DNA from: Candidatus Omnitrophota bacterium
Lineage (GTDB): Bacteria > Omnitrophota > Gorgyraeia > B26-G9 > JBDRCZ01
Assembly (NCBI GenBank): GCA_043821285.1
Contig: JBDRCZ010000029.1
Location: forward strand, 14,959-78,958
DNA: 64,000 nt
Direction: 5' to 3'
Shown: piece by piece, positions 1 through 64,000 of the stretch
Position numbering within the stretch: the first letter of the stretch is position 1
Layout of the letters: each line of letters opens with the position of its first letter
Program-made: the position numbers and the translations under genes
The notes under the pieces: model-generated
The model's input: the letters and a program-made list of their open reading frames with translations, nothing else
Told to the model about the DNA's origin: nothing
Databases searched by the model: none

Positions 1-3000
1 AGAGCTGCCTGATCACTCTTTCTTGCCTTGCGGCTATTTTCTCCGCTCAATGTTACCGTACGTAGGGCTTTTAATATTTCTCCTTTTAATTGTCCTTTAA
101 GACCATCAGATAACATGCTAAAATGTTGCTTGATTAAGCCCTCAACTAAGTTAGTAATTTCATTTTTAAACGCAGTTGCCTCCTCCCGTGCCTGGTTAAA
201 ACTCTGGTCAAGTATTGGCTGTTCAACACCAATCTCCTGTAATCGTTCTCTGCCTGCTTGGTAAAATTCTTGCTCTGCCTCGACCCAATCCCTCCCCTGC
301 ACGGTTAAATCAGAATCAGACAAGGTCTGGGCTAATCCTTCAATCCGCCAGTTGAGCCATGCTTCTAAGTCCTTAAATACCCTTTCTTTCTTACTCCTAA
401 CAACTCTCCCATTCCTAATTGTCATCACAATTATTTCACGCTCAGGGTCTTGTTCTAAATCCCTCCTTAATTCATCTACAGTTAAACTGGCATATCCGGT
501 TAAGGTATTTAAACGCACCTGATAAGGATTTTCCTGTTTTTGGTCATTTTCATCAAAAGCATTATTAGCAAAATGCGCTAAAGTTGAGTTACGCATTGCC
601 CGGGCATATTTTTTAATATAGGGATCTCGCAAACCACTGTTTAAAATTTTCTCAAGCTGCTGGTCAGCCTTTTGCATGGCCTCTTTTAAATCAGCGATTA
701 AAACCCGCAGCACGCGTTTGTCAAAATTAATACCCTGCGGCCTAAGTCCTAATTCTACTAACAGATTAAGCATTTGCTCTGCTTCTGCGTCATCAGCATT
801 GGCTATTTTTTCTAAATAAGCTGCTGGGTCTGGTTGCTGGCTAAGTTCTATTAATAGATTATGCACCTTTTTGTATTCTGGTTTTATCGCTAAATTTTTC
901 TGATCAGGATTGTTTATAAATGCATTCTTTTCCTGTTCAGTGATCATTTGATTATTCACTAAGGCAGTTAATAAATCTCCTAATAGTTCTTGCCTTTGTT
1001 GAGGTGAATCGTTATGCTCTTGAACATCTTTCTTATACTGCTTTATTCTTCCTTTTGCATCAGCAACCACCTGATCTAAACTATCCAAGGCTGCCTGGTG
1101 GGTATATTGGTTTAATTCATTAATCAGATTTTCAAATTGATGCTCTGATATTAGTAAATTGGGTAATTGCCTGGCTTCGGTAATTCTATTTTTAAGCTGT
1201 TCCTTAAGCGAGTCTTTTCCTGTACCCGACACCTGATCTAAATTAGACTGCTCAATAAAATCAGCAAAACCAGCCAACTGTTCATCGCGTACTTTTAGTC
1301 TCTCAATCGAAGGACTTGCCGGGTTAATCAGTCTGGCAATTGTCTGAGCTATCTGGTCATTACCTAAGTCTGCTAAAGTGAGTGGTTCATTCTCTGTTTC
1401 TCCGTCATTATCTTCTGGCCCGGCCTTAGATTCAGCCGCGGCATTTTGCTTGGTAATCAGGGCTTCAATTCTGGAAGCATATTCTTCCGGTAAATTTAGT
1501 TCATTTAATACCGGTAAAACGCCTAAATTTTTACTGGTTTGATTTAAAAGGGTATCAACGCTAATTGCTGCTTCGCCTTGGACATAGTATTTGTACATCT
1601 TTTTAGCCTGCCAGCCAAAAGAGAGTGGAGTAGATAATAAAGAAAGGGCCAGCATTGGGAAAGGCAAAGAAGAACCAGCACTAAATATTGAACTGATTAT
1701 TGGGATACTAATTGGCATGCTAACAAGACCAAGGATTATGGCTAAGCTTCCCAAAGGCAGTGCCAGTGAAAGTATATCTGTTCCAAGTTTCCTCACGAAT
1801 GATCCTTTTATTTTGTCCCACACTTCGTCTAACCATGATTTTTCGCCTTTGTTTCTAATCTGTTGAGAAAGCATTATTGCTCTTTGAAAATCACCGCTCT
1901 TCCATGCACTCGCAATCTCTGCATTCAGTTCCGCACGTTTTGCATTCAGTTTCGCGCGTTCATTTTGTTTGTCTGCTGCAAATAATCTATGTCCTCTTAA
2001 ATTATCTTCCATACCTAATACTGCCACCTGTGCTGACTGGGTGCGAGCAGTTTTAAATCCCGCCCAGGATAAACCCGCGCCTTCCTGCTGCCTTCCTGCT
2101 GCTTCCAGTTTTAATAAGGTATATGCTAATGCCTCAACATTTGCTGAAGTAGCTATCGCGGGATTTTGCTGCGTAAGTAGTGCCTCTGCCCGGGCTTCAA
2201 ACTCAACAAAACTCATCCTCTGCCCAGACTGTTCTACTGCTTTCTTAGAAAGGCCAAGGGTATTTGTAAAAGCAAACTGCTGGACACGGCTTAACGCAAA
2301 CCCGTCCTTTTTCACTTGCCGTCTTTTCTGCCAGCTTTCTATCGGCGCCTTATATACCTTGGGTTTGAGCATGGCTGCGGCAATCTCTTCTGGCTGGCTT
2401 AAAAATGTCTGGCTAAGCAGAGAACTTTCCTCAACCTCTTGTTTTGCCTCGTCAGTTAAGAAATTATACACTGTGGCCGCAATAATAAGATTATCATAAC
2501 TTACCTCAGGATTAAGCATGCCCAAGACAAAATCTATTACCTCTTCTTTATCTTGTGTATCATAATCCGCAAACGCGGAAGAATTAATAATATTTTCTGA
2601 TATAAAATCTAATATAGTTTGTGCCTGTTGGGGAGTATTTAGGGAAACGCCTTGCAAGGCTAAATCTTCTAACACCTGAGTAACGGGCGAGTCATTTGGC
2701 AGGAACACAGCTACGCGGGATAAAAGCTCAGGTGACCCACGGGTGCCATTTGAAAGAACGATCCGGTCAAAGTTTTTAAAAAGCTTGGCCTTTTCTGCTA
2801 AAGTAAGCCTGGCCTCCCCGCCTTTTCTGCGGGCTTGGTCAATCTGCTGGATAACATGAACCACGGTCCTATTCTGGCTGACATCATTGGCATGACTAAT
2901 TTCCTCGGATAAAATCCGGTCTAAGAACCGCCGGTGTTTGGCAACCGCAGTAATTTCTCGGATATTTACTGCCTCTCTAAAAGAGATATCTCTTCTCGCT

Positions 3001-6000
3001 TGTATTTTTTGATATCCTTCTGAGGTAAGGATACTCTCAGCAATATCCCTTAAAAGCGCGGCCCGGCTCTTTACCGCCTTGCCATAGTCACCTTTAGCAA
3101 TAAGGTCAAACAATTCCCGGGAAGAAGAAGCCACTCCCCGGATTGTCTGCTCAATAATCTCTTCCGCATTACGCGCATGATGACTTAATCTGAGATTAAC
3201 CTCAGCAGTATCTTTTTTATCTAAAATTGCTCTTAATTCTGCTTCTAAACTATCACGCTTTTGTTCTGAGGTTGCCAAACGCATCATGTGCTTTACTGGC
3301 TCAATCACCCCGCGGGAATAAGCGGCCTCGCGGATATGATGTACTAAGGCTGCAGAAAGCTCTTCACTTTGCATAAGTTCGGCATTGCGGATAAGTTCTT
3401 TTGCTTGGTCTTTTACTTCCCGGCCATAAGTTACTTGCATGCGTTTTAGTTCTTGCAGTCTTACCCCACTGGCGGTTTTTTCTCTTAAGGCACCTTTCAG
3501 ATAAAATACCCTTCTTAGACCTTCTGCTACATTTCTCCTGTTTCTGCCAATACCCTGATAAAGTTCTGATCTGGTCCAATTATGTCCATCCGCAATAACT
3601 AAATCAACAACGCCTATATAATCTATACCTGTTGCCCCTTTAACATTAGAAAGAATTATTCGATTTTGAGCATCATTAGCAAGGTCGCCGACTTTTTTCT
3701 CAGAGGCTGAAGTATTAATAAGCTCTATTGTTTCACCCAGATTATCATTCAAAAATTTTCTTACCAACTCATACATTACCGGATCTTTGACTAAGATTAA
3801 TACCCCCCGGCCATTTCTCCGGCTACTTACTATCTCACGGATAATATTTCGTATGATTGCTGGTTCTGATGCAAATCCACGCGTAACTACATCTTTATAT
3901 GTTGACGGGGTTATCTTAGCAACCCCTTTACCTAAGTGCAGCATATGCATAAGCTCAACTGTTTCTAAAGTACCAGATGCACCTAAAACCGAGGCCTGGC
4001 GGCCAAACATGCCTAATACCTCAGCAACGGTTGATTGGGAAGATGACTTACTATAAAATAATTTGTTCCGATCAACAATATCCGGACCATTTGCAGACTC
4101 TTTAGCATATAAAGCCGCAATAAAATACCGGTCACTAAACACCCGGTCCTCAGCAATATTTCCATTCTCAACCGGTTTAATCTCTTTGTCTTTTACATCA
4201 TATGTCTCTTGTTTCTCGGCAAACCTGGCATCAAAATATGCCTTAGCTGTTCTTTCCTTAATATTATGGGAGTTGATTATTTCCAGTGCCTTGCCATTTA
4301 AGCAATACTCCCCCCGATCCCGATAAACATAAGCATGTTCTTCTTTACGTGCCTCCGCAATATCCTGCGCTCTACCAATTTTTCCTTTTTCCGGCACACC
4401 TATTTCTTTTTGAAATATCGTATCTAATGCTTTTTTTGCATGAAATGCCGCCTCAATAAATTCTTTTTCTAACAGCAGCGATGTTTCAGAAGTAATATAA
4501 GTTACTTTACTGGAAAAAGGAATATGAAACTCATCAAATCTAACTACATCCTGCATGGCTAAGGCATCGCACAGCCGCTGATTTTTGCTTAAGCTTAAAA
4601 ACCCTAATCTGGTCTGGTCAACAACCACAATTTTATCCGGTGATAATAAAACATCAACCAGACCCTGTTCATTTCTCTCCGTATAATATTTATTGCCATC
4701 TTTTAATTCATAACCAAAAATGTCAACTAACTCCTGTAATTTAATTGATCCTTTTCCTCCATGCGCTTTATCACCCGCAAGCACGGTCTGTTCTGCTTCT
4801 CCGGTTTTTACAACCAGCAGTTGATTTAAACTCTTGCCCAGTGCCTTGGCTATCTCCCCTCTGACCAACATCTCCATAATAAAGCCTAAGGTCTTACCAC
4901 CACCAACTGCCTGATAAACACTATTTTCTTTTAACAGTTCTACAACCATCTTAATCTGGGCTGTAGATCTTTCTACATCCAGCAGGCCGGTTAACTCCTC
5001 CTTTGTTACATCCCGCCCCTGTTTCTTAAGCTCTAATTTTTTCGCTTCAATCAAATCCGCATGCGCCTTTTCAAAAACTATTCTTAATACTAAGCCGGTT
5101 AATCCTTCGACCATTTTTTCCCCACGGCCCGTAATTTCTCGCACCCTTTCTTGAACCGCGTCTTTGCTAATTTTCCCTTCAACAAGGATATCACGGTTAA
5201 ACTCAGTAATAATCTCGCCTTCTGCGCCTTGTAATTGTACCTTACCAGTCTCTTTATCAACAAAAACCTCAATCTCGCCAGATTCTAATCCCTGCACCAC
5301 TGCCTCAATCTCTTTACCCATCTTTCGCATGCCGCTGACAATCTCTAATTCTGGATAGAGCTTTATGAGCATTTCCACACCCATGTTCATTCTGGCAGAG
5401 CCAGCGATTAATTGAATTTCTTGTTTACCTAATATTCCTTCAACCCTGCGGTCAATTTGCTTATTTAATTCATTTATCCCCTGATTTAGCCGCTCAATTT
5501 GTTTATCAATCAGACGAACACTATTATCAAACGCTTCAATTCCCGTCCCGTTTTCTAAGCTATCTCTTCTTTCTGCTAACTGTCTACGTTTATCTCTTAG
5601 ATTATCAATTTTATTTAACAATTCATTTTTTTCCCGAATAAGCGGACTATGCTCTAATTCCTGTCTTGCGGTTTTTACTCTATCAATCAAATTACTAATC
5701 TCCGCATCAGCTACCCGGTCTAATTGTCTGATATAGGCATCTATAATATAGGTGCTTATATTTCGCGTGCTTAATTTCTCAGAAGTTAGCCCTTGCTTTA
5801 TGTTGCGCTCTAAGAGTGCTTGACCGCCAATGATTGTGGCCTCAGAAAAACCCTGGGGATTTTCACCAATTAATGCGTTTATATCCTTTAATATTTCTAA
5901 GTTGACCCGGTCCAGGGACTGGCTGATACTTTGCTGGCGTAAGGCAAGCTGCTGCTGGGTCTCACCCTTTAAATATGCCTGCTGATACTCTTGTTGTTTT

Positions 6001-9000
6001 TGATAATAATCGCGCTGTGTCTGGGTAAGTGTCTCAGCACCTTCTGCACTTAATCTTTTTTCAAGCCCTCGGGCATTGTAACGGTGTTCTTGCACATAGT
6101 CTACCAAGTGTCTTACATATTTTGTATCCTTAGGATTAATCCGATATACCTCCATTAACCCTTCAGTTATATTGCCCTCCAATCTATACGGCTCAAAGAC
6201 CTGCATAGATGCCTGCATCCTTAATGCCTCAGTAAGCTCTACTCTTAAAGGCGCCCGTTCACCAGAAGGCAGTTTTACCTCAACCAATACCTGATCCCCG
6301 ATCTGAACATCTTTATCTAACAGGCGCCGGGCATCCTGATCACCGACTAATTGTACCTCTTTACCTAATTTTTCTCGCAGAGTATCGCTTAAAGGTTTAA
6401 TTTCATTGTGGGCTCTAATCAAATTTCCTAACTCTGACAAGTTTAAAGAATTAACTCCCTTTATAAGTTCTGCACCAAAAGAATTTTCCACGCCTAATGA
6501 CTCTCTTCTTAGAGAATTTCTAAAAATAATTTCGGCATTAGAAGAATCTCCTGCTAATGCCTTACCGGCTAATTCCCAGTGAATATCGCTTCTGCCTTCA
6601 GGTTTGCCTTCTGCCAGCCATATACTATGAGCAAGAAATTTTTGTAAGTTATCTTTTTTGCCATCAGCCGCATATTCGCTTAAGTATTCTAACCCTAAAC
6701 GGATATCCCTGCCCACGGTAGCAAGATTGCCTCGGCTAAAATGCTGGGTAATCATATCTGTTTGCTGCTCCACAAAACCCTGTTCTCTTAAATAGTCTGC
6801 CACTACAGGCACTAATTCGCCCACCCTTTCTAAAACCTGCATTTCTAAATCTGCACCCTGACGTAATGCCTCTCTTAAACTCCCGTATTTCCTTACCGTG
6901 GCAAAATTCTTCACAGTTTTCTCGGAATTTATCTTGCCATCAGCTTCTCTTACGGTAAGCAACTCAGCGTTTAGCCGGTTTAGGTTTGGCTTCATAAATA
7001 GTAATGCCCAACCTAAAGCAAAACGTTCTCCTTCAGAAAATGCCATACCACTATATCTGGCTAATGCCTGCTCAAACCCACCCGCGGCCTGAATATCAGC
7101 CGCAGTCAATGCTCCACTTACAACATCTGCATACGCACCAGCTCTGCGCACACTCTGCAAACCCCGTTCAATACCGGTAACAAAACCCGAAACAAAGGTC
7201 AAAGATTTTGCCTCAAGCACTAAACCAGAGGCAATACTTAGGAAAGAATTATTTGCGGCCATGCCTCGGGCAAGCGAGCCTTCGATACGTGCCATTGGCC
7301 GGCCAATAAATGCGCGCGCTTTATTATATGCGCCTTCTCCAGCCTTAGCACGGGTGAGTGCTTGGGGAGATTTGCTAAGTATTTCATCAGAATGGCGCAT
7401 CATCACCTTAATCATCGGCCCCATAAATTTCCCTTCTTTTGCTGCAGCAAACCAGCTTATTGCCCGGTTAGCAGTAAAAAAGCTTCCCCAATCCAAAGGT
7501 AAATACCCCTGTTCCTCAGTCCCTTCTCTAAACCATGTATATTCATCTCCAATCTTAAACTGCCAAGAGGAGTTGATTAATTCTTGATTTCCCGTAAAAC
7601 GTCCAACTATTCTATCCGCTCCCGTTTCTAACACATGTATCCCCGTATCCCAGACAGGGCTTGCCATATTCATAACCATAGAAACAAACGGCCATTTTAT
7701 TGCCCCTTCTAACGCATCCAGGGCTAATTGGTTTATGCCATCACCTGTAAACGGGGTCTTGCTTCTCCTTAATAAACCAGTTTGTAATTCCGCAGTCTCT
7801 ACCCTGCTATAATCTCGCACGTGACCACCAATACCTTTCACAAACTCCATACCCTGCGGTGAAATTGCCCATTTAAATAGTATTCCAAGAAACGCACCTT
7901 TTGCAAATGCTGCGACAAATTCACCGGGAGTTGAACTGGCATTTAACCCGCCAGTAAGATAACTCCAAGCAATATTTCCAAATCCTCCAAGCGAAGCGAC
8001 GGTAAGACCTCCAATCACACGAGAGTTAAGTGTACCACTATAAATACCCTTATACGCACTTTCTCCAAGCCTATAAACTCTCGATAGACGAGTGCTATTA
8101 GAAATCCCCTGGTACGCTGTTGTCCCAAGATGATAGACTCTGGCCAGACGAACTTGACTTACCGCAGGATTAGCTGCACTCATCGCAGCAGTTGCTGCTT
8201 GAGATACATTTGCCACGCCGCCAAAAACACCCAATAATCCGCCAAGAATAAATCCGCCGATGAACCCTTTGGTATAAGTGTGTACATTTAACGGGTCAAA
8301 ATGAAATCCGGCATCTTTATTAATCCGGCCTTGATCATCAGTCTCATAATCCCAGCCAAAATAGCTCTTGGCACTAAGTTCTAAAGCCCCTAAAAATCCT
8401 TTATCTTCTCCCTGGCTAAACATCTGCTGGGCTAAGACATTATTCACCAACATATCAACATTACCAAAAACCGTACCCAAGTTAAGCCCTGCTCTTAAGC
8501 TGTGCAAGCCTATGCCCTTAAGTCCCTGGCTAGCCGTCTGGGTAAGCAAAACATTTGCCCCAGATAAGCCAAGCACACTCAGCGTAGTTGTGGCAAATAT
8601 TGCAATATTTTGTTCAAAGCTTAAAAATTGGCGATTATTAACCACAAAAGACGCAGCATTTGCGGCTGCAACTGCCGTAACTCCCATACTTGAAGCTGCA
8701 CCTACTCTGCTTGCAACAGGGGCTATTTTTGTTGCTATTGGCTCAAGTTTTTCCGCGAATCTGGCTGCTAAGGAAAATTTACCAGTAAGCTTCGTACCAC
8801 CCTTAGCAAGTAAAGTGCCGCCTTTAGCAAGCAAAGTACCGCCTTTTAATAACCCCCCACCAACAAACAGCAGTGGTACAGTAGTCGTCAAATCAACCCA
8901 ATCAAGAACACTGTATCCTCTAAAATCCAAAACATCCCCTTTATTCGGCAAAACTAAAGGAATAACAAAACTCATCGGGTTATGGGTCAATTGCATCCGG

Positions 9001-12000
9001 GTCATGGCAAAATCCATTCTTGCTTTAGCAAGAACAATATTTTGGTCTAATGTTTGTATCCTCTGTGCATATCCATTACTATTAATAATCATTGCCGCAG
9101 TATTACGTGCATCAGGGTCCTTAATCTTCTCTAATATTGCTGCTGGGGATATATCTCTAACCCTATCTACATGAGCTGGAGTTACCTCCCCGGGACTGCT
9201 GATGTAAGCCACAGGATTATCTCCATCACTATTTATTCTGGGGTCAATATAAACGTCACTCTCATTCATACCTACGAATTTATCGATATCAATCCCTTGC
9301 TTTGCTAATTGTTGTAATAATTCCACATAAACTCTGTCTTTTTGCTGATTTAAACTTGCCTTTTCACCAACCCCGCCAAAATAATCTCCAGTATCATTAG
9401 TCCCTACCGCAGATTCCCGGATACGTTTTTCAATCCCTGCCTGCAGTATTGCGCCAATATCCGCAAGAAGCTGTATATCTTGAATAAAATTATACAGGGT
9501 TGGATTGTTCGTGTAAAGCTCCTGCATTTTATTAGAATATGCATCCCGGGCACTTTTATAGTCTATGACAACTTGAGAACGTGCTTGAAGCTGCTCCGGC
9601 GTAAACCTCACAAGTTCCTCCGAAGAAAGGTCAAAGCCTGGGTTATCTATATATAAATTAAGCCGCACATCATACATGGTTCTGGCATGCTGCAGGTCTT
9701 GCCATACTGCATATGTATTTCCATAATTAGTCTTTAGCTCGTTTACTTTGTCATTATACTGTTTAGATTTATTCATATAATTATCTACCGCCGCATTATT
9801 ATATTTATTCTCATCACTATTCCAATACGTGGCAATCGCATCCTGCACTTGTCCATTTATTTTACGCACATCAAATAAGGCCTCGTAAGTTTCCAAAGAC
9901 GCCTTTGCTAAATTAACATCTGCAAAATGTGCGTCGTCTTGCTCCTGAATAAGTGCCCGAACTGTAGGATCATCCTTATATTGCGCTAATACATCTGCAT
10001 AATTCTGCTCCTGTTTCATCAGCTCCTCTATGGACTGATAAGTTTTCGGCATATTTTCCTTAATCATCTTTCTTGTCTGGCACTCCTCACGTAACACCTC
10101 AATTGCCGGCCTTGCCGCGTCCAGTAACTCCGCAAGCCTGCCGCGAGAAAAAATTTCCGGAGTAGTTTCGTCTAATAAACCCATGTATGATAACGCAGAA
10201 TTGGCATTGAATTTTATCTTCTGCACATCATAAGAAATAAGTGGGCTCTCAATATCTATATGCATTACCCAAAAGCTACCTGGCTGGGCTGGAGCATCGC
10301 CGCATTCTGCCTTTTTAAGTACAATTATTCCCTGGGTTGGGTCTAAGGTGTCTAATTCGTCTAACGCCTTTTTATAAGTAGTACTATTACGCGTATCACC
10401 ATTAGCTATTGCGGCCTTATATCTTTCTTCAACTTCCCCCCTTAATTCAATATTGATAAGCAAAAAAGTATCAGGGCTTGTAAGGTCATCCAGTTCTGGA
10501 GCATAAGCGCCTGCTTTTTCTCCTTGCGTTATATAACGACCTGTGTTTTCATCAATTGTACCTGCTACAACAGGTATCTTCTCTCTTGCATCCTTCCATA
10601 ATTCTGCTATATCCCTTCCGCCTTCCTCTTCTGCAAAACCCCAAACTTTATCCCATGCATCGGTTATTGCCGCACTTGCTCCTTCAAGTACCTTTTGAGC
10701 TGATTCTGTTAAGTTATACCATGCCTGTGCAATCCCCTGTGGTTTTTCATAAGCTTCTCTCGCTAAGTCCTCAGTTCCCGATCCAATTGCTAATTTCCAC
10801 AAATTATCCGTTGCCTCATTAGCTAGTTCCATTAAATCTTTTACTGGTTTTGGCAAAGCTAACCCTAAGTTGTGTAATGCCTCACCAATTGGTCCAAGCC
10901 CACATACTAATTCTAATGCTCCCGGTCCATCCTCTGCTGCAGTTGGATATAACTTTGTTTGCAAGTCAGAAATTCTATTCTGTTCTTGCTGTAATAAAGG
11001 AAAGTTGGTAAAAAGATTACTTGTTAGCGGTTCTAACTTTTGCCTTAGACCATATAATATATTCACAAGCGGATCATTTGTATCAAGACCCTTAATCTCG
11101 ACTCTTCCATCTTCCGTTTGTATTATGTCATATCTATTAGTTATCTCTTCTTTTTTTTGATTAAAGAAATTCATTAAGTTATTTAACCCTGGAATAGTTA
11201 ACTCGGGCAGGTTTGGTGGTTTTGTCTGCTGTAAATAGGCGTTTTGCACTGCTGGCATACCAGTATTAGGATCAATAGGAGCGGCTGTCTGTGGATTTGT
11301 TGGACCAAATATTTGAGGTAATTGTGCCATAATGCCACCAACAACACCAGTTACACCATTTAACGTATGTATAAAGCTAACCTGCTCATCTAGAGATAAT
11401 TTTGATTGATTAGCCGGCGCTTCACTTGATTTACCAGCCGTAAAATAGCTATTATTTAAAGTTTCATCATCCAATAGTGGGATGTATCCCATATTGTCTA
11501 ACTCATAGGTCAAAGAACTTGGCCCCATAAATAAATTTTTCAACCCCTCCCACCCCGGGATATCTACTTGTGCTGCGGACATTGTTACGGGTATGTATCC
11601 TATGGAATCATCTTCTGATATGTATCCTAAATCCCAGGTATCTGTATCTATCGTCGTTTCAGTTAGCGGTGCAAAAAGCATTGCTCCTATGTCTAAAAAT
11701 GACGGCTCTTCCGGGCTCCAGGCTAATGTGTCCTCAGAAGCAACTGGAACATTGAATAAATCTACAAAATTTCTTGCCCCATCCAAAAGGGGATCTAAGG
11801 TAACTTGAGTTAAATCTATATTTGGCAGAGCTAAAGGTGATTGCGCCTCCTTATTAAGGTTATCCCAGACAAAGATATTTTCTTGAGGAGAAGGTGGCTG
11901 CTGGGGGTTATTGAATAAATTTAAAAAATTATTTGCAGCACTGGCCGCACCATTTAAAAAATTATCCCACCATGAAGTTTGCGGCGCTGTATTTGCATCC

Positions 12001-15000
12001 GTTGTGCCGGTGTCAGATGCATTATCTGTTGCCCCGGGTAAACTTGGATCATCAATCCCTGTTCCCCATGTAGTATCTCCTGTTGTTTGTCCGCTATGCT
12101 CTGCCATTGCCGCCGCCCATTTTGCTTTATTTTTAGCTACCTGTTCCGGGTCTACTTCATTTCCTGTCGTGTCCCCGCCAATCATCTTACCTTTCGTATC
12201 AAAATAAACTGTAACTCCGTTTAACACCTGCCGGCCGGAACCGTCTTTATTAAAATATATGTCCGCACCGCTCTTATGGTCTTTGGCATAAAAGGCCATG
12301 CCGTCTTCCGGGTCCAAATGGTAAGTCATCCATTTTGCCCCGGTAACATTCATTACAATAAATTCCGGATTACTATAGTCAAACGTGGATATCGTGCCTT
12401 GTTCATGGTCAATTAATTTTAGTCTCCGGTTAATATCATTCGCATCTCTTACATCTACGATAATACATCTACCTGTAACTTCATCCCCGCGGAAAACATT
12501 TATTGCCACGACCCCTTCTTGGCTCCAATCAAACACTGAGGTTGTGCCTTTTTCATGGTCAACCCGCTTAATCGTGCGCTCGGTCTGTGCGTCTTGATAC
12601 TCGGTCATACTAATCGGCAGGGTATTGCTGTCTCCATAGTAAACATCTATTTTAATTACCGCAGGATCACTGTGGTCGTAAATCCAGGTTTGGGTCGGGG
12701 TGATCATCTTTTCCCATTGGTTGGTTGCTCTATTTCTGTAAACCGTAGCAGTTATTTGGCCGGATGGGTTAATAATTGTTGATTGAAGGAGATTGGGATT
12801 AGTGTTGTTGTTATTAACATGAAACATAACATTGCCGTTTTGCTGTATAGTAAGCGGGGCATTACGGAAATCCGTTTGCAGGTTAACTGGCAGGGATAAG
12901 ATTATATTGTTTACTAAGTTAATATTGGAAATTAATGTATTCCTGTAAGTTGTATCATTCAAATTTTGCTGCACCGTAGCAATAGCCCGTTGCAGGTTTT
13001 GTCCCTGGTTTACATTAGTGTTAATCTGTGCGGCTACTACGGCTCTCACTGTCTCCCTGGGCACAAAACTGCCACTAGCAATTGCCGCAAGCTGTGCTGT
13101 GTCATTTACTGCATCATAAGGAGATATATATGCCCCGTTTTGTGCCGCGTTCATAAAAGCACCTTTGGCTGCGGCCCGGGCAATGTCTTGTGCCTGCTGG
13201 CTGTTCGGGTCCATGCCCTGGTTAATCAACTGCCGCATGGTTGCGTCCCAGGCCTGGTCACCAGCATAACCCGCAGTATCTGCTACTGGGATAGTTGCGC
13301 TACCACCACCATTATCATTACTGTCATCATCATCGTATAGATGACCACCGCCTCTTTCAATCTCATCTAATGCTGCTGCTCTCGCTACATAACCCGCTTC
13401 CTCATCTGATAACCCCTGTTGCTTAGCATAGTCCCATGCATCCTCTCCAGCATTTGCCCCTGCTGTTATCTGCATCTCTTGCTGAGTAAGTTTCCGGGAA
13501 TTGCCCTTGGCCTGGTCACTTAATACCTTGCCATCCCATAACCGGTTAAACTCCTTAGTGGTGAGTATCTTTTTCTCGCCATTATCAATAATCGTAACAT
13601 TATTGGAATCTATCCGGATTAATGTTACCCAGTGGCCTTCAAAGTGGATAATCACCGGCCGGTTAGTTTTAATTAAACTCTCCAGGTCCATTTCATAGCC
13701 GTCTAAATTAACCTGATATTTTGTCGCAATCATCTTTAAGGCATACATCGAGGTAAATACGTCTTGTCCGCGGATTACAACTTCTCCTTCCGCTAAAATA
13801 TCCTGCAGGATTAGTTCGTAAGCTAATCTTTGCTTATCCGTATCCTTCCCCTGTATATTAAGGAGAGCAGCTAAGGCATTGACCGCACAGTTAATAATAT
13901 TTATCACCGCATCCTTGGCCCAGTTAACCGCCTTGGAAATAAAGCTCGATACAATCTCACTTGCCGAGTATTTTGCACTAATCATGGCCTGGGCAATTGT
14001 TACCATTGACCGGTCAAGTTGAGTGGCAATCTTTAAGACATCTTCGGCGCTTACCATAAGCGATTTAAGTGCCAGAATAATCTCTTGGTCAGAATAATCT
14101 GCGTTTAACAGGGTGCGGTATATCTGATAATTACTAAAGGGAAGTTTTGCCTCTTTTATTGCGGCAATAATATCTGTGGCTGAGCGGTTGGCAGATTTAA
14201 GCAAGGCCGCTATTTCCACTAAGCCCTTACCCATCTGGGCAAAGCTGGTAATAATCTCGCTGTCCGTATATCCCTGCTGGAACATTTTTAAAACTAAGGC
14301 TTCCTGCCGGTAGTCTAATTTTATTAATGCGTGCATCATTACAAATGCTTCCTGCTGTTTTTGTTCTTCAATATTTTGCTCAGGTTTTACCCCTACCTTT
14401 CCAATTTCTGGCAGTACTTTATCCCGGTGCTGTTCGATTATTTCGCGTTTTGCCGCCTCTTCCTGCAAAAGCGATAATTTCTCCCGGTCTTCTCTTGTCT
14501 GTTCTCTGACTGGTCTTGAGATTAAACTCTCGGCCTCGTGTTCTGAATACCCGGCAGAAACCAATGCCTCATAAATCTCATCGGCAAAATACCCTTGTTT
14601 TAGCGCGGTTATTGCCACATCCCGGGCAGAATTACCGGATTTTTTAAGCAGGGTAATCATTGTGGTGAGGTCATAACCCGCAGCTCCCATACCTTTGATT
14701 GATTCTTTAATAAAACTAAGATTCGAACCAATACCGGCGGCATAATCCCGGGCAATTTTACTTTCGCTGCCCGCTTGCGGAAGAGAGAGTGTGTTTAGGG
14801 GGGAATAAGCGGTTTGGGTTATATCAATTTGTTCGGTTTTTACCCGCGGGGTGTTTTTGGTGAGTTCATCAAGAAGGTCTCTCTGTCCCTGTAGATAGCG
14901 AAAATCCGCAGCCAGGGAAAAATTGCTGTTGGTAAACAAAAATGCCTGAATTAATAATACGGTGATGAATTTAAACCATAATTTCTTTGTTATTATATTC

Positions 15001-15002
15001 AT
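1..15002 (-). CDS. giant multidomain secreted protein, 5' complete, 3' end beyond window (at least 5,000 aa). Order from N-terminus: signal peptide; ~33-aa helical repeats; C39-like peptidase domain (Ser at the Cys position); beta-rich repeats; Gly-rich hydrophobic/tandem-repeat region; SF2 DExH helicase core
   Basis: GGAGG then a 7-nt spacer then ATG at 15000-15002 on the minus strand. N-terminus MNIITKKLWFKFITVLLIQAFLFTNSNFSLAADF is signal-peptide-like. Manual translation of the reverse complement from 15002 down to base 1 met no stop, and the reading frame at base 3 matches the frame set at the ATG. Plus-strand ORFs across this span are all 268 aa or shorter and lie antisense. The minus-strand ORF is absent from the track, as expected if the track lists only frames closed by a stop inside the window. 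Internal motifs: GHWVTLIRIDSNNVTIIDNGEKK (C39 His region, about 13600-13700), VGGGKT (4888-4915), DEFH (4524-4535), QGIGRNRR (3536-3560). Confidence 0.8.
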   Translation of the reverse strand, partial: MNIITKKLWFKFITVLLIQAFLFTNSNFSLAADFRYLQGQRDLLDELTKNTPRVKTEQIDITQTAYSPLNTLSLPQAGSESKIARDYAAGIGSNLSFIKESIKGMGAAGYDLTTMITLLKKSGNSARDVAITALKQGYFADEIYEALVSAGYSEHEAESLISRPVREQTREDREKLSLLQEEAAKREIIEQHRDKVLPEIGKVGVKPEQNIEEQKQQEAFVMMHALIKLDYRQEALVLKMFQQGYTDSEIITSFAQMGKGLVEIAALLKSANRSATDIIAAIKEAKLPFSNYQIYRTLLNADYSDQEIILALKSLMVSAEDVLKIATQLDRSMVTIAQAMISAKYSASEIVSSFISKAVNWAKDAVINIINCAVNALAALLNIQGKDTDKQRLAYELILQDILAEGEVVIRGQDVFTSMYALKMIATKYQVNLDGYEMDLESLIKTNRPVIIHFEGHWVTLIRIDSNNVTIIDNGEKKILTTKEFNRLWDGKVLSDQAKGNSRKLTQQEMQITAGANAGEDAWDYAKQQGLSDEEAGYVARAAALDEIERGGGHLYDDDDSNDNGGGSATIPVADTAGYAGDQAWDATMRQLINQGMDPNSQQAQDIARAAAKGAFMNAAQNGAYISPYDAVNDTAQLAAIASGSFVPRETVRAVVAAQINTNVNQGQNLQRAIATVQQNLNDTTYRNTLISNINLVNNIILSLPVNLQTDFRNAPLTIQQNGNVMFHVNNNNTNPNLLQSTIINPSGQITATVYRNRATNQWEKMITPTQTWIYDHSDPAVIKIDVYYGDSNTLPISMTEYQDAQTERTIKRVDHEKGTTSVFDWSQEGVVAINVFRGDEVTGRCIIVDVRDANDINRRLKLIDHEQGTISTFDYSNPEFIVMNVTGAKWMTYHLDPEDGMAFYAKDHKSGADIYFNKDGSGRQVLNGVTVYFDTKGKMIGGDTTGNEVDPEQVAKNKAKWAAAMAEHSGQTTGDTTWGTGIDDPSLPGATDNASDTGTTDANTAPQTSWWDNFLNGAASAANNFLNLFNNPQQPPSPQENIFVWDNLNKEAQSPLALPNIDLTQVTLDPLLDGARNFVDLFNVPVASEDTLAWSPEEPSFLDIGAMLFAPLTETTIDTDTWDLGYISEDDSIGYIPVTMSAAQVDIPGWEGLKNLFMGPSSLTYELDNMGYIPLLDDETLNNSYFTAGKSSEAPANQSKLSLDEQVSFIHTLNGVTGVVGGIMAQLPQIFGPTNPQTAAPIDPNTGMPAVQNAYLQQTKPPNLPELTIPGLNNLMNFFNQKKEEITNRYDIIQTEDGRVEIKGLDTNDPLVNILYGLRQKLEPLTSNLFTNFPLLQQEQNRISDLQTKLYPTAAEDGPGALELVCGLGPIGEALHNLGLALPKPVKDLMELANEATDNLWKLAIGSGTEDLAREAYEKPQGIAQAWYNLTESAQKVLEGASAAITDAWDKVWGFAEEEGGRDIAELWKDAREKIPVVAGTIDENTGRYITQGEKAGAYAPELDDLTSPDTFLLINIELRGEVEERYKAAIANGDTRNSTTYKKALDELDTLDPTQGIIVLKKAECGDAPAQPGSFWVMHIDIESPLISYDVQKIKFNANSALSYMGLLDETTPEIFSRGRLAELLDAARPAIEVLREECQTRKMIKENMPKTYQSIEELMKQEQNYADVLAQYKDDPTVRALIQEQDDAHFADVNLAKASLETYEALFDVRKINGQVQDAIATYWNSDENKYNNAAVDNYMNKSKQYNDKVNELKTNYGNTYAVWQDLQHARTMYDVRLNLYIDNPGFDLSSEELVRFTPEQLQARSQVVIDYKSARDAYSNKMQELYTNNPTLYNFIQDIQLLADIGAILQAGIEKRIRESAVGTNDTGDYFGGVGEKASLNQQKDRVYVELLQQLAKQGIDIDKFVGMNESDVYIDPRINSDGDNPVAYISSPGEVTPAHVDRVRDISPAAILEKIKDPDARNTAAMIINSNGYAQRIQTLDQNIVLAKARMDFAMTRMQLTHNPMSFVIPLVLPNKGDVLDFRGYSVLDWVDLTTTVPLLFVGGGLLKGGTLLAKGGTLLAKGGTKLTGKFSLAARFAEKLEPIATKIAPVASRVGAASSMGVTAVAAANAASFVVNNRQFLSFEQNIAIFATTTLSVLGLSGANVLLTQTASQGLKGIGLHSLRAGLNLGTVFGNVDMLVNNVLAQQMFSQGEDKGFLGALELSAKSYFGWDYETDDQGRINKDAGFHFDPLNVHTYTKGFIGGFILGGLLGVFGGVANVSQAATAAMSAANPAVSQVRLARVYHLGTTAYQGISNSTRLSRVYRLGESAYKGIYSGTLNSRVIGGLTVASLGGFGNIAWSYLTGGLNASSTPGEFVAAFAKGAFLGILFKWAISPQGMEFVKGIGGHVRDYSRVETAELQTGLLRRSKTPFTGDGINQLALDALEGAIKWPFVSMVMNMASPVWDTGIHVLETGADRIVGRFTGNQELINSSWQFKIGDEYTWFREGTEEQGYLPLDWGSFFTANRAISWFAAAKEGKFMGPMIKVMMRHSDEILSKSPQALTRAKAGEGAYNKARAFIGRPMARIEGSLARGMAANNSFLSIASGLVLEAKSLTFVSGFVTGIERGLQSVRRAGAYADVVSGALTAADIQAAGGFEQALARYSGMAFSEGERFALGWALLFMKPNLNRLNAELLTVREADGKINSEKTVKNFATVRKYGSLREALRQGADLEMQVLERVGELVPVVADYLREQGFVEQQTDMITQHFSRGNLATVGRDIRLGLEYLSEYAADGKKDNLQKFLAHSIWLAEGKPEGRSDIHWELAGKALAGDSSNAEIIFRNSLRRESLGVENSFGAELIKGVNSLNLSELGNLIRAHNEIKPLSDTLREKLGKEVQLVGDQDARRLLDKDVQIGDQVLVEVKLPSGERAPLRVELTEALRMQASMQVFEPYRLEGNITEGLMEVYRINPKDTKYVRHLVDYVQEHRYNARGLEKRLSAEGAETLTQTQRDYYQKQQEYQQAYLKGETQQQLALRQQSISQSLDRVNLEILKDINALIGENPQGFSEATIIGGQALLERNIKQGLTSEKLSTRNISTYIIDAYIRQLDRVADAEISNLIDRVKTARQELEHSPLIREKNELLNKIDNLRDKRRQLAERRDSLENGTGIEAFDNSVRLIDKQIERLNQGINELNKQIDRRVEGILGKQEIQLIAGSARMNMGVEMLIKLYPELEIVSGMRKMGKEIEAVVQGLESGEIEVFVDKETGKVQLQGAEGEIITEFNRDILVEGKISKDAVQERVREITGRGEKMVEGLTGLVLRIVFEKAHADLIEAKKLELKKQGRDVTKEELTGLLDVERSTAQIKMVVELLKENSVYQAVGGGKTLGFIMEMLVRGEIAKALGKSLNQLLVVKTGEAEQTVLAGDKAHGGKGSIKLQELVDIFGYELKDGNKYYTERNEQGLVDVLLSPDKIVVVDQTRLGFLSLSKNQRLCDALAMQDVVRFDEFHIPFSSKVTYITSETSLLLEKEFIEAAFHAKKALDTIFQKEIGVPEKGKIGRAQDIAEARKEEHAYVYRDRGEYCLNGKALEIINSHNIKERTAKAYFDARFAEKQETYDVKDKEIKPVENGNIAEDRVFSDRYFIAALYAKESANGPDIVDRNKLFYSKSSSQSTVAEVLGMFGRQASVLGASGTLETVELMHMLHLGKGVAKITPSTYKDVVTRGFASEPAIIRNIIREIVSSRRNGRGVLILVKDPVMYELVRKFLNDNLGETIELINTSASEKKVGDLANDAQNRIILSNVKGATGIDYIGVVDLVIADGHNWTRSELYQGIGRNRRNVAEGLRRVFYLKGALREKTASGVRLQELKRMQVTYGREVKDQAKELIRNAELMQSEELSAALVHHIREAAYSRGVIEPVKHMMRLATSEQKRDSLEAELRAILDKKDTAEVNLRLSHHARNAEEIIEQTIRGVASSSRELFDLIAKGDYGKAVKSRAALLRDIAESILTSEGYQKIQARRDISFREAVNIREITAVAKHRRFLDRILSEEISHANDVSQNRTVVHVIQQIDQARRKGGEARLTLAEKAKLFKNFDRIVLSNGTRGSPELLSRVAVFLPNDSPVTQVLEDLALQGVSLNTPQQAQTILDFISENIINSSAFADYDTQDKEEVIDFVLGMLNPEVSYDNLIIAATVYNFLTDEAKQEVEESSLLSQTFLSQPEEIAAAMLKPKVYKAPIESWQKRRQVKKDGFALSRVQQFAFTNTLGLSKKAVEQSGQRMSFVEFEARAEALLTQQNPAIATSANVEALAYTLLKLEAAGRQQEGAGLSWAGFKTARTQSAQVAVLGMEDNLRGHRLFAADKQNERAKLNAKRAELNAEIASAWKSGDFQRAIMLSQQIRNKGEKSWLDEVWDKIKGSFVRKLGTDILSLALPLGSLAIILGLVSMPISIPIISSIFSAGSSLPFPMLALSLLSTPLSFGWQAKKMYKYYVQGEAAISVDTLLNQTSKNLGVLPVLNELNLPEEYASRIEALITKQNAAAESKAGPEDNDGETENEPLTLADLGNDQIAQTIARLINPASPSIERLKVRDEQLAGFADFIEQSNLDQVSGTGKDSLKEQLKNRITEARQLPNLLISEHQFENLINELNQYTHQAALDSLDQVVADAKGRIKQYKKDVQEHNDSPQQRQELLGDLLTALVNNQMITEQEKNAFINNPDQKNLAIKPEYKKVHNLLIELSQQPDPAAYLEKIANADDAEAEQMLNLLVELGLRPQGINFDKRVLRVLIADLKEAMQKADQQLEKILNSGLRDPYIKKYARAMRNSTLAHFANNAFDENDQKQENPYQVRLNTLTGYASLTVDELRRDLEQDPEREIIVMTIRNGRVVRSKKERVFKDLEAWLNWRIEGLAQTLSDSDLTVQGRDWVEAEQEFYQAGRERLQEIGVEQPILDQSFNQAREEATAFKNEITNLVEGLIKQHFSMLSDGLKGQLKGEILKALRTVTLSGENSRKARKSDQAA
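8796..8860 (-). repeat. in-frame 21-nt tandem repeat (about 2.5 units) encoding (LLAKGGT)n within the giant gene
   Basis: accacccttagcaagtaaagt / gccgcctttagcaagcaaagt / accgcctttt... on the plus strand. Confidence 0.7.
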
Positions 15003-15022
15003 AATATAGCCTCCAAAAAAAC

Positions 15023-15045
15023 GGTTTTGTAAAATACTTAACCAC
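15023..15045 (-). promoter_or_regulatory. conserved leader motif GTGGTTAAGTATTTTACAAAACC (minus-strand sense), 21 nt upstream of the giant-gene ATG
   Basis: Near-identical motif found at 41624-41646 (upstream of clpC) and 42947-42969 (upstream of mcsB). Each copy sits 21-26 nt 5' of the start codon. Confidence 0.45.
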
Positions 15046-15087
15046 AAAAGTCACAGAGTTACATAAGAATAGAATAGTTATAGAATG

Positions 15088-15116
15088 ATCTTATCCATGC
15101 GCTTCTGTGTTCTCAA
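15088..15116 (-). promoter_or_regulatory. candidate sigma70 promoter for the giant gene (-35 TTGAGA, 17-nt spacer, -10 TAAGAT)
   Basis: Read on the minus strand: TTGAGA corresponds to plus 15111-15116 and TAAGAT to plus 15088-15093. Confidence 0.25.
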
Positions 15117-15684
15117 TTCATTATTTTCATGTTTTTCATATTCTGTCTGACACTACCATATAAAAAAACGGGCTGCCGTTTTAGATGTTAGAAATCTAAT
15201 TCTTCGGCAGCCCGGTAGTCTAGCGCTAAATTTTCGTTTTCGGTACGCCCGGCAATCTTAGCTAATAACGCTTTAGACCCGCAGCTTTGCCCTGGCTAAA
15301 TTTTAATTGACCAGGTCCGGCATAGCTAAAATAAATTATATTTCAGCAATGACGAAGCCCCCGTTTTTCAACGGGTTAGCCCTTTCGGATTTAGATTTAT
15401 AATTTAATACTTTTAAAAAGTACTTGTTAATTTTCAATATATTATTATTAATAGTGTAAACGCCTAATTGTGTAGGGATAATAATATAGGCATAATAATG
15501 TATTGCGCAATTTATTTATAATTATTTATAAATTCTTATATAAATATAGCATAAAAAAGCAGTTAAGTCAACTAAAACACGCAAAGTTTTGTTTGTCATA
15601 ACAAAAGAAAAATCAGCATGATTTTTCTTTTGGCAGAAAAAAGTAATAATTCAGAGTTAAACCTGAATTATTACTTTTTTTTAT

Positions 15685-15942
15685 TTACTTCGCGCCCTCT
15701 GTGGTTAATTTTTTTGTGTATTTAGTGTTTTCCTTAATATCCAGTAAGAGCAGTAACATCTTATTTATCGCAAATAAAACAATAAAATTAAATATTCCGA
15801 GAAATAACGTAACAAAACCCATAAACCGCGGGGCATCCGGCCCGCCGCCGCCAAAGAAAATAATCAACGTTAGCACCAGAAAAAACACGCCAATTATCCA
15901 GGCGGTAATCAAAGCAACCCGGGACACAATATTTATCATCAT
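15685..15942 (-). CDS. small hydrophobic membrane protein, hypothetical
   Basis: 85-aa ORF with two hydrophobic stretches flanking a GGGGPDAPRF segment. Confidence 0.35.
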   Translation of the reverse strand: MMINIVSRVALITAWIIGVFFLVLTLIIFFGGGGPDAPRFMGFVTLFLGIFNFIVLFAINKMLLLLLDIKENTKYTKKLTTEGAK

Positions 15943-15947
15943 AAAAA

Positions 15948-16061
15948 ATTTCCTTTAGCTTGACTATCATTGTCTCAAGACTACAGGTCATTATGCCAAG
16001 CTGATAAGCCTTTGCAGCACCGGAAATTTTTTATCCGTTTGAAAACCGTAGGTTTTCAAAC
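15948..16061 (+). repeat. interspersed repeat family D copy 1 (about 90 bp) followed by a 10-bp-stem hairpin GTTTGAAAAC-cgtagg-TTTTCAAAC
   Basis: About 75% identical to 16961-17049. The hairpin module recurs at 44990-45015. Confidence 0.5.
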
Positions 16062-16307
16062 TTTCCATCCCAAACGCCACCCTGCGACAAGACCGCAGCG
16101 AATAGGCAATTTACTAGTTTCCGGTGCTTCGCACCATCGCTAATTCATCCCTATGCCATGAGTACAGATAATTCTTAGCGTTTTTTTAACGTTCAATAAA
16201 AAATAGATAGGCTAAAACAGATTACATCCGCAACACCATGACACAGAGCGGATATAAATAAATATTGTCTCTTTGCTATCTTTATAGTCAAAGGAAATAA
16301 TAAATCT

Positions 16308-16350
16308 TGTTAATCAGGTAAATCCTGTCAGGATTTATCTATATTTTTTT
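16308..16350 (+). repeat. partial copy of repeat family F (ttaatcaggtaaatcctgtcaggattt palindrome)
   Basis: Shares the taaatcctgtca core with 19229-19318 and 27641-27735. Confidence 0.35.
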
Positions 16351-16416
16351 CATCGGTGTTCTTTTTAATCTGCGATCATCATGCATCTTCTCATCTGTGA
16401 TCATCCCTGCCTGCCG

Positions 16417-16731
16417 TTAGGTAGGTGTGTTCCGGTACTTTCTCATATAAGCACGCATGTATTCCCGGTGTTGTTTTTTTCGTTTGATGCGGTAGGCCTT
16501 TATCTTTTCCGGATGCTTCTTACGCCATTTTCTTAATTGCTCACGGCGCATATTCTGCCAGTGGGGATCACTGCTTTGGCTATATTTAAAATAATCGGGA
16601 TTTTTCATGCGCCAGTTTGCTAAATTAAGCAGGTGCCGTTCATGCTGGCATTTTTTTCTGGTACAGACTTTTTGATGGCGTGGATGATACTGGCTTGGTT
16701 TAAACCTCTTCCCGCATATTCGGCAAATCAT
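16417..16731 (-). CDS. basic CxxC zinc-ribbon protein, hypothetical
   Basis: 104-aa ORF starting MICRICGKRF with a later Cys cluster, then a highly Lys/Arg-rich tail. Confidence 0.4.
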   Translation of the reverse strand: MICRICGKRFKPSQYHPRHQKVCTRKKCQHERHLLNLANWRMKNPDYFKYSQSSDPHWQNMRREQLRKWRKKHPEKIKAYRIKRKKQHREYMRAYMRKYRNTPT

Positions 16732-16737
16732 AACATG

Positions 16738-16788
16738 AAATTCTAAATGTCCCGCCTAGCAAACTGGCGGACAGGCAAATTTCAAATG
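16738..16788 (+). repeat. partial MITE-like family C element (cccgcctagcaaactggcggacaggcaaat module)
   Basis: Matches the internal inverted-repeat module of the 48666-48870 element. Confidence 0.4.
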
Positions 16789-16810
16789 AAAAACTAAACA
16801 AAATAATACA

Positions 16811-16836
16811 ATAAAAAAAATTCCTTCGGAATCTTT
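16811..16836 (-). terminator. hairpin plus U-tract (AAAGAUUCCGAAGGAAUUUUUUUUAU on the minus-strand transcript) at the distal end of the family A repeat
   Basis: Short GC-poor stem (attcc/ggaat, extendable with one G-U pair) followed by 7-8 U. The same structure is present in every family A copy. Sits downstream of the ROK regulator gene. Confidence 0.35.
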
Positions 16837-16958
16837 TTATCCATTTAAAAACCTCTCGTGTTCAAACCTTCCCTTAACAATGAATTAAATATGCCAATCT
16901 ACACCCCAAATCCCAAGTTATCCACAGATTGAAAATCTTATTGTTTCCTATACGTTAA
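16811..16958 (+). repeat. interspersed repeat family A copy (about 150 bp)
   Basis: ataaaaaaaattccttcggaatcttttt ... ttatccacagattgaaaatcttattgtttcctatacgttaaaa. Four further near-identical copies in the window. Confidence 0.8.
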
Positions 16959-16960
16959 AA

Positions 16961-17049
16961 AATTTCCTCAAGCCTAACTATCATTATCTCAAGATTACCG
17001 GGTATTATGTCAAGCTAATCAGACTATGCAATACCGGAAATTTTTTATG
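16961..17049 (+). repeat. repeat family D copy 2, overlapping the 3' end of the ROK gene
   Basis: aatttcctcaagcctaactatcattatctcaagattaccgggtattatgtcaagc... aligns to 15948-16036. Confidence 0.5.
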
Positions 17050-18298
17050 CGTTGATAAATATTTCTCTGATGACTAAACTTGCTGCCCCCAAGGCCACGG
17101 CATTTTCACCAAGACGCGAAGGAACAATTTTAACCATGCTCGCCGGTTCTTCAAATGCCATCCTTCTTACCATCCGTCTAATCGGCTCAAGTAAGAGATC
17201 CCCGGCCTGCTCCATCCCCCCGCCAATAACAACTATTTCCGGATTAAATAAGTTGATGAGATACGCCGTCCTGATCCCTAAGTTAAGTCCGGCTTCATCA
17301 ATAATCTCACTGGCGAGTTTATCGCCCTGACGCGCGGCTTCAATAACAACACTACCGTTAATTTTATCTAAGTTATTGCCAACAAGTTCACGGATTTTTG
17401 ACTCCTGATCGCCTTTAGAAAGCCTCTTGCGTGCTTCATCACTAATCCCTAAATCCACCCCCCAAGGTTTAAATAACCCCTCCAGACCTTTGGACCAGGC
17501 TGCATCCTTATTCGTATCTCCGGTAGAATTTAGCTGCAGTTCCCCGGCACTTCCGCCCGCACCGCAATAAATCTCTCCTTTAATAATAATCCCGCAGCCA
17601 ACATCTGAATACATATAAAGTATGTTTTCGATTTCTGCATCTAAGCCGATACGTTTCTCGCCAAACGCCGCCACCGTGGCATCATTGCCAATAAATGTCG
17701 GTATACCAAATTCTCTCTCAATCAATGCCTTAATCGAGGCATAACTTGCTGCGGTTTTTCCGCGTTTGGAATCAGTATCCCGGACCGTACCGGCCTTAGC
17801 ATCAATAACTCCGCACAGGCCAATACCCAGCCCTTTTATCTTCTTTGCCTCAACCTGAAATTTTTCCATGACCTCATAGACAAGTTCTATTGCCTTTGTT
17901 ACTACCTCCTCCATTGAGTCCTTTGGACGCGGCTTTTTAATCTTAATTATCATGTTTAAGGACAAATCCGTAAGTACCGCAATAAGATGCTGCGGGCCAA
18001 TATCAATGCCAATAACAAAACAGTTCTTTGAGTTTAGCTCGACTAAGGTCGGTTTACGTCCACCACTGGACACATCCAGCCCTTTTTCAATAATTAAGTC
18101 TTTTTTAATAAAATTATTCGCATAATTGGAAACCGTAACAATATTATACTTGGTAATGCGTGAAATTTCGGTCCGGGTAACCGGGCCATAACGTCTAATC
18201 ACCTCTAAAATATCTAAATTCTTCCTCTCCCGGTCCGACAATACCTGATCCTTGAATAACGCCTGCCGCATATTTCCCCTCCTCAATGAGCCCGCCAA
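17045..18298 (-). CDS. ROK family transcriptional regulator (NagC/Mlc/XylR-like)
   Basis: N-terminal wHTH (LEVIRRYGPVTRTEISRITKYNIVTVSNYANNFI) followed by a ROK sugar-kinase-like domain with Gly-rich segments (GIDIGPQH, GCGIIIKGEIYCGAGGSAGE). Confidence 0.85.
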   Translation of the reverse strand: MAGSLRRGNMRQALFKDQVLSDRERKNLDILEVIRRYGPVTRTEISRITKYNIVTVSNYANNFIKKDLIIEKGLDVSSGGRKPTLVELNSKNCFVIGIDIGPQHLIAVLTDLSLNMIIKIKKPRPKDSMEEVVTKAIELVYEVMEKFQVEAKKIKGLGIGLCGVIDAKAGTVRDTDSKRGKTAASYASIKALIEREFGIPTFIGNDATVAAFGEKRIGLDAEIENILYMYSDVGCGIIIKGEIYCGAGGSAGELQLNSTGDTNKDAAWSKGLEGLFKPWGVDLGISDEARKRLSKGDQESKIRELVGNNLDKINGSVVIEAARQGDKLASEIIDEAGLNLGIRTAYLINLFNPEIVVIGGGMEQAGDLLLEPIRRMVRRMAFEEPASMVKIVPSRLGENAVALGAASLVIREIFINA

Positions 18299-18642
18299 AA
18301 AACATGGCGGGCGAATTGATCCCGCAGCTTAAGGAGAAATTGTCGAAGAGAATTTCCCCTTGTCTAAGCAAGGGATCTTATTAAGATTATTCCTTAAATG
18401 AGCAGACAATTTACGGAGTGTCAGCTCCGTAAATTGCAGGACTACGTCCGTCTGCAAATTTAATTCCTGCCCGCCAATCCTTGTGGCGGGCGCCAATTCC
18501 ACCACAAAGCGCTGACGGATCTTCATCTTTGTGGCGGATAAGCTTATTTTTGCGCAGCAAAAATAAAAATTAATTCTTTTTAAAAGATACTTTTTAAATT
18601 TTTTTAACTTGTGTAATTATGATAACACAATTATAAATTAGT

Positions 18643-18672
18643 TGTCAAGCGTTATCCGTACAAAATATAATA
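18643..18672 (+). promoter_or_regulatory. near-consensus sigma70 promoter (TTGTCA, 18 nt, TATAAT) pointing into a family A repeat with no plus-strand CDS for about 680 bp
   Basis: ttgtcaagcgttatccgtacaaaatataat read directly. The next plus-strand CDS starts at 19355. Confidence 0.4.
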
Positions 18673-18693
18673 GTTGTACTTCTTTCACTCGCA

Positions 18694-18840
18694 ATAAAAA
18701 AATTCCTTCGGAATCTTTTTATCCATTTAAAAACCTTTCGTGTTAAAACCTTCCCTTAACAATGAATTAAATATACCAATCTATACCCCAATTCCCTTGT
18801 TATCCACAGATTGAAAATTTTATTGTTTCCTATACGTAAA
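18694..18840 (+). repeat. interspersed repeat family A copy
   Basis: About 90% identical to 16811-16958, including ttatccacagattgaaaat. Confidence 0.8.
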
Positions 18841-18942
18841 TAAAAATAGATGTCCGCCTTCTCTAATAAACCTGCATCCATGAGAACTGATATATCTAAG
18901 CAATTCTTTCCTTTTCATATACTTATTTGCTCTTCTTGAAAA

Positions 18943-18991
18943 TTAGCCCCGGGAGAAAATATCAACAGGCTCTGTTAAAAAACAATGTACC
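18943..18991 (+). repeat. short repeat family E copy 1
   Basis: ttagccccgggagaaaatatcaacaggctctgttaaaaaacaatgtacc, compared with 21932-21985 ggattaaccccgaaagaaaatatcaaccggttttgttacaaaaaaaatgtgcac. Confidence 0.45.
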
Positions 18992-19228
18992 AACTTAAAT
19001 TAGTATAAAACATATTTACTGCAATATTGTTTAATTGATATTCTGACGGAGCAAACAGGATAAAAAAAGACCGCGAGCAGAAAAAAATGACGAATGAAGA
19101 ACGCCAAAAGTAAAAACGCAAAAGAATAAAATTATCACACAAATCACACGAATTACACGAATAAATTAGTAATGAGTATTACGCATAAAAAATAAATAAA
19201 AAATTTTACCACAGAAAAAATACAAAAC

Positions 19229-19318
19229 CAGGCAGGATTAACGGGATAACCCTGATAAAAGGTAATCAGGATAATCATGTAAATCCTGTCAAAAAAATAT
19301 TTATTTGAATTTATTTGT
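19229..19318 (+). repeat. repeat family F copy 1 (caggatt...aatcctg inverted repeat, then ttaatcatgtaaatcctgtcaaaaaaatatttatttgaatt)
   Basis: Aligns to 27641-27735. Lies immediately upstream of the plus-strand ATPase gene. Confidence 0.5.
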
Positions 19319-19354
19319 ACTTTTTGCATTTTCGCTTGCATTTAGCAGCACTAT

Positions 19355-20521
19355 ATGGTATCCTCGAGATGTATGGTAAATAGAACCTTTTGGCAAAAGC
19401 AGATTGAAGCATTATGGAAAGAAAAATCTATCATCTGGCTCTCCGGCATCCGTAGAGCAGGAAAGACCTTTCTTTCTAAAAGTCTTCCGAATATCGAATA
19501 TTTTGACTGCGAATTACCCCGAACTCGCAGAATGTTAGAAGACCCTGAAGGATTTTTGGAAACGTTTAAAGAGAAACGCATTATTCTTGATGAAATTCAT
19601 CGTCTTAAGAATCCTTCAGAACTTCTAAAAATTGCTGCTGACTATTATCCTTCTATACAAGTACTGGCAACCGGCTCCTCTACTTTAGGGGCATCAAGAA
19701 AATTTAAGGACACCCTTACCGGCAGAAAACGCTCCCTTTGGCTAACACCAATGAATCTCAACGACCTCGCTGATTTTAATAATATAAATTTATCTCACCG
19801 CTTTTTACACGGAGGGCTCCCCCCGTTTTTTATGGCGCAAAAATTGCCGGAAAAAGATTTCCAAGAATGGATTGACGCTTACTGGGCAAAAGACATCCAA
19901 GAATTATTTCGCTTGGAACGCCGTTATTCCTTCCAAAGATTTTTTGAACTGCTTATGGCTCAAAGCGGCGGCATTTTTGAGGCTACAAGATTTGCAAAAT
20001 TGTGTGAAGTAAGCCGTACAACAATAACTAATTACCTTAAAGTACTCGAAGCAACCTTTGTTGCTCATGTGATCCGCCCATTCAGTTCCCACCGTCCAAC
20101 AGAAATTGTTTTAGCACCGAAGATCTACGGTTTTGATACTGGGTTCGTCTGTTACCACCGTGGTATAACCACATTGCGTTCTGAAGACATGGGACTCCTC
20201 TGGGAACATATTGTATTAAATGAACTTCAGGCAGAATTACAAACACGCAATATTTACTATTGGCGTGATAAACGCGGTCACGAGCTTGATTTTATTCTTA
20301 TACAAAAAAATAAAATTCCCCTGGCGATTGAATGTAAAAGCACATTAGCAGAAAACAGTATTCGAACACGAAACATCCAAGCCTTCTTAACCCAATACCC
20401 ACAAGCAAAAATATTTTATGTCTGTCCTGACGTCAAACGAGTCTATCAGATAAAACTAAAAACCACAAAAATCACAGTAACCAATCTTCCAACACTGCTC
20501 AAAGCACTAAACAACGCATAA
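19355..20521 (+). CDS. AAA+ ATPase of the COG1373 type (AAA_14 N-domain with DUF4143 C-domain)
   Basis: Walker A GIRRAGKTFL and Walker B ILDEIH. Length of about 390 aa and C-terminal region are typical of this family. Only sizeable plus-strand gene in the window. True start may be the Met at 19373. Confidence 0.75.
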   Translation: MVSSRCMVNRTFWQKQIEALWKEKSIIWLSGIRRAGKTFLSKSLPNIEYFDCELPRTRRMLEDPEGFLETFKEKRIILDEIHRLKNPSELLKIAADYYPSIQVLATGSSTLGASRKFKDTLTGRKRSLWLTPMNLNDLADFNNINLSHRFLHGGLPPFFMAQKLPEKDFQEWIDAYWAKDIQELFRLERRYSFQRFFELLMAQSGGIFEATRFAKLCEVSRTTITNYLKVLEATFVAHVIRPFSSHRPTEIVLAPKIYGFDTGFVCYHRGITTLRSEDMGLLWEHIVLNELQAELQTRNIYYWRDKRGHELDFILIQKNKIPLAIECKSTLAENSIRTRNIQAFLTQYPQAKIFYVCPDVKRVYQIKLKTTKITVTNLPTLLKALNNA

Positions 20522-20524
20522 TAA

Positions 20525-20692
20525 GTTTTATTTATAGAAAAATCAATTAAATTAGATAATTACTACATACCAACAAGACATCCTGATGCCTTACCGGGCA
20601 TATTACCAGAAGGGCTGCCCGGCAAAGATGATGCCGAGGAGGCAATATCGATTTTAGAAGAAGTAAAAGTTTTTGTGAGCAAAATTCGTTAG
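20525..20692 (+). pseudogene. C-terminal remnant (about 55 codons, no start) of a HEPN-domain gene
   Basis: In-frame translation gives VLFIEKSIKLDNYYIPTRHPDALPGILPEGLPGKDDAEEAISILEEVKVFVSKIR. This resembles the C-terminal consensus of HEPN (PF05168-like: Y-IP-RYPDA-P...EEA...A). It begins right after a stop codon abutting the ATPase gene. Confidence 0.45.
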
Positions 20693-20709
20693 TCAATTAT
20701 TCATGTAAA

Positions 20710-21804
20710 TTATCGATTCTTTAATATCCATTTTTTCCAAAATGGATCCTCGAGTTCAATCTTCCCGCCATTTATTTTTATTAACGTCCCTAAGGCAATT
20801 AATTTACTTACCACGCTGCCCGCGGTACTCGCTGACTTGATCCCATATTTTCTTATAAATTCCTGTGCCGTAGGATGAGAATTACCTGAAACAATCCCAA
20901 TAATAACCTTTCGTTCAGTATTAGTCAAACTGTTCCACCATCTCGAATAATCTGCATGATGTTCTGTTATAATTTGGTCAATAGCCTTATTTATTACCCC
21001 CTTTGTTAAAATCATTTTTTCACTTAGTATGTAGATCTCATGGCACAATTGCTGAGTATAATAAGGGTGGCAATTAGTAAAGCTTAGAATATCGTTTACA
21101 ATTTCACGAGCATCTATTTTTTGCGAAGAAAATCTTTTTATGACAAACTCTAAAAATTCCGCCTTAGGAATTTTATCCAAGTTAATATGACGGCCAAATT
21201 TATAGAAAGGGTTCTTTTTGTTTTGAAATATTTCCCGAATCATGCTCTCTTGACTTCCGATGAAAATATATGTTATGTTTTGATGATATTGAAATACCCC
21301 GCGCATCTTTCGCTCAAGCATCGGAGAAATCCGGCGTATTTCCTGAAATTCATCAAAAACAATTACAATCTGTTTTTTTATGTTTCTGGCAATCGTTTCC
21401 GGAAGTTGAAGGCTATCTGAGAGAAGAGCAGCAATGTTTCTTTTCTCTGTACTGAAGGACACGGAGATTTCATTCGTTTTTGGCTGAATCTGAATATAGG
21501 GCTGTATCTTTAGGCTGGTTAGGTAATGTTTTATCTTTTCAAACTTACTTAATGATAAGGCATTTCGAACATAATAATTAGCCAAGTCTACCTCATCGGC
21601 AATCAACTCCATATTAATCCTGAACCATTTCATCCCGCTGGCTTTCATTGCTTCATTTATAAGACTGCTTTTACCATAGCGGCGTGGGCTCATAAGCACA
21701 ATATGCTGGCCCGCCTTTAGCTCCGCAGCTATTTCTTTTATTTCTTTATCACGATTGGTGAAGTATGCCCCTGTTACGACATTACCAAATCTAAAGGGAT
21801 TCAT
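20710..21804 (-). CDS. AAA+ ATPase of the archaeal ATPase / DUF234 type (COG1672-like)
   Basis: Walker A SPRRYGKSSL and Walker B VIVFDEFQ. About 360 aa with a DUF234-like C-terminus. Confidence 0.7.
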   Translation of the reverse strand: MNPFRFGNVVTGAYFTNRDKEIKEIAAELKAGQHIVLMSPRRYGKSSLINEAMKASGMKWFRINMELIADEVDLANYYVRNALSLSKFEKIKHYLTSLKIQPYIQIQPKTNEISVSFSTEKRNIAALLSDSLQLPETIARNIKKQIVIVFDEFQEIRRISPMLERKMRGVFQYHQNITYIFIGSQESMIREIFQNKKNPFYKFGRHINLDKIPKAEFLEFVIKRFSSQKIDAREIVNDILSFTNCHPYYTQQLCHEIYILSEKMILTKGVINKAIDQIITEHHADYSRWWNSLTNTERKVIIGIVSGNSHPTAQEFIRKYGIKSASTAGSVVSKLIALGTLIKINGGKIELEDPFWKKWILKNR

Positions 21805-21839
21805 TTTAAGCCTCCTGTTTTATCATTACGTTAAATCTC

Positions 21840-21859
21840 GTTACGAAAAATATCGTAAC
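21840..21859. promoter_or_regulatory. perfect 7-bp inverted repeat GTTACGA-aaaata-TCGTAAC about 35-55 nt upstream of the DUF234 ATPase start; candidate operator
   Basis: Read directly. The half-site motif ttacg also occurs just upstream (cattacgttaaatctcgttacg). Confidence 0.35.
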
Positions 21860-21931
21860 ACACATCTCTCAATTTGTCAACGCAATAATATATTCGCGTA
21901 AGTGTTTAAGTTTCACATGAGTAATCAAACA

Positions 21932-21985
21932 GGATTAACCCCGAAAGAAAATATCAACCGGTTTTGTTACAAAAAAAATGTGCAC
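21932..21985 (+). repeat. short repeat family E copy 2
   Basis: See 18943-18991. Confidence 0.45.
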
Positions 21986-21999
21986 TTATTGCTGTCTCT

Positions 22000-22212
22000 T
22001 CATGCATTCAAGGCAAGTTTATGTGCCTTTTGTTCAACTGTGTAAATTAAATCTTGAATGGTATCTACTTCTTGCTCTTCAAAATATGCTTCCCCACACT
22101 GTTCACATATCCAAGCAGGAACACTATCGAAGGTTACGTGACAGCCATTTTTATCAATATGAAGCGGCGTAATTCCTTGTTTCATGATACCATGGCAATG
22201 AATACATTTCAT
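22000..22212 (-). CDS. YgiT-type zinc-finger protein (MqsA N-terminal-like)
   Basis: MKCIHCHGIMKQGITPLHIDKNGCHVTFDSVPAWICEQCGEAYF matches the YgiT pattern of two Cys pairs with NG..V and VPA..C..CGE. Confidence 0.6.
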   Translation of the reverse strand: MKCIHCHGIMKQGITPLHIDKNGCHVTFDSVPAWICEQCGEAYFEEQEVDTIQDLIYTVEQKAHKLALNA

Positions 22213-22646
22213 TTTTTTATCCTCACTTTATAGTCCTCAGACCATTCCTTAGGGTCTGAGATATACGCTGTAATTATAGCAAATTTTGGCACTGCATATC
22301 AAGTTCTTATTGCTTAAACTCTTTTAAAAACGTTGTCTTATAAACTTGCCTTGCTACAAAAATAATATCTATTTCTGGTTGGCTAATTTCTTCTTGTACT
22401 TTTTTAGAATAAGGCGGTTAATTATCATGTTGACCAACATTACCTATTCGGTAAAAAAAGTTAATATTTATTTTTCCAATCTGCTTACTTTTAGAGATTT
22501 TGGGAATGTTAGAATCGGGAATTTTGAATTTGCAATTTAAATCAGAAATTGTTAAACCCGAATATTTGCCGATAATCTTTGCTTCTGGCTGGGCTGGGTT
22601 GGGTTTTAGGGGTGAGAGTACGTGTAAAAAATATAGCGTTTGTACT

Positions 22647-25600
22647 TTATATTGCTTGGTCTATTGCGAGTACGCGTTGTCTTTGTTCGACAGTTAACAC
22701 ATGGGAAGAAGATATAATTTTGACTGGTAGTGTCCATCGCCTGATTATTACTTCTCCTTCTAAAGGCTCTTGTTCATCGCCTGCAGCCAGATCTTTTTCC
22801 CGCGAATATCCCGAATATCTATCTTCCATTGCCTCAAGAAGAGCCTCAAAATCTCTCTCACGTTCTGTTCTATTTTGTAAATACGTTAAGCTAAATACAA
22901 GCATCTCCCTAAAAGCAGGAATCTGCTCTCCTCGATCCTGTATCGCCATGTTATCAAAAAATCTGTGGATATTTTCTATGGCTGCTCTTGCCGCTTCATG
23001 TCGTCCTCGTCTACTTTTCCCCTTTTCTGCTTCATCATCTTCAAAAACTGCGTTATAATGATGCACAAATTTACGTCGCCACTTTTGTTTTTCTTCTTCC
23101 CTCCCTATTGTTGCAAAGAAAACATATGTGCTTAAATCTGCGATAAATTCTGCAATTTCCAACGCTTGCTCAAAGGAAAAAGTATCACAAAACAAATCTT
23201 CAATATTATGGCCTAATTCATGGGCAAAAACACCAAATAAGTCCCCACCCCAGCTATACTCGCGAATAATATCCCGGCGGCCTATATCAAAATCAGCGTT
23301 CGCAGTACCCCCAAAAAAACTAAATAAAACATCAAGTAAAGCAGTTTTATTCATAATTTTATTTACTATATCATGCATCTGCTCTCTACTTATCTCAATT
23401 TCCAGCTCTAAGCCCTTAAAAATAATAATCCAAGTTGCTATATAATATGCCTTTACTGTCTCATTGAGCCAAATATTATCATCTGGTAATAAATCGCTTG
23501 CCTGCATAGTACGTTTGGCATTTAATAAATTGATAGCTAAATCTAAAACTCTATCTTCCATATCCTCATCAGGTAATAAACCATATACATAAATTCTAAG
23601 TTCACCAGGAAGATCTTCATTGTCAAATATCGTCCTTACCACTTGTTCATATGAATCTCCCTCTATGATATTTTTGTCAATTTGTAAATACTTTGCGAAT
23701 CTCTCTAATACAAACCCCAGTAATTCTTTAGATTTTAATTCTCTACAAATCTCTACAAGTCTATTTAGGACAAGTATGTTACCTCTTTTAGATAAATTTT
23801 GATTGTCAATTATTTTCTTTAATAGAGTAATTGCCTCGGACTCTTCTCTTCTGGCTAACCTTACAACAATATCTATAGCTCCTTCATCGTCCCTATGATC
23901 TAAAAACCATGCTTCTAAGCCCGCAGGCATAAGCTCTCTTAACAAGCTACGGCAAAAAACTTTTGTTTCTTCAGAAGATCCAGAACTCTCTGATATGTCC
24001 ATCAAAAGCTCAACAGCACCATATTTCCCTGAAGACCTGCCCTCTGCAATTTCTTTTAAAAGATTAAGCGCTGGTTCATTTCCTTTTTCTGCCAGTTTTC
24101 TAATTTCCTGATATGCTTCACGCTTATCATTTTCAAGAGCAGGTTTTAATATATTTAGAACAAAGGGTAATAATAAAGATATCTTATCTTTTATATACGA
24201 GTTATCAGAAACAAACCCATCTTCTATAAGTTTTCTAACTACATTATATATTGCTGTATTATGTTTACTAACCGCATCATCTATTCTTACATTATCTCCT
24301 TCTCTAACTATCTCATTCATATTTAGTTCTAATACCGAGATAACAGAAGGTAAAGTTGCAACTGCTAAATCCTTAGCTTGAGCTGTGACCCGGGGGAAAT
24401 CACCTCTAACATAAGGGGCATCTCCTTGTTCTTCAAAGATAACATCTGGACTAACCGCAATATCAACAATAGTATTAATTGCCGTATGTTTTTCCCTTGA
24501 ATCTCCTAACGCTATTTCTTGCAAAATATCCAATCCTTCTTTAATGCCTCGTCTCGCTAATTGTCTTACTACGTTGCCTCCTTCATAAACACCATCTTCA
24601 AAATCAGATTTTAATGATTCTAATATTACAGGTGTCCAAGGCGCTGTAATTTCCAAATCCTCGATTAATATCGCTCTTGCCATACCATATAACATTGTTT
24701 CGATATGACTATCATCTATTGAGGATACTAATTGATAAAATCGTTCTGTTGTTTCTGTTGGGGCAGGGCTATCTTCAAGAGAAATAAAAATACTCACTAC
24801 AACCCACTGAGGTAATCTTAACTCTGCTAATCTAGACTTAAGTCTAGTAAACCATGCTGGAAAATCAGTACTACTATCTCCATTATTCGTCAGTGGAGTT
24901 AAGTTAAACAAAGGAGCAATGATGCCGTTGTACAAAGCATGCAATCCTCCACCCCAGATGAAGATTGATATTTCCGGAAAACGATGTGCGGATGCAAATA
25001 CTAAACCTGTGATAAGTGCAGCGGCAACAGATCGGTGTAGGAATTGTCTCCATGTCTGCTCGTACCATGTTAAATCTGTTTCTGTTGGTATCCCATGAGT
25101 TAAAGTTACTAACAATGCACTTATACCCACAATTATCGGTATGACAGGAATAAAACTACTAAGCCCCATAGCAATACCCGGCAGGAAAATAAGTTCAAGC
25201 CAAGGCGCAATAAAAGTTGAAAATTCCCGAGTATCTGTCCCTTGCCTGGCTCGGTCAAAAGCCACTTTCCAAGGCATCCTTAGAATTTGCGCGGGTTGTT
25301 GGATGTATGAAATATAATGATGTGCCGCAAGACTAGATGTTGCTACTAAAACAGCAGGCTTGTAAGGTAATAAAACCTTTAATATTTCACAAATAAAAGA
25401 ACCAAGCCAAATACCCCCCGCAAAAACATAAGTCCACAAGGGAAGTGTAAGATTAGCCTTTTGCCCCTTATGCCCAGTAGCAGAATTCTGATCGATAATT
25501 TCTTCTTCACTAAAATATTCCCTAAGTTCTTCTAAAGAAAGCAGATCCCCTATATCATTTATTCTTCCCAACACCCAACAATCCTCAAAATATTCCCTGT

Positions 25601-26525
25601 GTTTTTTTGAAGAAAGTACCTCTTCATTATCTTTTCCTTCAATCAGCCAATAAAACTCATTTAGTATTTCACACAGTTTTTCTTGAGCATCAGCAAGCCC
25701 CCTTATCCCCTCTGCACCAATATCTACAAAGTACACATGCGGTTTGCCATTTTTAAATCTTACCCTAAAATTCCATGCAGGAATATCCCAAAAATAAATA
25801 CCTTCTCCACTATCATCCGGCTTTGCAAGTTCATCCATTATTTTCAGAATTTGTCTCCCAACTTCTTTGTAAACTTCTTCACTCGTTACCTTGTACATGG
25901 CAGAATCCAATTCTTCTTCTCCTACAGGGGATGCACAAACGTAATATCTACCGCTGAATTCGTCTTTATCTATAAATAATTCAGGAACATGTTCCTTAAG
26001 AATTTCTGAGTGTTTTTGTCTTTCTGCAATACGTTGGGCTAAATTATAATTCTCGTTGCCTAAACGTAAGCAGTATTCTTTATGGTCTTCATCTTCGACT
26101 CTGTAAACATGTTGAAATTTATCATGATAAATAATTCTAAATATTTCACCATTTATAAAAAATACTCTATTAATTACAAATTGATTATTCTTATAATAAA
26201 CATGAAAATCAGGTAATTCTTTATTAACCCTGTATTCCTTCCTCGCAAGCCCAATTGCTTCTTCCGCTTCAACCCCTATTACAACTCCTTTATCTGTTTT
26301 ATGGCATCTTACAATCTTCGGATTTATATATTGCTGTAATATTACAGGCATTGCCTCAATAACAAGAGCAACATCCTGTCCATCAAGTGCTAACGGAGGG
26401 GCAAGGTGGGTATGCAAGCCTTTTAGGTTACCTCCAGCGGCCAAGGAGATGTCCATGCATAAAAAGGCATTCACCAATATTATCGCGATTAGTTTAAACC
26501 AAATTGTACGTGTCAAATTATTCAT
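22647..26525 (-). CDS. large (1,292 aa) signal-peptide protein with a polytopic TM block carrying CPBP/Abi-like FxxxH and HxxxN motifs, HEAT-like repeats and a C-terminal HExxH (AHELGHN) zincin-like motif
   Basis: N-terminal hydrophobic signal (IWFKLIAIILVNAFLCMDISLAAGG). TM-rich residues about 370-560 contain FASAH and GGGLHALYN. HEAT-like helical repeats span about residues 650-1000. HELGH falls at plus 23222-23236. Confidence 0.75.
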   Translation of the reverse strand: MNNLTRTIWFKLIAIILVNAFLCMDISLAAGGNLKGLHTHLAPPLALDGQDVALVIEAMPVILQQYINPKIVRCHKTDKGVVIGVEAEEAIGLARKEYRVNKELPDFHVYYKNNQFVINRVFFINGEIFRIIYHDKFQHVYRVEDEDHKEYCLRLGNENYNLAQRIAERQKHSEILKEHVPELFIDKDEFSGRYYVCASPVGEEELDSAMYKVTSEEVYKEVGRQILKIMDELAKPDDSGEGIYFWDIPAWNFRVRFKNGKPHVYFVDIGAEGIRGLADAQEKLCEILNEFYWLIEGKDNEEVLSSKKHREYFEDCWVLGRINDIGDLLSLEELREYFSEEEIIDQNSATGHKGQKANLTLPLWTYVFAGGIWLGSFICEILKVLLPYKPAVLVATSSLAAHHYISYIQQPAQILRMPWKVAFDRARQGTDTREFSTFIAPWLELIFLPGIAMGLSSFIPVIPIIVGISALLVTLTHGIPTETDLTWYEQTWRQFLHRSVAAALITGLVFASAHRFPEISIFIWGGGLHALYNGIIAPLFNLTPLTNNGDSSTDFPAWFTRLKSRLAELRLPQWVVVSIFISLEDSPAPTETTERFYQLVSSIDDSHIETMLYGMARAILIEDLEITAPWTPVILESLKSDFEDGVYEGGNVVRQLARRGIKEGLDILQEIALGDSREKHTAINTIVDIAVSPDVIFEEQGDAPYVRGDFPRVTAQAKDLAVATLPSVISVLELNMNEIVREGDNVRIDDAVSKHNTAIYNVVRKLIEDGFVSDNSYIKDKISLLLPFVLNILKPALENDKREAYQEIRKLAEKGNEPALNLLKEIAEGRSSGKYGAVELLMDISESSGSSEETKVFCRSLLRELMPAGLEAWFLDHRDDEGAIDIVVRLARREESEAITLLKKIIDNQNLSKRGNILVLNRLVEICRELKSKELLGFVLERFAKYLQIDKNIIEGDSYEQVVRTIFDNEDLPGELRIYVYGLLPDEDMEDRVLDLAINLLNAKRTMQASDLLPDDNIWLNETVKAYYIATWIIIFKGLELEIEISREQMHDIVNKIMNKTALLDVLFSFFGGTANADFDIGRRDIIREYSWGGDLFGVFAHELGHNIEDLFCDTFSFEQALEIAEFIADLSTYVFFATIGREEEKQKWRRKFVHHYNAVFEDDEAEKGKSRRGRHEAARAAIENIHRFFDNMAIQDRGEQIPAFREMLVFSLTYLQNRTERERDFEALLEAMEDRYSGYSREKDLAAGDEQEPLEGEVIIRRWTLPVKIISSSHVLTVEQRQRVLAIDQAI

Positions 26526-26540
26526 ATGTTATGTACTATT

Positions 26541-26665
26541 AGTTAATTCCAAATGACAAATTTCAAAATCCAAATTAATCTTCAAATAACTCAATCCCAA
26601 AAATCCATGCCCGAGGCGGGTGGAGGAAAAATCAAACATCAAAATGACAATGTAAAATTCAAATA
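26541..26665 (+). repeat. MITE-like family C element (partial/variant) just upstream of the 1,292-aa gene
   Basis: aattccaaatgacaaatttcaaaatccaaat ... cccgaggcgggtggagg ... aaatgacaatgtaaaattcaaat. Confidence 0.45.
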
Positions 26666-26773
26666 TTTTTTCTTTGATTTCTTTCAGTTTTTCTTCGCGA
26701 TCTTCGTGGGCTTCGTGGTTAAAACATCACATTTTTTAAGCTTGAACTATTATGACATAGCTTTGAAGTTTTT

Positions 26774-27043
26774 TTAAATACTGCGATAGGCGGATGGCCG
26801 GAGGGTGATTAAAAGGACCCCAATGCGCTTATCTCTCTTATCTATTTCATAAATTATACGATAATCACCTGCACGGTAACGATATAAAATCTTTTTTACT
26901 TTTAATCGCTTAATGTTTTGTCCCTGAAAAGGATTATTTTCTAAATCTTCAAAACATCTGTTTAGGCGATTGGCTAATTTAGACGAGCAATTTTGATAAA
27001 ATTTCAATGCCTGCGGCAGCAAAATTACCTTAAATTTATCCAC
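26774..27043 (-). CDS. type II toxin of the RelE/ParE family
   Basis: 89 aa, ending RYRAGDYRIIYEIDKRDKRIGVLLITLRP, a typical RelE/ParE C-terminus. Overlaps the upstream antitoxin gene by 8 nt. Confidence 0.75.
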   Translation of the reverse strand: MDKFKVILLPQALKFYQNCSSKLANRLNRCFEDLENNPFQGQNIKRLKVKKILYRYRAGDYRIIYEIDKRDKRIGVLLITLRPSAYRSI

Positions 27044-27269
27044 GCTTTACTTTTCTCCAGTTAGCACCCTTGCCCTTATAAAAAAGTTTGCTCTCCTTCT
27101 CAATGTGAGCTATTTCTTCGCTGGTAAGCGTCTCATCAACTTTTTCTAAAAGCAACTCGCGCACTAAAGCAGAAATAGATTTGTATTCCCTATCGCATAG
27201 ACATTTTATCTTCTCATATAATGAAGCCGGTAACCTTATCAATAACTCTTTATTCATAGTTATAGCCAT
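27036..27269 (-). CDS. antitoxin, likely ribbon-helix-helix/CopG-like
   Basis: 77 aa, LIRLPASLYEKIKCLCDREYKSISALVRELL. Gene order antitoxin then toxin. Confidence 0.6.
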   Translation of the reverse strand: MAITMNKELLIRLPASLYEKIKCLCDREYKSISALVRELLLEKVDETLTSEEIAHIEKESKLFYKGKGANWRKVKRG

Positions 27270-27313
27270 TTTTGTCTCCTTATAAATTTCATTACAATTT
27301 ATCTTCCACTATA

Positions 27314-27342
27314 AGTATATCATAATGATATATAATTGTCAA
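27314..27342 (-). promoter_or_regulatory. TA operon promoter (-35 TTGACA, 17 nt, -10 TATACT) with an operator-like palindrome ATATCATTATGATAT in the spacer
   Basis: Minus-strand read: ttgacaattatatatcattatgatatacttatagtgg, about 45 nt upstream of the antitoxin ATG. Confidence 0.5.
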
Positions 27343-27640
27343 GTTTAGATTTCAATACCAGTTGTCATACAGGACGTTCAGACGTCTGTATAAAAATACA
27401 ATTTTGAAATGTTAAAAATTAAAACAATAGTTCATCCTTTTAAAACATATAATCCTTAAACCACAAAGCACCAAGCGCACAAAGTTTTTGTATTCATTCT
27501 TCGTGCCCTTTGTGTCCTTCGTGGTAAATAATTTTCTATTTTTTCTTTTGTCTGAACTGGTACTTCTTTGCGTATCGGATTAATTTATTTTTATTATTTT
27601 CGTCAGATAACGTAAAGCTCGCAGAGAAAATATAAAATTA

Positions 27641-27735
27641 GACAGGATTGACAAGATAAAAAAGGATAAAACTAATCGTGTTAATCATGTAAATCCTGTC
27701 AAAGAAAAAATATTTGAATTTTACATTGTCATTTT
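27641..27735 (+). repeat. repeat family F copy 2
   Basis: gacaggattgacaagataaaaaaggataaaactaatcgtgttaatcatgtaaatcctgtcaaagaaaaaatatttgaatt. Confidence 0.5.
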
Positions 27736-27780
27736 CTTGCCTACCGGCAGGCAGGGATTTTTGATGTTTTCCACCAGAGG

Positions 27781-27838
27781 CGGACCCGCCTCCGGCGGGA
27801 ATTTTGGGATTAAGTTATTAAATGATTCATTTGGATTT
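27781..27838 (+). repeat. MITE-like family C arm downstream of cysS
   Basis: aaatgattcatttggattttgtcatttgacatttgag. Confidence 0.45.
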
Positions 27839-27869
27839 TGTCATTTGACATTTGAGATTAAATAAAGCC

Positions 27870-29312
27870 TTACTGTTTCTTTCTCCGCCAAATTGTGCCC
27901 TGTTTTGTGTCTTCTAAAATTACGCCTAATTCCTCTAACTCGTCTCTTATTTTGTCCGATGTTTTAAAATCTTTATTCTTGCGTGCCGCATCCCTTTGGG
28001 AAATTAAAACTTTTATCTTATATTTAATCTCATCCGGTAATATCTCTTCCTTTATATCACTAAGAAAAAGCCCCAGTACATTACCTAAGCTGATAATTGT
28101 TTCTTTGGCTGATTTTATAAATGCTTTTAAATCTTCCGGGGGGTCAACCGCGGCATCGATCTTTTTGTTTATTAATGTAACCATGTCAAATAATACAGAT
28201 AATGCTTCTGCAGCGTTAAAATCATCATCCATTACTTGTTCAAATCGCTGCGTTAACTCAGCTAACTCCTTAAATTCTTTTTTCCGGTGCTCAAGGTTAC
28301 CGGCAATACGCTCAACCCGTTGAAATAATATATAAAACCTTTCTCTGGCCCGTTCAGCCTCAATAAGTTTTTCCTCTGTATAATTCAGGGGACTCGCATA
28401 ATGTGTGCCTAAAAACATGATTTTTAATGCTTCGGGATTATGTCTTTTAATAATTTTGCCAAGGGTTATAAAATTTCCTAATGATTTTGACATCTTTTCT
28501 CCGTTTACGGAAAGTAATCCATTATGTATCCAAAAGCCGGCAAATTTTTTTCCAGTAAATGCCTCGCTCTGGGCAATTTCATTTTCATGATGCGGAAAGA
28601 TTAAATCAAGACCCCCGCCATGAATGTCAAAACTCTCACCCAAATATTTTGTGCTCATTACCGAACACTCAATGTGCCAGCCGGGCCGGCCCCGTCCCCA
28701 TGGACTGTTCCATGAAGGTTCATTTGGCCTTGTCTTTTTCCAAAGGGCAAAATCTAATGGATCGTTTTTCTTTTCACCGGGATGTACCCTTGCCCCGCTG
28801 TGCAGTTCGTCAATGCTCTGGTGCGAGAGTTTGCCATATTGCTTGAACTTTTTTACCTCAAAGTAAACATCGCCTTCCACGGCATATGCATACCCTTTAT
28901 CAATTAGTCCAGAAATCATTTCAATCATATCTTTAATATGTGCGGTAGCCTTTGGCTCAACATCCGGCGGCATAATCTGCATCATGGTCATATCATGATA
29001 ATAAGCGTTAAGATAAAAATCCGCTACGGCCTGACAGGCCTGATTTAAATCCACCACTCCCCCGGCTTGATCCTGTGCTTTAGTTATAATTTTATCATCA
29101 ACATCCGTAATATTACGCACAAATTTTACCTGGTACTTCCTATACAATAAATAACGCCGGATAATATCAAAGGTAAATGCCGCGCGCAGATGCCCAAGAT
29201 GCGCCTCGTCATATACCGTAGGCCCGCAGACATATATCCCAACCTCCTCCATGGTAAGCGGCTGGAATTCTTCTTTTTTTCTGGTTAAGGTGTTGTAGAT
29301 ATGTAGCGCCAT
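27870..29312 (-). CDS. cysS: cysteine--tRNA ligase
   Basis: HIGH-type motif (AHLGHL region), KMSKS, zinc-binding Cys residues; 480 aa. Confidence 0.93.
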   Translation of the reverse strand: MALHIYNTLTRKKEEFQPLTMEEVGIYVCGPTVYDEAHLGHLRAAFTFDIIRRYLLYRKYQVKFVRNITDVDDKIITKAQDQAGGVVDLNQACQAVADFYLNAYYHDMTMMQIMPPDVEPKATAHIKDMIEMISGLIDKGYAYAVEGDVYFEVKKFKQYGKLSHQSIDELHSGARVHPGEKKNDPLDFALWKKTRPNEPSWNSPWGRGRPGWHIECSVMSTKYLGESFDIHGGGLDLIFPHHENEIAQSEAFTGKKFAGFWIHNGLLSVNGEKMSKSLGNFITLGKIIKRHNPEALKIMFLGTHYASPLNYTEEKLIEAERARERFYILFQRVERIAGNLEHRKKEFKELAELTQRFEQVMDDDFNAAEALSVLFDMVTLINKKIDAAVDPPEDLKAFIKSAKETIISLGNVLGLFLSDIKEEILPDEIKYKIKVLISQRDAARKNKDFKTSDKIRDELEELGVILEDTKQGTIWRRKKQ

Positions 29313-29320
29313 AACTTACT

Positions 29321-29458
29321 AATTCCAAAATCCAAATGAATCTTTAAATATCTGAATCTCAAAAAAAACAATTATAAAATCTTTTTCTATTTGTCTGCCC
29401 GCCGTGATTTTGACAGGTTATTTTTTTGTTGAATGATTAATTTGTCATTTGTCATTTC
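29321..29458 (+). repeat. MITE-like family C element between cysS and gltX
   Basis: aattccaaaatccaaatgaatctttaaatatctgaatctcaaaaaaaacaatt ... gattaatttgtcatttgtcatttc. The internal part matches the 48666-48870 element. Confidence 0.6.
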
Positions 29459-30936
29459 TTAAGCGCTTCCCCCATCCTCTTAAGGCAAACCTCTTTACCC
29501 AAGAGCGGCAGGACAAAAGTAAGCTCCGGGCCTTGCATATCGCCGGTTAAGGCTACGCGTACCGGCAGGTATAAATTCTTTCCTTTTATCCCGGTTGCAG
29601 TTTGCACCTCTTTCATCAGCGCTTTAAAACTTACTACCGTAATCTCTTCCGCACTTTTGCTTAAACCTGATACCAGAGACGTCAATATTGCTTTTGCTTC
29701 TTCATTTTTCAATATATCCTGTGCTTCGTTGTTATAAGTTAGTATTTCCCGAAAAAATATATCTGCGTAAAGCAGGATATCTTTTATTTTTTTTAAACGC
29801 TCCTTGACCGTTAAAACTACTTGTTTAACCCGGTCAAATTTTTCCGCAGCGGTTTTTTCATCCAAAAAACCTGCCGCCACCAAATAAGGAATGCACATCC
29901 GGGTTAACTGTTCAATCTCTAAGCTGCGGATGTAATGTCCGGAAATCCAGTCAAGCTTCGCCGGGTCAAATAAAGCCTGCGACTTATTAAGATCTTCGAC
30001 TGCAAAATCAGAAATTATCTCCGGTTTTGATAAAATTTCCTTTTCTCCTTTTGGCGCCCAGCCGAGAAGCACCAGGTAATTAAACAGCGCCTCTGGTAAA
30101 TATCCCCGTGCACGATAACTATCAATTGAAACCGACTCTACCCGTTTACTAAGTTTTTCTCCGCCTTCGCCCATGGTCATTGACATGTGGGCAAATTGCG
30201 GAATGTGCGCCCCGAGACTTTCAAATATTAAAATATGACGCGGGGTATTCGAGAGGTGGTCTTCGCCTCTTAAAATATGGGTGATCTGCATTAAATAATC
30301 ATCTACACATACGGCAAAATTAAACATCGGATAGCCATCAGATTTCTGCACGACAAAATCTCCAATCACGGATGTATTAAACTGCACTCTCCCCCGTATT
30401 AAATCGTCAATTATAATCTCTCTGTTATCCGGTACCTTGAATCGCAACACCGGTATTCTATTTTCACTGCGGTATTTTTGTTTCTCTTCTTCGGTAAGAT
30501 TACGGCAGCGGTTGTCATAACGTGAAGTCTTACCCTGTTGAAGCAGTTTCTCCCTTCTTTCCTCCAGTTCTTCTGCGCGGCAGTAACACTCATATAATCT
30601 GCCGCGGTGCTTTAATTTATCCAGGTATTGCTTGTAAATATCAATCCGCTGTGACTGGACATAAGGGGCAAATTCTCCACCAATGTCCGGACCTTCATCC
30701 CAATCAATGCCCAGCCACTTCAAATCCGCGAAAATCTCCTGCACAAAATTTTTCTGTGAACGTTCTATATCAGTATCTTCAATTCTCAATATAAAACGCC
30801 CCTGCGCTTTGCGGGCAAATATCCAGTTAAACAGCGCTGTCCTGGCATTACCAATATGTAATCTGCCCGTGGGACTGGGGGCAAAACGTACTCGAACCAC
30901 GCTACCTCCGGTAGAATGACAAATGTCAAATTCCAA
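29452..30936 (-). CDS. gltX: glutamate--tRNA ligase. The tracked start is a TTG lying inside a repeat arm; the true start is probably near 30898 (GTG, VVRVRFAPSPTGRLHIG).
   Basis: HIGNARTALFNW and KLSKR motifs; 494 aa. Confidence 0.9.
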   Translation of the reverse strand: MEFDICHSTGGSVVRVRFAPSPTGRLHIGNARTALFNWIFARKAQGRFILRIEDTDIERSQKNFVQEIFADLKWLGIDWDEGPDIGGEFAPYVQSQRIDIYKQYLDKLKHRGRLYECYCRAEELEERREKLLQQGKTSRYDNRCRNLTEEEKQKYRSENRIPVLRFKVPDNREIIIDDLIRGRVQFNTSVIGDFVVQKSDGYPMFNFAVCVDDYLMQITHILRGEDHLSNTPRHILIFESLGAHIPQFAHMSMTMGEGGEKLSKRVESVSIDSYRARGYLPEALFNYLVLLGWAPKGEKEILSKPEIISDFAVEDLNKSQALFDPAKLDWISGHYIRSLEIEQLTRMCIPYLVAAGFLDEKTAAEKFDRVKQVVLTVKERLKKIKDILLYADIFFREILTYNNEAQDILKNEEAKAILTSLVSGLSKSAEEITVVSFKALMKEVQTATGIKGKNLYLPVRVALTGDMQGPELTFVLPLLGKEVCLKRMGEALKK

Positions 30937-31183
30937 ATAAGAAAACCGTCAAGCGGTTACGGTTACGTAAGTTTTTGTATTGTGTATTGAGTCGTGCGTA
31001 TTGCGGTTTTTATGGTATAGGAAAGTATACTCTTATACCCTTACGGGCACAAGTAAAACACTTTCCTAACCACTGAAAATCGCAGATTGTCGTCTTTTTA
31101 TTTTTTATGCTCAATACTCGATGCTCAATACGAGTATTATTACCTTAACCGTTACCGAATAAGCAGTGCGTAATACGCAATAC

Positions 31184-31675
31184 TTATTTAAGTTCAAGCA
31201 ATACTACTGCATACGCGGCAATGGCTTCTTTCTTGCCAATAACCCCGGTGCCTTCTGTTGTTGTTGCCTTTATGTTTACCGCTTGTTTGTCTATCCCCAG
31301 CACCCGGCTGATCTTTTGTTTCATCTCTTCCTTATAGGGACTAATCTTTGGCTGTTCTGCTAATACTACCACATCAATGTTTACTACGGAAAAATTTTTC
31401 TGAAAAATCAAATCCGCACTATTTTTAAGCAGCAAGAGACTGGAAATATTTTTGTAGGTTAAATTACCCGGGGGAAAATGTTCCCCAATATCACCCAAAC
31501 CCGCTGCCCCGAGCAAGGCATCGCATATTGCATGTAAAACTACATCCGCATCAGAATGCCCCTTTAGTCCCCTGGAATAAGGAACCTCCACCCCGCCCAA
31601 AAATAACTTACGCCCGGGCTCAAGGCAATGCAGGTCATATCCCAGTCCCGTGCGCCAGTTTAATGCTGTTTTCAC
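31184..31675 (-). CDS. ispF: 2-C-methyl-D-erythritol 2,4-cyclodiphosphate synthase
   Basis: GLGYDLHCL...GHSDADVVLHAICDALLGA. The N-terminal 14 codons overlap ispD and are probably not translated. Confidence 0.85.
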   Translation of the reverse strand: MKTALNWRTGLGYDLHCLEPGRKLFLGGVEVPYSRGLKGHSDADVVLHAICDALLGAAGLGDIGEHFPPGNLTYKNISSLLLLKNSADLIFQKNFSVVNIDVVVLAEQPKISPYKEEMKQKISRVLGIDKQAVNIKATTTEGTGVIGKKEAIAAYAVVLLELK

Positions 31676-32345
31676 TTTTTATTAATTCCTCCGCAATACG
31701 CAAATCAATCTGAGTGGTAATTTTGATATTCGAATACCGGCCTTTTACTATCTTTACTTTTTCCCCAATGCGTTCAACAAGCATTGCATCATCGGTTACA
31801 TTTTTTTTCTCGGCGCATTCGTAAGCACGAAGCAAAAGCTTTCGGCAAAACACCTGCGGGGTCTGGATATCCCAGAGCGCCTGCCGCGGGAGGGTCCGGG
31901 TAACAAAACGCCGGTTATCTGCCTGTTTTATCGTCGAAATAACCGGTACCGCAATCGCCGCCGCGCCATAGCGTTTTGCCTGTGCTATTGCCTGTTCGAC
32001 AATCTTTTTATCAATTAGCGGCCGGGCCGCATCATGCACCAAAATCAAATCTGCTTCTTCTGATACAGATTTTAACCCTCGATAAACCGAGAGATGACGC
32101 TGACTGCCGCCAAAAACAATCCTCACCGGCTTAGAAACCCGATACTCTGCAAGCAGCTTCTTTGCCCTTCGATAATCATCTTTGTTAATTACAAAAATGA
32201 TTTCACTAACACTCTTAAGTTCTGCTATTACCTTAAGAGAAAAAGCCGCGATTGGTTTATTCTGTAAGCAAACAAATGCCTTGTTTATTCTGCTCTTAAA
32301 CCTCTTTCCGCATCCCGCAGAAGCAACAATTGCCGATACCTTCAC
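31635..32345 (-). CDS. ispD: 2-C-methyl-D-erythritol 4-phosphate cytidylyltransferase
   Basis: [13 protein letters not shown]-terminal motif; 236 aa. Confidence 0.85.
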
Positions 32346-33343
32346 TTCGCTGACTCCGCTTTCGCAAAAATCATCCGTCCAGCAGCAGTTTGCAGTACAC
32401 TGGTTACAATCACCCTAGTGGTATATCCGATAAACCTGCGTCCCTCTTCCACCACGATCATTGTCCCGTCATCAAGATAGGCTACGCCTTGGTCATATTC
32501 TTTGCCTTCGCGCACGATTTTAGCAATCATAACCTCTCCTGGCAAAACTACCGGCTTTAAGGCATTGGCTAATTCATTAATATTTAATACACTAATGCCC
32601 TGTAGTTCGGCTACTTTGTTTAAGTTAAAGTCATTGGTGAAAATTTTTGCCGTAAGCATTTTGGCCAACTTGATTAGTTTTGCATCGACCTCATGTATTT
32701 CCGGGAAGTCTTCGTCATGAATTTTAACGTCAATCTTTTTATTTTTCTGAATCTTATTCAAAACATCCAGTCCGCGGCGGCCGCGGTTGCGTTTTAACGC
32801 ATCAGAAGAATCGGCAATCTGCTGCAATTCTCTGAGGACAAAGCGCGGGATTATAAACTTACCCTCAATAAAACGCGTCTGGCTGAGATCTAAGATTCTC
32901 CCATCAATAATCACACTGGTGTCTAAGATTATAAACTCTTCCTTTTGGTCCTGCCGGGTGAATTTTACATAAGGAATAATCAAGTTAAACTCATCGCGCC
33001 CGCGGATAGCCACAACCATCCCCAGGTAACATAGCACCATCGTGATAATAACCCGCAATGTATTCGTCACTGCTTCATCTAATCCTAAAAGGACAAAAGA
33101 ATCAGTAAAAATTTTTGCTGCGAGTAATCCAAAAATTAATCCAAATACCGCACTGGATAACCCGCGCACAGATACCTTCCTTGAGCATAAATCAAGCAGC
33201 ACAATGCCCATACTGCCGAAAAAACCAAATACCGGACCTAACCATATCGCTTTTTCTTGATCAATCCCCAAAAGAGAAGCAATTTGATACCCTAGGGCGG
33301 TACCGATAAGCACAAAAATAATCCGCACAAACAGTATCGTCAT
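32342..33343 (-). CDS. yacL: PIN and TRAM domain membrane protein (YacL-like)
   Basis: N-terminal TM helices, a PIN domain ([12 protein letters not shown]) and a C-terminal TRAM-like segment. Sits in the conserved position between radA and ispD. Confidence 0.7.
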
Positions 33344-33384
33344 CCTTTCTCACCTCCTTCCAAATTACCCGCCATGACGGGTAA

Positions 33385-33490
33385 TTTAATTTCACATGTC
33401 AAATCTCAAATGAATTACTAAATAAAACAATCAAAAAATTAAAAGATTTGAAGATTAGAAGATTCATTTGGATTTTGGATTTTGTCATTA
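33385..33490 (+). repeat. MITE-like family C element between yacL and radA; its right arm supplies the last ~17 codons of the radA ORF
   Basis: atttcacatgtcaaatctcaaatgaatt ... gattcatttggattttggattttgtcatt. The radA C-terminal tail NDKIQNPNESSNLQIF is encoded by the arm. Confidence 0.55.
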
Positions 33491-34863
33491 TTGCTGCTGC
33501 TTGGCAGCAGCAATGCCACGGCCTCTTTTATCGTACTCACCCCAATACGCTCAATGCCCGTGGTATTTAACTTCGCCTTTAGGTTTGCCTTTGGCAATAT
33601 ACACCTTTTAAATCCGAGTTTCTCTGCCTCGCTTATCCGAACTTCCATACCATTTACCGCTCTGATCTCTCCCCCCAGTCCAATCTCGCCAAAGATAATA
33701 TCACCTTTTTTTGCCGGTATATCTTTACGGCTTGAAGCAATTGCCGCGGCAATCGCTAAATCTGCTGAGGGCTCAACAATCTTTATCCCGCCGGTAACAT
33801 TTATAAACACATCATAATTTGCCAGCGTAATTCCCGCTCTTCTTTCCAATACCGCAACCAGTAAAATTATCCGGTTAATATCCACTCCCGTACTGCGGCG
33901 GCGGGGCAGACCAAAATTGGTCGCGGCAACCAACGATTGTATCTCGACCACCAACGGCCGTGAACCTTCAATCGTCGGGGTAACAACCGCACCGGAAATT
34001 TCCAGCGTCCGATCTGATAAAAATAATTCTGACGGATTTTTAACCTCCGCTAACCCCTTGCCGGTCATTTCAAATATACCAATCTCATTTGTTGAACCAA
34101 AACGGTTTTTTACCGCACGTAAAATCCGGTACGATGCATGCCGGTCGCCTTCAAAATAAAGCACGGTGTCGACGATATGTTCCAAAACCCGCGGGCCGGC
34201 AAGCGCTCCCTCTTTGGTAACATGGCCAACAATAAACACCGAACAGCCTGTTGTCTTGGCCATACTGGTTAAAAGCGCCGCACACTCTCTTACCTGAGAA
34301 ACACTGCCGGCGCTGGAGGTTAGATCTTCCCGGTAGACCACCTGTATTGAGTCCAAAACCAAAATCTTAGGTTGTAATCTTTTTACATATTCAAGGATCA
34401 GTCCAAGATTTGTCTCCGAGACAATATATAAATTTTCCGAAGCTGTGCCCAAGCGGTTCGCACGCAGTTTTGTCTGTTTTACGGATTCCTCCCCACTGAC
34501 GTAGAGAATTTTTTCACCATTTGTACTAATATTATCAGAAATCTGAAGTAGTATCGTTGATTTGCCAATGCCCGGGTCACCACCGATTAAAACTACTGAC
34601 CCGGCAACCACTCCCCCGCCAAGCACACGATCAAGTTCCCGGATACCGGTTCTAATCCGGTCTTTTTCCTCTGTTTGAACGCAGTGGAGAAGTTCCGGTC
34701 CGAGGGAGGCATTAATATCCCAACTCCGCTGTTTGCCCTTTTGTTTTTCTACCTGAGACTCTTCGACCAGAGAATTCCAGCTGCTACAATCCGGACAGCG
34801 GCCAAGCCATTTGGCAGAGGTATACCCGCATTCCTGACAACAAAAAACAGTTTTCACTTTCAT
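33439..34863 (-). CDS. radA: DNA repair protein RadA/Sms
   Basis: N-terminal C4 zinc finger, Walker A GGDPGIGKST, KNRFG motif, Lon-like C-terminus. Confidence 0.92.
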   Translation of the reverse strand: MKVKTVFCCQECGYTSAKWLGRCPDCSSWNSLVEESQVEKQKGKQRSWDINASLGPELLHCVQTEEKDRIRTGIRELDRVLGGGVVAGSVVLIGGDPGIGKSTILLQISDNISTNGEKILYVSGEESVKQTKLRANRLGTASENLYIVSETNLGLILEYVKRLQPKILVLDSIQVVYREDLTSSAGSVSQVRECAALLTSMAKTTGCSVFIVGHVTKEGALAGPRVLEHIVDTVLYFEGDRHASYRILRAVKNRFGSTNEIGIFEMTGKGLAEVKNPSELFLSDRTLEISGAVVTPTIEGSRPLVVEIQSLVAATNFGLPRRRSTGVDINRIILLVAVLERRAGITLANYDVFINVTGGIKIVEPSADLAIAAAIASSRKDIPAKKGDIIFGEIGLGGEIRAVNGMEVRISEAEKLGFKRCILPKANLKAKLNTTGIERIGVSTIKEAVALLLPSSSNNDKIQNPNESSNLQIF

Positions 34864-34942
34864 AAGAAAATCGCCTTCTGCAATAACCTTCCCGTGACTT
34901 TCCGTATCAAGATATACCCCGGACGGGTCTTTGAAATATCAA

Positions 34943-35653
34943 TTATTTTTTAAGGTTCTTTTTTTTCTCTTTTTGTTTAAAGAATAATTTCCAGGGATGG
35001 CGCCTTACATCATCGATTAAATATTCCAAGTCATTATACATTTTATCCGAGGTGAGTAATTTACCAACCGTCCCCTGACCGCCTTCCAGATTTTTTGCAA
35101 TCGAGTTTATGGTAATACTGGTATCTTTGAAATTCTCACTGGCCTGGTTAAGATTAAGGATTGTTTCCCGCAGACTATTCGTCATTGTTTTATCCCCAAC
35201 AACGTCCATCAGCACCTCGGTTAACCGCTCAATACTTATTGGGTCCTTTCCCCGTAACACATCCCCGGCCTTAAGCAGTCCGCTGGCTTTGGATCCCGGA
35301 ACAAGTTCTACATATTTTTCCCCCATAATTCCCAATGTATTAATATAGGTTTGAGAATTCCGCGGGATGCGAATATTCGGACGAATATTTAAGGTTAACT
35401 CTACCTCAACCTTATTTTTCTCTTCATTATAAAATATTCTAATATCACTTACCTCACCCACACTTACTCCCGCCAGTCTTACCGGCGCCGTAGGTTCAAT
35501 CCCGCTGGCAAAACCAAAAATTGCCTTAATCGTATACCCCTGTTTACTCAGGATCGAACTGCCGCTAATCTGAAATAAGATAAAAGCCAGCACCACTCCT
35601 GAAAGCAGGATAAAAAATCCTACCTTAATCTGGATAACCGTCCTTTTTTCCAT
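34943..35653 (-). CDS. mlaD: MCE-domain protein MlaD
   Basis: N-terminal TM followed by an MCE domain; operon with mlaE and mlaF. Confidence 0.75.
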   Translation of the reverse strand: MEKRTVIQIKVGFFILLSGVVLAFILFQISGSSILSKQGYTIKAIFGFASGIEPTAPVRLAGVSVGEVSDIRIFYNEEKNKVEVELTLNIRPNIRIPRNSQTYINTLGIMGEKYVELVPGSKASGLLKAGDVLRGKDPISIERLTEVLMDVVGDKTMTNSLRETILNLNQASENFKDTSITINSIAKNLEGGQGTVGKLLTSDKMYNDLEYLIDDVRRHPWKLFFKQKEKKKNLKK

Positions 35654-35779
35654 AAATAAGCTCCTTTAAATTATTGCGGTTCTGTCAAAAGTTTTACTAT
35701 TGTATTATGCAAATATTCTTATCCCGTAAGAGTTTTTATTGAAATTAACTGCCCCTTAAAAATATAAACAAATAAAATA

Positions 35780-35822
35780 TTTACCACAGATTAAAAATCT
35801 TATTGTTTTCTATACGTGAACA
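35780..35822 (+). repeat. partial family A repeat (3' portion: tttaccacagattaaaaatcttattgttttctatacgtgaa)
   Basis: Aligns to the last ~40 bp of the full copies. Confidence 0.5.
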
Positions 35823-35835
35823 AAAATCAATTTTT

Positions 35836-36582
35836 TCATCGATTAGTTATCGGGCCTTCCGCTGCACCGGTTATAAACTGACGCACTACCGGATTGGTTG
35901 TCTGTTTAATCTTCGCCGGGGCATCAACCTCAATAATCCCCCCCTGATAAAGCATGGCAATCTTATCCGCCACTTTATAGGCAGAAGTCATGTCATGGGT
36001 TACGACAACGGATGTGATCGATAGCGTGTGATGCAGTTCAATTATTAAATCATTTATGGCATCTGCGCCGATGGGATCAACTCCGGTCGTTGGCTCATCA
36101 TAAAGGATAATTCTCGGGTCTATGCAAATTGCCCTGGCCAGTCCCACTCTTTTTTTCATGCCACCGCTGAGCTCTGAGGGATAAAAACCTTCCACTCCTT
36201 TAAGTCCCACCGCGGCCAAAGATGCGCTTACCTTTGCATCAATTTCCCGGTGCGGGGTATTGGTATGCTCGAACAAAGCAAATCCTACATTCTCGCGCAC
36301 GGTTAAAGAATCAAATAATGCTGCTCCTTGAAAAAGCATGCCGAAATTCAGACGGAATTTTTCAATCTTTTTGCCTCTTAATTTATTGATATCCTGTCCA
36401 TCAATAATAATTCTACCCATATCCGGGGACATCAGTCCAATAATGTGTTTTAACAATACACTCTTTCCACAGCCGCTTCTGCCAATTATGACCATGGTCT
36501 CACCGGTATTTATTTTTAAGCTCAAGTTATTTAGCACCGGATGATTGCCAAACGATTTAGTTATATTTGCGATCTCAATCAT
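35836..36582 (-). CDS. mlaF: ABC transporter ATP-binding protein MlaF
   Basis: Walker A GRSGCGKS, signature LSGGMKKRVGLARA. Confidence 0.85.
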   Translation of the reverse strand: MIEIANITKSFGNHPVLNNLSLKINTGETMVIIGRSGCGKSVLLKHIIGLMSPDMGRIIIDGQDINKLRGKKIEKFRLNFGMLFQGAALFDSLTVRENVGFALFEHTNTPHREIDAKVSASLAAVGLKGVEGFYPSELSGGMKKRVGLARAICIDPRIILYDEPTTGVDPIGADAINDLIIELHHTLSITSVVVTHDMTSAYKVADKIAMLYQGGIIEVDAPAKIKQTTNPVVRQFITGAAEGPITNR

Positions 36583-36583
36583 A

Positions 36584-37402
36584 TTAAATGATAAAATAAA
36601 ATATCGTCGTAAAGAAACAATCCGCCGCGAGGATTAAAATACAGGAGATCACTACTGCCTGGGTCGTGGCTATCCCGACCCCCTCGGCCCCGCCACGTGT
36701 ATTCATCCCTTCAAAACAACTTATAATTGAAATAATAACTGCAAATACTGCTGACTTTATCAGTCCCGTCCAGATATCCTTATACATTAAAGCATCAAAT
36801 GACTTTTTAAGATACAATCCTGAAGGTATATATAATTTATTAACCGCGACGATAAATCCTCCGCTAATCCCGATAAAGTCCGCATAAATCGTAAGAATTG
36901 GCAGCATTATTAAAAGCGACAAAAACCGCGGCACGACAAGATAACGCACCGGATTTGTCGCCAGGGTCTGTAAGGCATCTATTTGTTCTGTTACCTTCAT
37001 TGTCCCGAGTTCTGCGGCGATTGATGCCCCGACCCGTGCGGCAACAACCAGTGCGGTTAAAACCGGGCCAAGTTCCCGGCACATCGAAAGGCTGACCAGT
37101 CCGGCAATATAAAGCTGTGCCGACATCTTTTTCATTGTATAAGCAGTTTGGAAAGCAAGCACCATACCGGTAAACAAAGCGGTTAAAAATACAATCATAA
37201 AGCTGTTAATCCCGATATGCTCCATTTGCTCAATGAATTTCTTATCTATCCCGAACCTGAATTTATTAAGACGCTGCAGCGGCGGATGAGTTATTGTCCA
37301 AAATAGTGTTTCGAAAAATAAAAATGCTATCCCGCCAACATAGCTGAAGATATTATTAAAAATTTCCTTTAAATCCCTCATCACGCAGATTAGGGCTTTC
37401 AT
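36584..37402 (-). CDS. mlaE: ABC transporter permease MlaE
   Basis: Polytopic permease, 272 aa, 1-nt gap to mlaF. Confidence 0.8.
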   Translation of the reverse strand: MKALICVMRDLKEIFNNIFSYVGGIAFLFFETLFWTITHPPLQRLNKFRFGIDKKFIEQMEHIGINSFMIVFLTALFTGMVLAFQTAYTMKKMSAQLYIAGLVSLSMCRELGPVLTALVVAARVGASIAAELGTMKVTEQIDALQTLATNPVRYLVVPRFLSLLIMLPILTIYADFIGISGGFIVAVNKLYIPSGLYLKKSFDALMYKDIWTGLIKSAVFAVIISIISCFEGMNTRGGAEGVGIATTQAVVISCILILAADCFFTTIFYFII

Positions 37403-38943
37403 TGATCAAACACCGTCATTTTTTCACCCGGGGTGATTTTGATATCTTTAAGCATCGTATCCTGGCCAATCCTTCTAAAATCAAATTCTCCCTTTATCTC
37501 CAGATAACTATCACGTTGATATGCCCGGGAATTAACCACTTTTAAAATCGGGTAATAACCCATAACATTTAAATTTGTCCGGGAATACTTCATCGTACCA
37601 ATTATGCCGTCTTTTCCTTCAAAATGCCCGCGGCTTTTGAGCCGGTTGGCGTTTCCTTTAAATTCCATCCACCCATCCATTATACCACTGACCAGCGGAG
37701 TAGTAGAATCCGTTTTACCTAAGATTAAAAGATCAGATACATCGGCATTAACGATATTAAGCTGCAAATTCAATTCGTAAGGCTCAATCAGTCCGGCTCT
37801 GCCGTTTAAAATATAATCCCGGCCGATGGTTAGCTTTTTTATTTCCAGATAATTTTTGTATAAAATAAACTCACCATTTACTTCTTTAAACGGTTTACGA
37901 TTTATTTCCGTATTCGTGGTAGAAAGTTTTCCTTGCACCTGCGCATCTGTCCGGTCACCGCGTAAAACAATGCTTAAAAATTCAAGGTCGGTTGATAGCT
38001 GGTAAGAATTAAAATGCAGATCTTTTATTTTTGCCTTGGCCCGGGTAAAATCGCTGTTTGAAAAATCGATATTTAATTCGATATCCCCGCCTAAAACAAG
38101 GGCATTAAGCATTATTTTCTGTTCCCTAAAATCAACCCTCCCCGACATTTTAACCTGCTTACCAAAATCAATATTCTTGATCATCAGCCTTTTTCCGTTC
38201 AACGCGGCTTCGCCAAGCAGGTGGATCTTACTGCGGTTTAATAAATCGGCAATTCCCCAGATAATAAAATTATCCACCCGGCCATTGATATTAAAAAAGG
38301 TATCCAGCATTCGTGAGTCCACCTGGATATCAAATTTTGGACCACGGTCAAAACTAAAAACTCTTCCCTTGATAAAAATCGGCACGCCGCCGGCCGTGCA
38401 ATCCATGTTGTCAAAAATAATTTCATCACGGCTAATATTTACGCAGCCATTTAATTTCTCAATAACCGTCGTATTGCCATCAAATAAGATACTCCCCTGA
38501 ACAATTTTTAACCGCATATCTTTGGGTAAACAATAATTGCTAACGGTCCCGTTTTTTGTCTGATTGTTAACGTTACTAAAATTACTCAAATGGATGCGCG
38601 GTGATATTAAAATAATTTTACTGGGAAATCCGCTCTTTCTAAAAAAATTCCAAATGCGGTAATCAACATACGCCCGTTCAACACTAAATAATTTTGCGTT
38701 TTTACCATTATTTTTTTTTGCCAGCACAAAGTCTTTTAAAACAAATTTTCTGATAATCCCGCCTTCGATACTATCAATGCTCACATCCTGCCCAAACTCC
38801 TCTCCCAGATGTTTAACCAGATAGGCCTTTGCCCCGCGGATTAAAAATGTGGGGTAGGTCTCGGCAAAAAATAATATTACCGTAAGCAGCGCAAGAATCA
38901 AAAGAAGGATTGTTCTTTTTTTTGAAATAGCCTTTAAACGCAT
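37399..38943 (-). CDS. membrane-anchored hypothetical protein co-operonic with mlaEFD (possibly AsmA-like)
   Basis: N-terminal TM (ILLLILALLTVILFF); ATGA start/stop overlap with mlaE. Family assignment is inference only. Confidence 0.6.
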   Translation of the reverse strand: MRLKAISKKRTILLLILALLTVILFFAETYPTFLIRGAKAYLVKHLGEEFGQDVSIDSIEGGIIRKFVLKDFVLAKKNNGKNAKLFSVERAYVDYRIWNFFRKSGFPSKIILISPRIHLSNFSNVNNQTKNGTVSNYCLPKDMRLKIVQGSILFDGNTTVIEKLNGCVNISRDEIIFDNMDCTAGGVPIFIKGRVFSFDRGPKFDIQVDSRMLDTFFNINGRVDNFIIWGIADLLNRSKIHLLGEAALNGKRLMIKNIDFGKQVKMSGRVDFREQKIMLNALVLGGDIELNIDFSNSDFTRAKAKIKDLHFNSYQLSTDLEFLSIVLRGDRTDAQVQGKLSTTNTEINRKPFKEVNGEFILYKNYLEIKKLTIGRDYILNGRAGLIEPYELNLQLNIVNADVSDLLILGKTDSTTPLVSGIMDGWMEFKGNANRLKSRGHFEGKDGIIGTMKYSRTNLNVMGYYPILKVVNSRAYQRDSYLEIKGEFDFRRIGQDTMLKDIKITPGEKMTVFDQ

Positions 38944-39165
38944 AAATTTTAAATTATTGCCTTCGGCACTAATTTATCCACTGCCTTTTCTTTAAAAAAG
39001 AAAAGGCAGCCCAAAAGAAAAAATTTCTATGTTCTTTTAATAAATCCCTTCTACCGTTTTGTCCACCGTATCCACTACTAATACCTTGGCGGATTTTCGA
39101 TGTGTTGGAAAATGCAAGGCATTTTCCAAGTATGAATCTCCCCCGTCTCTTGCTGCGGGGCATAT

Positions 39166-41598
39166 TCATTGCGCGGTAAAAATAAGTGATTTATCATTTG
39201 CCGATATTTTTAACGGCTTAGTTTTATCAATTTTTCCTAAAAGCATTTCTTCTGCCAGGGGGTCTTCGATATAACGTTGAATCGTACGTTTCAGCGGCCG
39301 CGCGCCAAATATTTGGTCAAAACCCTTTGCCACTAAAAAATCCTTGGCTTTCTGATCTAATTCAATTTTTATCTTTTGTTCTTCAAGACGCAGGATCACC
39401 TCTTTCATCTCGATTTCAATGATGTCATAAAGGTTTTCTTTGGTCAACGGCCTAAATACAATAGTGTCATCGACCCGGTTTAAAAACTCCGGTTTAAATG
39501 TTTTCTTTACTTCATCAAGCAGCCGATCTTTCATTGACTGGTAAGTAATCTCATCCTTTTGCGGGGTAAACCCAATCGCCCCCTGTTTTTTCAGCGTTTC
39601 CGCTCCAATATTAGAGGTCATGATTAGCACGGTATTACGAAAATCTACGCGCCGTCCGAAACTATCCGTCAAACGCCCCTCTTCAAGCATTTGTAATAAA
39701 ATATTGAATACATCCGGATGCGCCTTTTCAATCTCATCAAGCAACACTACGGCATAAGGCCTTCTTCTGATCTTCTCTGTCAACTGCCCGCCCTCTTCAT
39801 ATCCCACATATCCCGGGGGAGCTCCCACCAAACGGGAAACATTAAATTTTTCCATGTATTCGGACATGTCAATCTGTATAATCGCATCAGCATCACCAAA
39901 TAGAAATTCTGCCAACGCCTTTCCAAGAAGAGTTTTTCCTACTCCGGTCGGGCCTAAAAAGATAAACGAGCCAATTGGCCGCTTAGGATCTTTAAGTCCG
40001 GTACGGGAACGCCGTATGGCACTGGCAACAGCCTTAATCGCTTCATCCTGTCCGACTAAGCGTTTATGCAAATCTTCTTCAATCCGCAGCAATTTTTCTG
40101 TCTCTTTTTCTTCAAGCCTGGCAATCGGAATACCGGTCCATTTCGAGACAATTTCGGCAATGTCTTCGGCAGTAACCTCTACGCGCTTCTCCAGCCGGCT
40201 TTCTTTCCAGTCACGGCGTATTTTTTCAAGCTGTGTCCGTGATTCGCGTTCCTGATCTCTGAACTTTGCCGCCTTTTCAAAATCCTGAGCCTTAACCGCA
40301 GCCTCTTTTTCTTTGCGCAACTGTTCAATCTTTACCTCCATGTCTTTTAAATCCGGCGGAGCCGTCATTGTCATCAACCTGGCACGTGAACCGGCCTCAT
40401 CAATAATATCCACGGCTTTATCCGGAAGGAACCTGCCGGTAATATAACGGTCGGAAAGTTTCGCCGCGGCTTCAAGTGCCGTATCCGCGTATTTTACCCG
40501 ATGATGCGCTTCATATTTGTCTCTAAGTCCCCGTAAGATTTCTATTGTTTCTTTAATTGTTGGCGGTTCGACAATAATTGTCTGAAAGCGCCGTTCAAGC
40601 GCCGCATCTTTTTCGATATACTTTCTGTATTCATCCATGGTCGTCGCCCCAATACACTGGATTTCCCCACGGGCGAGTGCCGGTTTTAGAATATTAGAAG
40701 CATCAATCGCTCCCTCCGCACCACCGGCTCCGACTAAAGTATGCAGCTCATCGATAAATATTATAATATCTTCTGAACGTTTAATCTCATCCATAACTGC
40801 CTTTATTCTTTCTTCAAACTGGCCGCGATATTTTGTTCCGGCAACCATAAGCGCAAGATCAAGGATTACTACCCGCCGGTTACGCAATACCTCCGGCATA
40901 TCGCCGGCAATTATTTTTTGTGCCAGTCCTTCGACAATCGCCGTTTTACCTACCCCCGCTTCACCTAACAAAACCGGATTATTCTTTGTCCGGCGGGCAA
41001 GTATCTGGATTACCCGTTCAATTTCATTTTTTCTGCCGATAACCGGATCGAGTTTATTATCTTTAGCTAACTTTGTTAAATCACGGCCAAAGGCATCAAT
41101 TGCCGGAGTTTTTCGTTTTTCCGCGCCTGTGCCTGTAGACATACTATTGTAAGTCGGCATTGCCGTTCCTAAGAGTTCCATAATTTCTCCTCTTACCTTA
41201 TTAAGATCAAGACCGAGATTAAGCAACACCTGTGAGGCAACACCTTCGGTTTCACGAATCAGGCCTAACAGCAAATGTTCTGTACCAATATAATTATGCC
41301 CCAGTGCCCTGGCCTCACTCATCGCCAGTTCAATTGCTTTTTTCGCCTTAGGGGTAAACGGAATATCACCTGAGGTAACCGTACTCGGGCCAGCCTGAAC
41401 AAGTTTTTCTACCTCTAATCTAATAATATCCAGACTAAGGTTTAAATTCTGCAAAACCGCCGCCGCCACCCCCTCTCCTTCCTTAATCAATCCTAGCAGG
41501 ATATGTTCTGTGCCAATGTAGTCATGATTAAATCGTTTAGCTTCTTCTTTTGCTAATAAAATCACCTTTCGTGCACGTTCCGTATATCGGTCAAACAT
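39166..41598 (-). CDS. clpC: ATP-dependent Clp protease ATP-binding subunit ClpC
   Basis: Two Clp_N repeats, two AAA+ modules ([16 protein letters not shown]), UVR-like middle domain; 810 aa. Confidence 0.93.
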
Positions 41599-41623
41599 CT
41601 TGCTCCTCCTTTAATATTAGTAG

Positions 41624-41646
41624 GGTTCTGTCAGATACTTAACCAC
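41624..41646 (-). promoter_or_regulatory. conserved leader motif copy (GTGGTTAAGTATCTGACAGAACC) 26 nt upstream of the clpC ATG
   Basis: See 15023-15045. Confidence 0.45.
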
Positions 41647-41870
41647 TTACTTTATAATCTTACCCATCCCCCTCTGTGTTCTCTTACAGTATTAATCTTT
41701 CTATCCCTTCTTTTAGCCTCAACATATTGAATGAACTTCAATAGCAAATGCGATTATCTTCTCGGTTATCTCCTTCATCGTGAATTCTTTTCGAGAGCTC
41801 TGACCTGCCGGCAGGCAGGGCATTGTCTTTCTCTCTGCGTCCTCAGTGGTTCCTTTCATTTTCTTTCATT

Positions 41871-42923
41871 TTATTTTCCGGTTAACTTCTCGCGGATCAA
41901 ACGCGCGCGGGTCACATCACGCTCCTGTTGAGTTAATATCTTGCCTTCAAGTTTCTGCAGGTGTGCCGGCTGGGTAAGGATAAACAGTTGATTAACCGTT
42001 TGCCGGTCAATCTCCTTAATTATTTCCAAATCTACCCCTAAACGAACAATCGATAAAAGCTCTATCGTTTCTTTAGAAGATATAATATGGGCACTTTTAA
42101 GGATGCCAAATCCGCGCCAGATCTGGTCTTCAATCCCGGCACGGTTTTGTTTCAGTAGTGCCGCTCTGGCGTTCTGCTCATAATCAATTATTTGACGAAT
42201 GATCCGTTCAATACTATCTAAGATACTTTCTTCACTACGTCCCATAGTAACACTGTTTGAAATCTGAAAAAAATTCCCGCTGGCCTCTGTCCCCTCGCCA
42301 AACAACCCTCGAGCGGTAAGTCCTAATTTAGCGATTGCCTGAAGCACGCGGTTTATCTGCTTTGTCATTACCAGAGACGGCAAATGCAACATTACCGAGG
42401 CGCGCATACCGGTGCCGGTATTTGTCGGACAGGCAGTTAAATATCCCCAGTCAACGGAAAAGGCAAAATTCAGCCGACGTTCCATTTCTTTATCTAAATT
42501 ATTAATCACATCCCAAGCTGAACGTAAATTAAAACCCGATTGAATTACCTGTGAACGCATGTGGTCTTCTTCATTAACCATTACCGAAATAATTTCATTT
42601 TTATCAATACATACTGCCTTAACATCAGTCTGCACAATATGCTCGCGGCTGACTAAATGTCTTTCCAGCAAAAACTGGCGGTCAATGCTGTTTAATTTAT
42701 TCATCAGTAAATATATCCCGTCCTTAAAATAATTAAGCGACAACATAACCGGTTCTATTAATTTCAGGGTATCTTCCTGCTGTTTTTTCGCTGCCCAGTG
42801 GGAAAAAGGCAGTTTGTTTAAATTTCTCGCCAGGCGCACGCGGCTGCTAATAATAATATTTGAATTCGGACCGGTCCCTCTTAACCATTCACTGGTCTGA
42901 TGCAACAATTCATCAAGCTTCAT
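41871..42923 (-). CDS. mcsB: protein arginine kinase McsB
   Basis: ATP:guanido phosphotransferase domain (CPTNTGTGMRAS); 350 aa. Confidence 0.88.
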   Translation of the reverse strand: MKLDELLHQTSEWLRGTGPNSNIIISSRVRLARNLNKLPFSHWAAKKQQEDTLKLIEPVMLSLNYFKDGIYLLMNKLNSIDRQFLLERHLVSREHIVQTDVKAVCIDKNEIISVMVNEEDHMRSQVIQSGFNLRSAWDVINNLDKEMERRLNFAFSVDWGYLTACPTNTGTGMRASVMLHLPSLVMTKQINRVLQAIAKLGLTARGLFGEGTEASGNFFQISNSVTMGRSEESILDSIERIIRQIIDYEQNARAALLKQNRAGIEDQIWRGFGILKSAHIISSKETIELLSIVRLGVDLEIIKEIDRQTVNQLFILTQPAHLQKLEGKILTQQERDVTRARLIREKLTGK

Positions 42924-42946
42924 ATAAAACCCCTTTTTTATTCTCT

Positions 42947-42969
42947 GGTTCTGTAAAATACTTAACCAC
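42947..42969 (-). promoter_or_regulatory. conserved leader motif copy (GTGGTTAAGTATTTTACAGAACC) 24 nt upstream of the mcsB ATG
   Basis: See 15023-15045. Confidence 0.45.
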
Positions 42970-43310
42970 GGAGGTTCTAGTGCTCACTTTTAAGGTGTAC
43001 GACAACCTTTGGCCGTTCATTACCATAAATACTTATTTCCCCGCCAAGATTCATTGACTACAGATTGTAAAACAACGTTTAAACATTTTTTAGCCACGGA
43101 TTTACACGGATACTACACGAATTTTAATATTCAAACCTTTCAACTCTTTTTTAAATTTTTCTAGTCACGCCTTTTTTATCCGTGGCTAATCCGTGAAAAT
43201 CTGTGGCTCTATTTTATTTTTTCGCCATGAATTAACACAGATGTAACAACGGGGCATCGTGATTATTTTCCTGTGATTCCTTTCATTTTATTGTCACTTT
43301 ATTTTTGACA

Positions 43311-43850
43311 CTACTTATTTTCTTTCTTTTCCATCTCTTTTATTTTATCGCGTATTTTTGCCGCCTCCTCAAATGCCTCGGTCTGAATTGCCTTCTGTAG
43401 TCTAATTTGCATATCCTGAAGCTCTTTTCTAACCTTAAACTCAGGCCCGCTTTTTGTTGGAGATTTTCCGGCATGCTGACTTGCGCCGTGTATCCTTTTA
43501 AATAACGGTTCCAGACTCTGCTTAAACGTTGTATAACACTCACTGCAGCCAAAACGGCCAATCCGCTTAAAGTCCTCGTAGGTAAGTTTACAATTTGGGC
43601 ATTTAATTACCTGTTTTCTTCCTGGTTTTCCTGCTGGTACGGCTAAATCAACCAGTCCGGATAAAAGATCCTGCAAAGCAAACGGCTGTCCTAACCCGGC
43701 GACGCCTTTTTCCCGTGCGCATTCTTCGCAAAGATGCAATTCAGTCATCTGATCATTGATTATTTCCGTAAGATGCACGGAAGCCTGTTTCTTCCCGCAA
43801 ATATCACAGACCATATTTAACCTCCGGTTAACTAAAATTCCAAAATTCAA
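43311..43850 (-). CDS. mcsA: McsA (zinc-finger and UVR-motif activator of McsB)
   Basis: CDICGKK...CEEC and CPNC...CSEC zinc fingers plus a UvrB/C motif (LQKAIQTEAFEEAAKIRDKIKEME). True start is likely the later Met (MVCDICG). Confidence 0.8.
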   Translation of the reverse strand: MNFGILVNRRLNMVCDICGKKQASVHLTEIINDQMTELHLCEECAREKGVAGLGQPFALQDLLSGLVDLAVPAGKPGRKQVIKCPNCKLTYEDFKRIGRFGCSECYTTFKQSLEPLFKRIHGASQHAGKSPTKSGPEFKVRKELQDMQIRLQKAIQTEAFEEAAKIRDKIKEMEKKENK

Positions 43851-43953
43851 ATGTCAAAATCTAAATGAATCTTCTAATCTTCAAATCCTTTAATTTTTTT
43901 ATTGTTTTATTTAGTAATTCATTTGAAATTTGGATTTTGACATTTGTCATTCT
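43834..43953 (+). repeat. MITE-like family C element between mcsA and the aminotransferase gene
   Basis: aaaattccaaaattcaaatgtcaaaatctaaatgaatcttc ... catttgaaatttggattttgacatttgtcattc. Confidence 0.6.
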
Positions 43954-43957
43954 GTTT

Positions 43958-44857
43958 TTAAAGTTTGTATCGCGTCCCCTTTATCTTGGTAACCTTTTGA
44001 AATTCTTTCATGATTAACTTTGTCGTCTTTCCCGGCAAACCATCACCAATTTTGCGGCCGTCAATTTGAACCACGGGAATAACCTCGGCCGCGGTACCGG
44101 TTAAAAAACACTCATCCGCGTTATAGAGGTCGTGGCGGGTTAAAAAATCTTCCGTAAAACCGGCAATGTGTTTTTTTCTGACAATATCAATAACTTCCCC
44201 TCTGGTTATCCCGTTCAATACGCCCAGATTAACGATTGGTGTTTTTAATTCACCATTTTTTATAATAAAAATATTATCCCCGGTACATTCCGCAACATAC
44301 CCCTGGGAATTAAGCATTATTGCCTCTTCAACGCCGGCATTTATTGCCTCGATTTTTGCCAGAATGTTATTTAAATAATTAAGTGATTTTATCTGCGGAT
44401 TAACTGCCTCGGAAAGATTACGCATTGTCGGTACCGTGACGATCACCAGTCCCTGTTCGTAAAATTTCTGCGGATAAATGGCAATTTTATCGGTAATAAT
44501 GATAATCACCGGACGGCGGCATTTTCTCGGGTCAAGTCCCAAATCACCAATACCTCTGGTTACCACCAATCTTATATAGGCATTTTTCAATTTATTCAAT
44601 TTTAAGGTATCAATTACGGCTTTAATCATTTCTTTTTTGGCCATGGGAAGCATCAGCATTATCGTGTGTGCCGATTCATACAAGCGGTCAATATGTTCTT
44701 CCAGCTTAAACACCAACCCATTATAAGACCGGATTCCTTCAAACACGCCGTCGCCATAAAGCAGTCCATGGTCAAAAACAGAAACCCTTGCCTGATCCTG
44801 TTCATAGTATTTTCCATCAACATAAACCTTCAATCCCATGATCACCTCCCGGTACAA
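43958..44857 (-). CDS. ilvE: class IV aminotransferase, branched-chain amino acid aminotransferase-like
   Basis: LYGDGVFEGIRSY and other class IV fold motifs; 299 aa. D-amino-acid aminotransferase cannot be excluded. Confidence 0.7.
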   Translation of the reverse strand: MYREVIMGLKVYVDGKYYEQDQARVSVFDHGLLYGDGVFEGIRSYNGLVFKLEEHIDRLYESAHTIMLMLPMAKKEMIKAVIDTLKLNKLKNAYIRLVVTRGIGDLGLDPRKCRRPVIIIITDKIAIYPQKFYEQGLVIVTVPTMRNLSEAVNPQIKSLNYLNNILAKIEAINAGVEEAIMLNSQGYVAECTGDNIFIIKNGELKTPIVNLGVLNGITRGEVIDIVRKKHIAGFTEDFLTRHDLYNADECFLTGTAAEVIPVVQIDGRKIGDGLPGKTTKLIMKEFQKVTKIKGTRYKL

Positions 44858-44865
44858 TTACAAAT

Positions 44866-45104
44866 TCCAAATGTCAAATTCCAAATAAATAACTTAACAA
44901 AAAAATGACAAATAAAAGAAACATTATACAACAAAATGTTTTTCTCTGTGTAATTAAATAAAAAAATTCCTTCGGAATCTTTTTATCCATTTGAAAACCG
45001 TAGGTTTTCAAACTTTCCCTCCAAAAGATCACCCTCTATCAAGCTATAGGGAATAATCAAGTTTAATGATTCATTTAGATTTTGGCATTTGTAATTTGTC
45101 ATTT
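44866..45104 (+). repeat. composite element: family C inverted-repeat arms (44866-44900 and 45060-45104) enclosing a partial family A module (44958-45024)
   Basis: attacaaattccaaatgtcaaattccaaat ... ataaaaaaattccttcggaatctttttatccatttgaaaaccgtaggttttcaaactttccctcc ... gattcatttagattttggcatttgtaatttgtcatttttt. Confidence 0.5.
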
Positions 45105-45105
45105 T

Positions 45106-45774
45106 TTACACGATCTTCCCGTCTCTGATATGTACCACCTGCCCGGCAAATTCGGTTATCGTCTTTTCATGCGTAACAATAATTAACGTTTTTTTCTCTT
45201 CCTTATTTAACCTTGAGAGTATTTCTATTATCTTTCTGCCGGTTTCTGAATCAAGATTACCGGTTGGTTCATCACAGAGTACCAGTTCCGGTTCATTGAT
45301 CAATGCCCGGGCAATCGCCGTGCGCTGCTGCTCTCCCCCGGAAAGCTCAAATGGCCGGTGGGTTATTCTTTCCTGCAGTCCCATCTGTTCGAGCAAAGCC
45401 GCGGCCTTTTTTTTAAGCATAGTTAAATCTCCCCGGGCAATCCTTCCCGGAAGCATTACATTCTCAATAACCGAAAGCTCCGGTAAAAGATGATAAAACT
45501 GAAATACAAAACCAATTCTCTGGTTCCGAATAGCCGCCAGGTCATTTTGAGACAGCGCATATAAATTTATATTGTCAAAAAAAACTTCTCCCTTACTTGG
45601 ATAATCAAGTCCGCCGAGTAAGTGCAGCAGCGTACTTTTACCCGCACCCGAAGGGCCGATAATACAGGTAAACGAGCCGTCTTTTATCTCTAAATTTATC
45701 CCTTTTAGAACCTCAAGCCTTTTTCGCCCCTCATGATAGACTTTGCCCAGATTAATAACTTTAAGCTTATTCAT
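45106..45774 (-). CDS. lolD: lipoprotein-releasing ABC transporter ATP-binding protein LolD
   Basis: Walker [25 protein letters not shown]; 222 aa. Overlaps lolE by 8 nt. Confidence 0.85.
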
Positions 45775-46948
45775 ATCTTAAGGCTTCAACCGGTTTAAGC
45801 TGCGCAGCCTGATGTGCGGGATAGAGCGTTGCCATGAGACTAATCGCCAGGGCGGCAATAATTATCAAAGATATGTCGAACGTTTCAATTTTTATCGGCA
45901 GTTTATCGATATAGTATATATCCTGCGGCAATTTTATAAGATCATAGTTTTTCAATATATAGGAGAGCAAAAATCCACAAACCCCGCCGAAAAATGTCCC
46001 GAGCGTGCCAATCATCAGACCGTCGAGAATAAATATCTTCCGGATGCTGTTATTAGTTGCCCCGACAGATTTCAGAATACCAATATCCTTTGTCTTTTCC
46101 ATTACCGTCATCATCAAAGTACTTACGATATTTAAGGCAGCAACAACCACAATCAATGCTAAAATTATAAACATCGCCGTCTTTTCAAGCCTCAAGGCAT
46201 TAAACAGGTTTCGGTTAATATCCATCCAGCTCCTTACCCAGTAAGGGTAGGTTAATATCTTTTTAAGTTCATCTTTTACCTTATCGGCCTTGTAAACATC
46301 GTCTATCTTTATCCCAATCCCACTGACGACATCTTCCTGCATTGTGATTTTTTTTGCCTGGTCAATCGAGGTAAACACCAATGCTGAGTCAAAATCATAC
46401 ATCCCAGAATCAAAAATCCCGGTAATGTTATAGGCGGTTATCTCGGCATTAATCGGCGAAAGCACTTCTATCCTGCCGCCAATCCTTTTTCCCAGACGCG
46501 CGGCAAGCTGCTTACCAATAATTATACCCTTATCTTGCAGGTTAAACACGCCATATTTAAGATATTCTTTAATATTTGTTACCGCGGGTTCTGTTTCCGG
46601 ATTAATTCCTCTTAATACAACATTCGCAAGATAATCCTTACTGCGGATCATCACCTGCGCGCTGACAAACTCAGAGACCGCAAGTACATGCGGATTTTTT
46701 AATGCAATATTGTTTACTTCCTGATAATTATCTATGCCGTTTTCCTTCTCAATAATCAGATGCGAATTTGTCCCGATAATCTTATCACGCAACTGGGCAT
46801 CAAACCCGCTCATCACCCCAATTACAACAATTAAAGTCATCACGCCCACGGCAATCCCGATAATCGAAATCAAACTAATAATCGAGATAAACTTTTCTTT
46901 ACGTTTTGTTTTTAAATAGGTTAGACTTATAAAAAACTCATATTTCAT
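45767..46948 (-). CDS. lolE: lipoprotein-releasing system permease (LolC/E, FtsX-like)
   Basis: MacB-like periplasmic domain with FtsX TM helices; 393 aa. Confidence 0.8.
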   Translation of the reverse strand: MKYEFFISLTYLKTKRKEKFISIISLISIIGIAVGVMTLIVVIGVMSGFDAQLRDKIIGTNSHLIIEKENGIDNYQEVNNIALKNPHVLAVSEFVSAQVMIRSKDYLANVVLRGINPETEPAVTNIKEYLKYGVFNLQDKGIIIGKQLAARLGKRIGGRIEVLSPINAEITAYNITGIFDSGMYDFDSALVFTSIDQAKKITMQEDVVSGIGIKIDDVYKADKVKDELKKILTYPYWVRSWMDINRNLFNALRLEKTAMFIILALIVVVAALNIVSTLMMTVMEKTKDIGILKSVGATNNSIRKIFILDGLMIGTLGTFFGGVCGFLLSYILKNYDLIKLPQDIYYIDKLPIKIETFDISLIIIAALAISLMATLYPAHQAAQLKPVEALRYE

Positions 46949-47295
46949 TACTTTATTCTTCTTTTGGTTTCAACTGCGGGAACAAAATCACATCCCGGAT
47001 TGACGGCTGGTTACAAAAAATCATCATCTGGCCAATCCCTATCCCCAAAATGATTAACTTCTTTATTTACAAGCTGTTGCAGCTTTTATTCAGCTATTCC
47101 CTCGCTCACAGCTTATCCTCGCTATATAACTTACATTAGTGTTTTATTATATAACAGAAAACACTCCACTGTCAAGCAAGTTACCGCTGCAAAGAATCGC
47201 CTCTAAGGTAACGTACATGCTCATTCAAGAGGGTTATTCTTTTTGCTAACAATATCTATTGAACTAAGATAAAAACCCCGTGTGGCGGTTAATTG

Positions 47296-48636
47296 TCACC
47301 CGCATAATTTTTGCACTGTCTTAAAACTACGCATTAATATTAAATCAATCTCATTTTTTTTCACACATAACGGTAAATAAAAATATATAATCGAACCCAG
47401 CGGCCGAAGAATAAGCTGCTGCTTAAGCCCGTACTTATAAACTTGCAGACCAATTCTCTCCTTAAGGCCAAATGCCTGTTTTGTCTTTTTATTCTTTACC
47501 AATTCCATCGCCCCAATCATCCCCAGATAGCGTACATCGCCAACTAAAGGAAGTGCTCTGAATTTTTCAAGTCCCCGGTGAAATACCGGAATTAGCTGCT
47601 TCATCCTGTTTAGAGTGTCTTCCTTCTTGAAAATTTTCAGACCCGCCACTGCTGCGGCACAGGCAAGAGGATTGGCGGTATAAGTATGTCCGTGATAAAA
47701 GGTCTTTTTCTGTTCATAATCTGCCAAGAATGCCTGATAAACCTCATCGGTCGTTAAAGTAACACCTAACGCCAGGCACCCTGAGGTTATGCCTTTGGAA
47801 AGACAGATAAAATCAGGAAAAATATTTGCCAGTTCACAAGCAAACATTTTTCCCGTCCGGCCAAAACCTGTCGCAATCTCATCAACAATCAAATGCACTT
47901 TAAACTCGCGCGCAAGTTTAGCCGCTTTGATCAAATAATCTGGCGGATAAACAATCATCCCGCCCGCAGCCATAACCAAAGGTTCTAAAATTACTGCGGC
48001 AATCTCTTTATTTTTTTCGGCAAGTATTTTTTCAAGTGGCGTGATACATTCGATCGCACATCTTTCTCTTTGTTTTCCCACCGGACAACGATAGCAATAA
48101 GGCGAGGGAATTTTATAAGACGCAAAAAATAATGGTTTAAATACTCCATTAAACAAATCAACTCCACTCACACTCATTGCCCCAATCGTATCCCCATGAT
48201 AAGCATAATCTAACGCGACAAATTTTGTCTTTTTCTTCTTCCCAATATTCTGCCAATACTGATACGACATCTTTAGCGCCACCTCGACCGCGGTGGAACC
48301 ATTATCGGAAAAAAATACTTTTGTTAGACCTTTCGGGGTAATTGCCACAAGTCTTTCGGCCAGCACTATTGCCGGCTTATGCGTAAAACCGGCAAATAAT
48401 ACCTGGTCCAAGGCATTTATTTGTTCTTTAATTGCCTGCTTTATTTGCGGGTGATTATGACCGTGCACATTACACCACCAGCTTGATATCGTATCATAAT
48501 AAAAATTACCTGCTGGATCATATAATTTTATTCCCTTTGCCCGGTCTATTAATATTGGCGGCAATTGCCGGCAATCCTTCATTTGGGTATAAGGGTGCCA
48601 GATGTATCGTAAATCTTTTTCTATCCAGGTATACAT
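47296..48636 (-). CDS. bioA: adenosylmethionine-8-amino-7-oxononanoate aminotransferase
   Basis: Class III PLP aminotransferase motifs (DEIATGFGRTGKMFA); 446 aa; biotin operon context. Confidence 0.88.
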   Translation of the reverse strand: MYTWIEKDLRYIWHPYTQMKDCRQLPPILIDRAKGIKLYDPAGNFYYDTISSWWCNVHGHNHPQIKQAIKEQINALDQVLFAGFTHKPAIVLAERLVAITPKGLTKVFFSDNGSTAVEVALKMSYQYWQNIGKKKKTKFVALDYAYHGDTIGAMSVSGVDLFNGVFKPLFFASYKIPSPYCYRCPVGKQRERCAIECITPLEKILAEKNKEIAAVILEPLVMAAGGMIVYPPDYLIKAAKLAREFKVHLIVDEIATGFGRTGKMFACELANIFPDFICLSKGITSGCLALGVTLTTDEVYQAFLADYEQKKTFYHGHTYTANPLACAAAVAGLKIFKKEDTLNRMKQLIPVFHRGLEKFRALPLVGDVRYLGMIGAMELVKNKKTKQAFGLKERIGLQVYKYGLKQQLILRPLGSIIYFYLPLCVKKNEIDLILMRSFKTVQKLCG

Positions 48637-48665
48637 TACTATGCCTCAGTGTAAAGATTACTGTT

Positions 48666-48870
48666 AAAATTCCAAAATCCAAATGACAAAATCCCCGCCA
48701 CAAAGATTGGCGGACAGGCAAATAAATCTTTTAATATTTTAATCTCAAAAAAACAATTAAGCTGCAAAAACATTTTTTTATTTGTTATTTTTTTGTTAAG
48801 TAATTCATTTGCCTGTCCGCCGTCTTGTTGGGCGGGGCATTTGGATTTTGACATTTGGGATTTGAAAATG
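48666..48870 (+). mobile_element. MITE-like family C element between bioA and bioD. Outer terminal inverted repeats of about 28 bp, a nested second inverted repeat (ccccgcc..ggcggacaggcaaat / atttgcctgtccgcc..ggcgggg), and an AT-rich core.
   Basis: aaaattccaaaatccaaatgacaaaatc at 48666-48693 and ggattttgacatttgggatttgaaaatg at 48843-48870 are reverse complements. Nested inverted repeat read directly. Confidence 0.6.
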
Positions 48871-48885
48871 ATAAACTTCCGCATT

Positions 48886-49575
48886 CTACTTATTGCTTAT
48901 TATTTTCCGGCCTATTGGCTGAAATTTCTCATACTGCACTTCCTTATTTTTACTATACGGCAGTACCCCGAGTATTTCTATTTTGCTTATCTTTTTTATG
49001 ATTAGCGGGTTATCTCTTAAAATAAGCGGATTTTCTTTTTTAAAAAGATTATTAAAAATAACCCCAATTATTTTGATCCTTCTTTTTTTTAGTGCTTCGA
49101 TCGTCAGTAAAGTATGATTAATTGCCCCTAATTTATTCGCGGCAACAATAATTACCGGTAATTTAAATTCTTTGACCATATCAACTACCAGCCGCTTATT
49201 ATTAAACGGCACCAATACCCCGCCAATCCCTTCAACAATCACCAGATCAAAACACCTGCTCAGCACTTTTAAGCTCTTTTTTATTCTATCTTCCTTTATA
49301 TTTCTTTGTTCAAGCTGTGCGGCTAAATGCGGGGAGGCAGAAAATTTAAAACTGTACGGCAGCATATATGATAAATAATCACTAACCTCTTTTTTCCCCT
49401 GCTGCATCAGTTTTAACTGGCAAGCAATATCCGGAGAAAATCTTCTGCTGCCGCTCTGTATCCATTTCTGGGTAATAACCTGCACGCCGCGTTCTTTAAA
49501 AAAACGTCCGAGCAACCCACAAACAACCGTTTTCCCGACCCCGGTATCGGTACCGGCAACAAAAACCGCCTTCAT
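48886..49575 (-). CDS. bioD: dethiobiotin synthetase
   Basis: GTDTGVGKTVV P-loop; 229 aa. Confidence 0.88.
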   Translation of the reverse strand: MKAVFVAGTDTGVGKTVVCGLLGRFFKERGVQVITQKWIQSGSRRFSPDIACQLKLMQQGKKEVSDYLSYMLPYSFKFSASPHLAAQLEQRNIKEDRIKKSLKVLSRCFDLVIVEGIGGVLVPFNNKRLVVDMVKEFKLPVIIVAANKLGAINHTLLTIEALKKRRIKIIGVIFNNLFKKENPLILRDNPLIIKKISKIEILGVLPYSKNKEVQYEKFQPIGRKIISNK

Positions 49576-49576
49576 T

Positions 49577-50344
49577 TCATTTTACCCCTGCACAGAAAAA
49601 CACCTCAAAAGTTGCAATGATTTGCTTATATTTCTTAAGATACACCTGTTCAAGTTTTTTGATCATTGCCCCCGTCCAAAACTTTCGCGCATAGACACCA
49701 TTTCCTCTGGTGCCGGTATATTTTATTTTTTGTAACAGTTCCCATAACGTTTTATATCTCTCTTTATAGATCTTTCGCACAATCGTCGTCTTAAAAAAAA
49801 GACCGGTTAAAATCTCTTTTAATCCTGCTTGGGTAAAAAAATCTCCCGCCTCAACCCGGATATCTTTTGCAAACAGTTCTTTTAAGCAACTATCAAGTTC
49901 CCCATAGGTCTGGGGTCCAAAAATCGAAAATAAAAAAATACCGTTTTTTTTAAGGCTCGCTTTATATCTGGCCAAGGTTCTTTCGACATTCACAAACCAC
50001 TGCAGACTCGCGTTTGAGCAGATAAGATCAAAACCGCGTATAAAATCTTTTTGTTCGGCATCCGCAATGACAAATTTTACCTGATTATTACCAAACCTTC
50101 TTTTTGCTATTTCAACCATTTCCCTTGATATATCTACTGCGGTTATCCGTGCCTGAGGAAATTTGTTATACAAAAGCTTAGTAAAATTGCCCGTGCCGCA
50201 GCCAAGCTCTAATATTTGGCTTGTCTGATTGTCCTCGACTCTTGAGATTAACTCATCTGCACAAAGATTTTGCACGGTTGCATACTGATCATAAAATTTG
50301 GCAGATCTTGAAAAGTTATTTTTGATAACTCGTTTATCTTTCAT
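49577..50344 (-). CDS. bioC: malonyl-ACP O-methyltransferase
   Basis: SAM-MTase motif ILELGCGTGNFT; biotin operon context. Confidence 0.8.
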   Translation of the reverse strand: MKDKRVIKNNFSRSAKFYDQYATVQNLCADELISRVEDNQTSQILELGCGTGNFTKLLYNKFPQARITAVDISREMVEIAKRRFGNNQVKFVIADAEQKDFIRGFDLICSNASLQWFVNVERTLARYKASLKKNGIFLFSIFGPQTYGELDSCLKELFAKDIRVEAGDFFTQAGLKEILTGLFFKTTIVRKIYKERYKTLWELLQKIKYTGTRGNGVYARKFWTGAMIKKLEQVYLKKYKQIIATFEVFFCAGVK

Positions 50345-50352
50345 TTTAGCGA

Positions 50353-51048
50353 TTAATCTTCTTTGTTGCAGAAAATTTGGTTAAAATTCTTCTGCTGGAA
50401 GACAACGTGCCCGGCATTTTTCAAGCGGATAAATTCTGCCTGCGGCAAACTACTCTTAAGCTGCATCGCCGCCCAGACCGGAACAATTTCATCTTTTTCT
50501 CCGTGTAAAATTTTAAGCCTTTTTATCCGCCGCAGCCGCTCAACGTTTATCTCGCAGCCGGCCAAATAATCCAGGGTCTGCAGTAAATAATCCAGCACAA
50601 ATTTAGTTAAATATTCTTTCAGTAATTTATTTTTAAACCAGGCAAACTCTCTTTTTTCGGCAAAGCAGGAAGCATAAAACTTATATAAATATGCATCTTT
50701 ATTCTGAGTCAAATATGCTTTTATCTTTTCTATCTCCCGCGGGCTATATTTTTTTCTTATGCCAACCAGTATAAGTTCATGAGCAATATCCCCAAATTTC
50801 GCCGCAAAGTCAACGGCAACAAACCCGCCCATTGACCAACCCAGTAAAGATATTTTCTTAATATTTCTCTCTTCCATTGTTTGATGCAATCTCTCGGCAA
50901 AATCAAACGGTGAAAATTCCACCGGCAAAAGATAATTATATTTTAAATCCAATCCTTCAAATATTTTCCAGTCCGTAGCCCAGCCAGGAATCAGGACCAG
51001 GGTGTTTTCAAAACCTTTATCAATAAAATCAAATACCGTAGGCTTCAT
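50353..51048 (-). CDS. bioH: pimeloyl-ACP methyl ester esterase (alpha/beta hydrolase, BioH-like)
   Basis: GWSMGG nucleophile elbow; biotin operon context. Confidence 0.65.
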   Translation of the reverse strand: MKPTVFDFIDKGFENTLVLIPGWATDWKIFEGLDLKYNYLLPVEFSPFDFAERLHQTMEERNIKKISLLGWSMGGFVAVDFAAKFGDIAHELILVGIRKKYSPREIEKIKAYLTQNKDAYLYKFYASCFAEKREFAWFKNKLLKEYLTKFVLDYLLQTLDYLAGCEINVERLRRIKRLKILHGEKDEIVPVWAAMQLKSSLPQAEFIRLKNAGHVVFQQKNFNQIFCNKED

Positions 51049-51104
51049 AATTTACCCCTCTGTCATAATAATGTCCAACTTATCTTCACTCAACATGCAA
51101 CATA

Positions 51105-52241
51105 CTATATACAACATGCGACCTTTTCCAGCATCTCTTTCGTATGATTATAGGTTAGGGAAAATCTGATCCTTGCTGCTCCCTCGGGAACAGTTGGCGG
51201 CCTGATTGCCACCACCCAGTATCCGGCATCTTTAAGTTTTTTACTATATTCCATTGCCTTGATATTCTCGCGCAAAATTAGCGGAACAATCTGCGAACCG
51301 CCTGTTATACTAACCCCTTTATGCTGCAACATCGTCCGGAAAAAACCTGCATTTTTCAGAAGTATTTTTCTGCGCTGTGGTTCTTGTTTAATTAAATTTA
51401 TACTCTCGAGATTCGCAGAAATTACCGCTGGCGGCAAGGCGGTTGAATAGATAAAACTCCGGCAGGTATTTATCAGATATTTTTTTATTTTGTTTGATAC
51501 GGCAACATAAGCGCCAAAACTTCCCAATGCCTTGCTAAAAGTCCCCATGATTATATCAATGTCTCCGGTCATCCCTTCTTCTTCGACCACCCCGGCCCCA
51601 TTTTTGCCAAATATCCCGGTGGCATGCGCCTCATCCACAAAAATCTGGCAATGATATTTTTCTTTTAACCTAACTATGTCTGTCACCGGGGCACGATCCC
51701 CATCCATACTAAAAATTGTCTCGGTAATGATTAAGGCGTTTTTAAATTTGTTTCTCTCTTTTTTAAGCAGTGTTTTAAGATGCGTAATATCATTATGCAA
51801 AAAGCGGAAAAATCTCGCGCCGGATAAACCTATGCCATCGACGATACTCGCATGATTTAATTTATCGGAAAAAATGACATCACCCTTTTGATAAAGGGCG
51901 CTGATTACTCCGACATTTGCCTGATATCCCGAGTTAAAAATCAAGGCTGCTTCTTTGCCTTTAAAATCGGCTGTTTGTTCTTCCAGTTGATGATGGAGTT
52001 TTAGGTCTCCGCTTAAAAGACGCGATGCAGAAGATGAACCGCCAAACTTATCAACTGCTTTAAGCACGGCTTGTTTAATTTTAGGATGGTTGGATAATCC
52101 CAGGTAATCATTGGATGAAAAATCAATATATTCTTTGCCGTTAAAATAGATTTTACCATCGCCTCTTGCGTCCGCAGGACATAATCCTCTTAACAGCTGC
52201 CGCTGTTCTTGTTGCTGTAAAAATTTTTCTATTTGCTCCAT
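51105..52241 (-). CDS. bioF: 8-amino-7-oxononanoate synthase
   Basis: PLP class II aminotransferase (GTFSKALGSFGAYV); 378 aa. Confidence 0.88.
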   Translation of the reverse strand: MEQIEKFLQQQEQRQLLRGLCPADARGDGKIYFNGKEYIDFSSNDYLGLSNHPKIKQAVLKAVDKFGGSSSASRLLSGDLKLHHQLEEQTADFKGKEAALIFNSGYQANVGVISALYQKGDVIFSDKLNHASIVDGIGLSGARFFRFLHNDITHLKTLLKKERNKFKNALIITETIFSMDGDRAPVTDIVRLKEKYHCQIFVDEAHATGIFGKNGAGVVEEEGMTGDIDIIMGTFSKALGSFGAYVAVSNKIKKYLINTCRSFIYSTALPPAVISANLESINLIKQEPQRRKILLKNAGFFRTMLQHKGVSITGGSQIVPLILRENIKAMEYSKKLKDAGYWVVAIRPPTVPEGAARIRFSLTYNHTKEMLEKVACCI

Positions 52242-53170
52242 AGGTCTTTTATTTCTTCAACCAGTGCCTGATCCATTTCTATGCTTCTGCCTTTGATCGT
52301 TAAATATCCGCCAATAAGTATTCCATTTGCCCCGGCCATAAATCCCATCCCCTGAAAATCCCTTAGTACGGTTTCTCTGCCTGCGGCAATCTTTATAATT
52401 TTATCCGGTAAAATAATCCTAAATATTGCAATCGTTCTTATCGCATCATTTACCGAAAGTGATTTAATCTGCTCAAAAGGTGTGCCATTTACCGGGACAA
52501 GGATATTTATCGGAACCGCGTCAACCGCTAGTCTTTTCAAAACACATGCCATACTAATTCTATCTTCCCAATTCTCGCCCATACCAATAATCCCGCCACT
52601 GCAGACCTCCAGCCCCGTTTGTTTTGCAGCAGAAATCGTACTTATTCTTTGTTCAAAGGTATGAGTGGTAACAACATGCGGGTAGAATCGTGATGCGGTC
52701 TCAATGTTATGGTGGTAGCGGGTAAGACCGGCAGATTTGAGCATTTTCAACTGTGGTTTATCTAATGCCCCTAAAGAAGCGCAGACCACCATGCCTGTTT
52801 TTTCTTTTATCTCCGAAACTGCTTCGATAATCCGGTCTAATTCTTTCGCACTGATACGGTTACCGCTGGTCACAATCCCGAATTTATCTGCGCCAATCTT
52901 TTTGGCATTCTCTGCTGCGCTTATAATCTCTTTTTTCGATTTTAAGGTATAGCGATCAATATTAGCGCGATGCCGTGTTGACTGAGCACAAAACTTACAA
53001 TCTTCCCCACAGAGGCCGGATTTTGCATTTATAATACTGCAGAGTTCCAGTTTCTTTCCGTTAAAATCTCTTCTTACTTTATTTGCCTGTACTATCAGCT
53101 CTGCCAGCGGCAAATCCAGTAATTCCTTATAAATAGTAATCGCATCTATCATTGTTAACCATTTTAACAT
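52229..53170 (-). CDS. bioB: biotin synthase (radical SAM)
   Basis: CGEDCKFCAQS radical-SAM cluster motif; 313 aa. Confidence 0.9.
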   Translation of the reverse strand: MLKWLTMIDAITIYKELLDLPLAELIVQANKVRRDFNGKKLELCSIINAKSGLCGEDCKFCAQSTRHRANIDRYTLKSKKEIISAAENAKKIGADKFGIVTSGNRISAKELDRIIEAVSEIKEKTGMVVCASLGALDKPQLKMLKSAGLTRYHHNIETASRFYPHVVTTHTFEQRISTISAAKQTGLEVCSGGIIGMGENWEDRISMACVLKRLAVDAVPINILVPVNGTPFEQIKSLSVNDAIRTIAIFRIILPDKIIKIAAGRETVLRDFQGMGFMAGANGILIGGYLTIKGRSIEMDQALVEEIKDLWSK

Positions 53171-53253
53171 GTAAGGTTAACAATTGCCATAAAAATAAAT
53201 TACTACACGGATGGTAATTTAGCATTTACCTTTTCTTTTTCAAGAAAAGGTAA

Positions 53254-53400
53254 ATAAAAAAATTCCTTCGGAATCTTTTTATCCATTTAAAAACCTTTCG
53301 TGTTCAAACCTTCCCTTAACAATGAATTAAATATGCCAAACTATACCCCAATTCCCTTGTTATCCACAGATTGAAAATCTTATTGTTTCCTATACGTTAA
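53254..53400 (+). repeat. interspersed repeat family A copy between the flavin reductase-rubredoxin gene and bioB
   Basis: Near-identical to 18694-18840, including ttatccacagattgaaaatcttattgtttcctatacgttaa. Confidence 0.8.
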
Positions 53401-53409
53401 AGAAAATTG

Positions 53410-54135
53410 CTATATTTTTACAAATTTATCTTTTCCCGCTCCGCATATCGGACAACCCCAATCATCCGGTATTTGCTCAAACGCTGTTCCCGGGGTAATG
53501 CCTCCATCAGGGTCACCAAGCGCAGGGTTATAGATATAATTACAAACCGTACAGCGATATTTTCCCAGTTGCGAAGTTATTTCTTCCTTCTTTAAATCAT
53601 CTTTCTCCATAAAAGTAGGTGCGGTCCGCGGTGTCCGGCCATTTTTTACATTATGATAATAATCATAGGTCATTGGCCGTCCATCGGTTAAAAATTCTGC
53701 TCCGGTCATTTCTGCTAAAAAAACCGTATGCGTACCACAATCCACCTTATTTACCACCTTTACTTCCAAAAAACACAAAGCATAATCCAAAACCACCGGA
53801 CACCCTGAAGCAAGAAGCTTATATTTAACCTCACTAAATTTATTTTCCTGTCTTCCTGATTTAAAACCAAATTTACCAATAAAGCGCAGCGGGGCATTTT
53901 CTGAGAGTATTGAGATACTAAAACGCTGACTTTCCTCAATAAATTCATGGGTAAAATTCTCTTTAGCAATACTCACCGCCAGGATAACTGGTTTACTTGT
54001 TATCTGAACCACCGTATTTACAACTTGCGCATTCAAAGTGTCTTGCTTATTTACCGCAACAAGATAAATCCCGTAGGTTATCCAATACAACACATTACGT
54101 TCCATCCCCACCACCCCCTCCAACCAATGTTCCAC
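53410..54135 (-). CDS. flavin reductase-like domain fused to a C-terminal rubredoxin
   Basis: N-terminal flavin-reductase-like (FMN-binding split-barrel) region and a C-terminal rubredoxin segment CTVCNYIY...[13 protein letters not shown]. Confidence 0.7.
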
Positions 54136-54681
54136 CTACGAAGTGGAACATTGGTCGATTCTGACCCTTTTCAAAATTTCACGGCAAAATGCTGGTAAAT
54201 CGTACGGATTACGCGCGGTAATCAAATTTCCGTCTACCACAACTTCCCGGTCAAAAAATTCAGTACCGGCATTTACCATATCATCTTTTATTGCCGAAAA
54301 ACTCGTTGCCTTTCGGCCCTTTAATATGCCGGCGGAAATAAGTACCCAGCCGCCGTGGCAAATAGCTGCGACTATTTTACCTTTATTATGCATCTCCCGT
54401 ACAAATGAATTTACCTCCGGGTAGCGGCGTAAAAAATCAGGCGCCCAGCCGCCGGGGATAACTACCCCGGTAAAATCACTAACCTTTGCCTTATCAATCG
54501 AAAGCTCTTCGCCGGCCGGGTATCCTTCTTTACTATGGTACTCTTGCTTTCTCCCTGTTCCGACAAGCAGTGTATCTATGCCTTGCTCCCGCAAACGCAG
54601 ATACGGATACCATACTTCCAAAACCTGATAACCATCTTCAACCAGTACGGCTACTTTCATTTTTCCGCCTTTCCATATCAA
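54136..54681 (-). CDS. DJ-1/PfpI family protein
   Basis: AICHGG nucleophile motif. Likely start is MKVAVL at 54660. Abuts the downstream gene. Confidence 0.8.
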   Translation of the reverse strand: MIWKGGKMKVAVLVEDGYQVLEVWYPYLRLREQGIDTLLVGTGRKQEYHSKEGYPAGEELSIDKAKVSDFTGVVIPGGWAPDFLRRYPEVNSFVREMHNKGKIVAAICHGGWVLISAGILKGRKATSFSAIKDDMVNAGTEFFDREVVVDGNLITARNPYDLPAFCREILKRVRIDQCSTS

Positions 54682-54775
54682 AAATTATTGTCTAAGAGCG
54701 GTGATTTCAGCAGCTCGCTCTCCCCTATCTTTTAGACTCTTCCTGCAAAAAACACTTCTCTTTCATCTCACCTCC

Positions 54776-55300
54776 TCATTGTTTAAAAAACACCTGGGCG
54801 ATTATCCCGGCAAGTGGAGGAAACAGGCAGGTACTTACAATACGAACAAGCGTAAACCGCCACCCGAGTATACCTATTTCCATTGGCAACCTGCCAACAG
54901 CCCATAATGACCAGCCGGTAAGAAAGGCAACCATTGTGCCTATACTCGCACCCGAGCGCAGGAGTACCGCGGCAATCGGCAGACTAACATAAGGTCCTCC
55001 CGGCATAAGTCCGCCGGCGATTGCCCCAATAAATATACCGCGCATGCCCGAATTAGTGCCTACCCATTTTGCCAGAAGCTCATGCGGAATGAGCACCTGA
55101 ACCATGCCGGCAACAATAAAGGCACAAATAAGTAACGGCATAATTTGTACGGTCATCGTCAGCGCCGACTTCATTCCGCTGATATGCTGCCCGTCTCCTT
55201 TATGATAACCAATAAAAAGCAGCACCCCGGCTGATACTGCCATGATTATTGTTGGCACAAACATGTTTTTTCTCCCTGTTTTATTTTTTTCTTTCTGCAC
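54776..55300 (-). CDS. small polytopic membrane protein, putative permease (DUF318-like)
   Basis: 174 aa with 5-6 hydrophobic helices and a GGLMPGGPY segment. Confidence 0.5.
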   Translation of the reverse strand: MQKEKNKTGRKNMFVPTIIMAVSAGVLLFIGYHKGDGQHISGMKSALTMTVQIMPLLICAFIVAGMVQVLIPHELLAKWVGTNSGMRGIFIGAIAGGLMPGGPYVSLPIAAVLLRSGASIGTMVAFLTGWSLWAVGRLPMEIGILGWRFTLVRIVSTCLFPPLAGIIAQVFFKQ

Positions 55301-55487
55301 AATAACCGTATCCCTTTTTTTATTCCCCCTTTATTATACCACATTTTTATGTTATGCTATTATTGATATTTGAAAATCGTGATTATATTTTTATATTAAT
55401 GTCCCGCCGATGTGGTAAAATATTGGTGGTGTCAAAAATAAAATGAAAGAAACCACAGAACCAAAATATTAGTTATGAGAGGAAGAT

Positions 55488-55916
55488 ATGGGTTTTTCTC
55501 AATATGGGTTAAGTGCGCAAAAAGAAAAATCACTGTTTGATAAGATGGAAAACCTTGGCATAAAGGAAGCGGATATTATCGAGCGGTTTATTCGTTCAAG
55601 CGGTGCAGGCGGGCAAAAGGTGAACAAAACTTCAGCCTGCGTTTATTTAAAACATCTTCCCACCGGAATAGAAGTTAAATGCCAAAAAGAACGTTCGCAA
55701 ATCCTAAACCGATTTTTTGCCCGGCGTATTCTGACCAATAAAATAGAAAACATGCTGATTGGTAAAAAAAGTGAAGAACAGCAACGGCTGGCAAAAATCA
55801 GGCGGCAGAAACGTAAGCGGTCAAAACGGGCAAAAGAAAAAATCCTTCAAATAAAAAAACTCCACGCACAAAAAAAAGCGGCGCGACGGTATAAACCAAA
55901 TTTTGCGGAATACTAA
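55488..55916 (+). CDS. arfB: alternative ribosome-rescue factor ArfB (peptidyl-tRNA hydrolase, GGQ family)
   Basis: SSGAGGQKVNKTSACV GGQ motif plus a basic C-terminal tail; 142 aa. Confidence 0.88.
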   Translation: MGFSQYGLSAQKEKSLFDKMENLGIKEADIIERFIRSSGAGGQKVNKTSACVYLKHLPTGIEVKCQKERSQILNRFFARRILTNKIENMLIGKKSEEQQRLAKIRRQKRKRSKRAKEKILQIKKLHAQKKAARRYKPNFAEY

Positions 55917-56053
55917 AACCTCTTGACCGTTAAACGCTGCATTGCTCCAACATCAAAATTCCAGTACGCACAATAAAAGGCGCAATCTTTCCCCTCTACA
56001 TTCCCTTTTACGGGCTCGCATCCCAGAGTTTTCTATATGCCATTTGCCAATTC

Positions 56054-56144
56054 TGGCGGAGGAGGAAGGATTCGAACCCTCGACCCACTTAAGGCGGGTA
56101 CTGCTTTTCGAGAGCAGCGCCTTCGACCACTCGGCCACTCCTCC
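56054..56144 (-). tRNA. tRNA-Ser (anticodon CGA), type II with long variable arm, CCA encoded
   Basis: Minus-strand read: GGAGGAGTGGCCGAGTGGTCGAAGGCGCTGCTCTCGAAAAGCAGTACCCGCCTTAAGTGGGTCGAGGGTTCGAATCCTTCCTCCTCCGCCA. Cloverleaf with anticodon loop CUCGAAA and a T-arm GGTTCGAATCC. Confidence 0.9.
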
Positions 56145-56259
56145 ATTAAAATCCGTTATTCATATCTCGTTGTTAATATCTCGAATATAAACTAAGTTTC
56201 TTTGGCTTTAACAAGATACGAGATACAAGATACGAACGACAAGTCTGCTAAGACTTTTT

Positions 56260-56838
56260 TTACTGCTGCCGGCCTTCAATTGCCAAAAGCAATATTACTC
56301 CGGCAAATGCCAGCCGTTTATCTATAACCTCTTCTCTGTCCTGAGAAAAATCTACTTTAAACTTATGGATAAATGGATTAAAAAACTGATCAATCGTTAT
56401 TAGCTTTTGCGCGTTGCTCTCGATCACATAATTTTGGGGAATTATATTAATAAATCTGCGCAGCATGGCCATGGCGAGATTATCCTCTTTTAGGCTGGCA
56501 ATTAGTTTATCATCTTGATCCAAAATCTCCCACTGATCCCGTAAAATAGATTTCATTCCCTTACGCCGCAGGGTGCCAATCTTCTCATTGGTCTCTGAAA
56601 CATACACATCATAAGCCGCACTAAAATCTATAATCTGCCTTGCCCGAACACGCAAGGCCTCTTCTTTCATTTCCCGGTCACGATAAATACGAATATCTTC
56701 CCGCAATTTAAATGCCTTTTGTCTAGAGTAAAGCAGCAGCCGTCCGGATGCATCAAGTATCCGAAACCCCGCCCCTAAAAAAGTGAACACATCTTTTTTT
56801 ATAATAAAAACATTCTCCGCCATAACATACCCCCCCAT
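56260..56838 (-). CDS. hypothetical protein (possibly LOR/scramblase-fold, DUF567-like)
   Basis: 192-aa ORF; no diagnostic motif. Family guess is weak. Confidence 0.45.
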   Translation of the reverse strand: MGGYVMAENVFIIKKDVFTFLGAGFRILDASGRLLLYSRQKAFKLREDIRIYRDREMKEEALRVRARQIIDFSAAYDVYVSETNEKIGTLRRKGMKSILRDQWEILDQDDKLIASLKEDNLAMAMLRRFINIIPQNYVIESNAQKLITIDQFFNPFIHKFKVDFSQDREEVIDKRLAFAGVILLLAIEGRQQ

Positions 56839-56988
56839 GTTTTTAAATATCTAATTGACCTAATTTCTAACCCTATATATTCCAAATTCTCTGTCTGCTA
56901 ATATGCAAAATGCTTTGAATATTAGAATATTCGAATCTTTGAATTTTAGAATTTTGTCCTTTTTTTATGCTCAATACTCAATACGAAC

Positions 56989-57303
56989 CTATATCTGTCC
57001 TCTTCTTTTATTTATATGATTAGCAAATGCAATAACCGTGTCCTTCCCGGCCTCCTCCCTCAACATCATTTTATAAAAATCGCATTTTGTACATCGCTTC
57101 TCTCTGCCCTTCAGTGTTCCGCTAATTGCTTCCAAACAAAAAGTTCCGGTTATATACATACACGCCCGGCCGCCATTTTTCCCGCCACAAAATCCCTCAG
57201 CCAAAGCAAAAATTGCCGCCTGACACACCCCCAACTCTCTTGTTTTTACCCCGCCCGGCTCCCGGCCGCACTTCTTAAATTCCCAACAATTTTGTTTTTG
57301 CAT
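56989..57303 (-). CDS. small cysteine-rich protein (10 Cys in 104 aa), hypothetical
   Basis: MQKQNCWEFKKCGRE...GVCQA...FCGGKNGGRACMYITGTFC...RCTKCDFYKMM. Confidence 0.5.
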   Translation of the reverse strand: MQKQNCWEFKKCGREPGGVKTRELGVCQAAIFALAEGFCGGKNGGRACMYITGTFCLEAISGTLKGREKRCTKCDFYKMMLREEAGKDTVIAFANHINKRRGQI

Positions 57304-57329
57304 CCTTTTTCCTTCAAACTGAACGCGCC

Positions 57330-57478
57330 ATAAAAAAATTCCTTCGGAATCTTTTTATCCATTTAAAAACCTATGGTTTTCAAACCTTCCCTTAACAATG
57401 AATTAAATATACCAAACTATACCCCAATTCCCAAGTTAGCCAGAGATTGAAAATCTTATTGTTTCCTAATACGTGAAC
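57330..57478 (+). repeat. interspersed repeat family A copy (most divergent) downstream of macB
   Basis: ataaaaaaattccttcggaatctttttatccatttaaaaacctatggttttcaaacc...gttagccagagattgaaaatcttattgtttcctaatacgtgaac. Confidence 0.75.
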
Positions 57479-57517
57479 AAAAGACCATCCGGAATGTTCT
57501 GGCACGATTTTTTAAAT

Positions 57518-59482
57518 TTATTCAAATCTCAACGCTTCGATCGGATTAAGTTGCGCTGCCTTTTTCGCCGGCCATAAACCAAACCCAATGCCTACGGCAA
57601 TTGAAAACGTTGTTGATAAAACAATACTAAAAAGCGAAACCTTAGTCGCCCACCCAAAAACAGCCGCCATTATTAATGCTGCTCCTGCTCCAATCAAAAT
57701 TCCAATTATACCACCACTAAAAGTCATGACTACTGCTTCAATCAAAAATTGAGACATTATATCGCTGCGCCGGGCGCCGATCGCTTTGCGCAATCCTATT
57801 TCGCGCGTTCGTTCTGTCACAGATACTAACATGATATTCATAATGCCAATCCCTCCAACTAATAGCGATATTGCCGCGATACACCCTAAAAGCAGGCTCA
57901 TCGTTTGGGTAGTACTGCTTAACATTTCCTGAATTTCACTCATGTCGCGAATCTCAAATGAATCATCGTCGTTGTATAATTTGTGTCGCTTGTTAATAAC
58001 ATTTTTAATCTGCTCTTGCGCCTCTTCGATCAATTCTATATCTACGACTTCTGCATAAATCTGATCAAGATAATCTTTACCGAGAATCCGGTACATCGCT
58101 GTAGTCACCGGGGTATATACCACATCATCCTGATCATGCCAACCTCCTGAGCCTTTTTCCGGGGCAATCCCAATAACCTTAAAATTAATACGATTTATTT
58201 TTATTTCTTTGCCAATAGGATTTCGCTCCCTAAAGATTTTGTTTGCAACAGTAATTCCTAAAATAGCGATTTTATCCCGCCGGCTAATTTCTTCTTTTGT
58301 AAACCACCGGCCAATCTCCGGAATTGCCGCCCGCATTTCACCATAATCATAATCTACCCCTTCAATGCTCGTATTCCAGTTTTCATTCTCATAAACAATC
58401 TGAGCATTACCGCGGCAACTACCACTTGCTTTTTTAACATACCTCGATAGTCCTTTAATCGCATCAACGTCTTCAAAAGTAAACCTGGTAACTGTTCCGG
58501 CTCCGCTTGATGCACCGCGCACTCTGGAATGCCCCCCCCGGATAGAAAGTAGGTTTGACCCCAATGATTTAAGGCGCTGTTCCATAGATGATTTAGCACC
58601 TTCACCTAAAGCCATCATGGCAATCACCGCACCTACGCCAAAAAGGATCCCTAAAATCGAAAGAATTGAACGCACCTTATTAGAAAGAATGGCTTGAAAG
58701 GATTGATAGCAATGCTGCATAAACTCCATCCGGCCGAATGTAAAATGCTTTTGTGATACTATCTCCGTGATCGATAAATTATCATTCTTGACTGTGCCTT
58801 TTAAATTATTATAATCTTTATAAATATCCGTTTGAATTTTGCCGTCACGCATAGTGATAATTCTTCGCGCCTGCTCAGCTACTTCCTTCTCGTGTGTCAC
58901 CATAATAATCGTTTTTCCCTCGTCGTTAAGTTTCTTTAAAATGTTCATGATTTCTTCTTCGCTTTTTGTGTCTAGATTCCCAGTCGGTTCATCAGCAAAG
59001 ATGATCATCGGATCATTGACTAATGCCCTGGCGATCGCGACCCGTTGCTGTTCCCCACCGGAGAGCTCATTAGGTCTGTGCTTTTGACGTTCTGCCAATC
59101 CCACGGCTTTTAACTTTTCATATGCCTTTTGGCGAATGTCCTTCTTCCCCGCATAAATAAGCGGTAATTCCGTATTTTCTATCGCACTTACACGTCTTAA
59201 GAGATGAAACTGTTGAAAAATAAACCCTGCTAAAGTGTTTCTCAAGGCAGCAAGCTCAGCATCGGTTAAACCGGATACTTCCGTATCGAATATCTTGTAT
59301 GAACCGTTATCCGGCCGGTCAAGAAATCCAAGTATGTGTAAGAGCGTAGATTTACCAGAGCCCGATGGCCCCATAATCGCGGCAAATTCACCGGCTTTTA
59401 TGGAAAGACTGACGTCTTGAAGTGCATATACCGGCACTTTATCCGTATGATAGGTTTTGGAAATATTATTGATTTCTATCAT
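57518..59482 (-). CDS. macB: MacB-type ABC transporter (fused ATPase and FtsX permease)
   Basis: [26 protein letters not shown], a long periplasmic domain and four C-terminal TM helices. Confidence 0.88.
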   Translation of the reverse strand: MIEINNISKTYHTDKVPVYALQDVSLSIKAGEFAAIMGPSGSGKSTLLHILGFLDRPDNGSYKIFDTEVSGLTDAELAALRNTLAGFIFQQFHLLRRVSAIENTELPLIYAGKKDIRQKAYEKLKAVGLAERQKHRPNELSGGEQQRVAIARALVNDPMIIFADEPTGNLDTKSEEEIMNILKKLNDEGKTIIMVTHEKEVAEQARRIITMRDGKIQTDIYKDYNNLKGTVKNDNLSITEIVSQKHFTFGRMEFMQHCYQSFQAILSNKVRSILSILGILFGVGAVIAMMALGEGAKSSMEQRLKSLGSNLLSIRGGHSRVRGASSGAGTVTRFTFEDVDAIKGLSRYVKKASGSCRGNAQIVYENENWNTSIEGVDYDYGEMRAAIPEIGRWFTKEEISRRDKIAILGITVANKIFRERNPIGKEIKINRINFKVIGIAPEKGSGGWHDQDDVVYTPVTTAMYRILGKDYLDQIYAEVVDIELIEEAQEQIKNVINKRHKLYNDDDSFEIRDMSEIQEMLSSTTQTMSLLLGCIAAISLLVGGIGIMNIMLVSVTERTREIGLRKAIGARRSDIMSQFLIEAVVMTFSGGIIGILIGAGAALIMAAVFGWATKVSLFSIVLSTTFSIAVGIGFGLWPAKKAAQLNPIEALRFE

Positions 59483-60440
59483 TTCTTCTGCGCGATGGCA
59501 TAAAGGGATTTGTCCCTGTTTCCCGTTTTTTTATCGGAGAATATTTTTGATCTTTGACAATAACAATATCCGATATGCTTATCCCTGAAATGATCTCGGC
59601 GTTACTGGCATCTGTCAACCCAACTTCAATCTGACGTTTCTCAATACCGCTGCCTTGTTTTTTCTTGATCATCACGTATTTTTTACCTTCCTCATCCTCT
59701 ATTGCTCCAACGGGTATTAATAGTATTTCTTTTCGTGATTTCTCGATAACCTCAACATTTACACTCATGCCTGACCGAAAAAACTCCGGAACCTCTTGCG
59801 GCACAATATCAACATCATAAATCGTAACATTATTAACCAATTCCGATTCATAGGCAATATGATCCACCATTCCTTTAATCTTATTTTTTGGATACGCGTC
59901 TAGCGTTATAACGGCCTTTTGCCCAACCTGGACACGTCCTATATCCGTTTCATCAAACTGAGCGCTAATAATTAAGCGGTCAGATAATACCAATAAGGGT
60001 TCACTCGCCGTAATTGTCTGCCCTGGCTCAAAGGAGCGAACAATTACTTCCCCATCAATTGGGGAGATAATCGGTGTTCTTTTATAAACATCTTCCCAAT
60101 ATTGCCGCGCCTGATCTCCTTGTGAAGTTGCGGCATCTACCAGAGCCGCTCGTTCCGTCGAACTCATCCATGCCAAGATCTCCCCCTTCTTTACCATGGA
60201 TCCTTCTTTAACCAAAATTTCTTCAATTCGTCCAGCAATAGAAGGTTTTATTTCCAGACGGTTTTGCGGTTCAACAACACCGGTTGTTGTTACGGTAAGC
60301 CGGATATTTCCAATTTCAGGACTTATTTCTTGAGATATCGTATTCTTTTTTGTGGAGTATTGCGTTTTATAAAAATACCCGGCACCAATTAATACAACAA
60401 CCCCAACGGATATTATTAAAAGTGCTTTATTTTTTAACAT
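59466..60440 (-). CDS. macA: periplasmic adaptor subunit (HlyD/MacA family)
   Basis: N-terminal TM, lipoyl/beta-barrel adaptor architecture; overlaps macB. Confidence 0.8.
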   Translation of the reverse strand: MLKNKALLIISVGVVVLIGAGYFYKTQYSTKKNTISQEISPEIGNIRLTVTTTGVVEPQNRLEIKPSIAGRIEEILVKEGSMVKKGEILAWMSSTERAALVDAATSQGDQARQYWEDVYKRTPIISPIDGEVIVRSFEPGQTITASEPLLVLSDRLIISAQFDETDIGRVQVGQKAVITLDAYPKNKIKGMVDHIAYESELVNNVTIYDVDIVPQEVPEFFRSGMSVNVEVIEKSRKEILLIPVGAIEDEEGKKYVMIKKKQGSGIEKRQIEVGLTDASNAEIISGISISDIVIVKDQKYSPIKKRETGTNPFMPSRRRNDRNQ

Positions 60441-61704
60441 ACTCTAATATTCCCCCTTTGGCTTGAATCCAATAAGCTTCAGTGACTAATAAATTTGCTT
60501 GCGCGTCAAGATACGCTTTTTTGGTACTCACAAGATTATTCTCAATTATAATCCAGTCATCAAAAGTAGTAAGTCCCGATGAATATTGTGCGTTTGCAAT
60601 TTTTGCACGCTCTAGAGCTGCTTCAAAAAATTTCTTTTTTACCGAAACCATCTCGACCGCATCCTGAAAATCTTTCCAGGTCATTTCTAAGGTGTAAATA
60701 ACACTGTCTCGACCGCTACGTTCATCTGCCTGTGCTTGGATCATTTGCGATTCAGCTTTTTTAATTTGAGCAATCCTGCTGCCGCCTTCAAAAATAGGCA
60801 AGGAAACAGTTAGTCCTGCTGACCAAGCATCGTCTTTCGGCGGCCATTCTGAACGACTTCTGCCAAATGATCCACTTAAATAGACTTGCGGGAAAAATTC
60901 TGCTTTAGCGGAATTATAATTAAACCGCGCCGCTTCCTTTCTAGCGATTAATTCTTTAAGAAATGGAGCATTGTCCGCTAATAGTTCACACTCCGGTTTA
61001 ACATCATCAATCCCTTCGACATGAAAATCCCCGATAACTCGAACCGGGATTTTTTTGTCTCTACCTAATTCTTTAGTTAACTGTTGTTGGACTAATGAAA
61101 AATTTCTTTTCGCCTGTGCCACTTCAAATTCCGCCTGCGCCAAATCTGCTTTGGCTGTCAAGACCGCTCCCTTATGCTCTCTTCCGGCCTCATATCGCAG
61201 TTGGACTAATTCAAAATTTTCTTTTCGTCTTTTTGCAATTTCTTCAGTAAGAGATATCAGTTCTTGTGCTCTTAATAGCGCCGAAAACGCAGTTCTCAAA
61301 TTTAACCTGATGTTTGAAGATGTAATCATATAATTATATTCTTTAGCATCGAGTGACTTTGCCGCGGCATGTATATTCGAAGTCGTTTTAAACCCATCGA
61401 ACACCAATTGTTGTCCTGATAGACTATATGCATAAGTGTCTGTTTCACTGCTTGCGGCTGCTTTAGATTTTTTCCCGCTTAGTTGGCTTGATATTTGTGG
61501 TAAGCGGTTGCTGAGCACTGTATTCTTATCTGCTCGGGATTGAATGATTTCCTCTTTTGCCGCAAGTAAATCGGGATGATTTTTTAATGCCTCTTGAACA
61601 CAATTATCCCAGGTGAGAATTTCTTCGGCCATTACAAATACCGGTAAGGCTAAACACCAGGTGCATAAAATGAAAAGGGAAATTTTATAATTTAATTTAA
61701 ACAT
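60427..61704 (-). CDS. tolC: TolC-like outer membrane efflux protein
   Basis: Signal peptide and two-repeat OEP architecture; 425 aa. Confidence 0.8.
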   Translation of the reverse strand: MFKLNYKISLFILCTWCLALPVFVMAEEILTWDNCVQEALKNHPDLLAAKEEIIQSRADKNTVLSNRLPQISSQLSGKKSKAAASSETDTYAYSLSGQQLVFDGFKTTSNIHAAAKSLDAKEYNYMITSSNIRLNLRTAFSALLRAQELISLTEEIAKRRKENFELVQLRYEAGREHKGAVLTAKADLAQAEFEVAQAKRNFSLVQQQLTKELGRDKKIPVRVIGDFHVEGIDDVKPECELLADNAPFLKELIARKEAARFNYNSAKAEFFPQVYLSGSFGRSRSEWPPKDDAWSAGLTVSLPIFEGGSRIAQIKKAESQMIQAQADERSGRDSVIYTLEMTWKDFQDAVEMVSVKKKFFEAALERAKIANAQYSSGLTTFDDWIIIENNLVSTKKAYLDAQANLLVTEAYWIQAKGGILEYVKK

Positions 61705-61759
61705 TTGTGGTTTTAACTCTATATATTAGACACGGTAAAAATAAAAAAATTTTGTAAAT

Positions 61760-62008
61760 TTATTTCTTTACCTGTTTTGCCAGTTCTTTTTTCAAGGCCT
61801 TAATTCTCTGTTCAAAATGTTTCAAGAAGTCAGAAATACGTTCGACCGGAATAAAACTAATGATGTCTTTTTTTCCTGGCGGCCCTGACATTACGATTAG
61901 TTGATCTCCCTGTTTAATTTTAAGGGCATTCCTTGCCTTCATCGGAATAACGACTTGTCCTCTTTGTCCGATGGTCACTGTACCATATACCTCCGGAGAA
62001 CCTTTCAT
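61760..62008 (-). CDS. AbrB/MazE/SpoVT-family DNA-binding protein
   Basis: TVTIGQRGQVVIPMKARNALKIKQGDQLIV swapped-hairpin motif. Confidence 0.7.
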   Translation of the reverse strand: MKGSPEVYGTVTIGQRGQVVIPMKARNALKIKQGDQLIVMSGPPGKKDIISFIPVERISDFLKHFEQRIKALKKELAKQVKK

Positions 62009-62111
62009 TATTGCCTCCCCTTTTTTTCAATGGTATGAAAAGTATGAAATATCAGATAAATCATATATTTATCTTTTGTTTTTGTCAATAAAATAATGTA
62101 ATAATTATTTT

Positions 62112-63761
62112 TTATAACCTGCCTTTTTTTAATATCACATCTATCAATAAATACCCGGCACACCAATAGATAAACCAATCCCCAAATTCATTATAAATTG
62201 TTACCGGGTTTATTAATGCGATATTTATCTCCTCTGTTTTATCGCCTTCAATGAATGTATCTTGAGAATCTTTGGATACTTTATCCGTAATTCTTCCTTT
62301 GTTATCAATAAATGCCGATATCCCGGTATTGGCTGAGCGGATAACCGGCCGGCGGTTTTCTACCGCCCTAAATACCGAGGCCTGCAAGTGCTGGTAAGGC
62401 TGCCGGCTTTTTTTAAACCAGGCATCGTTGGTTATGTTCACTAAAAAATGCGTGCCTGGTCGGACAAATCTGCGCACAAGGTTAGGCAGCACATCTTCAA
62501 AACAGATTAACACGGCAAATTTTCTCCCCCCGAGATTAAAAATCGTAAATTCCTCCCCCGGAGAAAAATCACTAATATAAACAAATTTCCTGATAAACCC
62601 GAATAATTTCTCAAAGGGGATATATTCGCCAAACGGCACCAGATGCAGCTTATTATAATAATTAATCATCTTGGCATCACGACCGAGCAATATCGCACTG
62701 TTAAAATAACGCACCGCGCCATTTGCTGCCATAACCTGCGGGGTGCCAAAAAGAAGCGGGGTGCCGGTTATGCTAACTAAATCTTTCATGTATAAACTAA
62801 CGTCACTATCTGTTCCCCAGTAACCAGGTAAAGATGTCTCCGGCCAGATAATTAATTCCGGGGCATCACGTTTAGCATTAAGGGTCAGGTTTTTATAACG
62901 CTGCATAATCAATTCTTTAAAACGCTCATCCCATTTTTCTTCCTGGGGAATATTTCCCTGAATAACCGATACACGAAAAGGAAGATAATCTTTCTTTTCT
63001 TTTAAACGAAATATTCCGTAACCATAAACACTGATAAATATCAGGATAATAATTGTAAAACCAATAATTTCATTAAACGTATGTTTTATTTGCTGTTTAA
63101 AAAAAATAATAACCTTAAACAAGAACACATTTCCGAGCATGACTAAAAAAGAGACACCCCATACGCCAAAAGTATCCGCGCTTTGGATAAACGCCAAATT
63201 TTCATACTGCGAATAGCCTAAAAGCCCCCAGCCAAACCAATAAGATAATAAACTGCGCAAAAATTCTAATACAATCCATGCACAAGGCAGGAAGAAAAAA
63301 TTCTTTTTCTTATAAAAAGTCTGCGTCTCTTCGCGGCATCTTTTTTTAAAGGCAAAATTGGCATTACCAATTTTGCTTCTATGAGCCGCCGCGCTTTGGT
63401 GCCAAAAATATATAAACATGCCAAACAGGCCGAAGTAAAAAGCTAAATATAATACTAATATTATCACACCCGGTATGGTTACATGCCGCAGCCAGTAAAT
63501 AATTGTTGTGAAAAATATAATGCCGCTAAAATATGCCCAGCAAAATGACTGCTTTAACGTCATATTTTTTAAGCAGAAAAACAAAGGGACAAATCCTACC
63601 CAGGCAAGCATTGATAAATGAGGATAGTTTAAAGAAAGTCCTAAACTAAATCCGGAAACTATCGCTAACATAAATCTTGCCCATCTTAAAAGATGGGCAA
63701 GATTTATCACACATAAAAAAATTTCTGAAAGAAATTTTTTTATTTTTATTTCCCGCAGCAT
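62112..63761 (-). CDS. lnt: apolipoprotein N-acyltransferase
   Basis: Multi-TM N-terminus followed by a CN-hydrolase domain ([25 protein letters not shown]). Confidence 0.85.
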
Positions 63762-64000
63762 TTTTTAAATTTTTTCCCGCTGCCGCAGGGGCACGGTTCA
63801 TTGCGCCCTACTTTTGGCTGCTCATGGATATATGTCTGGTTATCTTGTTCCGGCGGCAGGTCAGCAATGTTAGTTTCCGGGGCAGGCGGTGTTTTTGTTT
63901 TAACCGGCTGTTTTTCAAACTGTCCAAGCTCCGCATGGATAAACTGCTGCGGTAAATTCCCAAATACACTAACTTTTTGTTCTTTCTCCACGGCATTTAC
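63746..64000 (-). CDS. secA: C-terminal tail of SecA (partial; N-terminus beyond the window)
   Basis: Frame open to the window edge; ends ...[22 protein letters not shown], the SecA C-terminal zinc-binding motif. Confidence 0.6.

Follow-up and report, generated by a model that had tools for sequence, protein, structure and literature searches.

A variable region between a ROK gene and cysS in an Omnitrophota genome, a probable insertion hotspot for unrelated defence-type, toxin-antitoxin and membrane-protein genes

Several described systems have counterparts in the region characterized here. Proteins combining AAA_14 and DUF4143 domains (COG1373) are catalogued as PDC-S01, a very common ATPase-nuclease defence candidate for which validation is pending (PMC12988326), and both DUF4143 and DUF234 have been assigned to the PD-(D/E)XK domains (PMC3424549). 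In the only test that we found in the literature, part of a cold-seep study, a PDC-S01 representative did not protect E. coli B from T4, T5 or T7 (bioRxiv 10.1101/2024.09.26.614923). Proteins of COG1672 (PF01637) usually join an ATPase_2 domain to DUF234. The remaining relevant systems are the type II ParE/RelE-RHH, HEPN-MNT and MqsRA toxin-antitoxin systems, the large to giant mosaic membrane proteins of Omnitrophota (bioRxiv 10.1101/2023.11.21.568195), and defence islands or toxin-antitoxin hotspots in general. In the Omnitrophota, toxin-antitoxin and restriction-modification cargo has been reported to undergo lateral transfer on a large scale (bioRxiv 10.64898/2026.05.20.726742).

The window (the whole stretch of Candidatus Omnitrophota DNA that was analysed, 64,000 nt) contains an island of ~9.2 kb (~18.66-27.87 kb) between a ROK-family gene and cysS (Table 1). 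Every gene that a first-pass annotation had listed there was recovered in place by Pfam and NCBIfam profile matches and a check of the open reading frames. That annotation had proposed that the stretch is accessory and that the synteny of its anchors should be compared among relatives. In the related metagenome contig L081, only 151 nt separate cysS from the ROK orthologue that follows it, so that the ~9.2 kb between the anchors are absent; this empty site comes from one comparator contig, and a distant one, as its cysS is 46% identical to that of the window, against 75% for ROK. A second contig, L082, has a ROK orthologue at a similar level (75-76% identity in the two contigs) followed by the gene for a small membrane protein and by the beginning of a giant gene, as in the window. 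No homologues of island genes were found near cysS in 1.34 Mb of flanking DNA from 80 other genomes (four of them Omnitrophota). The GC content of the island is 0.356, compared with 0.410 elsewhere in the window, and its genes have GC3 values of 0.26-0.385, compared with 0.32-0.45 (mostly 0.38-0.45) for the flanking genes that were checked. Based on these results, the cysS-ROK stretch is an accessory, truly variable region. The conserved housekeeping order that had been described outside it was found on the right flank only, where the order clpC-radA-...-ispD-ispF-gltX-cysS is common to many phyla; to the left of ROK there are instead a small membrane-protein gene and a giant stop-free ORF.

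Table 1. Features of the region between the ROK gene and cysS and of its flanks (window positions in nt, unless residues are given; bit scores are followed by the profile cut-off).
Feature	Position	Strand	Evidence or remarks
Giant stop-free ORF	3..15050	-	At least 5016 aa; left of ROK, runs past the window edge
Third copy of D10 core	16290-16330
ROK-family regulator/kinase gene	17045..18298	-	PF00480 3.2e-42; left anchor, outside the island
Promoter-like site before ROK	18648-18619		TTGACA-18-TATCAT
Left AT-rich spacer	18660..19354	.	GC 0.289; copies of dispersed repeats
Repeats D1/D2/D3	18681-18844		Left spacer
Repeat D15	18942-18985		Left spacer
Repeats D10/D11	19212-19313		Left spacer
AAA_14+DUF4143 ATPase	19355-20521	+	PF13635 2.9e-32; PF13173 5.1e-21
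HEPN C-terminal remnant	20525-20689	+	Last 55 codons; PF05168 profile positions 74-115 of 117, E 1.9e-5, 25.2 bits vs 22
ATPase_2 gene	20710-21804	-	PF01637 49.9 bits vs 33.2, residues 15-251
ATPase_2 cassette	20710..21895	-	Gene plus conserved ~90-nt upstream block with promoter-like site
Promoter-like site before ATPase_2	21880-21852		TTGACA-17-TACGAT
YgiT-type zinc-finger gene, orphan	22000-22212	-	TIGR03831 37.4 bits vs 20.2
Non-coding debris upstream of YgiT	22213..22646	-	Translations; no Pfam match
Promoter-like site before YgiT	22302-22273		TTGATA-18-TATAAT
1292-aa predicted mosaic membrane protein	22647-26525	-	Hydrophobic segments; HELGH at residue 1102; GC3 0.258
N-terminal hydrophobic anchor of the 1292-aa protein	residues 4-32
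Protein-kinase-like fold of the 1292-aa protein	residues ~120-300
Membrane-spanning cluster of the 1292-aa protein	residues ~365-560		Helical repeat region follows
C-terminal HExxH domain of the 1292-aa protein	residues ~970-1240
RHH-ParE operon, type II toxin-antitoxin	26774..27269	-	Intact; genes overlap by 8 nt
ParE/RelE-fold toxin, second gene	26774-27043	-	PF05016 38.5 bits vs 23
RHH antitoxin, first gene	27036-27269	-	PF01402 23.3 bits vs 20.5
Right AT-rich spacer	27270..27869	.	GC 0.310; dispersed repeats
Promoter-like site before RHH-ParE	27342-27314		TTGACA-17-TATACT
Repeats D10/D11	27622-27723		Right spacer
Repeat D5	27818-27859		Right spacer
cysS	27870..29312	-	PF01406 9.5e-129; right anchor, outside the island

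This region between cysS and ROK is, in our view, likely to be a hotspot of variable insertions, with at least five unrelated, apparently self-sufficient units, some of them decayed. Like defence islands and toxin-antitoxin hotspots, it has variable content between conserved anchors and an atypical composition, and it mixes defence candidates with toxin-antitoxin modules and pseudogene remnants. It differs from them in having no recombinase or tRNA gene and in holding a large membrane protein that is specific to the lineage and is not known to be linked with defence. Strong promoter-like sites precede the RHH-ParE operon, YgiT, ATPase_2 and ROK, while the DUF4143 gene has none at the expected position. 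As these units have promoter-like sites of their own, and as the two ATPase genes converge on a pseudogene and occur in differing neighbourhoods elsewhere, the units appear to be independent of each other.

The borders of the region had been described as AT-rich and packed with repeats. Both are AT-rich and carry repeats, but these repeat families are also found away from the borders: they recur between housekeeping genes at 35.7, 44.9, 53.2 and 57.3 kb, and AT-rich intergenic DNA (GC 0.24-0.40) is usual across the window. The short ORFs of the left spacer have no Pfam match. The D10/D11 copies in the two spacers (102-nt direct repeats with 73% identity, near both ends) could be taken as the bounds of an integrative mobile element acquired all at once, and the absence of the region from L081, its GC content below that of the surroundings and the addiction module at one end are consistent with this. 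An integrative genomic island would be missing from a relative at the same site and atypical in composition, as this region is in comparison with the single, distant L081. A single entry is nevertheless very unlikely for four reasons. First, no integrase, recombinase, transposase or tRNA gene was found in the region by Pfam and tRNA searches (the only tRNA gene of the window is at 56 kb), and the island has no ends defined by att sites or a tRNA gene. Second, the core of the direct repeat has a third copy to the left of the island and belongs to a dispersed intergenic family. Third, the island genes have unlike phylogenetic spreads, and each has a different neighbourhood elsewhere. Fourth, the pseudogene remnants favour stepwise gain and decay over one arrival.

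The first unit of the hotspot is the DUF4143 ATPase. When PADLOC was run on the island, as the first-pass annotation had suggested, this protein matched the PDC-S01 profile PDLC04789 (1.5e-54, 183.5 bits) over its full length, residues 7-359 aligning with positions 1-367 of 375. It has the PDC-S01 architecture, in which an AAA+ ATPase is joined to a PD-(D/E)XK nuclease-type domain, together with a winged-helix region, and is encoded by a stand-alone gene. Walker A (G31-K37-T38), Walker B (D79-E80) and the nuclease-type residues (D312...E326-x-K328) are invariant in an alignment of 12 sequences from several phyla. Over 8000 homologues were found, and those with 64-75% identity come from Omnitrophota, Actinomycetota, Acidobacteriota, Syntrophus and others. 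PDC-S01 is a single gene often found amid defence or toxin-antitoxin genes; for example, in L085 a homologue adjoins a type I restriction-modification system, in L084 another adjoins toxin-antitoxin genes, and in L086, L087 and L089 the gene is alone amid housekeeping genes. Nothing marks the island copy except that it abuts a truncated HEPN gene. The DUF4143 ATPase is thus an ordinary member of PDC-S01, a catalogued family that has been widely transferred between phyla. Based on domain content, the protein would carry out ATP-driven recognition and cutting of nucleic acid, probably foreign DNA.

The defence-type and toxin-antitoxin content that had been ascribed to the island is borne out by this PDC-S01 match and by one intact pair, the RHH-ParE operon. 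This operon is a canonical type II ParE/RelE-RHH system, with the antitoxin gene first, overlapping genes and both domains above their cut-offs. Two other toxin-antitoxin pieces show signs of decay. As shown by six-frame translation, the HEPN remnant immediately follows the DUF4143 stop codon and shares the frame of that gene. It matches the HEPN domain model as HEPN-MNT toxins do, but it is reduced to 55 codons and has no MNT partner: no nucleotidyltransferase motif was recognised on reading 18.9-19.35 kb. We infer that the arrival of the DUF4143 gene would have truncated the HEPN toxin gene. Similarly, the YgiT gene matches the zinc-finger model and is the counterpart of the N-terminal domain of MqsA-type antitoxins, but in contrast to MqsRA it lacks the MqsA helix-turn-helix domain (its score with TIGR03830 is 29.1, under the cut-off of 61.8) and has no intact toxin gene upstream, where neither an intact ORF nor a Pfam match was found. 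A short frame in this debris, ending in FAIITAYISDPKEWSEDYKVRIKK and a stop codon, abuts the YgiT start and may, tentatively, derive from the 3' end of a toxin gene since lost; its product loosely resembles the C-terminal end of a DUF4258 protein from L084. The orphan zinc finger would be an antitoxin fragment and one unit of the hotspot.

The ATPase_2 gene had been labelled COG1672/DUF234. In agreement with the first part of this label, its ATPase domain scores above the PF01637 cut-off, Walker A and B are invariant in an alignment with its homologues, and the gene is located near DUF4143 and toxin-antitoxin genes. The second part must be dropped: DUF234 (PF03008), the PD-(D/E)XK domain usual in this family, was not detected at E ≤ 0.01 and is also missing from the precomputed Pfam lists of the homologues, and the protein is 364 aa in length, compared with 465 aa for a protein bearing DUF234 in L084. 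The island copy further differs in belonging to a tight subfamily (76-87% identity), whose members with a named source are mostly from Omnitrophota. Five further contexts were inspected, with homologues of 79-87% identity, and the neighbourhood differed in every one; in L090, L091 and L095 the gene is solitary. DNA homology at this locus is confined to 20706-21895, with one limit at the stop codon and the other ~55-100 nt before the start codon. On this comparison, ATPase_2 appears to behave as a relocating single-gene cassette, promoter plus gene, in Omnitrophota. Its domains suggest that the protein would be an ATP-dependent DNA-binding switch with a layout similar to that of Orc/Cdc6 proteins.

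The two ATPase genes had been proposed to form a compact defence or abortive-infection module, in which one protein would be the sensor or loader and the other the effector nuclease. The two families lie ~0.2-1.5 kb from each other in four independent loci: the window, L083 (Omnitrophota), L084 (Actinomycetota, where the pair is beside NT+HEPN and other toxin-antitoxin pairs) and L093/L094 (where a DUF4143 fragment is upstream of ATPase_2). Neither family is present in the 1.34 Mb of control DNA flanking cysS, and the N-terminus of the ATPase_2 protein has a weak match to a PDC-S01 model (3.7e-8). Because the genes are near each other in these four loci, more often than unlinked genes should be, there may be some functional or insertional link between them. 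A two-gene module is unlikely, however, as the orientation and spacing of the pair are never alike: the genes are convergent in the window, on the same strand in L083, separated by rpsT (where ATPase_2 is just 30% identical to that of the window) and divergent in L084. In other genomes each gene also occurs mostly without the other, DUF4143 in L085-L087 and L089 and ATPase_2 in the three loci where it is solitary. In the window, the HEPN pseudogene sits between them and ATPase_2 has its own conserved upstream block; PADLOC, moreover, models PDC-S01 as a single-gene candidate. Finally, their histories differ, the close DUF4143 homologues being spread over many phyla and those of ATPase_2 being mostly from Omnitrophota where named.

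The largest island gene had been described as encoding a membrane protein with protease-like motifs. The hydrophobic segments and the HELGH motif are there, but a defence protease is not recognisable, and from its sequence we classify the 1292-aa product as a predicted mosaic membrane protein. Neither the whole protein nor its separated parts have a match in Pfam, NCBIfam, PADLOC or PDB sequences. Only 16 relatives were found among 1.84 billion representatives; these are multi-domain proteins of 800-6500 aa (up to 6545), and all four with a named source are from Omnitrophota. A model of the N-terminal domain (AF2 pLDDT 71.2) gave 670 PDB matches in Foldseek at E ≤ 1e-3, of which the best 50 are all protein kinases (probability 1.00). 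Among the relatives, L63-R64, D157 and D178-x-G180 are invariant in this domain and there is no conserved Lys or HRD motif. The domain may come from an atypical kinase or from a pseudokinase. In the C-terminal domain, HExxH is invariant (H203, E204, H207) in an alignment of 11 relatives, and a Glu 19 residues past the motif (E227) is nearly so, in agreement with a zincin metallopeptidase, where a third zinc ligand accompanies HExxH. A profile search of the PDB with this domain gave weak metalloprotease matches (best E 0.0066).

These features could be read as those of a membrane-bound abortive-infection or signalling protease, with a CPBP/Abi-like domain and a kinase-regulated zinc protease, that would be the functional core of the island, its toxin-antitoxin neighbours being accessory. 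Besides the kinase-like fold and the conserved HExxH and Glu residues, two homologues have weak Peptidase_M48 matches (P0009 with 24.7 bits, cut-off 20.3; P0003 with 18.4, below it), and by eye there are FxxxH and HxxxN motifs in the membrane region that resemble those of CPBP proteases. We find this very improbable. Residues 355-575 have no Pfam match, CPBP/Abi (PF02517) included, at E ≤ 1, and the C-terminal model has no Foldseek fold match. The lack of profile matches for the protein and its parts, of the usual kinase Lys and HRD motif, and of relatives other than large multi-domain proteins, those named being from Omnitrophota, also argues against a defence core. The protein shares its N-terminal motif with the giant ORF to the left of ROK, which suggests a place among the large surface proteins of the lineage and not a defence role. 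Like the giant Omnitrophota proteins, it has a membrane-spanning cluster and helical repeats, and its divergent enzyme-like domains recur in proteins of up to 6545 aa; it differs from them in its much smaller size, in having no detected SecA-like domain, in its location in a variable region and in its markedly low GC3.

There is no evidence here of one new defence system; the region is probably an accretion hotspot. Its units would have accumulated independently and would not make one machine. The RHH-ParE addiction module probably helps to hold the region in place, and the 1292-aa protein would be of the kind that composes the large and giant surface proteins of Omnitrophota.

The window differs from a metagenome contig, L081, in what separates its ROK-family gene from cysS, and agrees with a second, L082, in what follows the ROK gene. 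It belongs to a metagenome-assembled Omnitrophota genome: for the 1292-aa protein and both ATPases described below, 100% identical NCBI entries exist, all on a single 123-kb Omnitrophota contig. Exact-sequence look-ups of the cysS product and of the annotated 1275-aa product gave no entry. The best relatives of the window cysS product in a scan of 185,579 species representatives were only 50-52% identical. The ROK protein had two relatives (75-76% identity) in the metagenome contigs scanned, one on each of the contigs L081 and L082. In L081, the end of cysS is followed by a 151 nt spacer with a promoter-like TTGACA...TATACT and then by the start of the ROK gene on the same strand. In L082, the ROK gene is followed by a homologue of a small membrane protein and then by the start of a giant gene, as it is in the window. 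Based on these two arrangements, the ancestral order was cysS-ROK-small protein-giant gene, and approximately 9.2 kb has been gained in the window, from the ROK promoter region (~18.65 kb) up to the stop codon of cysS. The first-pass annotation had described this stretch as accessory, and the L081 spacer agrees with that description; the comparison is with one distant contig, whose cysS product is only 46% identical to that of the window, and it establishes no more than that some lineages are without the region. The L081 ROK product (gene at bp 1512-2741; cysS at bp 11-1360) is 75% identical to its window counterpart, and this gap means that either ROK is unusually slow-evolving or one of the two genes was replaced in one lineage.

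Features of the region between the ROK-family gene and cysS
Feature	Position in window	Strand	Details
AAA_14+DUF4143 ATPase	19355-20521	+	Pfam domains
HEPN remnant	between the ATPases, from the next codon past the DUF4143 stop		55 codons, same frame as DUF4143
PF01637 ATPase_2	20710-21804	-	Pfam domain
YgiT-type zinc finger	22000-22212	-	
1292-aa ORF	22647-26525	-	hydrophobic segments, HELGH motif
RHH-ParE operon	27036-27269 and 26774-27043	-	8-nt overlap

No homologues of the island proteins were found in 1.34 Mb of cysS-flanking DNA from 80 other genomes. The island has a GC content of 0.356 (0.410 in the rest of the window), and GC3 is 0.258 for the 1292-aa gene, 0.35-0.36 for the two ATPase genes and mostly 0.38-0.45 for flanking genes. 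The right flank follows an order common to many phyla (clpC...radA...ispD-ispF-gltX-cysS), as had been proposed for everything outside the island, but the left flank does not: to the left of ROK come a gene for a small membrane protein and an ORF without stop codons, at least 5016 aa long, that continues past the window end. The former (15685-15942, minus strand) encodes a small hydrophobic protein that is kept in L082 with 40% identity and is without a family assignment.

Both island borders are AT-rich (GC 0.289 and 0.310) and repeat-bearing, as first reported. The repeats are not special to the borders, however, as the same families recur between housekeeping genes throughout the window; low-GC intergenic DNA is also general there, and the borders stand out only by their length. 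Flanking 102-nt direct repeats were considered as attachment sites and rejected, since they belong to a dispersed family and have a third copy. A 164-nt direct repeat (82-91% identity) is likewise dispersed, with copies at 16799-16962, 18681-18844, 53241-53404 and 57317-57480, on both sides of the ROK gene and between housekeeping genes. The DnaA-box consensus, TTATCCACA, is present without mismatch in three of the copies (three found, 0.59 expected), and the minus strand of the repeat includes a hairpin and then a T-run, resembling a terminator. Two copies of a 44-nt direct repeat (82% identity; 18942-18985 and 21934-21977) lie around the segment containing the DUF4143 gene, HEPN remnant and ATPase_2 gene. 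A 65-codon ORF of relatively high GC (18329-18526, minus strand) separates the start of ROK from the best promoter-like site of that gene (18648-18619); it matches nothing in Pfam and has no equivalent in the L081 spacer.

All of the island genes listed in the first-pass annotation were confirmed, and the two ATPase genes are indeed convergent. The DUF4143 ATPase is a full-length match (1.5e-54) to PDC-S01, a single-gene phage-defence candidate in PADLOC. Its Walker A, Walker B and D...ExK motifs are invariant in an alignment across several phyla (mean column identity 72%), and DUF4143, like DUF234, is a PD-(D/E)XK domain (PMC3424549). Among more than 8000 homologues, proteins from Omnitrophota, Actinomycetota, Acidobacteriota, Syntrophus, Krumholzibacteria and others are 64-75% identical to it. 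As this far exceeds the 45-50% inter-phylum identity of cysS, it indicates that the gene has spread widely by lateral transfer while strongly constrained; relatives in plasmid and phage collections are only distant (<30% identity). PDC-S01 is described as the fourth most common defence across prokaryotes, yet is a candidate awaiting validation (PMC12988326), and a representative that was tested failed to protect against T4, T5 or T7 (bioRxiv 10.1101/2024.09.26.614923). In three of six neighbourhoods the gene is solitary amid housekeeping genes (L086, L087 and L089). In the others it adjoins a type I restriction-modification system with a resolvase (L085), adjoins ATPase_2+DUF234, NT+HEPN and other toxin-antitoxin pairs (L084), or lies between holA and rpsT with a distant ATPase_2 ~1 kb away (L083). 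DNA homology is limited to the coding sequence. The DUF4143 gene is typical of this candidate family, which is known but uncharacterised.

The second ATPase had been described as a DUF234 protein, but a Pfam search detected no DUF234 domain in it; for neither ATPase was a solved-structure relative detectable by sequence. Approximately 40 protein clusters show 76-87% identity to ATPase_2, and those that are named are mostly Omnitrophota. Its neighbours differ in all five other contexts examined: uvrA and a CHASE2 cyclase (L095), a MerR-like gene and ftsH (L090), TerB and dus (L091/L092), and a DUF4143 fragment and ligA (L093/L094). A housekeeping role in the phylum was considered and rejected, as the neighbourhood is different in every contig examined. 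Nucleotide homology (76-83%) has one edge at the stop codon or within a few bases of it and the other 55-100 nt upstream of the start, with a TTGACA-17-TACGAT site inside; in the window, homology breaks off at 20706-20710 and ~21881-21895. Because the neighbourhoods vary and the homology edges hug the promoter-like site and gene, ATPase_2 behaves as a promoter-plus-gene cassette that changes place. Neither a recombinase nor conserved ends were found to account for its movement. L093 and L094, two Omnitrophota contigs, both encode a 148-aa DUF4143-only fragment (5740-6186) ~0.8 kb upstream of an 80%-identical ATPase_2 and diverge further upstream; this is another case of a decayed DUF4143 gene beside ATPase_2.

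The two ATPase families are near each other in four independent loci and neither is present in the control flanks around cysS, so their association is not random. These same data would suit a fixed two-gene system, but we think such a system unlikely. Orientation, spacing and partner subfamily all vary between the loci, and the L083 ATPase_2 is only 30% identical to that of the window. Most copies of each gene are solitary. Furthermore, the window ATPase genes converge on a pseudogene, the HEPN remnant, and ATPase_2 has its own promoter-like block upstream. Shared residence in the same type of hotspot fits the co-location better than a fixed pair. The compact uncharacterised defence module originally proposed is only partly supported: the accessory nature of the stretch and its defence- and toxin-antitoxin-type content are, the pairing of the ATPases is not.

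The toxin-antitoxin content differs in its state of preservation. The RHH-ParE operon is intact, with a strong promoter-like site. The HEPN remnant corresponds to the C-terminal third of its model (PF05168 positions 74-115 of 117, 25.2 bits) and is without a partner. A HEPN sequence was also sought upstream of YgiT (22213-22646), with no Pfam support. YgiT is without the HTH domain of MqsA. Upstream of it there is only debris, in which a frame that closes with ...IITAYISDPKEWSEDYKVRIKK may represent the last part of a toxin since lost.

Searches of Pfam, NCBIfam, PADLOC and PDB sequences with the 1292-aa protein, whole or as four separate parts, gave no match. When 1.84 billion representatives were searched exhaustively with HMMER, 16 proteins were identified, the query included: ten relatives have the C-terminal domain, four an N-terminal domain and one part of the membrane region. 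In the ten, W, E, K, M and HExxH never vary, and the Glu located 19 residues past the motif is nearly invariant. The relatives are 300-6545 aa in length, with unrelated additional domains (HD, receiver, DUF1152 and sugar isomerase), and all four named ones are Omnitrophota. An AF2 model of the N-terminal domain (pLDDT 71) gave 670 Foldseek matches at E<=1e-3, and the 50 listed were all protein kinases; the usual Lys and HRD motifs are absent from this domain. The C-terminal model (pLDDT 74) had no fold match, Foldseek against PDB yielding only noise. Over its first 30 residues the protein is similar to the N-terminal end of the giant ORF (LTRTIWFKLIAIILVNAFL versus ITKKLWFKFITVLLIQAFL), which suggests that translation begins at the ATG at 26525 rather than at the annotated start of a shorter 1275-aa product. 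The motif in common, (L/I)T(R/K)x(I/L)WFK(L/F)I...(N/Q)AFL (26436-26525 and 14913-15002, both minus strand), may be a lineage-specific export or anchor signal. The giant ORF itself (3-15050, minus strand; at least 5016 codons, probable start near 15002) fits the giant genes that have been reported in Omnitrophota, whose giant proteins are described as membrane-spanning mosaics of divergent enzyme domains (bioRxiv 10.1101/2023.11.21.568195). Taken together with those mosaics, the features of the 1292-aa protein make it look like a small member of this lineage-specific repertoire, which it resembles rather than a defence protease.

We conclude that the region is probably an accretion hotspot, in which independent accessory units would have piled up between conserved anchors and some have since decayed. 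Heavy lateral transfer of such cargo has been reported in Omnitrophota (bioRxiv 10.64898/2026.05.20.726742). A bolder joint reading is that ATPase_2, and possibly PDC-S01, are new self-relocating single-gene cassettes (promoter and coding sequence, without a recombinase or conserved ends) that spread among Omnitrophota, settle preferentially side by side and within toxin-antitoxin loci, and work together as nuclease-less sensor and nuclease effector; separately, the 1292-aa protein would be a new family with kinase-like, membrane-spanning and zinc-peptidase-like domains, related to giant-protein modules. We regard this combination as improbable. The novelty of the region is modest. The PDC-S01 gene is already catalogued, and the message for screening is negative, with no compact new system here for cloning as a pair. 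The relocating ATPase_2 cassette and the mosaic membrane protein stand out as more unusual. The region draws attention to two ATPase families, very common but uncharacterised, whose genes change place singly, and is a clear example of accessory genes accumulating between two core genes in an uncultured phylum of very small bacteria.

Follow-up and report, generated by a model that had tools for sequence, protein, structure and literature searches.

The minus-strand reading frame at positions 22,647 to 26,525 of the window (the whole 64,000-nucleotide stretch of Candidatus Omnitrophota DNA analyzed here) encodes a protein that we tentatively interpret as a mosaic inner-membrane protein, a membrane-tethered zinc endopeptidase with an exported, sensor-like kinase-like domain; we place this interpretation somewhat short of an even chance. 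From the N-terminus, the predicted order is a Sec-type signal or anchor, the kinase-like domain, a membrane block, an ARM/HEAT-like solenoid and a new gluzincin module; the last four membrane helices would make up a CPBP (Rce1/Abi)-like core, divergent but with one Glu, two His and one Asn kept. The features, with the evidence for each, are as follows.

22647..26525, minus strand: complete CDS, 1,292 codons plus stop, equivalent to NCBI MAG protein ABH952_03000
26436..26525, minus strand: putative N-terminal signal peptide or signal anchor, residues 1-30 (n-h-c layout, predicted helix 3-30)
25626..26168, minus strand: predicted atypical protein-kinase-like domain, residues 120-300 (AF2, Foldseek and family invariants)
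24891..25460, minus strand: polytopic membrane block, residues 356-545 (5-6 hydrophobic helices)
24906..25223, minus strand: putative divergent CPBP (Rce1/Abi)-like four-helix core, residues 435-540 (hhalign to PF02517)
23496..24803, minus strand: predicted all-alpha ARM/HEAT-like solenoid, residues 575-1010 (AF2 secondary structure and pLDDT)
22806..23495, minus strand: candidate gluzincin-type metallopeptidase module, residues 1011-1240 (11-sequence alignments, weak M48 matches)
23208-23222, minus strand: HELGH, residues 1102-1106, the sole HExxH of the protein
23136-23150, minus strand: EFIAD, residues 1126-1130, an ExxAD motif
22998-23000, minus strand: H1176, an invariant distal His

The reading frame, the conservation of its motifs and the relationships of its domains were established by computation. 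The 1,292-amino-acid protein of the original prediction corresponds to a real open reading frame on the minus strand that opens with ATG; M1 is the earliest possible start, since an in-frame TAA lies two codons 5′ of it. The NCBI version, ABH952_03000, a hypothetical protein in the annotation of a Candidatus Omnitrophota MAG, starts at V18 and has 1,275 amino acids, with the consequence that half of the N-terminal signal is lost. The protein had no match among the curated families of Pfam and NCBIfam, in PADLOC, or among PDB sequences; the Pfam models of the families named in the original prediction (HEAT, CPBP and peptidases) likewise failed to match it, even at E <= 10. An exhaustive phmmer search of 1.84 billion protein clusters yielded no full-length relative; 15 clusters were related to the protein, each sharing one module only, and those with a taxon name were all Omnitrophota. 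They form three separate sets, matching residues 123-299, 430-519, and 818-1234; the peptidase module is known from 11 protein clusters (the target and ten others), and the CPBP-like core from two proteins. Phage and plasmid collections contained no relatives. The modules recur in large Omnitrophota proteins, among them P0005 (6,545 aa), P0016 (3,005 aa), P0007 and P0012, and the open frame around a further relative, P0006, extends over at least 3,586 codons. Judged by sequence similarity, the combination of modules is absent elsewhere in the databases searched, and the modules themselves appear to be Omnitrophota-restricted building blocks that are found inside giant proteins as well.

The C-terminal HExxH motif had originally been taken for a zincin signature, a call that the conservation of the surrounding module bears out. 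H1102, E1103, G1105, H1106, E1126, and H1176, and thus the putative ligands and the ExxAD glutamate, are invariant in 11 sequences of 22-36% identity, as are W1019, E1022, K1025, and M1058; E1126 lies within ExxAD or ExxAY, 20 residues downstream of HExxH. The AF2 model places HExxH on a helix (residues 1093-1112) preceded by two short strands, and E1126 on the next helix (residues 1118-1139); pLDDT is ~90 (about 74-97) through the first helix and lower, 61-89, over the second. Pfam peptidase models detected nothing in the target itself, even at E <= 10; weak Pfam M48 matches occur in 5 of the 11 module members, with P0009 reaching 24.7 bits against a curated cut-off of 20.3. In a PDB profile search, 33 of 34 weak matches (E 0.3-2) were to zinc peptidases, with the HExxH helix as the aligned region, and the top match, CapP, also aligned the E..ADL segment; the zinc-peptidase types among the weak Pfam and PDB matches at this motif are M48, M78, and thermolysin. 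Alignment by hhalign with the E. coli M48 proteins HtpX, BepA, LoiP, and YcaL, which bear the same ExxAD invariants, gave a probability of 58% (P = 1e-4) over 28 columns around HExxH. Foldseek, run on the whole 733-residue model, returned solenoids only. Taken at the sequence level, the assignment of the HExxH of this protein to a zincin-type module is supported. The motif AHELGHN is present as originally described, but at 23205-23225; positions 23222-23236, where it had been placed, translate to LVFLP.

Families M48 (HtpX, LoiP, BepA, YcaL, Ste24) and M78 (ImmA/IrrE, CapP) have in common with this module an HExxH helix that follows hydrophobic residues, the ExxAD glutamate on the following helix, and a further invariant histidine. 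The similarity to M48 is nevertheless limited to the 28 columns around HExxH, and the His-to-Glu spacing is 20 residues in the target as opposed to 55 in LoiP; the spacing in thermolysin is 20 residues. The invariant W-x2-E-x2-K helix of the target and its fused solenoid have no counterpart in M48 or M78.

Upstream of the peptidase module, the HEAT/PBS-lyase-like repeats of the original prediction hold up as a helical solenoid resembling ARM/HEAT folds, not as members of a HEAT sequence family: the AF2 model consists of helical hairpins throughout, and its best Foldseek matches in the PDB are beta-catenin, karyopherins, CAND1, and designed toroids (E 1.5e-3 or weaker), but the Pfam HEAT, HEAT_2 and HEAT_PBS models are silent on the target even at E <= 10. 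The safe label for this predicted structure is an ARM/HEAT-like solenoid of no specific repeat family. Its C-terminal part, from ~residue 818, is co-conserved with the peptidase module. In the proposed mechanism, the solenoid would hold a protein substrate or partner and offer it to the HExxH site, and the protein would act as a membrane-tethered zinc endopeptidase.

The N-terminus, MNNLTRTIWFK-LIAIILVNAFLCM-DISLAAG, has by eye the n-h-c arrangement of Sec signals, in agreement with the signal peptide first predicted: R6 and K11 lie in the n-region, LIAIILVNAFLCM is a 13-residue hydrophobic core, and DISLAA forms the c-region, with small residues fitting, again by eye, positions -3 and -1 of a putative cleavage site (SLA-A). 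The relatives P0013 and P0015 of the domain that follows likewise begin with signal-like sequences. Within the soluble domain of ~330 residues described after the signal, a predicted protein-kinase-like fold had been overlooked. AF2 models residues 120-275 at pLDDT 72-93, in a prediction built on 5 sequences only, and Foldseek searches of this model against the PDB gave 191 matches at E <= 1e-3, of which the best 50 are all protein kinases; the best match has E 2.7e-6 and probability 1.00, with TM-scores a modest 0.42-0.45 relative to the target. Within the family, which includes P0006, P0011, P0013, and P0015, the invariants are R154 at the position of the beta3 lysine, D247 at that of the catalytic-loop aspartate, and D268, in FVDIGxEG, at that of the DFG aspartate; N/Q252 is conserved, and a glycine-rich loop is absent. 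Kinase sequence models in Pfam gave zero matches for 5 sequences of this domain, and the PDB profile search gave none. Residues 120-300 are thus predicted, from structural modeling, to adopt a protein-kinase-like fold with arginine in the position of the ATP-binding lysine, and the signal should position this domain outside the cytoplasm. The predicted topology has in common with protein kinases (the best fold matches are eukaryotic-type kinases such as TTK/Mps1) a beta-sheet N-lobe, alphaC-like and alphaE-like helices, the catalytic-loop aspartate, two strands, and a D-x-G motif; it differs in its compact core of ~180 residues, the arginine and missing loop already mentioned, and its position C-terminal to an export signal, in surroundings where ATP is not usually available.

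The TM-rich block of the original prediction was recovered as a hydrophobic block at about residues 360-540, within the polytopic feature listed as 356-545. AF2 pLDDT over this block is 30-56, so that any fold match would be meaningless, and its comparison with CPBP proteins was made at the level of sequence profiles. Aligned with 32 genuine PF02517 proteins, the membrane core gave an hhalign probability of 40.7% (P = 2.9e-4) with three motifs in register; the score of 29.7 compares with 14.5 +/- 2.7 (maximum 24.7) in 200 window-shuffles, ~5.6 SD above, and with 17.0 for a reversed-sequence control. The first motif, APWLELIFLPG (residues 440-450, with P441, E444, and G450), aligns with the CPBP consensus APIaEEllFRG; in the second, H477 aligns with the CPBP motif-2 histidine, 33 residues past E444 exactly as in the reference CPBP protein P0017, and the Phe position of FxxxH is Val or Met in the target and in P0016; in the third, H529xxxN533 is in register with the CPBP H...N. 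The original prediction of CPBP/Abi motifs was therefore right for HALYN (H529, N533, within GGGLHALYN at 525-533) and wrong for FASAH (510-514), a chance motif that is out of register as CPBP motif 2; its H514 is unpaired in the profile alignment and not conserved in P0016. Bare motifs carry no weight here, since shuffles of the target contain FxxxH in 78%, HxxxN in 73%, and HExxH in 6% of cases; HELGH and HALYN are significant because they are conserved in relatives. The earlier remark that a clean EExxxR is not obvious was apt: this motif is reduced to a single glutamate, E444, and its second Glu and Arg, invariant in the 32 true CPBP proteins, are L445 and P449 in the target and P0016 alike. 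With CPBP/Abi/Rce1 proteins (PF02517), the target has in common A-P-x-x-E...G, a histidine at +33, HxxxN, and a four-helix hydrophobic core, here embedded in a multidomain protein of 1,292 amino acids as opposed to a free-standing protein of ~230. On these sequence grounds, a resemblance of the membrane block to CPBP proteins is partly supported; membership is not established, because the Pfam CPBP model fails to detect the target, even at E <= 10.

Substitutions of this kind bear on catalytic competence, and they leave room for an alternative, that the protein is largely a pseudoenzyme scaffold with a dead kinase-like domain and a dead CPBP-like core, organizing partners at the membrane with at most the zincin active. 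The replacement of the beta3 lysine by arginine usually inactivates kinases; an invariant R154 in this position, the absence of a glycine-rich loop, and the loss of the second Glu and of Arg from EExxxR in both members of the membrane-block family are what such a scaffold would lead one to expect. However, D247, N/Q252, and D268 are still conserved, and E444, H477, H529, and N533 are all kept in P0016, the sole relative of the membrane block, at 35% overall identity, which argues for selection on active-site positions; we consider the scaffold improbable. In the preferred interpretation as a tethered endopeptidase, the CPBP-like core could serve as a second hydrolytic site, within the membrane, or as a mere transducing anchor.

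The orientation of the C-terminal half separates the tethered endopeptidase from a second alternative, a surface or secreted factor for interaction with a host or prey, related on a small scale to the giant Omnitrophota proteins. Its solenoid and zinc protease would face outward and bind or degrade the envelope proteins of another cell, and the membrane block would only serve as an anchor. Every module is also found in Omnitrophota proteins of very large size, as listed above; P0005, P0012, and P0014 have a signal-like N-terminus ahead of the peptidase module, and in these three the module could be extracellular. A giant-gene preprint detected HEAT repeats only in predicted extracellular regions and proposed a role in predation (10.1101/2023.11.21.568195), and 39% of long Omnitrophota proteins have a signal-plus-membrane-helix layout (10.64898/2026.06.07.730766). 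The window also contains, 7.6 kb from the target and on its strand, a giant gene that encodes a C39 peptidase domain, yet this giant open reading frame has no sequence in common with the target. The positive-inside count also points the other way: when the kinase-like domain is modeled as outside and the C-terminus as inside, the loops contain 11 Lys and Arg residues inside and 1 outside, which would put the C-terminal half in the cytoplasm. As a caveat, no more than three segments qualify by a simple insertion-energy test, and the Hessa-type insertion energy is lowest at the signal (1.36) and at residues 458-476 (1.29). Furthermore, the peptidase module is preceded by neither a signal nor a membrane segment in four relatives, and two more bear cytoplasmic receiver or HD domains. 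An outward-facing surface factor is, on balance, unlikely but deserves to be taken seriously. The 'Archaeovorins' and other very long Omnitrophota proteins have in common with the target phylum-restricted modules, solenoid scaffolding, peptidases, and the signal-plus-membrane-helix layout; the target differs in its length of 1,292 amino acids, in lacking the Pfam domains that define those classes, and in a module set that is undescribed.

A functional link to the neighboring toxin-antitoxin pair is very unlikely. The gene shares its strand with the adjacent ParE/RHH pair and lies 248 nt downstream of ParE, and this adjacency, together with the CPBP-like motifs of the membrane core, had suggested an Abi/CPBP-type immunity or processing protein tied to the pair. 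That suggestion did not survive: inverted repeats of its own, ~165 nt long, flank the pair, which also has a strong promoter-like site, PADLOC defense models do not match the target, and phage and plasmid collections, as noted, hold no relatives. Orthologous neighborhoods offered no backing either, as the surroundings of the three loci examined for relatives of the modules are unrelated and a toxin-antitoxin pair occurs in 0 of 3. The ParE/RHH pair is an independent cassette and uninformative on the function of the target, which we propose to be a single-gene unit with no conserved neighborhood.

For the tethered endopeptidase, we infer topology, catalytic competence, substrate, and biological role from the preceding observations. 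The HExxH site would probably lie on the cytoplasmic face, and the exported kinase-like domain may act across the membrane as a sensor or regulator, in the manner of a BlaR1-type signaling protease. BlaR1 and MecR1 are signal-transducing membrane zinc proteases of family M56; by analogy, the likeness would consist in an extracytoplasmic sensor, membrane helices, and a predicted cytoplasmic gluzincin on one polypeptide. In the target, however, the domain order would be opposite, the putative sensor is kinase-like and not a penicillin-binding fold, and a solenoid and a CPBP-like core are added; to our knowledge, there is no detectable sequence relationship to BlaR1/MecR1 and no known repressor target. 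A more elaborate version, which we regard as quite doubtful, is a one-polypeptide transmembrane signaling device, unique to the Omnitrophota, in which the exported kinase-like domain would sense, or chemically modify, a target outside the cell and control two proteolytic sites, an intramembrane one of the CPBP/Rce1 kind and a cytoplasmic gluzincin guided by the solenoid. If true, a kinase fold would be joined in one bacterial protein to relatives of both eukaryotic types of CAAX protease, the Ste24/M48-like and the Rce1-like.

The biological role of the protein is speculative, so that the finding is of use for annotation and for generating hypotheses, without settling an open question. The Omnitrophota are ultra-small, uncultured bacteria that probably depend on a host, and their huge multidomain membrane proteins for the most part defy interpretation. 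Of the four modules of the target, three (the kinase-like domain, the CPBP-like core, and the solenoid-linked gluzincin) are unannotated sequence families, seemingly confined to this phylum, and the target would represent a compact version of the giant-protein domain pool that is small enough for experiments; its putative active-site residues (E1103 and E1126; E444 and H477; R154, D247, and D268) are testable. Naming its modules may help to annotate parts of the giant Omnitrophota proteins.

The 1,292-residue protein (window 22647..26525, minus strand, ATG start) is a one-off mosaic of modules that are restricted to its phylum and otherwise occur in large or giant proteins; this conclusion follows from the absence of a full-length relative, from single-module carriers that, where a taxon name is given, all belong to Omnitrophota, and from the dissimilar gene neighborhoods of these carriers. 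When residues 61-1260 were searched exhaustively with phmmer against 1.84 billion cluster representatives, just 15 other clusters were recovered, and none of them covers the full length of the query. The C-terminal module (residues about 818-1234) is common to ten of the 15 clusters, residues 123-299 to four, and residues 430-519 to a single one, represented by a 3,005-residue protein (P0016). All relatives with a taxon name belong to Candidatus Omnitrophota; the carrier proteins range from 307 to 6,545 residues, and their partner domains include receiver, ThiS, HD, DUF1152, and glucosamine-6-phosphate isomerase domains. Pfam, NCBIfam, PADLOC, and PDB sequences gave no match for the whole protein or for four pieces of it, and word-indexed protein searches with the protein and with the C-terminal alignment each returned the query protein alone. 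Scans of genome and metagenome contigs with the peptidase alignment found nothing. A scan with the membrane-block alignment led back to the P0016 contig alone, and no species-representative genome matched a DNA pattern made by hand for the membrane-block motif APWLEL..LPGIA. Phage and plasmid collections contained no relatives, and tblastn baits for CPBP and M78 genes found nothing there. No other protein in the databases searched has this combination of modules.

M1 is the earliest possible start, since a TAA stands in frame two codons 5' of the ATG. The sole identical database entry, a 1,275-residue hypothetical protein from a Candidatus Omnitrophota MAG, is annotated from V18, a start that would halve the signal-like N-terminus. 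This NCBI start is a GTG codon (window 26474-26525); the ATG at 26525 adds 17 residues, which complete the canonical n-region and h-region of a signal sequence. A Shine-Dalgarno sequence was not found at any candidate start, whereas the neighboring antitoxin gene has AGGAG; promoter and terminator scans performed no better than shuffles.

The motif strings on which the original prediction relied are present (FASAH at residues 510-514, GGGLHALYN at 525-533, and HExxH, which occurs once, at 1102-1106), with the correction that AHELGHN is located at 23205-23225 of the window, not at 23222-23236. Such strings are uninformative without conservation, since shuffles of the protein yield FxxxH in 78%, HxxxN in 73%, and HExxH in 6% of cases. 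For the HExxH motif, the assignment as a zincin signature was borne out: the ligands do not vary across 11 aligned sequences of 22-36% identity, which have ten invariant positions (W1019, E1022, K1025, M1058, H1102, E1103, G1105, H1106, E1126, and H1176), and of 34 weak hits of the family profile in the PDB (E of 0.3-2), 33 are to zinc peptidases, with the alignment at the HExxH helix. CapP ranks first, and in it the E..ADL segment aligns as well. E1126 follows H1106 by 20 residues within an E-x-x-A-D motif; this spacing, together with an acidic residue four positions on, is reminiscent of thermolysin. In four E. coli M48 proteases the ExxAD motif is also invariant, but it stands 55 residues past HExxH. 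Pfam produced weak Peptidase_M48 matches in five of the 11 members and M78 matches in two, with one relative (P0009) above the curated M48 cut-off (24.7 bits vs. 20.3); hhalign against the M48 proteins HtpX, BepA, LoiP, and YcaL gave a probability of 58% (P = 1e-4) over only 28 columns, and an NCBIfam search with the peptidase family returned only noise. The AlphaFold model (mean pLDDT 72, with most values at 85-95 in residues 790-1160 and lower ones past the HExxH helix) places two short strands before the HExxH helix (1093-1112) and the E1126 helix (1118-1139); Foldseek with the whole model matched solenoids only and did not isolate the peptidase fold. We conclude that the C-terminal module probably represents a new gluzincin-type family.

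Residues about 575-1010, originally described as HEAT/PBS-lyase-like repeats, are modelled as helical hairpins. HEAT models did not match the protein; Foldseek ranked beta-catenin, karyopherins, CAND1, and designed toroids highest, none with an E better than 1.5e-3, and on the basis of the model "ARM/HEAT-like solenoid" is a defensible label.

The proposed CPBP identity of the membrane block was partly supported, as a resemblance with a different motif assignment. P0016, its sole relative (35% identity), keeps APWLEL..LPGIA, the histidine in L(T/A)LHG, and G.GL.H...N. For comparison, 32 genuine PF02517 proteins were gathered with a consensus bait in a word-indexed protein search; P, E, E, R, G, F, H, H, and N are invariant among them. 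In an hhalign comparison with the CPBP profile (probability 40.7%, P = 2.9e-4), all three motifs are in register: APWLELIFLPG is matched to APIaEEllFRG, H477 to the motif-2 histidine, and H529xxxN533 to motif 3; the E444-to-H477 distance of 33 residues equals that in a reference CPBP protein. The score of 29.7 compares with 14.5 ± 2.7 (maximum 24.7) for 200 window-preserving shuffles and with 17.0 for the reversed sequence. Motif 2 does not correspond to FASAH, whose histidine is not conserved; in motif 1, both members have other residues in place of the second glutamate and the arginine. The Pfam CPBP model did not match the block, and its AlphaFold model is unreliable (pLDDT 30-56). At this level of profile comparison the resemblance appears real, and the block is filed as CPBP-like, not as a CPBP member.

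The N-terminal domain is an atypical kinase-like domain and possibly a pseudokinase. By eye, residues 240-275 resemble the catalytic loop of a kinase with a DFG-like motif after it, and an AlphaFold model built with four relatives (pLDDT 72-93 over residues 120-275) gave 191 Foldseek matches in the PDB at E <= 1e-3; the best 50 are all protein kinases (best E 2.7e-6, probability 1.00), with modest TM-scores of 0.42-0.45 relative to the kinase targets. The family invariants include D247, N/Q at position 252, and D268-x-G-x-E-G; an invariant R154 replaces the beta3 lysine, and the glycine-rich loop is absent. Sequence models detected no kinase in this domain, and its profile gave only noise against PDB sequences. 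A signal-like sequence lies immediately upstream of the domain in two of the four relatives and far upstream in a third. The kinase-like fold is paired with an HExxH motif a second time, independently, in the relative P0006 (locus L004, 3-10760), which is annotated as a partial protein of 920 aa although its frame is free of stops over at least 3,586 codons; the kinase-like module is C-terminal, with HEITH approximately 40 residues upstream of it. On another contig, P0002, which is closest to the peptidase module among its relatives, lies within a run of very large same-strand genes (3,034, 1,055, 1,477, and 2,763 aa). One of these, the 1,477-aa gene, weakly matches the kinase-like family YrbL-PhoP_reg; it was rejected as kin of the N-terminal domain, whose profile does not detect it.

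The number of membrane helices is uncertain because a simple insertion-energy scale, which does not settle the count, supports just three clear segments (residues 12-30, 361-379, and 458-476). A model with an exported kinase-like domain and five helices distributes the K+R residues of the loops as 11 inside vs. one outside, and would place residues 408-434 and the C-terminal half in the cytoplasm. Four relatives carry the peptidase module without a signal or a membrane helix before it; two others carry receiver or HD domains, partners that fit a cytoplasmic module. In P0005, P0012, and P0014, the module could be exposed outside the cell. The main rival interpretation, an outward-facing factor for interaction with a host or prey that resembles giant Omnitrophota proteins, is somewhat unlikely; it draws on giant proteins of the phylum whose HEAT repeats are predicted to be extracellular and for which a predatory role has been proposed (10.1101/2023.11.21.568195). 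Among long Omnitrophota proteins, signal-plus-membrane and membrane-anchored cytoplasmic layouts are both common (10.64898/2026.06.07.730766, preprint).

In the chromosomal stretch that contains the gene, G+C is lower (0.34-0.37 vs. about 0.40-0.44). This stretch also contains two ATPase genes and a toxin-antitoxin pair; on one side of it is a ROK-family gene, and on the other are cysS, gltX, ispF, and ispD, all housekeeping genes.

Features of the window surrounding the gene
3-15050, minus strand: giant open reading frame of at least 5,016 codons, running off the window start
19212-19313 and 27622-27721: 102-nt direct repeat, 78% identical, flanking an 8.4-kb low-G+C segment
19355-20521, plus strand: DUF4143/AAA_14 ATPase, PADLOC candidate defense family PDC-S01 (E = 1.5e-54)
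20710-21804, minus strand: ATPase_2/AAA_35-type protein, adjoining the DUF4143/AAA_14 ATPase
26539-26700 and 27699-27865: inverted long copies (~165 nt) of an intergenic repeat
26774-27269: ParE/RHH toxin-antitoxin pair, bracketed by the inverted copies
~29318-29365, 30915-30938, 33454-33489, 43836-43951, 44856-44900, 45062-45098, and 48719-48867: short copies of the intergenic repeat

The direct repeats, which enclose the ATPase genes, the gene studied here, and the toxin-antitoxin pair, may mark the edges of an island inserted between the ROK gene and cysS; the two ATPase genes may form a small defense or accessory cluster. The long inverted copies are 73% identical, including a perfect 37-nt stretch; the repeat core resembles AAATGACAAAT(T/G)TCAAAATCCAAAT and recurs in short form in many spacers of the window. 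Since the inverted copies bracket the ParE/RHH pair, which has a strong promoter-like site of its own, the pair looks like an independent, repeat-flanked cassette. The neighborhoods of three relatives, which share nothing with one another, all lack a toxin-antitoxin pair; the processing or immunity role originally tied to the ParE/RHH pair is not supported and is highly improbable. Apart from a Peptidase_C39 domain (E = 6.6e-10), situated ~433-511 codons in from its upstream end, the giant open reading frame has hardly any recognizable content, in agreement with published descriptions of giant Omnitrophota genes. The giant frame shares no sequence with the mosaic protein, and paralogy of the protein with this or any other open reading frame of the window was rejected.

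All the modules can be assigned to known superfamilies, with certainty that varies between them; no Pfam or NCBIfam model matches any of them, and of the three that resemble enzymes, two show altered catalytic motifs. A pseudoenzyme scaffold, which overlaps with both the protease and the outward-facing interpretations, is unlikely. The function is hypothetical and all evidence is computational; the best-supported reading, still a tentative one, is a membrane-tethered zinc endopeptidase, for which the solenoid would recruit the substrate while the exported kinase-like domain would sense or regulate across the CPBP-like membrane core. BlaR1-type signalling proteases are a suggested analogue for such a mode of action.

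Follow-up and report, generated by a model that had tools for sequence, protein, structure and literature searches.

The window, a stretch of 64,000 nucleotides from a Candidatus Omnitrophota bacterium, has a G+C content of about 40% and carries nearly all of its genes on the minus strand. Among these is a biotin operon in which bioB, bioF, a gene for a BioH-like hydrolase, bioC and bioD are followed, after a spacer of 249 nt (48637-48885), by bioA. In the direction of transcription bioD (48886-49575, minus) lies 5' and bioA (47296-48636, minus), which has its own GAGG ribosome-binding site, lies 3' of an element, here called A, that occupies 48666-48870 and is assigned to neither strand. An earlier note, made from the sequence by a model, had described this spacer as a nearly symmetric structure with outer arms, inner arms and an AT-rich core, and the description is borne out: the spacer is a near-perfect palindrome, and the 25-nt outer arms of the element (48670-48694 and 48843-48867) are 84% complementary. 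Element A is composed of two heptad arms (48666-48693 and 48837-48870), two nested GC hairpins (48694-48718 and 48812-48836) that form an inverted doublet, and the AT-rich core (48719-48811). The inner arms on either side of this core read CCCCGCC-N-GGCGGACAGGCAAAT and its mirror image, or, described otherwise, CCCCGCC-N-GGCGG plus ACAGGCAAAT. As RNA, the spacer is predicted to form one hairpin, with a folding energy of -80.9 kcal/mol (z = -7.8). An 81-codon ORF (48639-48884, minus) covers the whole spacer and starts one base past the bioD stop; it is probably fortuitous. Given that the cores of related copies are found in both orientations, this ORF is not conserved. The bioA|lolC spacer contains a perfect TTGACA-18-TATAAT promoter match (47175-47146, minus), which suggests that the organism uses sigma-70-type promoters; with this promoter nearby, a reading of the TTTG repeats in the arms as Bacteroidetes-type promoters was set aside.

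The arms had been taken for terminal inverted repeats of about 28 bp, of the kind found in MITEs. Inversion of the arms is real, but each is an array of 2-5 heptads in tandem, CAAAWNN (or, read in a different register, GACAAAT), which vary in number and sequence and are all directed into the spacer, and the GC hairpins nested among them had been overlooked. On the inner side of every array there is a conserved box, reading CAAATGAATC or the complement of this, and internal to the box there are two kinds of subterminal sequence. The terminal motif of the earlier note has 19 matches in the window at up to 3 mismatches, against 1.97 expected, and strict arrays of at least three units, (TTTGNNN)x>=3, number 10 against 0.04 in shuffled sequence. 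The tiny GC hairpin CCGCC-N9-GGCGG occurs five times (at 16752, 18292, 18471, 48695 and 48817; 0.16 expected), placed at heptad boundaries and usually with RCAGR after it. In element A and in a partial copy, S, it takes the form of a 25-26-nt hairpin, CCCGCC-N9-GGCGG-ACAGG, between two heptads.

The arms of the bioD|bioA spacer also bound seven other sites in the window, none of them assigned a strand. Element B (44856-45105) lies at the lolD-ilvE junction with heptad arms at 44861-44888 and 45071-45105, and its core houses a different, nested repeat that includes a terminator-like hairpin (44966-44978). Element C (43834-43952), at the ilvE-mcsA junction, is a short form of about 115 bp, and element E (33388-33489) lies between radA and a PIN-domain gene, where it encodes the last ~16 codons of radA and the stop codon (33439-33489, NNDKIQNPNESSNLQIF followed by the stop). 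C and E occupy unrelated loci; their cores are identical at 74 of 78 positions but stand in inverted orientation with respect to the genes. Element D (29316-29458), at the gltX-cysS junction, has a core related to that of A and a degenerate GC hairpin inside (29394). Element F is formed by an arm on the cysS side (27781-27861) paired with an arm upstream of a 1292-aa ORF (26541-26665); these inverted arms align over about 110 nt, and between them F carries a ParE toxin gene (26774-27043) and an RHH antitoxin gene (27036-27269), a cargo occupying 26774-27269 on the minus strand. A solo heptad arm, G (30913-30954), lies directly 5' of the gltX ribosome-binding site. The partial copy S (16737-16846) consists of heptads, then the GC hairpin CCCGCC-N9-GGCGGACAGG, then a type-1 box, and matches one half of A, inverted, over about 95 nt. 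That half of A is also common to B, again inverted, while the other half is common to D; the copies in the window are mosaics. No ORF with a family match was found in the short elements.

A sequence-only model, built mostly from metagenome copies with the addition of elements C and E, was used to search the window. At E<0.01 it identified 48666-48864, 45054-45105, 43834-43952, 33388-33489, 29316-29457, 27809-27861, 26544-26595 and 30913-30954, and no site at this threshold beyond those that the earlier note had listed as related. All of the listed sites were recovered, the one given as 16738-16788 only weakly (16775-16846, E = 0.02).

Repeats of other kinds share the window. The ispF|gltX spacer (30937-31183) is bounded by inverted arrays of a different heptad family, GTATTGN / NCAATAC, and CGAGATA / GTATCTT heptad repeats flank tRNA-Ser at 56145-56243. 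A second repeat family of about 150 nt, with a terminator-like end hairpin AAAAAGATTCCGAAGGAATTTTTTTAT, has its hairpins at 57338, 53262, 44966, 18702 and 16820 (all minus); one copy is nested in element B and one adjoins partial copy S. The mcsB|clpC spacer (272 nt, 41599-41870) and the mcsA|mcsB spacer (387 nt, 42924-43310) are swollen; in the relative L081, mcsA and mcsB overlap and mcsB|clpC measures 26 nt. Further repeats, CACGAAG-type units among them, are found in these two spacers and in the region 26700-27530, as is a fragment …ITEKIIAFAIEVH resembling the start of a GxxExxY-family gene. The repeat-rich region near element F holds a weak MqsA-like small ORF (22000-22212), below the Pfam cut-off, and two AAA-ATPase genes (19355-21804), one of the DUF4143 type and one of the ATPase_2 type. 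At the left end of the window an ORF of at least 5016 codons (1-15050, minus) runs off the end; giant genes have been reported for Omnitrophota.

Orthologous junctions in other genomes reveal what the operons look like when the elements are missing. The BioA protein of the window is at most 69% identical to those of Omnitrophota MAGs, and an IlvE (P0001) that matches the window's at 100% identity belongs to an NCBI Omnitrophota MAG. All of the junction comparisons involve distant relatives (BioA/IlvE 63-72% identical, RadA/PIN 57-62%). In the Omnitrophota relatives L001, L002, L003 and L006, bioD and bioA overlap or abut, and in the more distant MAGs L012, L023, L042, L051 and L067 they are fused into one ORF. 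In L081 (SM23_29) the lolD|ilvE spacer measures 14 nt, as against 248 nt in the window, and ilvE|mcsA 1 nt, as against about 110 nt. The radA|PIN junction of L140 and L148 is without the element and has a small hairpin only. Since four orthologous junctions are empty in relatives, the elements are insertions; the family to which A belongs, hereafter family C, is supported as one of dispersed, gene-less palindromic insertions rather than conserved regulatory sequences. Conservation of the arms at orthologous positions in distant relatives, which the earlier note had named as a refuting result, was not seen. Unrelated palindromes were seen at the same junctions in L004 (3930-4130), L005 (9770-9980) and L082 (5874-6042); these sites, together with L001 (20370-20520) and L006 (9963-9997), hold, at the same or comparable gene junctions, other palindromes or the heptad families CGAAATC, GATGTTG and CTAACGA. 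From the sites in L004, L005 and L082, colonisation of junctions by hairpin elements appears to be common in the phylum.

The distribution of the family was examined in metagenomes. An exact 25-mer from the core common to C and E had no metagenome match, and a degenerate arm pattern retrieved 76 metagenome loci and had no match in 2.9 million viral contigs. Scripted pairing of arrays yielded 59 elements, the window's included and a few of them spurious, and about 50 of the retrieved metagenome sites are paired elements of family C, mostly 100-120 bp long and several per contig. The consensus of 26 aligned copies is TAAATGACAAAATCCAAAATCCAAATTnCAAATGAATCATTAAAAT...ATTTGGATTTnAATGATTCATTTGGATTTTGTAATTTGGATTTTGGATTTTAA. 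In the groundwater metagenome Ga0105164 a very uniform form of about 112 bp is present on many contigs, again several per contig, at a density of 24 elements per 118 kb in the retrieved DNA, a biased sample. The Ga0105164 population is Omnitrophota-like; on its contig L140 the genes run radA-PIN-ispD-ispF-(cysE)-cysS, and their proteins share 49-62% identity with those of the window. In L112 and L140, CCTGCC..GGCAGG GC hairpins are nested at the same heptad boundary. A miniature copy is also present in a Desulfobacterales MAG (L038). The identical internal junction found at many loci indicates that the miniature form itself multiplies. The proposal of a proliferating non-autonomous element stands as far as it concerns dispersed gene-less insertions, with near-identical copies at unrelated loci and in other genomes; as MITEs in the strict sense they are at most candidates. 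The claim that the copies sit at junctions between co-directional genes says little within the window, because 33 of its 35 long ORFs are on the minus strand, and it holds in the metagenome copies: in a crude ORF test 31 of the 59 elements lie clearly between co-directional ORFs and none between convergent ones. One copy departs from operon junctions altogether. In L147 (4425-4730) the aptamer of a cobalamin riboswitch (47.7 bits) has one hairpin loop occupied by a heptad-armed element, which indicates that the palindrome is tolerated inside structured RNA, much like the intervening sequences (IVS) of rRNA. In L116, about 1.7 kb separates a heptad-armed element from a group II intron domain match (197-429).

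Some members of the family are longer and carry a gene. In L143 and L110 the arms and boxes of family C enclose exactly one gene of 123-124 aa, assigned to Pfam PF05635 ('23S rRNA-intervening sequence protein') and to the TIGR02436 four-helix-bundle proteins, with the PDB relative 2RLD. Three of the gene-bearing examples, these two among them, were loci originally picked by the arm pattern itself, and homologues were therefore collected by protein search only and their contigs then examined as an independent test. Inverted CAAATNN arrays were found on both sides of three of the four protein-picked homologues: in L160 between carA and carB, in L161 between a UPF0102 gene and a ComM-like gene, and in L163 within a gas-vesicle (gvp) operon. 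In the fourth, L165, labelled Margulisiibacteriota, an array flanks the gene on a single side. Compared with the consensus of the miniatures, the gene-bearing cassettes have arms of about 80-85% identity, and L090 shows the same cassette architecture with a different heptad, CCTAAAT. Host labels of the gene-bearing forms include Omnitrophota and Aureabacteria. In all, PF05635 is the cargo at five loci (L143, L110, L160, L161 and L163), as well as in L137 and L090. We infer that the miniature form derives from the gene-bearing form. The gene could also be no more than a frequent passenger, like the ParE/RHH pair in element F. PF05635 proteins are reported to resemble the Avd accessory protein found in diversity-generating retroelements (PMC10053308). 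Gene callers place the start of some PF05635 ORFs inside the heptad arrays.

A regular 7-bp period, a variable number of units, arrays both direct and inverted, and association with a nucleic-acid-binding protein family are also what would be expected if the heptads were bound by the four-helix-bundle protein itself or by a ribbon-helix-helix protein, so that the elements would act mainly as DNA, organising the nucleoid or insulating the transcription of neighbouring genes. The RHH gene inside element F fits this idea, and the omega repressor is a ribbon-helix-helix protein that binds heptads. We consider such a role improbable: the arrays are missing at the orthologous junctions of relatives, which argues against a conserved host function, and there is no PF05635 gene in the 64-kb window, nor in any window copy.

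The ends of the elements are polar with respect to the flanking genes. The element tips read ATAGTTAAA...TTTAACTAT, and ATGAC is present in the upstream, stop-codon-side tip of 26 of 31 oriented copies, as against 5 of 31 on the start-codon side (p ~1e-7). The stop-side tip is usually TAAATGAC or TAATGAC and supplies TAA or TGA stops, while the downstream tip is often GGGATTTTAACTAT, followed directly by the G that completes the ATG of the next gene. Inversion affects the cores of C and E but leaves the polarity of the tips unchanged, which suggests that recombination between arms may have flipped the core; for these inverted cores, such a flip may be just as possible as insertion in either orientation. 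The earlier note had called for a search for target-site duplications and for an autonomous transposase with the same terminal repeats. No consistent duplication could be defined, either by inspection of about 30 oriented copies or by an all-against-all search of the flanks, and roughly half of the copies have TAA at each end. The same flank search gave filled/filled orthologous pairs only, with no filled-versus-empty difference among close strains; the orthologous copies in L093 and L132, both filled, are about 95% identical (by eye), with flanks at 88-91%. A transposase gene was found neither in the 64-kb window nor among the neighbours listed for L160-L165; in place of such a partner, the full-length forms carry PF05635.

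These results bear on whether the family is an ordinary DNA-transposon MITE, its heptads serving as binding sites of a transposase encoded elsewhere and PF05635 and ParE/RHH as passengers, which we regard as a possible but unlikely explanation. Elements that are small and numerous, end in inverted repeats and can form hairpins agree with it, as does a cargo that varies from a toxin-antitoxin pair in element F to PF05635 elsewhere, and the TAA at both ends of about half the copies could be a 3-bp duplication of the kind that IS5/Harbinger-type elements make. It is weakened by the missing transposase and target-site duplication, by tips whose polarity toward the flanking genes is unlike random-orientation cut-and-paste, and by the recurrence of PF05635 as cargo both here and in published IVS elements. 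The better-known elements of this type, Correia/NEMIS of Neisseria, ERIC, RUP and Nezha, resemble family C in that they are 100-250 bp long, end in inverted repeats, lack a transposase, are present in numerous copies between genes and fold into long hairpins as RNA (PMC3184786). In contrast to family C, these MITE families show a defined target-site duplication (TA in Correia and ERIC) and have a recognisable parent IS, and they do not have arms made of heptad arrays. The hairpins of Correia elements are targets of RNase III.

The prediction that the elements would form long hairpins as RNA was upheld for most of them. Besides element A, element B folds well (z = -5.6), whereas C and D fold weakly (z = -2.1 and -1.4); over 26 family members the mean is z = -4.9, most of them forming one stem of about 40 pairs. 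RNAalifold on the alignment of these 26 copies retained the invariant box helix alone and, since slippage of the heptads throws the alignment out of register, revealed no compensatory covariation of the arms. In 15 of the 26 copies the conserved box has a mismatch at its centre, and pairing of the arms may simply follow from their inversion, without selection. Scanning the spacers for promoters and terminators gave weak promoter matches in the cores and, in one case, upstream of bioA, a GC hairpin followed by a T-rich array with a terminator-like score; there was no strong promoter or canonical terminator in the core, and a terminator or promoter function for the elements is unconvincing on these few matches. 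The bioA hairpin, together with the greater identity of the L093/L132 copies than of their flanks and the over-representation of heptameric simple repeats, some as inverted pairs, in the intergenic DNA of many bacteria (PMC4692102), would suit host regulatory hairpins (terminators, attenuators or mRNA stabilisers) made in place by heptamer slippage and kept by selection. This explanation is nevertheless very improbable, given the empty orthologous junctions and the non-repetitive cores and boxes common to unrelated loci, across phyla; the same core at non-orthologous sites refutes an origin in place.

Heptamers and tiny hairpins have been encountered together before. Cyanobacterial STRR sequences are reportedly intergenic tandem heptamers with tiny hairpin repeats of 17-27 nt nested among them, the latter described in Nostoc as very small dispersed repeats, SDR (Mazel 1990; Elhai 2008). 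Family C likewise combines intergenic tandem heptamers with nested tiny hairpins, CCTGCC..GGCAGG and CCGCC-N9-GGCGG; it differs in unit sequence and phylum, and in that its heptads are the inverted arms of a discrete element with a gene-bearing full-length form. The nested hairpins also recall REP/BIME/REPIN sequences, with which the family shares extragenic palindromes and inverted doublets and to which the earlier note had offered a link. REP sequences are defined as GC-rich palindromes of 20-40 nt with a GTAG or CGTC tag (PMC3733652). A related system moved by a RAYT enzyme (IS200/IS605-type) acting on single-stranded hairpins would account for high copy number without target-site duplication, the excess of CCGCC-N9-GGCGG hairpins and their inverted doublet in A could be counted in its favour, and strand-specific insertion could be mirrored in the polarity of the tips. 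Such a mechanism is hardly credible, and the REP/BIME comparison fails, for elements whose main arms are true terminal inverted repeats, AT-rich heptad arrays of 30-50 nt, which lack the GTAG/CGTC tag even in the nested GC hairpins, in a window without a RAYT or TnpA gene.

The closest likeness is to the intervening sequences of 23S rRNA. The 23S IVS of Coxiella burnetii, described as selfish, has terminal inverted repeats that form a 28-bp stem, and an S23p ORF; it contains tandem GACAGAT heptads in strain-variable number, and RNase III cuts at the start of the first repeat (PMC4990558). Family C shares the terminal inverted repeats, with a stem of at least 20 bp (the published stem being about 28 bp), the variable number of heptads in the stem, whose sequence GACAAAT is one base apart from that of Coxiella, and, in the loop of the full-length forms (L143, L110, L160, L161 and L163) but of no window copy, a gene of the PF05635 family; both are viewed as selfish (PMC4990558). 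They differ in location, since the IVS of Coxiella, Leptospira, Xanthomonas and Brucella occupy 23S helix 25 or 45 and the elements described here occupy operon junctions and, once, a riboswitch loop; the 64-kb window contains no rRNA gene, its Rfam matches being one tRNA only. They differ further in that most copies of family C are without an ORF and appear to multiply as miniatures of about 110 bp. The literature searched held no paper joining heptad arms, PF05635 genes and operon-junction miniatures, which is no proof of novelty.

Taken together, these observations favour a model, to which we give a probability of about 0.6, where family C represents miniature, gene-less derivatives of a widespread selfish IVS-type palindromic cassette at operon junctions. 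Each arm of the cassette would comprise an inward-facing heptad array (CAAAWNN, or GACAAAT in the other register) followed by the box CAAATGAATC, and the full-length form would carry the PF05635 / TIGR02436 four-helix-bundle gene in its loop. Cassettes and their ~110-bp derivatives would have inserted at once-tight stop/start junctions of operons, bioD|bioA among them, with the ATGAC-containing tip on the stop-codon side. Individual copies would later have changed through heptad slippage, through the nesting of GC hairpins of 17-26 nt or other repeats, and through capture of cargo, such as the ParE/RHH pair of element F. Upon co-transcription with the operon the arms would pair into an imperfect duplex of 30-90 bp, and RNase III may cut this duplex, parting the upstream from the downstream cistrons (bioBFHCD from bioA, and likewise at other junctions), while the downstream genes would keep or gain a ribosome-binding site. 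Cleavage of the element stems in mRNA is suggested by analogy: the earlier idea that the hairpins could punctuate polycistronic RNA at junctions gains ground from the excision of 23S IVS by RNase III.

A bolder version of this model is decidedly doubtful. The heptad cassette might be a mobile-element class of its own, without a canonical transposase, in which the Avd-like protein recognises the arms and a hairpin, either the RNA excised by RNase III or its DNA counterpart, serves as the mobility intermediate, possibly by reverse transcription as in diversity-generating retroelements. If true, this would account for the polarity of the tips relative to transcripts, for insertion sites in rRNA helices, in the loops of riboswitches and at stop/start junctions, and for the missing target-site duplication; the 23S rRNA intervening sequences would then be merely the most visible members of the class.

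To our knowledge, rRNA intervening sequences and the S23p/four-helix-bundle genes have been known for 30 years with their origin and mobility unexplained. If the IVS-type reading is correct, IVS-like elements with heptad inverted arms, with or without a PF05635 gene, are abundant between ordinary operon genes and span Omnitrophota and MAGs labelled Aureabacteria and Desulfobacterales, with a one-armed case in Margulisiibacteriota, and such an element has given rise to a gene-less miniature that proliferates. The target and the ends could then be defined from hundreds of insertion sites, with the PF05635 protein as a candidate binding partner, and the model makes the concrete prediction that RNase III cuts polycistronic mRNAs at the element junctions. 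For annotation, the elements account for the swollen intergenic spacers in the window's genome and for mis-called gene ends, such as the tail of radA and PF05635 ORFs begun inside the arrays.
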